From Sulfolobales archaeon (GTDB lineage Archaea > Thermoproteota > Thermoprotei_A > Sulfolobales > NBVN01): DNA of 24,482 bases. Where the stretch lies: contig JAWBTQ010000018.1 of assembly GCA_038841535.1 (NCBI GenBank), positions 1 through 24,482 of the forward strand, written 5' to 3'. The notes beneath the pieces were generated by a model. That model worked only from the letters and a program-made list of their open reading frames with translations, searched no databases and had not been told where the DNA came from. Shown piece after piece: positions 1 through 24,482 of the stretch (within the stretch, counting starts at the first letter, position 1; every line of letters starts with the position of its first letter). The translations under genes were made by a program, and so were the position numbers.

Positions 1-173
1 CCCAGTACTATAGGTACAGGACCTATTACTACAACAGCTCCACCTCCAACGCGCTTCTTCTCAGCTCCCTCAGCTTCCCCTCCTAGAGCAGAAAGGATCA
101 TCATTATAGTACCAGCCAAAATGAGGGCGAAAGCTAAGGCGATCATAGCTAGCATTATCTGTAAAGCCGGCAT
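1..173 (-). CDS. DUF131/TIGR00304-family small membrane protein; 3' end lies outside the window
   Basis: Hand translation from ATG at 173: MPALQIMLAMIALAFALILAGTIMMILSALGGEAEGAEKKRVGGGAVVVIGPVPIVLG. A TM helix is followed by the GGGxVxIGPxPIVxG family motif. GGGGGT RBS-like sequence upstream. Not in the ORF track. Confidence 0.85.
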   Translation of the reverse strand, partial: MPALQIMLAMIALAFALILAGTIMMILSALGGEAEGAEKKRVGGGAVVVIGPVPIVL

Positions 174-519
174 GGTGTTACCTACCCCCGTAAAGAACAT
201 ACTACACTAACTTAAATATCCTCGCAATGAAGAACTAGCGACACGCGGAGTCTGATGCTACTCAGGAAACTCATACACCATGTGATCTTCTAGAAACTAC
301 GAAAGCCCCAGGGGATAAAAATGGTGTCGCAGTCCTCACTCGACCTAGAGACAGCTGGATTCAGGTAGAGCGGGGGGAGAGTGAACTACATCCTCTACCC
401 ACTAGGTAAAAACGAAGAGAATATGAGACGGCTTCACTGGAAGAAGTTTACCAGTTATCGTAGTCGAGGAGGATAGAGATAACATAGTCTACTTCAAAAC
501 CCGAAATCGTTGCCGGAGG

Positions 520-1701
520 TTATTTAGCTGTATCTTTCAGTATTTTTAGTACTTCTAGGAGCTCTGACAGTCCCAACCTGAAGAGTTCAGGTTTAATGCC
601 TACACCGATCCTCATGTGTCCTTCTGAGTCGAAGCACTCACCGGGTGCTACGAGGATCTTACTCATCTCGTATATGCTATATGATAGTTTAAGAGTATCT
701 TTAGTCCATGGAATTTTGACCCAAGCGAAGGCTCCTGCTGCGTTAGGATAGGGTGCGAGGATATCGCCTTTAGAAACCATCGACGTAAGAACGTTTAAGT
801 TCTCACTCACTATATCCCGCGCTCTTTTCTTAAGCGCAGCTACTATGTTAGGACTCAATACTCTTGAAGCTATCCTATCGCTCAGTATAGATGGCGATAT
901 ACTCACATAGTCTTTAATGCCCCAAGCTCGATCGGCAAGTGTCTTAGAACCGGATGCTAGCCACCCTATCCTCAAGCCCGGGAGGCCGTACGTTTTCGAG
1001 AGACCGGAGGTTGAGATAAACCTCTCTGAGTGAGGTACTTCGGCGATACTATGCTTTGGCTCCCCTCTCTCTGTCCCCCAGTAGACTTCGTCGAAAACTA
1101 GAGTGACATCGTACTTCGAGGCCTCCAGGGCTAGCTCCTCGAGCTCTCTCTTACTCATGTAGCTTCCAGTAGGATTGTTGGGGTCGGTAACGAATACGGC
1201 CTTAGGTCTTACCTCCTTCATTAACTCCATGGCCTCCTGGAGAGGAAAGCCCCAGTTAGGCGGCTTCCTCCTTAAATAAACGACTTTAGCCCCGATCCAC
1301 CGCAGAAGCCCGGCTACTTGCGTATAGTTAGGAGTATCTACTAGCACCGTATCGCCTTGCGACACTGTAGAAAGCACTGCGAGAAGATTCGCTTCAGCAG
1401 AACCAGAAGTTACAACTACGTTTTCTGGCTCCACGAAGCCACGGTAAAGCTCTGAAATCGCCTCCCTTAGCTCTTGAGACCCTTTAGTCCACCCGTACCC
1501 TAGCTCAAGTTCGAATATTTCCTCTAAATCGACTCCGTAACTGATGAGGTCCCGAAGCCTTAGAGGATGCACCCCGCTTTCGCTTAAGTTGACTCTAGCC
1601 CTAGTCTCGTGGAGTGATTGCCACCTCTCGAGGCAGAAGATTGGTAGGTCTCCTATCAGTTTCCCAGTAATAGAATTTAGTAGGTCACGTGGCAAACACA
1701 A
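520..1701 (-). CDS. PLP-dependent aminotransferase class I/II (fold type I)
   Basis: Motifs NLSESG, LGYG..GS..LR.AI, TSGSAEAN, DPNNPTG, FDEVY and SGLSKTYGLPGLRIGW (PLP lysine), plus APGECF and MRIG. Start codon uncertain. Confidence 0.9.
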   Translation of the reverse strand: MCLPRDLLNSITGKLIGDLPIFCLERWQSLHETRARVNLSESGVHPLRLRDLISYGVDLEEIFELELGYGWTKGSQELREAISELYRGFVEPENVVVTSGSAEANLLAVLSTVSQGDTVLVDTPNYTQVAGLLRWIGAKVVYLRRKPPNWGFPLQEAMELMKEVRPKAVFVTDPNNPTGSYMSKRELEELALEASKYDVTLVFDEVYWGTERGEPKHSIAEVPHSERFISTSGLSKTYGLPGLRIGWLASGSKTLADRAWGIKDYVSISPSILSDRIASRVLSPNIVAALKKRARDIVSENLNVLTSMVSKGDILAPYPNAAGAFAWVKIPWTKDTLKLSYSIYEMSKILVAPGECFDSEGHMRIGVGIKPELFRLGLSELLEVLKILKDTAK

Positions 1702-1959
1702 CTTGACCCCAAGTGTAATGCTAGATAGTACAGTAATAAGCCCGCTTTAGCGCACTTGAACTAGCTACAGTACCTTCAATAATTGTGTACTAAAGTGCTG
1801 GTTTCCTAGTGAGACTAGGAGAAAGAGTTGTGGTAGGCAAGTAGCGCATCATACGTTAAGCTACATACCGTGTTTAATCCACTAACAATGAGAGTACTTC
1901 TTACTAACATAGCTTTCCACTAGTACTTAAGCCATGCTCAAACCCGAGCTTGAAAGCAT

Positions 1960-1981
1960 GCAGGTCTCAGGCAGGTCTCAG
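1960..1981. repeat. Perfect 11-bp tandem duplication (GCAGGTCTCAG)x2 at the IS607 left junction
   Basis: Read directly at 1960-1970 and 1971-1981. Confidence 0.9.
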
Positions 1982-1988
1982 GGTGTGC

Positions 1989-2050
1989 AACTGTTTCGAT
2001 GTGTTAGGTTTATAAAGGTTTTTGTAGGATTTTTTATGTTGGTGTAGGTT
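1989..2050. repeat. IS607 left-end motif array (putative TnpA binding sites)
   Basis: (T/A)AGGTT-like motifs at about 10-bp spacing. AGGTTTTTGTAGG (2016-2028) is the exact reverse complement of CCTACAAAAACCT (3914-3926). AACTGTTTC mirrors the right-end GAAACGGTT. Confidence 0.7.
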
Positions 2051-2052
2051 GT

Positions 2053-2685
2053 TTGGAGAGGTACTACTCTACTAGGGAGGTCTGCGGGATTCTCGGAGTG
2101 ACCAATAGGACTTTGAGGAGGTGGATTAGTGAGGGGAGGATTAGGGCTGTTAACGTCTACGGTAGGTGGAGGATTCCCGAGAGTGAGGTTAGGAGGCTTC
2201 TTGGTCGATCAGTTGAGGAGTTCAAGGAGGTTAAGCTTCTTAGAGCAGTTGTTTATGCTCGTGCGAGTGGTTCCAGCCAGAGGGGAGAGCTCGAGAACCA
2301 GGTGGAGGCGCTAAAGAGGTACGTTGAGCAAAACGGTTGGAGGCTCGTAGCAGTAGTAACAGATGTTGCCAGTGGGTTGAGCGAGGATAGGAGGGGGTTG
2401 AGGAAGGTTCTTGATATGGCTAAGAAGCATGAGTTCGACGTCTTGGTTGTTGCCTACAGAGATAGGTTGACAAGGTTTGGCTTTACCTACCTACAGGAGC
2501 TGTTCAAAGCCTACGGTGTAGATGTGGTTGCTGTCTTTCAGGAGGAGCCGAAGGACTACATGCAAGAACTCGTTGAGGACATGGTCGAAATAGTAACGTC
2601 ATTTGCGGCGAGGATATACGGTAAGAGGAGCCATAAGTACGAGAAACTGGTGAAGTGTGTTGAGGAGTCAACAAGGGATTCTTGA
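2053..2685 (+). CDS. tnpA: IS607-family transposase (MerR-like HTH + serine recombinase domain)
   Basis: N-terminal HTH (STREVCGILGVTNRTLRRW), catalytic YARAS motif, DVASGL, VVAYRDRLTRFGF and ELVEDM..I.TSFAARIYG.RS. Confidence 0.95.
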   Translation: MERYYSTREVCGILGVTNRTLRRWISEGRIRAVNVYGRWRIPESEVRRLLGRSVEEFKEVKLLRAVVYARASGSSQRGELENQVEALKRYVEQNGWRLVAVVTDVASGLSEDRRGLRKVLDMAKKHEFDVLVVAYRDRLTRFGFTYLQELFKAYGVDVVAVFQEEPKDYMQELVEDMVEIVTSFAARIYGKRSHKYEKLVKCVEESTRDS

Positions 2686-3928
2686 GAGAACCATTGTACT
2701 GGTATCACCGAAGCTCACGAAGAGAAAACTCTCTGTTCTCAGCCGCGTCTACAAAGCCTACGGGGAGATACTGAGAGAAGCACTAGACTACATGTACTCC
2801 AAGAACGTAGCCTCATGGGTGAAAGTGAAGAAAGAACTCTACAGGTACTTCAGGGAAAAGTACTCGGAGCTACCATCGCACTACATTCATGAAGCAATAC
2901 GCGATGCATCCTCCAGGTTGAAGTCCTTCCTCAAGTTGAAGAAGAAAGGTCTTGCTTACACGGAGAAGCCAGAGGTTAAGCGGTGGAGTGTTGGCTGTGA
3001 TAACCAGATGTGGAAGATTACTCTACAAGGAGTTTCAATAGCCACTCATACGGGATGGGTAAACGTACCGTTGCTACTCCACAAGCAGTTCTACGGGTAT
3101 TGGAATAATGGTTGGAGTCTTAGAGGCTCATGTAGGTGGAAGCTGGTGAATGGGAGACTAAAGCTCTACGTAGTGTTCTCCAAGAGCGTGGAGACCAGAG
3201 CAAGCTACAGCAAGGTTATCGGTGTGGATGTTAACGAGAACAACGTAACTCTCTTCATATTCCCCGACAATAAAGCAGTAACAGTTGTAACCAACCACAG
3301 CAGGATTGTCCTGGGCTACGCCTACAGGAGGAGAGTTCTCCAGGAAAATCATGGAAACAACACGAGGTCTCTCAGGATAGCTTTTAGGAAGCTACGGGAG
3401 AAGTACGTTAAAAGAGACCTGAGGAACAAGGTAGTATCTCTCGTAGTTAAGGTAGCTAGTGTGGAGAACGCTGTCGTTGTTCTGGAGAAGCTCCTCAAGA
3501 GGTTTCAGGATAGAGCACTAGAGAAGAACGGGCCGAAGTCTCTGAATGCACATAGGCTTAAGCAATCAGCCATCAGAGGCATCCAGAAGCATGTAGTGGA
3601 GAAAGCACTAGAGCATGGTGTAAGAGTAGAGCTCGTAGATCCGAGGAACACATCCAGAAAATGCCCGTTATGCGGCTCCAGCCTAGCTCCCGTGACGGGC
3701 AATGCCCAGAGGAGAGGCTGGAGCCCTAGGTTTGTGAAGTGCATGAAGTGCGGTTTCACCCACGACAGAGACGTAATAGGAGCGTGGAACATAGCTCTAA
3801 AACTAGATGTGAGCCCTGTGCCGTTGGGCTCGAAGGGTGCCCATGACTCCTGCGTGGAGTGGTCAGTGACCACGGTGAACCGCAGGGCTGAGGCACAACC
3901 CGCCCTAGGAAAACCTACAAAAACCTAG
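2657..3928 (+). CDS. tnpB: RNA-guided endonuclease TnpB
   Basis: RuvC-I GVDVN, RuvC-II VVLEKL, Zn finger TSRKCPLCG...KCMKCG and RuvC-III HDRDVIGAWNI. The D-E-D triad is intact. Confidence 0.95.
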   Translation: MLRSQQGILERTIVLVSPKLTKRKLSVLSRVYKAYGEILREALDYMYSKNVASWVKVKKELYRYFREKYSELPSHYIHEAIRDASSRLKSFLKLKKKGLAYTEKPEVKRWSVGCDNQMWKITLQGVSIATHTGWVNVPLLLHKQFYGYWNNGWSLRGSCRWKLVNGRLKLYVVFSKSVETRASYSKVIGVDVNENNVTLFIFPDNKAVTVVTNHSRIVLGYAYRRRVLQENHGNNTRSLRIAFRKLREKYVKRDLRNKVVSLVVKVASVENAVVVLEKLLKRFQDRALEKNGPKSLNAHRLKQSAIRGIQKHVVEKALEHGVRVELVDPRNTSRKCPLCGSSLAPVTGNAQRRGWSPRFVKCMKCGFTHDRDVIGAWNIALKLDVSPVPLGSKGAHDSCVEWSVTTVNRRAEAQPALGKPTKT

Positions 3929-3960
3929 AGCGGGAAACGGTTATAAATGGAAGGCTTACG
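3803..3960 (+). ncRNA. TnpB omegaRNA (reRNA/sotRNA): scaffold overlaps the tnpB 3' end, guide comes from the right flank
   Basis: Nested stems GAGCCC..GGGCTC, GTGCC..GGCAC, CCTGCG..CGCAGG and GTGGTC-AGT-GACCAC. The position is the established one for TnpB omegaRNAs. The same segment is conserved in a second copy at 19.5 kb. Confidence 0.75.
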
Positions 3961-4303
3961 TACTTATGACCCTATGGGTCTCGCCGTAGCACCTCACTAT
4001 CTCCTGCTGTCTCGAGCTTCGTGTGCGATATCGTTGAGCACGCGTGAGCTACGGCTTAAAACTTTGTGCCTATACTAGTGGCTATCCCTAGCTCTAAAAA
4101 GCGAAAGTAGGCTTAAACCTAGAGGCTATCTTAGCCCCCACTCCTCATTAAAGGAGTTAGAGAATCCTGCTCGCACGTAGAGTGTGAGTGTTAAAGTCCT
4201 TAATTCGCTCACGTTACCGATCTCCTACACTCCATAGAATGGAGCTCTCGATATGACTAAGAAAAAGTCGGCTACGACTTGAAAACTTCTCTCATTTCGC
4301 GGC

Positions 4304-5443
4304 TTAGCCTATAACTGCCAACTCCTTTACTAATCTCCCGGTCTTGAACCTCTCTAGCGTTAGGTTTTTAGCGATATCTATATACGGTTTCCCGTCGAGA
4401 ATCCACGATGCGATAAGTTTGCCTGTCACTGGACCCATCATCATCCCGTGACCACTGAATCCGGCAGCTATGAAGAGGTTCTCATATGGAGTCACCGGTC
4501 CGTAAATTGGGTGGTGGTCTGGAGTCATATCGTAGTAACCCATCCAGTACCTCAGGATGTTAACACTCGATAGGAACGGTAGGAGCTCTCTAAGAGGCTT
4601 GAGTATGTGCGGTACGGCATCTATTCTTTGGGAGTATATAGAGGCTCTCGGAGTATCTTCTAGGTCTCTAGCGAGTATCATGCTACCGTGCTCGTTTTGG
4701 GTTATGTGGGGCGACCCGGGGGTATCCCAGTCTATTATTAATGCTGGCCTGAGAGTTTCAGCGTAAGGCTCTGTTACATACGGGTGCCTCGGCACATCCA
4801 CGATTGGGACATCTACTCCGACCGTAGCTATTAGATCCCTACTACCTCCCCCAGCTGCTACAACCGCAGCATCGAATTCGACCGTCCCGCTGCTGGTCTC
4901 AGCAGCAACAACTCTATCGCCGCGCGGGATGAATTTAATCACTTTAGTGTTCGGTACTACTCTAACCCCCAGCTTCTTTACCTTAATGTATAGATTAACG
5001 AAGTTCTCTATTATAGGCATTCTACCAGCTGTAGGGTCAAACATTGCTCCGACTACTAGCTTGGTGTTAAGCCTGGGCTCTACACGCTTAACTTCTTCTA
5101 CGTCTAAAATTCGTGTAGGAACATCGTACTGGTGGTGGAAATCTACTAGCTTCTTAAATCCTTCGAGAGTCTCAGGTTTCCGTGCTACCCAGAGGTAACC
5201 TCTCCGCTCAAGCATAAACCCGAGCTCGTCTTTTAGAGCGAACCACTCACGTAAGCTCTCCTTCAAAAGCACTACGTGCTCTGGGGAAGTAAAGGAGGTC
5301 CTAAAGCAACCTAGGTTTCTCAGGGTAGCACCACTACCTGGATAGCTTGAGTCCACTACGGTTACATCTTTAACACCACGCTGAATGAGCTCGTACGCTA
5401 CGAACAACCCACTAATACCTGCTCCTACTATAAGGACCTTCAT
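4304..5443 (-). CDS. pdhB: Dye-linked proline dehydrogenase-type beta subunit (DAO/sarcosine oxidase beta family FAD oxidoreductase)
   Basis: GAGISG FAD motif, GSGATLRN.G, WMGYYDMTPDHHPIYG and AAGFSGHGMMMGP. Last gene of the A-F-X-B operon. Confidence 0.85.
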   Translation of the reverse strand: MKVLIVGAGISGLFVAYELIQRGVKDVTVVDSSYPGSGATLRNLGCFRTSFTSPEHVVLLKESLREWFALKDELGFMLERRGYLWVARKPETLEGFKKLVDFHHQYDVPTRILDVEEVKRVEPRLNTKLVVGAMFDPTAGRMPIIENFVNLYIKVKKLGVRVVPNTKVIKFIPRGDRVVAAETSSGTVEFDAAVVAAGGGSRDLIATVGVDVPIVDVPRHPYVTEPYAETLRPALIIDWDTPGSPHITQNEHGSMILARDLEDTPRASIYSQRIDAVPHILKPLRELLPFLSSVNILRYWMGYYDMTPDHHPIYGPVTPYENLFIAAGFSGHGMMMGPVTGKLIASWILDGKPYIDIAKNLTLERFKTGRLVKELAVIG

Positions 5444-5736
5444 GGCTTGACACCTTTTACGAAGTATCTGGCTGAAATAGGCACTATAGGTGGTCTTACT
5501 TTGTAGTTTAGTAGTACCTCATCTAATCTTCTCCCAGTAGCTCTAGCGAACATTCTCGCAGCGATCATGATACAGCTCCTACCCTGGCAGGGTCCAAAAC
5601 CTAGCCTAAGGTACTTCCTCAATAGCTCGAAGTCGTCTATACCCATTTCAATCGCTTTCCTAATGTCGTCTGCGGTTACGTCGTTACACCTACACACTAT
5701 AATAGTGTTACTAGCCTTACTTACTTCTCTACCCAT
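5440..5736 (-). CDS. pdhX: BFD-like [2Fe-2S] small subunit (delta) of the dehydrogenase complex
   Basis: CRCNDVT...RLGFGPCQGRSC and RPP motifs. 4-bp overlap with pdhB. Confidence 0.85.
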   Translation of the reverse strand: MGREVSKASNTIIVCRCNDVTADDIRKAIEMGIDDFELLRKYLRLGFGPCQGRSCIMIAARMFARATGRRLDEVLLNYKVRPPIVPISARYFVKGVKP

Positions 5737-6212
5737 ATAGCTCTCACCTCCATACCCAACCCTTTAGGTACTTTAACGGTGACTACGTATGTCTTATTTC
5801 TCTCCCAGACTCTAGTGACCGTTCCCTTCCCCAATTTCTCACCCGTTCTACTGAGTAAAGTTACTTCGTCACCGACCTTAGGTGCCGGGAGAAACTCGTG
5901 TGGTACCGTAACGTAGTCACCGTCCTCCTTGGAGAGGTCTACCACGAATGCCGCGAGACCTGGACATACTGCTACGCAAACACTACAGCCGGTACACTTA
6001 TTCCAATCAATCATCGGTAGGTCTATTAACCTCTCCATCTTTATTGCCTTTGTGGGGCAGTATGGAACGCATATATTACATGGTATCATCTCAGGACACT
6101 CGAGTACGGCTACGGGTCCCTTCTTCAGCCTACTCTCCGGCGGTAGCAAGTTAAGTGTGCTAAGCTCTTCGAGGCTTATGACACCGGTTTTCCTGAAGGA
6201 TGGAGTAGGCAT
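5721..6212 (-). CDS. pdhF: 4Fe-4S ferredoxin-like gamma subunit of the dehydrogenase complex
   Basis: ECPEMIPCNICVPYCP and CTGCSVCVAVCPGLA clusters, with a C-terminal VP.EFLP.P..G..V domain. Confidence 0.88.
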   Translation of the reverse strand: MPTPSFRKTGVISLEELSTLNLLPPESRLKKGPVAVLECPEMIPCNICVPYCPTKAIKMERLIDLPMIDWNKCTGCSVCVAVCPGLAAFVVDLSKEDGDYVTVPHEFLPAPKVGDEVTLLSRTGEKLGKGTVTRVWERNKTYVVTVKVPKGLGMEVRAIWVEK

Positions 6213-6219
6213 ACCCTAC

Positions 6220-7713
6220 TCACCCAAATGAAACAGGAGGTGGGTTCGCAGATCTTATTTTCTCTATCTCCTCCCTACTAACGGTTACCAGCTGCTTGCC
6301 GCGCCTAGCTCTAGCTAGAACTGGTGAAGCCCTATACTCATCCCATAGGAACCTGATCAACTTCTCTGTCTCCTCTTCGGCCTTACTTGCGCGTGAACCA
6401 TCAGATAGCTTAGAGACTATAGATAGAGCAGCTATTTGACCCTCGATAATAGCTGTTGTAGCCTCTTCGATACCCGAAGCATCACCAGCTACGTATAGGT
6501 TTTTAACAGACGTCTCTAGGTCTAGCGTCCTGAGAGGAACTAAGCCACCAAGGTCTGGAGACCACTTCATCGCAGCACCACACTGGGCAAAGAACCTAAT
6601 GTCCGGCTCGAGCCCTATCGCCAGCAAGACAAGGTCAACTTCGAATTTCTTCTCAGTTCCGGGCACCGGGTTGAAGTCATTGTCAACTGCTACAACCTCA
6701 GCCTCACTTACTTTACCGTTCCCACATACAGCTTTAAGTGTGTGCTGAAGCAGTATAGGAACTCCATATCTCTTAATCTTTGCGGCATGAACAAACCAAC
6801 CCCCCACTTCCGGAAGTATTTCGACTACTGCCTTAACCCTGACTCCAGCTTGAAGTAGCTGGTAGGAGATTATGATACCGACATTACCGGACCCTACTAC
6901 AAGAGCTCTATCTCCAGGCTTAACACCGTACTCATTCATAATAGTCTGAGCTCCTCCAGCACCTATCACACCTGGAAAGTCATTGTTTATGAAGTCGAGA
7001 TATCTTTCCGTAGCTCCGGTGGATCCTATTACGGCTTTCGGCTTAACTGTGTAATGCGCGTTTTTGCCGGATACACCCACGACTCCCCCTCTAAACACTC
7101 CGTACACTACGGACTGCGTCAAAGTCTTTACCCTCCCATTAGAGCCTATTTTCTTGGTGTATTCTTCAGCTATTTGGAAGCCCCTCATGCCACCAAAGAG
7201 CTCCACGTTTCCAAAGAATTTGTGTGTCTGCTTAAGGAGCTGACCACCTAGTCTAAAGTGTTCGTCAACGACTAGTACGTTGTAACCGTACTCAGCTACT
7301 TTAAGGGCAGCAGAAAGGCCCGATGGCCCGCCTCCAACAACTAAAACGTCTGTCTCGATCTCGTAGTTCTCTATGTTGCTCAGGTCTACCTGCTCGGTAG
7401 GTGGGCTAACCCACCCTCTCTGTCTTTCGACAACTAGTCCGTCTACTACGGGCTCCCTACAGGTCTTAGTGTTGGGGACCCCATTGACGATCATGAAACA
7501 GCTACTGCACTTACCGATCATGCAGAAGGGGCCTCTCGGTCTACTAAGGCTGGAGCTCCACGAGAGAGTGTCCACTCCAGCCGCATAGAGGGCTATAGCT
7601 ATGCTCTCTCCCTCGTAAGCCTCGACAGGTTGTCCCTCAAAGAAGAACGTCACCTTCTTGCCGCGTCGGAAGGATAGTATTGGGTGTTCCCAAATCCTCC
7701 TATTCCGCGGCGA
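6220..7713 (-). CDS. pdhA: Dye-linked proline dehydrogenase-type alpha subunit (2Fe-2S + FAD/NAD oxidoreductase)
   Basis: FCMIGKCSSC...C 2Fe-2S motif, GGGPSG, GGQLLKQTHKFFG, GSGNVG and AGDASGIEEATTA. The conserved-looking N-terminus RIWEHPILSFRRGKKVTF extends about 20 codons upstream of the ORF-track GTG (7653), so the start is uncertain. Confidence 0.88.
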   Translation of the reverse strand, partial: SPRNRRIWEHPILSFRRGKKVTFFFEGQPVEAYEGESIAIALYAAGVDTLSWSSSLSRPRGPFCMIGKCSSCFMIVNGVPNTKTCREPVVDGLVVERQRGWVSPPTEQVDLSNIENYEIETDVLVVGGGPSGLSAALKVAEYGYNVLVVDEHFRLGGQLLKQTHKFFGNVELFGGMRGFQIAEEYTKKIGSNGRVKTLTQSVVYGVFRGGVVGVSGKNAHYTVKPKAVIGSTGATERYLDFINNDFPGVIGAGGAQTIMNEYGVKPGDRALVVGSGNVGIIISYQLLQAGVRVKAVVEILPEVGGWFVHAAKIKRYGVPILLQHTLKAVCGNGKVSEAEVVAVDNDFNPVPGTEKKFEVDLVLLAIGLEPDIRFFAQCGAAMKWSPDLGGLVPLRTLDLETSVKNLYVAGDASGIEEATTAIIEGQIAALSIVSKLSDGSRASKAEEETEKLIRFLWDEYRASPVLARARRGKQLVTVSREEIEKIRSANPPPVSFG

Positions 7714-7723
7714 ATTGAATCAC

Positions 7724-7821
7724 CAATAATTCTGCAAGCAGTTGGTTTAAAAACAGACCTTTCGTGAACGGAAACGCGTATATAAACCCTCCTCATATAA
7801 TCTAAACCGAGGTATCTCCAC
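7724..7821. promoter_or_regulatory. Divergent promoter region between the pdh operon and the NSS transporter
   Basis: About 100 bp between divergent genes, with TATA-like TTTAAAA and TATATAAA. GAGGT RBS before ATG 7822. Confidence 0.5.
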
Positions 7822-9315
7822 ATGTCTAGACCCGGAGACTCCAAGCCACTAATAGCCAAAACCTTCGAGCGGGCTTGGAGTAGCTTTGCATTATTGATGA
7901 CTGCTGTTGGGTGGTCTGTGGGTGCTGGAAACTACTGGAGGTTTTCGTGGAGAGCCGCTAACTACGGAGGCGGGAGCTTCCTCTTATCGTACCTGATATG
8001 GCTGATAATAGTCGCGTTCCCGCTCTCAGTAGCGGAGTACGCCATTGGTAAACTCGGTAGAGGTGGCCCTATCCACGGACCTTATAACCTCGCCGAGAGG
8101 CACAAAAAGTGGGCTGCCTTCGGAGGTATGTGGATGGCCTGGGCAGACTTCATGATAATGTGCTACTACTGGGTCGTTACCGGGTGGATATTCTACTATA
8201 TGCTACACGCAATAGCTGGAACCTTCTTTACGCCCGGATTCGATGCTAGTGCGTTCTGGAGCGAGTTCGGCTTCACGCCAGCATCTCTGGGTGTTGGAGC
8301 GTTCATGATGTTCCTCAGCATAATCGTTACGGCCCTCGGCATCAAGGGAATAGGTCAGGTCGCTAGGTTCATGTTCCCGCTCCTATTCATATTTACAGTC
8401 GGTTTAGCCATATTCACTGTAACCCTACCAGGCGCAGAAAAAGGACTCGAGTTCTATATGGTGCCGAGGCTTGAGGCTTTAGGGGACCCATCAACTTGGA
8501 TGCAGTCACTATCTCAGGTTATATGGAGTATTGGGATAGCTTGGGGCTTCTTCATATGTGCTGGTGCGTGGATGAGGAGAAACGATGACCCAACTTTAAC
8601 AGCTTTTGGTAACGTCGTGAATGACTCAGCTGTTGCGTGGATGGCTGGCACGGCTATCATACCGCTGATATTCGCTATTTCCGCTACTCCCTTTGAAGAC
8701 ATAAAGCAGGCGGGTACGGGACTAGCTTTCGTAGTCTTACCCCAGTTATTTAGGAAGATGGGGGCTGCTGGACACGTTTACGCAGTGTTCTTCTTTATTG
8801 CATTCTGGTTTGCTGCCTTTACTAGCTTAATAACTATACATGAAGTAGCTCTAAGACCTCTAAAAGACTTCGGCTTAAAGACCTGGCAAGCAGCTACGAT
8901 AACCGGAATCCTCGCGTTCTTCTGCGGCATCCCCACAGCTCTCAGTGGCGACTGGTTAGACTACTATGATACCGTCTGGGGTGTCGTCGGTTTGTCGTTA
9001 GGCCTCGTATTCATAGCACTCATAACGTCGTACTTTACCGACTCGGCTAAAGTGAGAAGGGGGTTAGCAGACATGGATGTAAAGCCCTTCATAAAGCTCG
9101 GGAGTTGGTGGGACATAATGCTCAAGGTAAACATTGTCGTTCCGATACTGTTCTTCGCTTGGTGGATAGTCTATGGAGAGTGGATTAGAGGTTGGGGGGC
9201 CGGTCTACACACGTACTACACGTACCCAGGAATGATCATACTGATCATAGGTGGCTTTATAATGTACTTCATAGTCGCCAAGTCTATAGAGAAGCAGGTT
9301 GGAAAGACAGGGTGA
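7822..9315 (+). CDS. Sodium-dependent amino acid transporter, NSS/SNF (SLC6, LeuT-like) family
   Basis: TM1 motif AVGWSVGAGNYWRF, GGGSFLLSY, AEYAIGK, YYWVVTGW, GTGLAFVVLPQLF and FAAFTSLI. About 12 hydrophobic segments. Confidence 0.92.
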   Translation: MSRPGDSKPLIAKTFERAWSSFALLMTAVGWSVGAGNYWRFSWRAANYGGGSFLLSYLIWLIIVAFPLSVAEYAIGKLGRGGPIHGPYNLAERHKKWAAFGGMWMAWADFMIMCYYWVVTGWIFYYMLHAIAGTFFTPGFDASAFWSEFGFTPASLGVGAFMMFLSIIVTALGIKGIGQVARFMFPLLFIFTVGLAIFTVTLPGAEKGLEFYMVPRLEALGDPSTWMQSLSQVIWSIGIAWGFFICAGAWMRRNDDPTLTAFGNVVNDSAVAWMAGTAIIPLIFAISATPFEDIKQAGTGLAFVVLPQLFRKMGAAGHVYAVFFFIAFWFAAFTSLITIHEVALRPLKDFGLKTWQAATITGILAFFCGIPTALSGDWLDYYDTVWGVVGLSLGLVFIALITSYFTDSAKVRRGLADMDVKPFIKLGSWWDIMLKVNIVVPILFFAWWIVYGEWIRGWGAGLHTYYTYPGMIILIIGGFIMYFIVAKSIEKQVGKTG

Positions 9316-9320
9316 GATGC

Positions 9321-9434
9321 ATGGTCTGGGTGGTGTTCTTCATAATTGCTTGGCTCTTCGTCGTAGCCTCGTTCTATACATGGTATAAAGCAGTAGAAAA
9401 CGAAAAGAAAATTAGAGAAATAGAGAAGAGGTGA
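9321..9434 (+). CDS. 37-aa single-pass membrane microprotein (candidate NSS small subunit)
   Basis: MVWVVFFIIAWLFVVASFYTWYKAVENEKKIREIEKR. GGGTGA RBS overlaps the transporter stop codon, 5 nt before the ATG. Confidence 0.7.
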   Translation: MVWVVFFIIAWLFVVASFYTWYKAVENEKKIREIEKR

Positions 9435-9435
9435 G

Positions 9436-9549
9436 ATGATGTCTTACTTCCCCTTCGATCCTGTGCTCGTAACTATAATTTCGCTAGCGGCAACTGTGGC
9501 CTGGCTTCTTTCGGTATACTGGGCATCATCTAAAGGAGCAAAGTCTTGA
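9436..9549 (+). CDS. 36-37-aa single-pass membrane microprotein
   Basis: (M)MSYFPFDPVLVTIISLAATVAWLLSVYWASSKGAKS. GAGGTGA RBS overlaps the previous stop codon. Below the ORF-track length cutoff. Confidence 0.65.
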   Translation: MMSYFPFDPVLVTIISLAATVAWLLSVYWASSKGAKS

Positions 9550-9604
9550 GATAGAGTAAAGGTATTCTTTTTAAATATAGCTATTTCTATCTCGCATTTT
9601 ATCG

Positions 9605-9640
9605 TTGAAGATTTCAATAACTTTTTTTGTTTTTAAGCAC
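9605..9640 (+). promoter_or_regulatory. Candidate operator palindrome plus TATA box for the racemase-family gene (the T-tract may also terminate the upstream operon)
   Basis: TTGAA-GAT-TTCAA at 9605-9617. TTTTAAG at 9631-9637, about 20-25 nt before ATG 9658, which has no clear RBS. Confidence 0.35.
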
Positions 9641-9657
9641 GTATTATTGGCGTAATC

Positions 9658-10644
9658 ATGAAGTCTTTGAGTTTTGTTGAGGTACACAACGCTGGAATGC
9701 CTGTTAGGATAGTGTTTGCTCCAGGAGTTCCAGGTAGCGACATGATGGAGAAAAAGGCTTACTGCGAGAAAAACTTAGACTGGATCCGCAAGCTGCTAAC
9801 GTATGAACCGAGAGCTTCGAGCAGTTCTTACGGAGTTCTCGTAACTAACCCTGCCAGTAGCGAGGCTCACATTGGTGCTCTCTTTTTTGACTCAAGTGGT
9901 TGGCACGATATGTGTGGACACGCCTCTATGGGTTTGGCTTGCTACCTAGTTAGGAGTGGGCTAGTCAGCCACGCTAACGTAGCTATGGAAATCCGCTTGG
10001 AGACTCCGGTCGGTATAGTAAAGCTGTCTGTTGATCCCTCCGGTAAGGTCACTCTAGTCAACGTGCCATCATTCGTTGTAGGAGACATTAGAGTTAGGTC
10101 AGCTAAGTTCGGCAACCTCACTGTCCACCTAGCGTTCGGTGGTAACCTATACGGCATCGTAGACCTTGACGAACTCGGAATTAAATGGGATTCGGTCACT
10201 ATAAAGGAGCTGGCTGAGCTATCTGGAGAACTCTGGAGTAGCGTATCAGAGAGTGCTAAGAGCCTATGTCCGTACGAGCTCTACGGATTTCGGTTCTCTA
10301 AGAACATCTCTCTCAAACCACCAAGATACTACGGGATACTGGTCTTCGGAAACCCGCAGAGGCCCCTCCTAGATAGATCACCCTCAGGAACAGGTTCTTC
10401 AGCCCACCTAGCATATCTTTACAGCAGTGGTGTTGTGAGAAGAATGGAGTTTGTAGAGTTCGTTAGTGCGATAGGTACGGTGTTCTTGGGGAGGGTTGTA
10501 GGTGAGACAGTTTTTGAAAAGTGGAATGCTATAGTGCCTGAAATATCTACAGCAACTAGAGCTTGCTACATGACTGCTTACACTACGGTTGTCCTAGAGC
10601 CGGATGACCCATTAGGAGAGGGTTTTACACCACTTCTCATATAG
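9658..10644 (+). CDS. Proline racemase superfamily protein with a Cys/Ser catalytic pair
   Basis: HNAGMPVRIV, YEPR, DMCGHAS (C86), LETPVG, NVPSF, AFGGNLY, DRSPSGTG (S243) and C-terminal DDPL.EGF. Confidence 0.92.
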   Translation: MKSLSFVEVHNAGMPVRIVFAPGVPGSDMMEKKAYCEKNLDWIRKLLTYEPRASSSSYGVLVTNPASSEAHIGALFFDSSGWHDMCGHASMGLACYLVRSGLVSHANVAMEIRLETPVGIVKLSVDPSGKVTLVNVPSFVVGDIRVRSAKFGNLTVHLAFGGNLYGIVDLDELGIKWDSVTIKELAELSGELWSSVSESAKSLCPYELYGFRFSKNISLKPPRYYGILVFGNPQRPLLDRSPSGTGSSAHLAYLYSSGVVRRMEFVEFVSAIGTVFLGRVVGETVFEKWNAIVPEISTATRACYMTAYTTVVLEPDDPLGEGFTPLLI

Positions 10645-10961
10645 TTAAATAGGTAAGCAGCAACTTAAACAGTGCGCTGCTAAGGGCTCTCTTTTACCTC
10701 TGCTTTGCCTACTACTTTGCTCTATTGCTTTTTCTCTTAGTAAAACCAGAGGTAATGTTGAGAGTTTTGGGTTGCTCTAACGTTTCCGAACTCGCCAAGT
10801 TCGTTTCTTCCATATTATCATTATTATCACTTAGCCATAATTACTGAACACATTGCGTATAATGGCTTTCTTTCTCTGAAAAAGCATTTGATGTAAAACA
10901 CTAAACCTTTGAAACGATTTATACCATTTAACATTTAAATACTCAATGCCGCCTTATAGAG

Positions 10962-12884
10962 GTGGTGGCGCCTTTGAAGCACACCACATCAAGTCTAGAG
11001 AGGGCTCTACCCATACTTATAGCTGTCCTAATTATTAGTTCGGCCGTAACCTACATGTACTCTGGAGAGAGTGCTAGGGCTCTCAGAATAACGGCTGAAA
11101 CTTATGATAGATGGATAAAGCCCTGTACATGCTACGGAGGTACACTTAGGGTAGCGCTTCCAAGCGATATAACGACCCTTAATTGGTGGATTGCGGGGGC
11201 TTCATGGGATCTGCTAACTCTAGACCTTATCTACGATAGACCCCTAAGGATAGTTAACGGGACTTTAACGTGGGAGGTTGCCGAATGGCTTGAGTATAGC
11301 TCTGACTACCTTGTTCTAACCATGGGCATTAAGAAGGGCATTAAGTTCCACGACGGAGTCGAGCTGACGGCTGAAGACGTAGCTTTCACGATTAACGTAT
11401 TAGCTAATAAGACGTGGACTTACTATCACGGCTACTTTACCTCCGTTAACAGGGCTGAAGCTATCGATAAGTACACCCTAAAGATAGTCTTCAATCAGCC
11501 TGATTCTCAGTTCATACTTAACTCGCTAACAGTCGTTAGAATAATGCCTAAGCACGTGTGGGAACCGCTCCTGAGCTCTATGGGTGACGAGCTCTCTAAA
11601 TACTCACCTAAGCCAACAGAGCTTATAGGTAGTGGTCCCTTTAAGTTTGTTGAGAGAGTAGCTGGTCAATACATAAAGTTCACCGTAAATGAGGGTTACT
11701 GGATGGGTAGATCCTGTATTGACGAAATACTTCTCATACCGATTACTGACGTAAGCATAGTCATACTAGGGATTCAGAGAGGTGACTTAGACGTATACGC
11801 CTGGGGTGTAGATGCTGCCGTCGTCCCTACACTCCTCGCAAACCCGAATGTTGGGATACACGTTTATACGTCAGAGTTCTTCTACCATTGGGGTCTGAAC
11901 AACCTCGTTTGGCCGCTCAACGTATCTAAGTTCAGACTAGCTCTCTCTTACGCAGTTAACCGCGATGCTATAGTTAGAGACATACTACTAGGTTACGGCC
12001 TCCCTGGCAGTCCAGGTGTTGTAGCTCCCGTAGGTTCGTGCGCTCCCTGGTATAACCCGAACATAGAGAAACTAGTTTACTATGACCCAAAGAAAGCGAG
12101 CGAGATACTCGATGAGGTAGGCTTTACAGACAAAGACGGCGATGGGTGGCGCGATGGACCTAATGGTGAACAAGTAGTTGTAGAAATATACTCCCCAACA
12201 GCAGGCTACGACCCGATAAGAGCGAGAGCTGCCGAGTTCATTAAGTCAGACCTAGAGAAGATCAAGGTTAAGGCAGTAGTTTACTACTACGAGTGGGCCG
12301 CTCTCTGGCCACTGATTAGAGAGGGAAAGGTTATGTCTTGGCTCCTAGGTAGCGGCTGGTCTCCAGATATAGGCTGGCTTAACTTCAGGTTTAGAAGTAG
12401 ACCGGAGGGTGCCGGAAACTGGGCTAGGTACTCGAACCCGGAGGTAGACGCCTTAATAATAGAGCTACTCAGCACGTTTGACTTCGAGAAGCGAAAGGAG
12501 CTTGCTTGGAAAATACAGGAGAAGATAGCTCTCGATGCTCCCGTCATAAATCTTTACTACAGGTCTTACCCGAACCCGTACAGAACGGATAAGTTCGAGG
12601 GCTGGTTCTACGACACATCAGACAGCGTCTTCAACAGAATAACTATACTCAGGCTTGGTCTAAAGACGGCTGTGTGTCCATCACCGGTCACCCCCACTCC
12701 AACACCTACACCCACCCCCACTCCCACGCCTACTCCAACCGTAGCTACGGTGACAGTGACTAGAAGCTTAACTGTAACAGTAACGCTAACACCTACCGCT
12801 GATTACACCTGGGTTGCTATACCAGTAGTGCTTATCGTTGTAGTAGCTATTGCTATCGCCCTACTATTGACAAGAAGGAGGTAG
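10962..12884 (+). CDS. Oligopeptide/dipeptide ABC transporter substrate-binding protein (SBP family 5), membrane-anchored
   Basis: KFHDGVELTAEDVAFT, IGSGPFKF, AVNRDAIV and NWARYSNPEVDALI motifs. N-terminal hydrophobic signal, PT/T-rich linker, C-terminal TM helix ending in RRR. Confidence 0.93.
   Translation: MVAPLKHTTSSLERALPILIAVLIISSAVTYMYSGESARALRITAETYDRWIKPCTCYGGTLRVALPSDITTLNWWIAGASWDLLTLDLIYDRPLRIVNGTLTWEVAEWLEYSSDYLVLTMGIKKGIKFHDGVELTAEDVAFTINVLANKTWTYYHGYFTSVNRAEAIDKYTLKIVFNQPDSQFILNSLTVVRIMPKHVWEPLLSSMGDELSKYSPKPTELIGSGPFKFVERVAGQYIKFTVNEGYWMGRSCIDEILLIPITDVSIVILGIQRGDLDVYAWGVDAAVVPTLLANPNVGIHVYTSEFFYHWGLNNLVWPLNVSKFRLALSYAVNRDAIVRDILLGYGLPGSPGVVAPVGSCAPWYNPNIEKLVYYDPKKASEILDEVGFTDKDGDGWRDGPNGEQVVVEIYSPTAGYDPIRARAAEFIKSDLEKIKVKAVVYYYEWAALWPLIREGKVMSWLLGSGWSPDIGWLNFRFRSRPEGAGNWARYSNPEVDALIIELLSTFDFEKRKELAWKIQEKIALDAPVINLYYRSYPNPYRTDKFEGWFYDTSDSVFNRITILRLGLKTAVCPSPVTPTPTPTPTPTPTPTPTVATVTVTRSLTVTVTLTPTADYTWVAIPVVLIVVVAIAIALLLTRRR
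12690..12740 (+). repeat. T(PT)8 coding repeat (linker of the binding protein)
   Basis: 17 alternating Thr/Pro codons with varied third positions. Confidence 0.9.
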
Positions 12885-12907
12885 CTCGCTCCAAGCGGGG
12901 TTTAAAC

Positions 12908-13873
12908 TTGAAGGCCTTTTTAGTTAGGAGAGCTTTTTCCTCTATTATAACCTTCATAGCAATTATAACGATAGTGTTTCTTCTAGCTAGAATGACTGGC
13001 GACCCGCTCGCAGAGCTAGAGAATGATCCGAGGATCTCTCCAGCAACTATAGCCGCGATTAAAGCATCATTTGGGTTGGATAAACCTCTCTACCATCAAT
13101 ACTTGAGCTACTTACTGAACCTGTTTAAGGGTGACTTTGGCTACTCTTTTCACTATAAGGAGCCCGTCATGAGCGTAATAATCCAAAAATTGCCCTATAC
13201 ACTAGCTCTCCTAGTTCCCTCAATAACACTATCCAACTACCTAGCTTACTTAATTGGAATCGAAATTGGGTGGCGAAGAGGGAGTAAGCTAGACTCAGTG
13301 TTCATGAGTATCTCAATGTTCATTAGGTCCACTCCCTACTTCTGGCTAGCAATAGTGTTCCTCTACATATTCTCTGTGGTACTAGGAGTTACACCACTCT
13401 TCGGTGCCGTAACCCCGGGTAAGAGATTTGAGTGGTCTCCGGATTGGTTGGCAGACTATATCTGGCACTACATACTACCATTTACTGTCTTGACTTTGAG
13501 AGGGTTTTTAGCGGAACTAATATACGTTAGAAACGTTACTGTAGATGTTCTAGCCGAAGACTTTGTCGTGACGGCCGTAGCTAAAGGGCTCCCGGACAAG
13601 TATGTAAAGAGAAGGTATGTAGCTAGAAATGCCATGCTACCCATAGTGACAGTGCTAGGAATGAGGTACGCGTTTATCATAGATGGAGCTATACTGACTG
13701 AGACAGTGTTTTCGTATCCGGGCACTGGTAGGCTAGTTTATGAAGCGATATTCAATAGAGATTTTTGGCTACTCCAGGGAGCTGTAGTAATAATAGCTGC
13801 CAGCGTTATCATCGTGAACTTCGTCATAGACGTACTATACTCGTACCTAGACCCTAGGGTGAGGTATAGATGA
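12908..13873 (+). CDS. Peptide ABC transporter permease (OppB/DppB-like)
   Basis: GDP, FGLDKPLYHQY, GDFGYS, EDFVVTAVAKGL, RNAMLP and TETVFSYPGTG motifs. Confidence 0.93.
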   Translation: MKAFLVRRAFSSIITFIAIITIVFLLARMTGDPLAELENDPRISPATIAAIKASFGLDKPLYHQYLSYLLNLFKGDFGYSFHYKEPVMSVIIQKLPYTLALLVPSITLSNYLAYLIGIEIGWRRGSKLDSVFMSISMFIRSTPYFWLAIVFLYIFSVVLGVTPLFGAVTPGKRFEWSPDWLADYIWHYILPFTVLTLRGFLAELIYVRNVTVDVLAEDFVVTAVAKGLPDKYVKRRYVARNAMLPIVTVLGMRYAFIIDGAILTETVFSYPGTGRLVYEAIFNRDFWLLQGAVVIIAASVIIVNFVIDVLYSYLDPRVRYR

Positions 13874-14757
13874 AGTCTGCTCGAGTTCTGAGCTTAAAGA
13901 GCAAGCTGAGGGAGTTTTGGTCTGTATATAAGAGAGATAAAGCCGCCGTTGTAGGACTAGTCATCTTCCTTATTATACTAGCTATCGCCGTATTTGCAGA
14001 CTACATAGCACCTTACAATCCCTACCAGAGAGTAGGACCTCCGTACCAAAGACCAAGCTGGAAACACATTCTCGGAACAAACGACATTGGGCAAGACATC
14101 TTCAGTGAAGTAATCTACGGCACTAGGGCGTCCCTCTTTATAGGCTTTCTAGCTGCTATTAGTGGGACTGTGCTAGGTACTTTAGTAGGCCTAGTTGCCG
14201 GCTACCATGGAGGAAAGACCGACGAGATATTAATGAGGGTCACGGATATATGGCTATCTATCCCAACTCTGCTGTTCTCAGTATTCCTAGTAGCAGTTAT
14301 CATTAGGACCGGTGGAATCCCGATGTTCTACTCGGTTATACTGGCAATAGCGCTGACTTCCTGGCCTCCGGTAGCTAGACTAGTTAGATCTGCTACCTTA
14401 TCTATTAAGGAGAGGCCATACATTGAGTCGGCAATAGCTCTCGGTTCTTCAGCTACGAGGATAATGTTCCGACACATTATACCTAACGTAGCACCAATCA
14501 TCCTCGTAGAGGTTGTCGTTAGAACAGCTATGGCTATGCTCACGGAAGCCTCACTCAGCTTCCTCGGGCTAGGGGACCCTACTATCAAGAGCTGGGGAAC
14601 AGTGCTTCACTTCGCCATGATCAAGAATGCCCTAATACTAGGTCTATGGTGGTGGTTCTTACCCCCAGGAATTATGATAGCAGTAACAGTCATGTCGGTG
14701 ATGATGATCGGTAGGGGGTTAGAGATATACTTTAACCCGCGGTTAAGGAAGTATTAA
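13870..14757 (+). CDS. Peptide ABC transporter permease (OppC/DppC-like)
   Basis: PSWKHILGTNDIGQDIFS, YGTRASL, ARLVRS, YIESAIALG and EASLSFLGLGDP motifs. ATGA overlap with the upstream permease. Confidence 0.93.
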   Translation: MKSARVLSLKSKLREFWSVYKRDKAAVVGLVIFLIILAIAVFADYIAPYNPYQRVGPPYQRPSWKHILGTNDIGQDIFSEVIYGTRASLFIGFLAAISGTVLGTLVGLVAGYHGGKTDEILMRVTDIWLSIPTLLFSVFLVAVIIRTGGIPMFYSVILAIALTSWPPVARLVRSATLSIKERPYIESAIALGSSATRIMFRHIIPNVAPIILVEVVVRTAMAMLTEASLSFLGLGDPTIKSWGTVLHFAMIKNALILGLWWWFLPPGIMIAVTVMSVMMIGRGLEIYFNPRLRKY

Positions 14758-14823
14758 AGACCCTCTCAACAGATTTAGATTTTTGTCCAGCTTAAATCTT
14801 AATCTTCTTCGTTAATTATTTGG

Positions 14824-15560
14824 GTGCCCGAGTGTGAGCATACTGGAGTAGTCTCAGCAGCAGCATTTAGAGTTTACGGATTTCAACTACACACATCTCT
14901 TACTGCCGGGGTGATAGTAGGATTAGCTGTAGGGGCAGTTAATGGGTTGCTGGTAACTAAAGCAAGAATCTCGTCTTTCGTTGCTACACTTGCTTCTCTA
15001 GTAGCGGGTAGAGGACTCATATTAGTGTTAACTGAGGGACAACCCATCGTAGGACTCTCGCCGTATAGAGTACTTACCATAGAGCTCGCCGGGGTACCGG
15101 TTATGGTGTGGCTATTCATAGCGTTTGGAGCAATAAACTACGTACTACTTAAAAGGACTTCTGTAGGTTTACTGACGTATGCGATCGGAGGTAACGAAGA
15201 AGCCGTTAGATACTCTGGTGTTAGAGTCGATGTAGTTAAGCTAGTAAACTTCTCACTAGCCGGAGGTTACTACGCTATTGCCGGGCTAATGATGAGCGCT
15301 AGACTAGAGGTAGCCTATCCGCGACCGGGTGGGGTTACGAACTCGACGCTATAGCTTCATGTGTTCTAGGGGGCATAATGCTGTCAGGAGGTGTCGTCAA
15401 CCCTCTCGGACCTGTCGTTGGAGCATACATGCTAACGCTATTGACAAACATCTTGATACTCCTTGGAGTAAACCCTTACCTTCAGTGGATTGGAAAAGGT
15501 GTGGTCCTGGTAACGGCTGCTGTAGCATTGACGAGAGGAGTTAGATACGCTATACGCTAA
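14824..15560 (+). pseudogene. 5'-truncated, frameshifted sugar ABC (CUT2, RbsC-like) permease
   Basis: GAVNGLLVTK.RISSFVATL and YAIGGNEEAVRYSGV in one frame. After a 1-nt deletion near 15320 (TAT CC- GCG ACC GGG TGG) the protein continues as TGWGYELDAIASCVLGG...LGVNPYLQ..KG in another frame. The N-terminal region, including the GxIDLSV motif, is absent. Confidence 0.85.
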
Positions 15561-16076
15561 GTAGGGGTTCAGCTCCTGTTTACTTGGGTTCAATCAATCA
15601 CTCTGGCCACTTTTCACATTGTATTAAAGATCTCACCGGACTCAGGAACCTCAAAAGTAGCCTAGCGCATGTAGCATCTCAAAGAGCTCTTCAGCACTAA
15701 GCAAACAAGCTTTCCACGAAGGTTATACCGACGGGTATCTACCAGTACGTAACCCAAGGCACAATATGAGGACGGACTAGCTATTCCTGTTCTACAAATA
15801 GTACCTACAGAGCACAGCCGAGGGCAACAGCTTCCTAGCTAGTGATAACAGTTAAGGGTTAGGCTCTTCGTTTTTCCGTAAAACAGTAATCTCAGAGAAC
15901 AGGCACGGTCGATTCCATGTCCTAAAGTGCCCCGGCAGCTTAGAATCTTAGTTTCAGGGCAACAGGTGCTTCCCAAGCTAACGACACAGAGCATATAAGT
16001 AGAGATGTATAGAGTCTATCAGCCGATCTGCCTAGTACGAGTTATAAGTTACGGGAGTTCGACTCTGAGTTAAAAA

Positions 16077-17390
16077 TCAATTATTACCTAGTTTCCTCTT
16101 TAAGACCTTTCCCTCCTTTATAACTAAGACTATGTTGTTAGGGTCTAATAGCGTATTTATGTTGTCGAGGGGATTTCCTTTGATTGCTACGATGTCTGCA
16201 TACTTTCCTTTTTCTAGAGTTCCTACTTTATTTTGAAGCCCCGCTACTTCAGCCGCATTGCGCGTAGCGGCTACTAAGGCATCAGCTGGTTTCATTCCAA
16301 TTCTCTCGACAAGCATTTTGATCTCGAGAGAGTTTTCACCATGCCTGAAGGGCCCGCCTATGAAGTCTGAGCCTGCAGAAATCTTTACACCACTTCTATA
16401 TGCTTTTCTAATATTCTCGCAGTGCACCTTAAACACTTCCTCTGCTTTCTTAAGTCCCCACTCAGGATACCCAGCCTTCGATCCTTCCTCGAGTATCTTA
16501 TGGTACGTAATCGTCGTCGGAACCAATATTACCTCTTTCTCCACTGCGAGTCGTATTCCTTCATCGTCTATAAACGATGCATGAGCTATGACCTTTACAC
16601 CTGCTAGAATAGAGTTTTTAATACCTAGCTCTGAGTACGAGTGAGCATGCACGAAGGTTCCTACAGCCCTAGCCTCCTCAACGATAGCCCTAATCTCCTC
16701 TAGGGAGAACTGTCTAAACTCTGGTCTATCCCTTTGAGAAAGAACTCCACCAGAAGCCATGATCTTTATGAAGTCAGCACCCTCCCTCAGGACGTACCTG
16801 GCGGCTTTACGGCATTCATCAACGCCATCACATATTAACCCGGCAAACGGAGATACTAGCTTCTTTGTTGTTCTAACATCAACCCACTCAACGGGTACAT
16901 AGTGGATGTCCCCGTGACCGAAAGTTTGAGTTAGAGGTGGACCGGCAGCAACAATCCTAGGACCTACTACTGTACCTTCATCTACAGCGTACTTAAGCCT
17001 GAGGCCTATGATACCGCAAGCGTCAACAAACGTAGTGTATCCAGCATTAACTAGTGCTTCCAGGTCTCTTGCTGCCCTTAAAAGAAGCAACTCGTAAGGC
17101 GTCAGCAGAGGCTCCTTAACAAAGTCTCCTGTTCTACAGCCAGAGAGATGAGCATGAGCGTCTATGAGCCCAGGCATAGTGAAGCTGCCTTTAAGATCTA
17201 AGACTTCAGCCTCGTTAGGCATTTCGACATATCCTCTAGTACCTACATCAATAATCACTCCATTCCTTATTACAATCACTCCATTCTCTATGACCCCTAG
17301 GTCAGATGCCGTGAATAGTCTAGCATTGACTATTGTGAGAATCTTGTCTTCTCTAGTAGCTTGAGTCACGGCGTATCTCCTTAGCTTCAC
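16077..17390 (-). CDS. Metal-dependent amidohydrolase (Xaa-Pro dipeptidase/prolidase-like subgroup)
   Basis: MPGLIDAHAH, GADFIKIMASGG (putative carboxylated Lys), VHAH, IAHAS, AGSD and GTLEKGKYADIV. Confidence 0.9.
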   Translation of the reverse strand: MKLRRYAVTQATREDKILTIVNARLFTASDLGVIENGVIVIRNGVIIDVGTRGYVEMPNEAEVLDLKGSFTMPGLIDAHAHLSGCRTGDFVKEPLLTPYELLLLRAARDLEALVNAGYTTFVDACGIIGLRLKYAVDEGTVVGPRIVAAGPPLTQTFGHGDIHYVPVEWVDVRTTKKLVSPFAGLICDGVDECRKAARYVLREGADFIKIMASGGVLSQRDRPEFRQFSLEEIRAIVEEARAVGTFVHAHSYSELGIKNSILAGVKVIAHASFIDDEGIRLAVEKEVILVPTTITYHKILEEGSKAGYPEWGLKKAEEVFKVHCENIRKAYRSGVKISAGSDFIGGPFRHGENSLEIKMLVERIGMKPADALVAATRNAAEVAGLQNKVGTLEKGKYADIVAIKGNPLDNINTLLDPNNIVLVIKEGKVLKRKLGNN

Positions 17391-18772
17391 TTACTATTTT
17401 CTTTACTTTTTGTTAGTAGCGATAGTGCTAGTAGTACCGCAAAAGCTATTGGTGCTGAGACTAGTGCTGCATGTATTCCGCCAGGCTTTGCTAATACAAC
17501 ATCCCAAATCACTGTCAAGGCCGCACCTACAACAAGACCCGCTATCCCACCTATTCTAGTAACTCTCTTTCCCAACAGCACTACGCTGAGAAGTACTACG
17601 GTTATGGCAGCTCCGTACATGGTGTACGAGTACATCTGTATTGCGAGAACAGATGGGAAGTACATGCCTAAAACGTATGCTACTACCGCAAAGATGGCTA
17701 TGAAAGCCCTAGTTACAGTGAAAATCTCTCTATCGCTAGCCGCCGGTCTAAACAGCCTTTTATATATGTCTACGGCAGCGCAGGTTGAAGCCGTCAGCAG
17801 GTAAGAGTTTCCGGTAGTTATGATAAAGCCCGCGACTCCCGCTAGGAATACAGCTCCTAGGACATCAGGCATCTTAGTCGACCATATGAGAACCGACATG
17901 CCCGCAGGTATGCTGAAAGCTGCCCTAGAGAAGAAGGCTACTAAAGAAACGAGAGGACCAACGATCAATGCAGCAGTAAGCCACATAATCATAGCTCTCT
18001 TGGCTACAGTATCTGCTCTTGCGGCAGATACTCTTTGCCACATGTTCATCTCCCCAAGAAGTAGTAAGAGCAGAGGGAGGCACGTACTTACGAGAGCTGC
18101 CACAGTCATGCCACCAGTTATGGTTAAGTGCGTTGGTGGAACTTTCTCCACTGCCGAAGAGAATCCACCAACATATGAAGCAGCTGTCGCAACACCTATA
18201 ACTAAGCTTAGAAGCATTAAGAAGGCAGTTATAGCGTCTGTATAGGCTACTGAGACTAGCCCGCCACTAATAGCGAGTAGGGTTATTACTATAGCACCAA
18301 TTATCGTGCCGAGCTCTGTACTGATTCCCGTAGTGACATTCAGAATGTAGCCCAGACCGGTAAACTGGTACGAGACTATACCCATGTGGGCTAGTGCCAC
18401 GATTACAGCGGCTATACTCCTTCCCTCAGGTCCCAGTCTGGATTCGATTATTTCCGGCACGGTATACTTGTAAGTACCCCTTATTCTAGGGACTAGGAAG
18501 TAGAGTAGAGCTATGCCTACAGGCGGCATGAGCATGAACAATATAGCGGGGCCTAAGCCGTAGAGATAGCCTAATGACGCAGGTCCTCCAATAACGGTAC
18601 CCGAACCGAACCATGTGGCTATCAACGTGCCGCCCGCTATTAAAGCCCCAAGCCTCCTGCCAGCCATTAAGAAGTCCTCTAGAGTTCTAACACCCTTCTT
18701 AGTTTGCCATAGTCCTATGAAAATTATTAGAGTCATATAAATGATTACACCCAGGAAGAGTATGAGATTCAT
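17387..18772 (-). CDS. Sodium:solute symporter (SSS/SLC5, PutP-like)
   Basis: DFLMAGRRLG, TLIATWFGSG, YTVPE, GGLVSVAYTD, WQRVSAA and TGNSYLL. The ATG at 18772 follows an AGGTG RBS, so it is preferred over 18781. 4-bp overlap with the amidohydrolase. Confidence 0.92.
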   Translation of the reverse strand: MNLILFLGVIIYMTLIIFIGLWQTKKGVRTLEDFLMAGRRLGALIAGGTLIATWFGSGTVIGGPASLGYLYGLGPAILFMLMPPVGIALLYFLVPRIRGTYKYTVPEIIESRLGPEGRSIAAVIVALAHMGIVSYQFTGLGYILNVTTGISTELGTIIGAIVITLLAISGGLVSVAYTDAITAFLMLLSLVIGVATAASYVGGFSSAVEKVPPTHLTITGGMTVAALVSTCLPLLLLLLGEMNMWQRVSAARADTVAKRAMIMWLTAALIVGPLVSLVAFFSRAAFSIPAGMSVLIWSTKMPDVLGAVFLAGVAGFIITTGNSYLLTASTCAAVDIYKRLFRPAASDREIFTVTRAFIAIFAVVAYVLGMYFPSVLAIQMYSYTMYGAAITVVLLSVVLLGKRVTRIGGIAGLVVGAALTVIWDVVLAKPGGIHAALVSAPIAFAVLLALSLLTKSKENSK

Positions 18773-19420
18773 ATGTAACACCTTACGTAATTATATAGTA
18801 GGGGTCGTATTTAAACTTATGTGTTCATGTGTAAAATCAAGTGTAATTTGTGAAGAGCAGCAAGTAGCGGTAAAACATGCGATTAGACGCTAACAAACGT
18901 TACGAAAACCTACGAAGGGAAAATAAGTAACTTATAATAAAAAGCTTACTTCATGGAGTAATTATTGGCGAACTCTCAACCAAAGACCTCTGGACTCAAA
19001 TTTGGCAGACTTTCTATAGTATACGAAGAAAACAACAGATCTCCTATTATCAGTTACAATTTACTACGTTCCCAATTCAGTTTCGCTCGCGGGTTCCTCC
19101 GTTCTTATAGAGTATGACTGCTATAACGTTGCGGGCGTATAAACGAAGTACTTTACTAAAAATATGCTTAAGAGGAAAAGCCGAAGTTGTAGCTAGCTCG
19201 GGAGTCACCGCATGCGGTCATATAATATCTTGAGCTCTCACCAATAAAACAGTTGGAAAATTAGCTAGCAACCTCAAGTGGTACACGACCAGCAGGCAAT
19301 CTCTGGGGAAGGTAGTGGCCAGCTCCCAGCCATAAAGAAAGTAACTGTTTGCTTAATTAAAATTTGTGGGTCATCTGTATTGATGATGTACTTTAGTTCT
19401 GTAGTGACTATAGCAGTTGT

Positions 19421-19438
19421 AACAAAAACTCTTTAAAG
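19421..19438 (+). promoter_or_regulatory. BRE/TATA-like promoter upstream of the stand-alone omegaRNA-like element
   Basis: AACAAAAACTC-TTTAAAG, with TTTAAA at 19432-19437. This is about 25 nt upstream of where homology to the omegaRNA begins (about 19463). Confidence 0.5.
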
Positions 19439-19462
19439 CGCTTATGGGGTTTATTTCTGACT

Positions 19463-19620
19463 CTAAGTGTGAGCTCTGCTCTGTAAAGCTCTAAGAGCGT
19501 CCATAACCTCTGTGTAGAGTGGCTGCTAGCCCCATGAACCGCAAAATTGAGATACGACCTGCTCAAGAAAAACTAAAAACAACCTAGTGTGGGGAACGGT
19601 TGGCTTATTAGTCTATTAAC
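19463..19620 (+). ncRNA. Stand-alone diverged copy of the IS607 omegaRNA/right end with a different guide
   Basis: 19469-19601 aligns to 3809-3942 at 91/134 identity by hand with one gap. It shares GTGAGC, GAGTGG, TGAACCGCA, AACCTAG and terminal AACGGTT, and shows compensatory stem changes. No tnpB upstream. Confidence 0.75.
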
Positions 19621-20671
19621 AGGGTCCCACGATCCTAATACCCTTGGACCTGAGTCCATCGATTACGTACTCAAACATCCTGCGGTCCGCTCCCAGGAAC
19701 TCCGGAGGTACTAAACCACTTGGGATGCTGCTTTTTGCTAAAAGATTTATGACTTGAACTGCGGTGAAGCCAGTTACTCTAGCCATCGAGGTGCTCTCTC
19801 TGGATGCTTCATCGTAAAGAACATACTTAACTCTTCTATCACCAACCTCCCCGAAGACCTCCATTATAGACATGTCAGCGATTTCGTAAGTCATGTGCGG
19901 TGCTATAATCTCGAGAGTGCGACCTAGGTGCTTGCTGTCGAGGAAGCCTAGCTCTTTAAGCACTCTCATTCTCAACAAGTGTCCGGGCCATCGCAAAGTA
20001 TACTCAGCCATGTTTTTTGCTTTAATAGTGTGCAGCATTGTTCTAAGTCCGTCTGTCGGAAACCTCTCTAAGTCGAAGCCTAAAATCCGCACTCTCTCTA
20101 TGACACCGAGAGGATCTATGGATACTACCGCACCATCTTTGACTATTCTCGCAGGTCTTAAGTACTCATCTATTAAGTCGGCTAGAGAGAAGAGAACTGC
20201 GTGATATAGAGGGGGCCTAGGTTCTTTGGGTAGACCCCCTACATTAATTTCAACTCTATCGAGATCTCCTAGCTCGCCGTGTATTCTACCAACAACCATA
20301 TTACTAAGCCCTGGAGCAAAACCTGCGTCAACAACGACAGTTATTCCCGCTTTCTCTATAGCCTCCCTCAGCGGAACCGGGTCTTCCGGCATAAACGATA
20401 TGTCGACAAGGTCTTTCCGCATCTTAATGCATGCCAGTAATACTCTATAGCCTAAGCTCCCGGGGAGCGCGTTAACCACGATGTCAAATCCCTTAATGGA
20501 CTCTAGTAAGTAGCTCTCCCTACTTAAATCTACTTGAAGGATCGAAGCCGCTTGCTTAAGGGGTTCAAGACTTTCTTTACTCTTGTCCGCCACACTAACG
20601 TCGTAGAGTTTACTTAATTCAAGAGCCACTAGCGACCCAACCCTCCCAGCTCCAAGAACTATAAAGCGCAC
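19616..20671 (-). CDS. Saccharopine dehydrogenase family protein, L-lysine 6-dehydrogenase-like
   Basis: GAGRVG Rossmann motif, NALPG, DISF, DAGFAPGLSN, VGGLP, LIDEY.RPA, TDGLRT and TLRWPGH. GGTGA RBS before the GTG start. Confidence 0.88.
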   Translation of the reverse strand: MRFIVLGAGRVGSLVALELSKLYDVSVADKSKESLEPLKQAASILQVDLSRESYLLESIKGFDIVVNALPGSLGYRVLLACIKMRKDLVDISFMPEDPVPLREAIEKAGITVVVDAGFAPGLSNMVVGRIHGELGDLDRVEINVGGLPKEPRPPLYHAVLFSLADLIDEYLRPARIVKDGAVVSIDPLGVIERVRILGFDLERFPTDGLRTMLHTIKAKNMAEYTLRWPGHLLRMRVLKELGFLDSKHLGRTLEIIAPHMTYEIADMSIMEVFGEVGDRRVKYVLYDEASRESTSMARVTGFTAVQVINLLAKSSIPSGLVPPEFLGADRRMFEYVIDGLRSKGIRIVGPC

Positions 20672-21124
20672 GTGCGGTCACCGAGCAGGTTTAATGCCTA
20701 TGTAAATAAGTACACGAGCGAGGGGAGACGGCGTTTATCTGCTGCATAGCAGTACTCTCTCAGTTCTGAATGATCTGGCTTTTTGAAGAGTGAAGGTGGA
20801 CTACATATCCGCTTTACCGAGCATATCCTCGATAACTTGCGATAAACCACATCGTTCGGAGTGCCAAGACATCAGCGAGACCCACCCTTTGTTGCTGGAC
20901 CTCCGGGATGTAAAGCTATATCCCACTAATACGCACTATGCTAAGTCTCTCGAGAATCGTCCTTAATTAGTTCCCACTAAGAAAGCGGCGTGTCTCAGTA
21001 CGTTCTTTCCGATCATCAACAACGAGCTGCTCAGCCGAAAACCTCACCGTTCAAGACAGTTAGAGCCCATCATGGAGGAAGAGTAAAACAGAGTTTTGAG
21101 TACTATTTGTAGATATGCCCTTTA

Positions 21125-22234
21125 CTACTCGTATTCTATAGTAGCCGGAGGCTTAGGTGTTATGTCAAACCCTACTGCTTTAACTCCATCTATCTTTAGT
21201 ATGTGCGAGGCTAGATCTCGCAGGATACTCTCCGGAGGTTTGACTATACGTGCTTCAATGAAGTCTGACGTACTCACCGCTCTTACCGACACAAAGTACT
21301 CACCACTATCGCGCTCGTCAAGTAAGAGAACAAACCTCGAGACTCCTGCTCTATCCACAAGTACTAGAATCTCACTCTCGCCGAGATCCGAAACATCCCG
21401 TAGGAGACCTATTGATGAATAGACTCTCTTTCCCTCTTTAACTCCGGTTGCTGGAACCCTGAACTCACCGAACTCAATACACTTGCCTGGGCTTAAGCAC
21501 ACCTGCTCCTGGGAGCCTAGGTCAAAGTCCCAAGCAGCCGCGAAGTACTGGCTCGCACCCACCCCCTTCAGAAACTTCTCGACGATGTCTGTAGCTTTTC
21601 GAACCACGTCAAGCTTCTCTAGAGTAAACCTCCCTACAGTTCGAACTAGCAGTCCAGGACCTGGAAACGGCTGCCTGTTGACTATTGATTCCGGTATGCC
21701 GAGGTATCTGGCGACGGCTCGCACTTCGTGTTTGTATAAGTCCTTTAGAGGTTCTATAACCCTAACACCGTACCTCTCCTGTAGCTCTCTACTGAGCACA
21801 TTGTGTTGTGTTTTAACTCCCCCGACAGTCTCGACTACGTCAGCCTTGATCGTCCCCTGCACTAAGTAGTCGCACCTATACTCGCTAACGAGCTCGGATA
21901 GAACACTGTAGAAAGTGTCTCTAAACACTACTCTCTTATGTTCGGCATCCTCTAAGCCTAGCAGGTTATCGTAAAACCTACTCGACCTATCCATAACTTC
22001 TACGTCGATTAAGTCCCTCAAGCTATTTCTAACGAAGTGACCCTCGTTTAACCTCATAAAGCCCGTATCTATGTATACGGCTCTAATTACGCTGCCTAAA
22101 GCTTTCTTAACTAAGACTGCGGACGTTACGCTATCAACTCCACCACTTACAGCTGCTAAAACATTTTTGGCGCTACCATACGTCCTCCTCAACTCGTCTA
22201 CAGATTTTTCTACGTACTTCGCAGGGTCGAACAT
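21125..22234 (-). CDS. guaAB: GMP synthase, ATP pyrophosphatase subunit B
   Basis: SGGVDS PP-loop, IDTGFMR, QGTI.AD, KTQHN, EPL.DLYK.EVR, RQPFPGPGL.VR and C-terminal DITPKPPATIEYE. Confidence 0.95.
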   Translation of the reverse strand: MFDPAKYVEKSVDELRRTYGSAKNVLAAVSGGVDSVTSAVLVKKALGSVIRAVYIDTGFMRLNEGHFVRNSLRDLIDVEVMDRSSRFYDNLLGLEDAEHKRVVFRDTFYSVLSELVSEYRCDYLVQGTIKADVVETVGGVKTQHNVLSRELQERYGVRVIEPLKDLYKHEVRAVARYLGIPESIVNRQPFPGPGLLVRTVGRFTLEKLDVVRKATDIVEKFLKGVGASQYFAAAWDFDLGSQEQVCLSPGKCIEFGEFRVPATGVKEGKRVYSSIGLLRDVSDLGESEILVLVDRAGVSRFVLLLDERDSGEYFVSVRAVSTSDFIEARIVKPPESILRDLASHILKIDGVKAVGFDITPKPPATIEYE

Positions 22235-22344
22235 AGTCTCCCTAGAAAGTTTAACTCAGATAAAATAAGAACGATAGCTATCCCTAGCTTAATCGATTAC
22301 ATAAATTTAATTCGATAAAGTGATATCTACTACAGGGGATACGC

Positions 22345-22986
22345 ATGGTGGAAGTAGTTTACATAACGTGGAAAAAGGTAATACGGCTGTGCTACAGGCT
22401 CGCGAAAAAAATAGCTAACTCTGGGTACCGCCCCGAAGTCGTTGTATCAATTATGCGCGGAGGAGTCGTTCCAGCACTCATAGTCAGCGATATCTTCAAC
22501 GTGGATTCATTCTATGCTCTCAGAGTTAAGCATTGGGGAATAGCCGAAGAAGTTTACCCGGTACCTATTATTGAACAACTACCGCAGGGTAGAGTAGAAG
22601 GTAGAAGAGTTCTGTTGGTTGACGAAGTAGCTGATACAGGGAAAACCCTAGAGGCGTCTATTAAAGAGTTGGCAAAGCTTCACCCGAAAGAAATAAGAAC
22701 GGCGGTACTCCATTTAAAGCCGACGTCCGTGGTAATGCCGGACTACTACGCAGAGAAACTCGATAAGTGGGTTTGGCTGTTCTATCCGTGGTCACTAGTT
22801 GAAACCGTAGTCGCACTAGCTATTAAAGAGGTGGGGGACAGTAAGGTTACTGAGAGGCAACTACTGGAAATATCGCTTAGTTTAGCTAAGAGCTTAGGAA
22901 TCAGAGGACCTATATCAAGCGTTCTCAAGACATCAATAAAATACTACGTACCAGAGACTAAAGCTTCAAGCAGTAATACTAACTAA
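22345..22986 (+). CDS. Purine (hypoxanthine/guanine/xanthine) phosphoribosyltransferase, type I PRTase
   Basis: IMRGG, PRPP-binding VLLVDEVADTGKTL, PDYY and WLFYPW. Divergent from guaAB. Confidence 0.88.
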   Translation: MVEVVYITWKKVIRLCYRLAKKIANSGYRPEVVVSIMRGGVVPALIVSDIFNVDSFYALRVKHWGIAEEVYPVPIIEQLPQGRVEGRRVLLVDEVADTGKTLEASIKELAKLHPKEIRTAVLHLKPTSVVMPDYYAEKLDKWVWLFYPWSLVETVVALAIKEVGDSKVTERQLLEISLSLAKSLGIRGPISSVLKTSIKYYVPETKASSSNTN

Positions 22987-23018
22987 TCGCCATCCAGCTA
23001 TAGTCTAAAACAAGTCAA

Positions 23019-23945
23019 TTATGACCTCAGTAGAGTACTTATGTACCTAAACGCAGAATCTGGAGCTACAGTCACTATGTTACTCCCAGCGGGAAGAGAG
23101 CTAGCAATAAGTAGTGATGCGAAAACGTTAGCTCCAGCTGATATTCCAGCCATAATCCCCTCTTCTCTAATTAGTCTCTTGGCTGCATCGATGGCTTCCG
23201 ATCGTGTAACCTCGATTACAGCATCGACCAGAGTTCTATCGAAGTTACGGTACACGTTCTTTGAGGCAAGTCCATCAATGAACTCCTCGCCTGATCCACC
23301 CACTAGCTTAGACCCCTTTGGTACGACAGCTATAACTTTGACCTCAGATAACCTCTCCTTGAGGAACCTCCCAACACCAGTTATAGTGCCACCAGTTCCA
23401 ACCCCCATAACGAAAGCAGAAATCTCCCCACCTAGTGCCTTCCATATCTCTCTAGCCGTCGTCTCGTAGTGTGCTCTCACATTAGCTGGATTCTCGAACT
23501 GGTTCAAGAAGACTCCCCCATACTCTCTAGCTAGTGCTTCAGCAACCCTAACGTAGTAACGTGGAGAGCTCGGATCACTACTACTGAACACTACTTCTGC
23601 TCCCAGAAGTTTTAACATCGAAACCTTCTCAGAGCTCGTCTCCTCCTCAACAACAATAACTGGCCTAAGTCCGTAAAACTTAGATACAAATGCGACAGAT
23701 ATAGCGGTGTTGCCACTAGATGCTTCTACTACAACATCTCCGGCTTTAAGCCCATATCTCTCTACGGCATCTTTGATCATGTAAAGAGCTATCCTATCCT
23801 TATGGCTACCCGTTGGATTCATGTACTCGAGTTTTACGAAGACATTAGCACTACTAGGGGGGAGCTTTCTTAGCTTTACCATTGGGGTGTTCCCTATATA
23901 GTCGATTAACTCGAGCGCAGGTTTATTTCTGCTGTTACGGCTCAA
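23019..23945 (-). CDS. Cysteine synthase / cystathionine beta-synthase family PLP enzyme
   Basis: IGNTPMV, KLEYMNPTGSHKDR, ASSGNTA, NQFENPAN..AHY.TT, GVGTGGT and GISAGAN. The TTG at 23945 follows a GGGTGG RBS, so it is preferred over 24011. Confidence 0.92.
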   Translation of the reverse strand: MSRNSRNKPALELIDYIGNTPMVKLRKLPPSSANVFVKLEYMNPTGSHKDRIALYMIKDAVERYGLKAGDVVVEASSGNTAISVAFVSKFYGLRPVIVVEEETSSEKVSMLKLLGAEVVFSSSDPSSPRYYVRVAEALAREYGGVFLNQFENPANVRAHYETTAREIWKALGGEISAFVMGVGTGGTITGVGRFLKERLSEVKVIAVVPKGSKLVGGSGEEFIDGLASKNVYRNFDRTLVDAVIEVTRSEAIDAAKRLIREEGIMAGISAGANVFASLLIASSLPAGSNIVTVAPDSAFRYISTLLRS

Positions 23946-24264
23946 CGCGTACCACCCAGGAAGAAGTCGAATTAGTGGAATCCCGGTAATCGTTATTCCG
24001 GTTAACAGCAAAGAGCGTTAAGTAAAGTAGAGAAGTAAATCTCGGAATAACCTTACGCACTATGCTCCGTACACGCACCGATGAGCTCACCTTTATCAAA
24101 TAGGGTTTACCTAAAAGACACTAATAAACCTGGACGAAGAACAGCGCAGTACTGCTGATGACCTTACGGGTTTACGCGCCACTGACTACTATAAGGTCAC
24201 CTCTGCTTATAGTTACGCTAACTGTTATCACGCAAGTGGTTTCCACAAGAGAATCAATTTTATC

Positions 24265-24482
24265 CAAACAGTTGCTCTAGGCAGGTTTGAAGCGCTAATA
24301 GCCGCAAACGACGAGATGGCTCTAGGAGCTATTCAGGCAATAGAGGGAGCTGGTCTAAAGCCTGGGGTTGACGTAATAGTAGTCGGCTATGACGCTATTC
24401 CGGACGCCGTAGATGCTGTTAGAGCTGGCAAGATGTACGCTACAATAGCTCAGTCACCGTTCCTCCAGGGATACTGGGCGGT
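24265..24482 (+). pseudogene. 5'-truncated sugar ABC substrate-binding protein (RbsB-like) fragment, running off the window
   Basis: Hand translation: EALIAANDEMALGAIQAIEGAGLKPGVDVIVVGYDAIPDAVDAVRAGKMYATIAQSPFLQGYWA, the C-terminal half of a periplasmic-binding-protein type I fold. An in-frame TAA at 24112 leaves no room for the N-terminal half or a signal peptide. Confidence 0.8.

Follow-up and report, generated by a model that had tools for sequence, protein, structure and literature searches.

The locus described here raises the question of what an enzyme of the proline racemase superfamily does when its first catalytic residue is cysteine and its second is serine. The gene lies in a stretch of 24,482 nucleotides from a Sulfolobales archaeon, referred to below as the window, and its product is called P0001. 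An earlier note, made from the letters alone, had given Cys/Cys, Cys/Thr, Ser/Cys and Ser/Thr as the pairs of characterised members. This list agrees with the published papers, with one difference: the note gives Ser/Cys as the pair of a 3-hydroxyproline epimerase, and the structurally characterised Ser/Cys enzyme B9JQV3 is classed as a 4HypE that has promiscuous 3HypE activity. The note knew of no characterised Cys/Ser type, and we likewise found no published naming of one; further pairs may appear among minor clusters in the supplements of Zhao 2014. The best explanation of the data is that the gene encodes an intact, functional member of a discrete uncharacterised branch of the superfamily, with its function a matter of prediction.

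Membership of P0001 in PF05544 is borne out by profile, fold and motifs alike. The profile covers residues 7-324 of the protein (1.6e-64; 218.5 bits against a gathering score of 27), and the AF2 model has a pLDDT of 95.9. According to Foldseek, the model has the two-domain DapF-like fold, with TM scores of 0.82-0.89 to structures of the superfamily (about 0.88 to 6r76, 1w61 and 6j7c) and 0.58-0.65 to DapF. A search of the ESM Atlas with P0001 returned generic 'proline racemase' clusters only. The enzyme gene is present as a single copy in its own genome, and contigs from two DNA runs of other studies (X9 and X11) match positions 10155-10700 of the window with zero letter differences. The features of the locus are collected in Table 1.

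Table 1. Features of the Cys/Ser enzyme locus (window coordinates)
Feature	Position	Strand	Remarks
Beta-type DAO-family flavoprotein	4304..5443	-	PF01266 1.5e-65; best solved relative 1y56_B, 1.3e-52
Delta-type 98-aa subunit (SO_alpha_A3 / BFD-like 2Fe-2S)	5440..5736	-	
Gamma-type 2x[4Fe-4S] ferredoxin-like subunit	5721..6212	-	
Alpha-type subunit (Fer2_4 + Pyr_redox_2) of four-gene flavin/iron-sulfur dehydrogenase	6220..7653	-	soxA-family, 184 bits
SNF (neurotransmitter:sodium symporter family) transporter gene	7822..9315	+	Directly upstream of enzyme gene; PF00209 4.8e-37
Small hydrophobic ORF, 37 aa, after transporter gene	9321..9434	+	Conserved in window, L001, L002, L003, L025, L029, L059
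Second small hydrophobic ORF, 37 aa	9436..9549	+	Conserved in window, L001, L002, L003, L025, L029
A/T-rich TTTTTAAG box	9630..9637	+	21-28 nt before ATG, read from the sequence
Cys/Ser proline-racemase-superfamily enzyme gene (P0001)	9658..10644	+	328 aa, stop-free ORF
HNAGMP, residues 10-15	9685..9702	+	In place of canonical HTxGEP; Asn11 and Met14 clade-invariant
EPRASSSSYG, residues 50-59	9805..9834	+	In place of canonical EPRGHxDM(Y/F)G; Tyr58 retained
WHDMCGH, residues 82-88	9901..9921	+	First catalytic residue Cys86 (TGT, 9913-9915), His88
DRSPSGTG, residues 239-246	10372..10395	+	Asp239, Ser243 (TCA, 10384-10386; second catalytic position), Thr245

The four motifs read in the earlier note were confirmed in the ORF. 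Ser243 aligns exactly with the second catalytic Cys of AsProR (7pb3) and TlProR (6j7c), and with the Thr of the T. litoralis t3HypD (6r76). Residues H10, M85, C86, G87, H88, D239, R240, S241, P242, G244 and T245 are conserved in the clade of close homologues as well as in the outgroup; they include the presumptive L-face base Cys86 and the predicted binders of the imino-acid core, His88, Asp239 and Thr245. In the superfamily, His, Asp and Thr at these sites bind the carboxylate and the ring nitrogen (Watanabe 2015), and the L (trans) isomer is handled by the residue in first position (legend to Fig. 5 of Zhao 2014). Tyr58 and Tyr209 correspond to the Tyr76-Tyr241 pair of human t3HypD, in whose closed form the Asp of the EPRGHxD motif pairs with the Arg of DRSP. 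Within the clade, this Asp (position 56) is mostly Ser or Asn, and the usual His54 is absent in all members but one. Further clade-specific traits are a 3-residue insertion before DRSP, which usually holds Arg or Lys, and 14 near-invariant residues outside the universal core (N11, M14, C36, W82, H83, R212, G226, L228, S243, S247, H250, Y253, F268 and P325). Of these, Trp82 and His83 precede MCGH, which starts at residue 85. Because His83 replaces the residue that occupies the pocket position three before Cys86, the pocket is predicted to be more polar than in ProR-like rows. These pocket assignments derive from alignments and passages of papers, and many of the altered residues may lie at the domain-closure interface instead of in the pocket.

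The Cys86/Ser243 pair is invariant in 59/59 full-length close homologues (42-90% identity), all with MCGH and DRSPSGT. With the fragment P0126 included, every one of the 60 clade proteins covering position 243 has Ser there, with Thr in 0 and Cys in 0; the earlier note had named Cys or Thr in close homologues as the sign of a lineage-specific decay mutation, and 0/60 show it. A total of 45 columns, both catalytic motifs included, are invariant over 53 sequences. The Ser codon in 17 loci takes all four TCN forms (TCC 7, TCA 5, TCG 3 and TCT 2), and both catalytic codons show synonymous turnover. The note's codon arithmetic (one change separates TCA from ACA, two separate it from TGY) is correct for this gene, as is its exclusion of a single-base error from Cys; elsewhere that exclusion does not carry over, with TCC or TCT one step from Cys in 9 of the 17 loci. 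Thr is always one step away, yet neither residue was found. To judge from these sequences, selection at position 243 disfavours Cys as well as Thr. Sequencing error and lineage-specific decay were ruled out as sources of Ser243 by the 59/59 conservation, the four TCN codons and the X9 and X11 contigs.

The Cys/Ser proteins form a clade of their own, as the note had anticipated. It is supported by a quick LG+G4 tree (SH-aLRT 100, with a long stem branch of about 0.6), by a drop in bit scores from 283 to 176 outside it, and by the shared motifs and insertion. Its members come from Sulfolobales/Desulfurococcales and Thermoplasmata MAGs, that is, from thermoacidophile lineages only, in two phyla. 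The pair itself is not unique to the clade, being present in 6/206 non-clade relatives as well. Four of these non-clade proteins nest inside the t3HypD-like group of the tree, of which 'DMYG' is typical; the Cys/Ser clade is placed outside this group, not nested in it. No clade member reaches an NCBIfam equivalog cut-off, and since 0/81 outgroup proteins do so either, the tree was labelled by catalytic pair only. P0001 scores highest with the proline racemase model (EC 5.1.1.4; NF010576; 205.7 bits against 556), compared with 171.7 (cut-off 540) and 111.2 (cut-off 550) for t3HypD and 173.9 (376), 127.8 (450) and 98.3 (442) for the 4HypE models NF010578, NF052296 and NF010577, all far below the cut-offs. 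Its pair is Cys/Ser, not the Cys/Cys of proline racemase, whose site-1 Phe it also lacks, nor the Cys/Cys or Ser/Cys of 4HypEs, nor the Cys/Thr or Ser/Thr of t3HypDs.

Comparison with characterised enzymes gives a mixed picture. The best PDB sequence matches are Cys/Cys ProR/HypE enzymes (AsProR, 7pb3, 2.2e-53; TlProR, 6j7c, 1e-52; TcPRAC, 1W61, belongs to the same type), which share the MCGH and DRSPxGTG framework, and Phe230 of P0001 aligns with site 5 (Phe in ProR, Trp241 in TlProR); they differ in having Cys where P0001 has Ser243 and Phe rather than Tyr at site 1 (Tyr58 aligns with Phe62 of TlProR). The best Foldseek hit is a Cys/Thr t3HypD, 6r76_A (TM 0.88, 33% identity). Like P0001, it has a first catalytic Cys, a hydroxyl residue in second position and the Tyr pair, and the gene for the archaeal t3HypD of T. 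litoralis is likewise clustered with heteromeric L-ProDH genes. In contrast to t3HypDs, the clade has Ser never exchanged for Thr, His83 where they have Ser, no Glu of HTxGEP, no His/Asp of EPRGHxD and no linked Pyr2C reductase, and it is phylogenetically separate. Active natural members with a hydroxyl residue replacing a catalytic Cys include the Ser/Cys 4HypE B9JQV3 (4LB0) and the Ser/Thr t3HypD B9K4G4 (4K7G); there, Ser is first (L-face), whereas in P0001 it is second (D-face), a mirror arrangement, and identity in structural alignment is only about 24%. The E. coli Thr/Cys aspartate/glutamate racemase EcL-DER is also a cofactor-free two-base enzyme in which a hydroxyl residue stands in place of one Cys; it works essentially one way from L to D. 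It belongs to the Asp/Glu racemase family and has Thr, not Ser, and serves as a mechanistic analogy only.

The earlier note had also asked about synteny, and the surroundings are indeed conserved. Of 24 loci, 21 have a gene for a secondary amino-acid transporter within 5 kb of the enzyme gene, and 12 have an SNF gene within 4 kb. Genes of the sarcosine-oxidase/L-proline-dehydrogenase type (DAO) occur within 5 kb in 11/24 loci, in two distinct gene orders, and directly adjoin the enzyme gene in five of them (L006, L007, L012, L029 and L030). The beta subunit of the window and the Thermoplasmata DAO are both closest, among solved structures, to 1y56_B, which we take to be the P. horikoshii L-proline dehydrogenase. 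Family members without this enzyme (G035, G010, G030 and G020) also conserve the alpha-gamma-delta-beta operon, which therefore looks like a housekeeping proline dehydrogenase. Since the enzyme gene adjoins an amino-acid importer and proline-dehydrogenase-type genes, P0001 probably processes an imported proline-like compound. Other genes in the surroundings are a peptide ABC transporter, an Xaa-Pro-dipeptidase-like gene and a PutP-like symporter, and four Thermoplasmata loci have class-III aminotransferase and AsnC genes. Fold, motifs, purifying selection on Cys/Ser and gene linkage are directly supported for P0001.

Genes of known hydroxyproline pathways were sought in the same neighbourhoods. 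Pfam scans of 17 loci showed neither OCD nor Ldh_2 (the Pyr2C reductase families) within about 7 kb, and an OCD seed search of all 24 loci gave no match. An OCD-family gene is present elsewhere in 6/6 carrier genomes tested; such homologues are common (over-cut-off matches in 5/14 genomes of a control comparison), so this says little. Ldh_2 genes number three in one carrier genome (G000) and were found in 0/5 others. Compared with a 4HypE neighbourhood (DAO, DHDPS-type deaminase, semialdehyde dehydrogenase), DAO occurs in 11/24 loci, PF00701 in 0/17, and Aldedh at L016 only among the 17. A 4-hydroxyproline pathway is not favoured, with no DHDPS-type gene linked in the 17 loci and the sole homologue of the genome on another contig. 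The scanned neighbourhoods gave no sign of a D-proline reductase context. As to transcription, the TTTTTAAG box may be an archaeal TATA element from which the enzyme gene would get a nearly leaderless transcript of its own; the spacer holding it is poorly conserved among relatives. One metatranscriptome run (X20) contains a 1900-nt contig, derived from a relative and about 92% identical in its letters, that spans positions 8789-10668, from the 3' end of the transporter gene through the small ORFs and the enzyme gene; it may reflect DNA carry-over, and transcript start and level are not readable from it.

For the function of P0001, we lean, tentatively and at somewhat short of an even chance, towards dehydratase-like chemistry with a single base, acting on an imino acid of the hydroxyproline type; the substrate, elimination step and downstream route we infer as follows. 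The retained binding site (His88, Asp239, Thr245) suggests that the substrate is probably a proline derivative, which would be brought in by the neighbouring secondary transporter. Cys86, on the face serving L-isomers, would take the alpha-proton, and Ser243, on the opposite face and presumably unable to serve as a thiol-type second base, would together with the clade-specific His83 hold or protonate a polar substituent. An unlinked OCD-family reductase might then convert the product to L-proline, to be oxidised by the adjacent alpha-beta-gamma-delta complex. The dehydratase-like reading is favoured by the invariant pair with its TCN codon turnover and by the association of a second-position hydroxyl residue (Thr) with dehydratase activity in solved relatives, as stated in passages of Zhao 2014 and of a review. 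It is also favoured by the shared Tyr pair ('DMYG' being typical of the t3HypD-like group), the His83-polar pocket, and the four non-clade Cys/Ser proteins in the t3HypD-like group. The transporter (21/24) and ProDH-type DAO (11/24) linkage, the OCD genes of 6/6 carriers and the T. litoralis parallel add to this. Against it count the lack of a linked Pyr2C reductase gene, the hallmark of known t3HypDs, the position of the clade outside the t3HypD-like group, and the slightly higher ProR score. Moreover, Thr never occurs at position 243, so that Ser cannot be taken as a neutral substitute for the Thr of dehydratases, which points its methyl group at C-alpha. Ser acting as a true base at the first position in B9JQV3 and B9K4G4 and the use of linkage to DAO as a mark of epimerases also speak against it, and the pocket roles here derive from alignment.

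That epimerase signature leads to a reading to which we give a lesser, though still serious, chance, namely that P0001 is an epimerase or racemase for proline or hydroxyproline, in which Cys86 deprotonates the L-isomer, Ser243 gives a proton from the other face, and the linked DAO-family dehydrogenase, here D-specific, draws off the D-imino acid. The earlier proposal of a dehydratase-like or new activity on a cyclic imino acid fits the data, and the linkage is about equally compatible with such an epimerase feeding a flavin dehydrogenase. Linkage to a DAO-family gene is the 4HypE pathway signature in the legend to Fig. 1 of Zhao 2014, and B9JQV3 performs two-base epimerisation, while EcL-DER turns L-Asp into D-Asp. 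In addition, Ser, compared with Thr, has no methyl group toward C-alpha, the ProR model scores best, and the aminotransferase and AsnC genes of the Thermoplasmata loci could carry 2-oxo-5-aminovalerate onward. The resemblance to 1y56_B argues for an L-specific partner, but the heteromeric D-hydroxyproline dehydrogenase of Pseudomonas is a homologue of archaeal L-ProDH, and stereospecificity therefore cannot be read from homology alone. An epimerase is harder to reconcile with an operon that is conserved without it, with the absence of Cys, a better acid/base only one mutation off in 9/17 loci, and with the lack of a linked DHDPS-type deaminase. Furthermore, the Asn three residues on, proposed in passages of the literature to position a first-position Ser, has no evident mirror in the clade, where position 246 is Gly or Ser.

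We judge it unlikely that P0001 has another imino acid as its substrate or catalyses a reaction novel for the family; examples would be anti-elimination from cis-3-hydroxy-L-proline (Ser243/His83 on the leaving-group face) or action on a proline analogue with a modified ring that is common in hot, acidic environments. The 14 clade-specific residues, the insertion, the long stem with its bit-score gap, the selection at position 243 and the confinement to thermoacidophile lineages of two phyla would suit such a departure. However, the core-binding residues are unchanged, the peptide and proline-related genes nearby point to ordinary catabolism, much of the remodelling may concern domain closure, and no result singles out a candidate substrate. 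Somewhat doubtful, too, is the claim that Ser243 takes part in catalysis and that the clade represents a fifth catalytic type, confined to thermoacidophilic archaea and doing what no characterised member does; such a type might eliminate water in anti fashion from a cis-3-hydroxy-imino acid (Ser243/His83 on the leaving-group face), or couple a kinetically one-way L-to-D inversion to the linked flavin/iron-sulfur dehydrogenase. A Cys-to-Ser change at a catalytic position of two-base racemases usually cripples racemisation, which would fit a catalytically dead binding protein or a decaying copy. We consider this very improbable, with an intact frame, a confident model, the invariant columns, codon turnover, a single copy, and a gene kept with conserved partners in two phyla.

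The proline racemase superfamily is a textbook case of function assigned from catalytic pairs and gene neighbourhoods, with four pair types named in the literature. Here, a fifth pair is strictly conserved, and with it go altered lid and pocket residues and a stable setting of transporter and dehydrogenase genes. Should P0001 prove to be a standard dehydratase or epimerase of 3-hydroxyproline, what remains is a rule for annotating about 60 sequences. If the clade is a fifth type with either of the chemistries suggested above, hot-acid habitats would have a way to process a proline derivative that arises or builds up there. The activity of the enzyme would bear on how much chemistry a D-face hydroxyl residue supports in a cofactor-free racemase fold, and on a gap concerning how peptide-degrading thermoacidophilic archaea handle proline derivatives.

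The 328-codon reading frame of the enzyme is uninterrupted, and its product (P0001) matches PF05544 (Pro_racemase) from end to end in Pfam (1.6e-64). A motif script placed all four motifs, with the pair Cys86/Ser243, exactly where the earlier note had read them, and structure-relative alignments agree. Residue by residue, Ser243 aligns with the second catalytic Cys of the proline racemases (ProR) of A. sticklandii (7pb3) and T. litoralis (6j7c), and with the Thr of T. litoralis trans-3-hydroxyproline dehydratase (t3HypD; 6r76). An AlphaFold2 model, with a 132-sequence alignment as input, was very confident (pLDDT 95.9) and superposed on structures of the superfamily with a TM of ~0.88.

A search of 5.8 billion proteins with P0001 returned 258 matches at E <= 1e-10. 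The first 58 (P0002-P0059; 42-90% identical) share the peculiarities of the query, and MCGH and DRSPSGT are present in 59/59 of these proteins, the query included. Moreover, xNxGMx occurs in every member of this clade covering the N-terminus and WHDMCGH in nearly all; fragment P0126 also has the Ser, and fragments P0118 and P0131 end before it. In an exhaustive HMMER search of 1.84 billion cluster representatives, those of the clade scored 358 and 283 bits, with a drop to 176 for the best protein outside it, which marks an isolated group. Among 17 loci with DNA, the Ser codon is TCC in seven, TCA in five, TCG in three and TCT in two (TGT in 11 and TGC in six for Cys86). As all are TCN, a single mutation would give Thr in every locus and Cys in 9/17, yet neither was ever found at this position in the clade. 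Selection acts on Ser itself at position 243. In addition, positions 10155-10700 have no differing letters in contigs from DNA runs of two other studies. Sequencing error and the decay raised earlier, under which close homologues would carry Cys or Thr, are ruled out by the pair in all 59 proteins, the four Ser codons and the identical independent contigs.

Named relatives come from metagenome-assembled genomes of Sulfolobales, Desulfurococcales and Thermoproteota, and of Thermoplasmata. Whole-genome searches found a clade-level match in 7/10 genomes of the window's own genus, including that of the window, which has one PF05544 gene. No such match occurred in the 51 other searched genomes of the same family and order; two genomes of another genus have relatives of only 36-37%.

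The alignment comprised 132 of 268 fetched proteins: 53 clade members and 79 others, hand-picked to span the best matches and all catalytic-pair types. Truncated P0020, P0021, P0028, P0032 and P0059 were omitted, as was P0042, for no particular reason. In a quick unrooted tree (IQ-TREE, LG+G4), the 53 members are separated from all other rows by a branch supported at SH-aLRT 100, and their stem is ~0.6 changes per site long, which bears out the proposal that these Cys/Ser proteins form one group. Of the others, 24 rows make up a t3HypD-like group ('DMYG', mostly Cys/Thr) and 55 a group resembling ProR and hydroxyproline epimerase (HypE), and the clade attaches at the node between them, the root not being placed. 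Catalytic pairs among the 268 proteins were C/C (151), C/S (65), C/T (33), C/G (8), S/C (4) and a few others. Six of the 65 C/S proteins fall outside the clade, four inside the t3HypD-like group (P0083, P0108, P0111 and P0112) and two with MCGD (P0196 and P0262); thus, the pair label needs at least four changes on the tree. None of the clade or outgroup proteins tested reached an NCBIfam equivalog cut-off. Separately, eight otherwise ProR-like relatives (P0138, P0150, P0154, P0158, P0168, P0171, P0215 and P0227) have a Cys/Gly pair (DRSPGGTG or DRSVGGTA), apparently another uncharacterised pair of the superfamily.

Residues conserved in both clade and outgroup include H10, G13, E50, P51, R52, M85, C86, G87, H88, D239, R240, S241, P242, G244 and T245. 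Another 14 hardly vary within the clade and are seldom seen elsewhere (N11, M14, C36, W82, H83, R212, G226, L228, S243, S247, H250, Y253, F268 and P325). His83 presumably replaces the pocket Leu that lies three residues ahead of the Cys in the T. cruzi structure. A three-residue insertion, usually with Arg or Lys, precedes DRSP. The carboxylate- and ring-nitrogen-binding positions, sites 3, 6 and 7 in the two motifs according to Watanabe 2015, belong to the conserved residues; by alignment, Tyr58 falls on ligand site 1, which is Phe in ProR, and Phe230 on site 5. In most clade members, the His and the Asp typical of EPRGHxD have been lost; in human t3HypD, that Asp salt-bridges the Arg of DRSP upon domain closure (2022 paper). 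The Tyr76-Tyr241 hydrogen bond described in the same paper has its counterpart in Tyr58-Tyr209 of P0001, where both Tyr are retained.

Upstream first, the enzyme gene is flanked by a divergent beta-delta-gamma-alpha operon of L-proline-dehydrogenase type, an SNF transporter gene and two small ORFs, and followed by a Dpp-type peptide ABC operon, an amidohydrolase and a symporter.

Features of the window around the enzyme gene
Feature	Position	Strand	Remark
Beta subunit, DAO	4304-5443		divergent four-gene operon
Delta subunit, SO_alpha_A3/BFD	5440-5736		divergent four-gene operon
Gamma subunit, 2x4Fe-4S	5721-6212		divergent four-gene operon
Alpha subunit, Fer2_4 + Pyr_redox_2	6220-7653		divergent four-gene operon
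SNF transporter	7822-9315		upstream of enzyme gene
Two conserved hydrophobic ORFs, 37 aa each	9321-9434 and 9436-9549	+	after SNF gene
Enzyme ORF	9658-10644	+	328 codons, no interruption
HNAGMP	from residue 10 of P0001		motif script
EPRASSSSYG	from residue 50 of P0001		motif script
MCGH	from residue 85 of P0001		motif script; Cys86 = TGT, 9913-15
DRSPSGTG	from residue 239 of P0001		motif script; Ser243 = TCA, 10384-86
Peptide-binding protein	10962-12884	+	C-terminal (Thr-Pro)n linker, then hydrophobic anchor + RRR
BPD_transp_2 permease fragment, 176 aa	within 14757-16077		after Dpp-type operon
Amidohydrolase (Xaa-Pro-dipeptidase-like) and sodium:solute symporter	16077-18781	-	4-nt overlap of the two genes

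The small ORFs differ from their relatives mostly at third positions (loci L001, L002, L003, L025 and L029), and the first also occurs in L059, a locus without the enzyme gene. Their products may be small subunits of the SNF transporter; MetP is an NSS transporter that functions together with such a subunit, MetS. The Dpp-type operon encodes a binding protein, which by its sequence looks like an archaeal one membrane-anchored at the C-terminus, and two permeases, with ATPase genes absent. In the corresponding place (15176-18591), the 91% identical L001 has a PfkB kinase, a double ABC ATPase and a full-length permease, so a deletion or rearrangement seems to have occurred in the window. The amidohydrolase scored 308.6 bits against the Xaa-Pro dipeptidase model (below the cut-off of 500) and the symporter is distantly like PutP; both are in keeping with a proline-peptide theme in this region. 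The stretch 2053-3928 (+), which separates an aminotransferase gene from the dehydrogenase operon, has the arrangement of an IS607-type element: a 210-aa serine recombinase (HTH_17 + Resolvase) and a 423-aa TnpB/Cas12f-like protein are encoded by overlapping genes.

Synteny was compared by tblastn with seed proteins and blastp of called ORFs across 24 non-redundant clade loci (the window, L001-L016 and L025-L031), leaving out near-copies (L023 of the window, L024 of L001, L032 of L006) and fragments of <= 4.2 kb (L033-L038). The suggested conserved synteny was found: a secondary amino-acid transporter (SNF, SSF or APC) lies within 5 kb in 21/24 loci (all except L009, L028 and L031; in L026 via a contig-edge fragment), and a proline-dehydrogenase-type DAO gene in 11/24. 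Besides the order operon, SNF, enzyme, there is a second order (L006, L029 and L030) with the enzyme gene convergent on beta and SNF beyond alpha; the linkage has therefore outlasted rearrangement. Thermoplasmata loci have APC permeases and a single-subunit DAO beside the enzyme gene (L007 and L012), and four of them additionally AsnC and class-III aminotransferase genes. PF02423, PF02615 and PF00701 were absent from the 17 Pfam-scanned neighbourhoods.

According to published work, the two Cys of ProR and HypE act from opposite faces, and the remaining base of t3HypD also assists departure of the 3-OH. Zhao 2014 assigns the first-position residue to the L/trans isomer and the second to the D/cis isomer, places Thr at the second Cys of t3HypD with its methyl against C-alpha, and gives first-position Ser as a true base in epimerase B9JQV3 and dehydratase B9K4G4. 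Irreversible conversion of L-Asp to D-Asp is described for an Asp/Glu racemase with a Thr/Cys pair (2021 review).

The clade retains the L-face Cys and has a hydroxyl on the D-face, and we rank the possible functions accordingly. We tentatively regard one-base elimination on a hydroxy-imino acid as the most likely: in its favour are a Tyr pair like that of t3HypD, the polarity of His83 and a Thermococcus precedent in which t3HypD is clustered with L-proline dehydrogenase, although the usual reductase linkage is missing and Thr is strictly excluded at position 243. An epimerase is somewhat less likely: the linkage to DAO genes favours it, but these genes have L-proline dehydrogenase affinity and Cys is excluded at position 243 too. 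A new substrate or reaction, hinted at by the long stem and the 14 residues peculiar to the clade, we regard as less probable still, and a dead protein is very improbable. A full-text literature search found no paper with both 'proline racemase' and 'Cys-Ser', and a wider search including Thermoplasma and Sulfolobus, like further searches, gave no description of such a type; in the literature searchable here, the pair is not named.

For both the window beta subunit (1.3e-52) and the Thermoplasmata DAO (1.1e-34), the closest solved structure is 1y56_B, which we take to be the beta subunit of P. horikoshii L-proline dehydrogenase. In L060 (G030:C49, 3739-10906), which has no Cys/Ser enzyme, the operon lies two genes from an SSF transporter and an OCD/mu-crystallin homologue with 60% identity to its counterpart in the window's genome, a hint that in that genus the complex and an OCD-family enzyme act together. 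In all, four relatives without the enzyme (G035, G010, G030 and G020) have the operon at 49-73% identity, and G004 has operon, SNF gene and first small ORF with the enzyme gene absent at that place. The clade is a real, conserved and uncharacterised subfamily and, since the operon occurs in genomes without the enzyme, the dehydrogenase looks like a resident proline-oxidising system, and the enzyme like an accessory joined to it.

Follow-up and report, generated by a model that had tools for sequence, protein, structure and literature searches.

The 24,482-nt window analysed here, from a Sulfolobales archaeon, contains an intact IS607-family element and, on the same strand and 15.5 kb downstream of it, a tnpB-less copy of the element's right end (hereafter the orphan). 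An earlier note had read this copy as a stand-alone omegaRNA gene with its own promoter and a new guide, able to reprogram the TnpB of the element in trans. We asked whether the orphan is such a guide gene or the remnant of a transposon. From its sequence and that of its relatives, the orphan at 19464–19599 is probably a decaying solo right end and not a working guide gene.

The intact element and the orphan right end

The features on which the argument turns are the following; a slash within a motif marks the transposon boundary.

1981–3940, + strand: intact IS607-family element, its ends placed by the limits of its homology to four miniature copies; right end AACGG/TT
2009–2016, + strand: TATA box TTTATAAA within the left end, conserved in left-end alignments; putative promoter
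2053–2685, + strand: tnpA, IS607-type serine recombinase (NF033518, 212.5 bits, cut-off 110; Pfam Resolvase and HTH_17)
2657–3928, + strand: tnpB, 423 aa, open frame without stops (Pfam Cas12f1-like TNB, E = 5.9e-17)
3804–3940, + strand: cognate omegaRNA scaffold and right end of the element (covariance model R2, 167.3 bits; 41 of 41 consensus pairs), overlapping the last 41 tnpB codons
19432–19437, + strand: TATA-like hexamer TTTAAA, read from the sequence, 27–32 nt ahead of the orphan scaffold
19464–19599, + strand: the orphan, a solo right end with a tnpB-less IS607-type omegaRNA scaffold (blastn, nhmmer, model R2; 34 of 41 consensus pairs; terminal GGGGAACGG)
19600–19619, + strand: 3′ flank adjoining the transposon boundary, a putative guide if the scaffold is transcribed

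The element at 1981–3940 carries a serine-recombinase TnpA with an N-terminal HTH, the mark of the IS607 family, and is likely the only autonomous relative in the assembly. Its left end was found by HMM at 1968–2030 (E = 4e-8). The intact TnpB named in the earlier note was borne out by the open frame and the TNB domain, the match to NF040570 (99.7 bits) lying just under the cut-off of 100. The junctions of most copies of the family read as A/GGG... on the left and ...AACGG/T on the right, in apparent agreement with the GG core described for the IS607-type junction (10.1101/2023.11.20.567912).

By blastn, positions 19468–19601 matched 3808–3942 of the element with 68.9% identity over 135 columns and one gap (E = 9.7e-8), close to the ∼68% estimated by hand for 19469–19601 against 3809–3942. 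Using the IS right end as sole query, nhmmer recovered the orphan at E = 1.5e-13, and model R2, trained solely on scaffold copies of other contigs with the window left out, scored it at 91.8 bits (E = 1.3e-27, span 19456–19601). By these sequence statistics, the resemblance is not due to chance. We observed that the homology runs from the first hairpin, TAAGTGTGAGC at 19464, to AACGG/TT at 19599/19600, which are the limits that had been proposed. The hairpins quoted earlier lie where they had been placed (GGTCAGTGACC at 3861–3871, GGCTGCTAGCC at 19521–19531), and GAGCC with GGCTC has become GAGCT with AGCTC. The old tnpB frame is interrupted by three stops, of which the first is the TAA reported before (19484–19486), and by a 1-nt deletion.

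The scaffold stops at the transposon boundary, beyond which lies a flank specific to the copy; the 3′ flanks of the orphan and the IS copy differ when read side by side, and so do those of the other copies listed. Together with the homology to the right end of a tnpB-bearing IS, this is what is expected of a TnpB omegaRNA, and the description of the locus as a tnpB-less scaffold copy with a different flank stands. The flank 19600–19619 overlaps the stop codon (19616–19618) of a saccharopine-dehydrogenase-like gene on the minus strand. As a 20-mer it had no further site in the genome at ≤3 mismatches of 20, and the search against viral contigs that the earlier note had suggested returned no exact match. 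The first 16 nt of the flank had no other genomic site at ≤2 mismatches and only scattered ones at 3 mismatches. Rfam gave 0 matches at gathering thresholds over the whole window, and a tRNA scan of the window found none.

The missing left end and the scaffold family

We searched the DNA upstream of the orphan for a left end, tnpA or tnpB. An HMM of the left end and middle, run without filters and up to E ≤ 10, still gave no + strand match in 18700–19700, and none of the 22 genome matches of the left-end HMM at E ≤ 1 was close to the orphan. When the 120 nt upstream of the orphan were locally aligned with the upstream regions of 26 other copies, the best z was only 2.16. Relaxed tblastn with TnpA and TnpB reached a best E of 0.77, in the scaffold itself. 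The earlier remark that no tnpB lies upstream is thus confirmed, and it extends to tnpA and the left end. An apparent left end at ∼19340 in a MAFFT alignment would have made the orphan a full miniature element, but this candidate was dropped, as the HMMs, shuffled local alignments and relaxed tblastn gave it no support. A second right-end tail at ∼18825–18925 was not significant (tblastn E = 2.7; no HMM match).

The orphan does not show the two transposon ends with no gene between them that define MITE- or PATE-like elements. Multiple dispersed copies, the other mark of such elements, are seen for the scaffold family. In the 1.56-Mb genome we obtained 41 model matches, with the orphan ranking 16th, and two tnpB genes, one intact and one truncated; both counts are lower bounds because the genome is 84% complete. 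A left-end partner was assigned to 19 of the 27 near-full copies (16 at E ≤ 0.0013 and three weak ones at E = 0.049–0.069) and to none of the remaining eight. The paired copies are mostly protein-less miniature elements of roughly 240–300 nt, in which the TTTATAAA TATA box also lies upstream of the scaffold. The orphan comprises the whole scaffold, first hairpin and boundary motif included, with no random truncation, and left-end-less copies elsewhere likewise mostly begin at model positions 1–13; both observations count against a relic. The boundary motif GGGGAACGG of the orphan is common to 40 other copies.

A search of the relatives had been proposed in the earlier note, and the family was present in 29 of the 41 related genomes searched, with several hundred copies in these 29. 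Neither its own genome nor 40 related ones contained a copy more than 76% identical to the orphan. At the orthologous site, the orphan was not found within ∼1.3–1.5 kb downstream of the orthologous gene in eight same-genus genomes, nor within ∼340 nt downstream of it in a ninth (G003, L006). A search of the genome contigs with TnpB found no relative. In the relative G002 we counted 52 scaffold matches (top score 168.9 bits), with a best TnpB match of 40% identity, and in G007 there were 21 scaffold matches, with a best TnpB match spanning residues 378–423 only. Since the assemblies of these two nearest relatives keep many high-scoring scaffolds and no close full-length tnpB, scaffold persistence does not need the nuclease. 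As regards the earlier proposal of one nuclease with several guides, the single intact cognate tnpB and the 41 scaffolds with different flanks hold good; their joint function is weighed below.

RNA structure, base composition and transcription

We derived a 41-pair structure by RIBOSUM alifold on the eight closest copies and counted it on 18 copies, so that the model is biased towards IS-type copies. RNAalifold at default settings failed to predict any structure from the full set of 27 copies, and from 18 copies it predicted no more than 16 pairs. With the 41-pair structure, and subject to the bias from its eight source copies, 84.8% of the cells in the family are paired, compared with 37–43% in slid controls, and 19 pairs show two-sided changes, compared with 5–13.

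The orphan keeps 34 of the 41 pairs, where 28.7 are expected from a spectrum-preserving shuffle (p = 0.009), and is better conserved in paired (0.72) than in unpaired columns (0.62); these two results also count against the relic reading. However, its five compensatory changes do not differ significantly from the 2.76 expected (p = 0.10), and five of the seven broken pairs are C.A. With 37 °C folding parameters, applied here to an organism from hot springs, the orphan has a minimum free energy of −27.6 kcal/mol (z = +0.27), which 126 of 200 shuffles equal or better. The IS scaffold reaches −57.7 kcal/mol (z = −3.56; 0 of 200 shuffles as good), and a miniature copy has z = −2.30. The share of the structure in the model score is 25 bits for the orphan and 48.5 bits for the IS copy. 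The GC content of the orphan (0.47) is that of the genome (0.464), whereas 16 of the 17 other aligned copies lie at 0.54–0.61 and one, C6_21033, also at 0.47. Measured against the family consensus, the orphan has 31 GC-to-AT changes, nine AT-to-GC changes and seven others. The term 'structurally conserved' used for the orphan thus fits the number of pairs kept, but not the compensatory changes, the nature of the broken pairs, the fold or the fall in GC.

The claim that the orphan has its own promoter was not supported. It comes down to one TTTAAA hexamer, which is one of only two TTTAWA matches on the + strand of the 834-nt spacer, and the left-end TATA box that precedes the scaffold in the miniature copies is absent. 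The spacing of the hexamer does fit an archaeal start site at the scaffold 5′ end, which counts against the relic reading; from two matches in 834 nt, the chance of a TTTAWA in a 15-nt window is roughly 4%. In one metatranscriptome run (X13), contigs covered both neighbouring genes and none lay over 18786–19717, although contigs cannot show absence. The DNA contigs of runs X8, X9 and X11 over the orphan had 0 differences and no joints, and are uninformative on selection or empty sites. By eye, the TTTAAAG box lies opposite a hairpin-like segment in other copies and opposite the IS tnpB codons D-V-I-G-A, an alignment without statistical support.

Readings of the orphan and known systems

The relic reading builds on the homology, its boundaries, the missing left end, the family size, the structure statistics and the compositional decay. 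The orphan would be the omegaRNA-scaffold part of an IS607-family tnpA–tnpB element, or of its protein-less miniature derivative, located 13 nt beyond the stop codon that the saccharopine-dehydrogenase-like gene had ancestrally. The RNA structure of its ancestors was presumably under selection, and the orphan may later have drifted to the base composition of the genome and lost stability; its surviving pairs are then explained by descent from that lineage. Having lost its left end and every coding sequence, and with both ends probably needed, it should no longer be open to excision or movement by TnpA. Read-through or the chance TTTAAA could still yield an RNA with the flank as guide. The sole genomic match of such a guide would be the orphan's own flank, preceded by the transposon end instead of the original 5′ flank, and neither cleavage nor a function would be expected. 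We consider the orphan probably immobile and without function. The data agree best with a diverged sister element as ancestor and stem-breaking decay thereafter, which the earlier note had itself named as the outcome that would speak against its proposal.

Judged from sequence features, a trans-acting function is unlikely. On this account, TTTAAA would drive a stand-alone gene whose RNA loads the TnpB at 2657–3928 and targets DNA matching 19600–19619, for example an allele without the insertion entering by DNA exchange. The complete scaffold with its boundary motif GGGGAACGG, the 34 of 41 pairs kept (p = 0.009), the 91.8 bits from a model trained without the orphan, the TATA-like box at −27 to −32 and the intact cognate TnpB on the same contig all argue for it, as do the published trans-acting stand-alone omegaRNAs and omegaRNA-bearing protein-less elements. 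Against it stand the fold (z = +0.27, 37 °C parameters, hot-spring organism), the fall of GC to the genome mean with a GC-to-AT bias of 31:9, the compensatory count (p = 0.10) and the 31% divergence from the scaffold of the only intact TnpB. Moreover, a second target is absent from the genome (≤3 mismatches of 20) and from the viral contigs (exact match), relatives hold scaffolds without a close tnpB, and the orphan, having no left end, should be unable to excise, so that no empty site would arise in the cell.

A wider form of this idea, which we regard as doubtful at best, is that in this Sulfolobales lineage of hot springs a single IS607 TnpB draws on dozens of dispersed guide modules. The miniature copies would be a left-end TATA fused to a scaffold as a ready guide-RNA gene, and left-end-less copies such as the orphan would be retained because they are transcribed and loaded, and each would hold the nuclease to a single site in the chromosome. 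If true, it would amount to a transposon-derived archaeal multi-guide system whose targets during DNA exchange would be incoming or variant alleles.

Very improbable is an effect independent of TnpB, in which + strand transcription through the relic would run antisense into the saccharopine-dehydrogenase-like gene at its 3′ end and influence the mRNA of that gene. Its geometry, with the scaffold pointing at a stop codon 17 nt off and the flank overlapping that codon, is what any insertion behind a gene would produce, and the family alignment shows nothing for such a role. We give hardly any credence to the orphan as an alternative outer end that pairs with the IS left end (1981) and lets TnpA move a 17.6-kb segment. 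It retains the boundary motif and lies on the same strand and contig as the IS, 15.5 kb downstream, but at a density of 41 copies per 1.56 Mb, chance alone would place a copy on the same strand within that distance in an estimated one case in three, and in the DNA contigs of the three runs the locus is unchanged, with no joints. That the resemblance is due to chance, or that the orphan is a structured RNA of another kind, can practically be dismissed in view of the homology statistics (E = 1.5e-13 and 1.3e-27) and the motif common to 40 other copies. Nothing counts for either of these, and Rfam is without a match in the window.

The orphan has counterparts in reported systems. Stand-alone omegaRNAs of OMEGA systems, evidently mobilised, are reported to work in trans (Altae-Tran et al. 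2021, via PMC10691335). Like them, the orphan has no nuclease or transposase, an effector locus elsewhere in the genome and its own flank as the putative guide of that copy. It differs from them in belonging to an archaeon and to the IS607 type, in its missing left end, in the decay of its base composition and in having no sister of near-identical sequence, and it is known here from sequence alone. Protein-less PATE-like elements of the IS200/IS605 group are reported to encode omegaRNAs (Meers et al. 2023, 10.1101/2023.03.14.532601). The miniature copies resemble these in having transposon ends and a guide-RNA scaffold, no gene, and a presumed dependence on TnpA and TnpB provided in trans. However, PATE-like elements are moved by a tyrosine (HUH) TnpA and have palindromic ends, whereas the miniature copies derive from an IS607 element with a serine recombinase and a probable GG-type junction. 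With a right end only, the orphan falls outside this class.

In Staphylothermus marinus, ∼260-nt MITEs tied to IS607-family elements were described in 2009, before omegaRNAs (PMC2678158). The miniature copies are of similar size and from a related archaeal group, and the S. marinus MITEs are similar to IS607-family element DNA; these were defined by inverted repeats and similarity to the region upstream of transposase genes, and the likeness drawn here is one of description. In Halobacterium salinarum, a truncated tnpB pseudogene of 120 bp is reported to give rise to a sotRNA, backed by transcript evidence, and this RNA was proposed as the reason for the persistence of the remnant (PMC4615843). 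That remnant, like the orphan, is archaeal and comprises little beyond the tnpB 3′ end and the right end, but it is transcribed and of IS1341/IS605 type, whereas the orphan is of IS607 type and known from its sequence. Going by these reports, the literature already covers stand-alone omegaRNAs, miniature elements that carry an omegaRNA and the transcript of a truncated tnpB remnant in an archaeon, and relics of the orphan type are a known kind. In the literature searched, an archaeal IS607 omegaRNA-bearing MITE is not directly described beyond the Staphylothermus MITEs, and supplementary lists may bear on its novelty.

An active orphan guide gene, if true, would be a natural archaeal case of one TnpB programmed by many loci and would be relevant to the ways in which transposon ends could give rise to CRISPR-like arrays; what we observed points instead to a drifting relic. 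What can be used further is the 41-pair model of the IS607-type scaffold and the census of 41 copies with matches in 29 of 41 genomes. Because most copies are left-end-plus-scaffold miniature elements, the clade is convenient for testing the trans use of omegaRNAs.

An orphan copy of the IS607 right end

The genome containing the window is assembled into 1.56 Mb on 40 contigs (84% complete; the window is contig C18), from runs labelled hot springs metagenome. Over a GMP-synthase-like protein, its closest named records are MAGs from hot springs, labelled as Sulfolobales or Thermoproteota archaea, at 81% identity. Two minus-strand genes flank an 834-nt spacer that contains a tnpB-less copy of the IS607-type omegaRNA scaffold, referred to here as the orphan. 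The relevant features are as follows.

1981–3940, plus strand: IS607-family element (the IS)
2053–2685, within the IS: tnpA (IS607 transposase model 212.5 bits, cut-off 110)
2657–3928, within the IS: tnpB, open over 423 aa and carrying a TNB domain (TnpB family model 99.7 bits, cut-off 100)
17387–18781, minus strand: sodium:solute symporter gene
19464–19599, plus strand: orphan
19616–20671, minus strand: saccharopine-dehydrogenase-like gene

We observed that 19468–19601 aligned with the IS right end, 3808–3942, with 68.9% identity across 135 columns and a single gap. nhmmer found the orphan with the IS end as the lone query (E 1.5e-13), and a covariance model trained on copies from other contigs only gave it 91.8 bits (E 1.3e-27). 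The homology claimed in an earlier, sequence-only note is thus borne out. The hairpin pairs quoted there lie where that note places them, three stops now interrupt the old tnpB frame, and both copies lose homology at AACGG|TT, beyond which their 3′ flanks are unlike. As a sequence observation, that note was correct.

Its statement that no tnpB lies upstream also held. A left-end-plus-middle HMM gave no plus-strand match upstream of the orphan at E≤10 with filters off, and a left-end HMM gave none nearby at E≤1. The best z among 26 shuffled-control local alignments of this upstream region to other copies was 2.16, and the best relaxed tblastn match (E 0.77) was located inside the scaffold itself. 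A left end near 19340, hinted at by MAFFT alignments, was backed by none of these tests. As no upstream transposon sequence is detectable, the orphan is classed as a solo right end and not as a miniature element (a protein-less left end plus scaffold).

In the same spacer, 18825–18925 resembles a right-end tail (AAAACCTACGAA...GGGAAAA), without significance (tblastn E 2.7; no HMM match); it could be another relic in a much later stage of decay, or a chance likeness. The saccharopine-dehydrogenase-like gene ends in ...VGPC-TAA with a TAG directly after (19613–19630). This TAG aligns with the stop codon of the orthologue in G002, a genome of the same genus (ending ...ERLLK), and therefore the gene stops one codon early here, 13–16 nt from the transposon end.

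Structure and decay of the orphan

Default RNAalifold on the full copy set failed to give a family structure, which was taken instead from a RIBOSUM alifold of the eight closest copies (six helices, 41 pairs). Across 18 copies, 84.8% of cells were paired, against 37–43% with partners slid by 1–3 columns. Two-sided changes occurred at 19 pairs; the slid controls gave 5–13, and shuffles averaged 12.9, with 4 of 500 reaching 19. The family structure appears to be real, with the reservation that these counts were made on sequences including the subset from which it was derived.

The earlier note had described the orphan as structurally conserved, and this stood in part. It keeps 34 of the 41 pairs against 28.7 expected in a shuffle that preserves the substitution spectrum (p 0.009), but its five compensatory changes compare with 2.76 expected (p 0.10). 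Its predicted fold is no better than those of shuffles (−27.6 kcal/mol, z +0.27); the IS copy gives −57.7 kcal/mol (z −3.56) and a miniature copy z −2.30. Structure added 25 bits to its model score and 48.5 to that of the IS copy, a rough comparison of two differently weighted models.

The orphan's GC content, 0.46 over aligned columns and 0.47 over 19464–19599, is that of the genome (mean 0.464), while 16 of 17 other aligned copies are at 0.54–0.61. Relative to the family consensus its changes run GC-to-AT at 31 positions, AT-to-GC at 9 and otherwise at 7, the highest GC-to-AT skew among ten divergent copies compared. This bias accounts for the apparent compensation, since a C-G pair becomes T-A through two transitions that need not be linked, and for the C·A mismatches (five of its seven broken pairs), which arise by single G-to-A changes. 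No copy more than 76% identical was found in its own genome or 40 related genomes, and eight same-genus genomes show no scaffold within the ∼1.3–1.5 kb that follow the orthologous gene; in a ninth, the locus spans only ∼340 nt downstream. We consider that the orphan is probably a drifting solo right end.

Promoter, guide and action in trans

The earlier note instead proposed a stand-alone omegaRNA gene with its own promoter, reprogramming TnpB in trans. There are precedents: published accounts describe effector-less stand-alone omegaRNAs working in trans (PMC10691335), PATE-like elements, which frequently encode omegaRNAs dependent on a TnpB supplied in trans (10.1101/2023.03.14.532601), and, in Halobacterium, a probable sotRNA within a truncated 120-bp tnpB pseudogene (PMC4615843). 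The proposal is borne out in part, as a tnpB-less scaffold copy is present here in a genome with one cognate nuclease and many scaffolds. The promoter claim was based on TTTAAA at 19432–19437. TTTAWA occurs twice on the orphan's strand in the spacer, and a 15-nt stretch suitably spaced from the scaffold would contain it by chance in roughly 4% of cases, more often with looser motifs; the left-end TATA box found upstream of the scaffold in miniature copies is missing. The case for a dedicated promoter is accordingly weak. The contigs of one RNA run cover each neighbour gene but leave 18786–19717 bare, which shows nothing either way.

A guide search, also named in the earlier note, found no other genome site within 3 mismatches of the 20-nt flank and no exact match in viral contigs. 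These 20 nt overlap the neighbour gene's stop codon, and the results are those expected of any right end adjoining a gene. On the published model (10.1101/2023.03.14.532601 and 10.1101/2023.11.20.567912), a copy with no left end would not be excised and would therefore leave no empty site for a homing nuclease. The latter also gives a GG core for IS607 integration. The case for selective structural conservation and for trans activity is weak, and a still-working guide gene is unlikely.

The scaffold family

The main interest lies in the family-level census and in miniature elements joining a putative left-end promoter to a scaffold, rather than in the orphan. Three rounds of nhmmer gave 41 matches in this genome at E≤0.01, 27 of which span at least 90 of the 134 model positions. 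The covariance-model search suggested in the earlier note likewise gave 41 at E≤0.01, the orphan ranking 16. A left-end HMM, trained on some of the left ends it then counted, gave a same-strand left-end partner for 19 of these 27 near-full copies (16 at E≤0.0013; three weak, E 0.049–0.069) and none for the other eight, including the orphan.

By tblastn, the only close intact tnpB in the genome is that of the window. A close 5′-truncated copy lies at C1:41376–40341, and the remaining tnpB genes are ≤36% identical; none of the 41 covariance-model matches lies on or adjoins their contig positions (C19, C17, distal C9). The truncated IS copy (C1:40324–41993; tnpB residues 79–423 in two frames) is head-to-head with another scaffold copy lacking a left end, C1:41849–41993.

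At E≤0.001, matches to the scaffold model came from 29 of the 41 genomes searched, with counts including 33 in G005 and 28 in G003. G002 has 52, many above 115 bits, and its best TnpB match is only 40% identical. G007, of the same genus, has 21, and its best TnpB match covers residues 378–423 only, the part overlapping the scaffold. Near-perfect scaffolds are among the matches in these two genomes. Their assemblies (87% and 80% complete, respectively) yielded no close full-length tnpB, which suggests that scaffolds outlive their nuclease.

Four copies are protein-less elements of ∼240–270 nt, comprising a ∼55-nt left end, a short linker and the scaffold.

Short miniature elements
C26:1391–1636, locus L015
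C2:51046–51287, locus L011
C1:223145–223382, locus L014
C1:128478–128747, locus L013

The TTTATAAA box of the IS recurs in each of their left ends, and their scaffolds end in GGGAAACGG or GGGAAACGA; the putative left-end promoter would read straight into the scaffold. About ten copies form a longer type of ∼280–300 nt (C8:39736–40014, C5:88295–88572, C7:43675–43964 and about seven more; loci L018–L028), in which the 150 nt before the scaffold match the IS: first a left end, then ∼100 nt that correspond to its left end and the beginning of tnpA. In the three named, the left part is 88–91% identical and the scaffold only 72–82%, which suggests mosaic recombination or faster scaffold change. In Staphylothermus marinus, fourteen copies of a ∼260-nt MITE linked to IS607-family elements have been described (PMC2678158); in the literature searched we found no account that presents archaeal IS607 miniature elements as carriers of omegaRNAs.

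A distant subfamily (C3:92987–93128, C7:923–1064, C10:43069–43216, C5:65726–65879 and C7:49419–49566) ends in ...ACAAACGG|T; the sequence HMM matches only its first ∼50 positions and the covariance model its full length. Left-end-bearing copies also show a recurring GTGATGA-like motif, often twice, ∼25–35 nt after the left-end TATA box. It resembles a C-box/kink-turn motif, and could also be left over from the region where tnpA starts.
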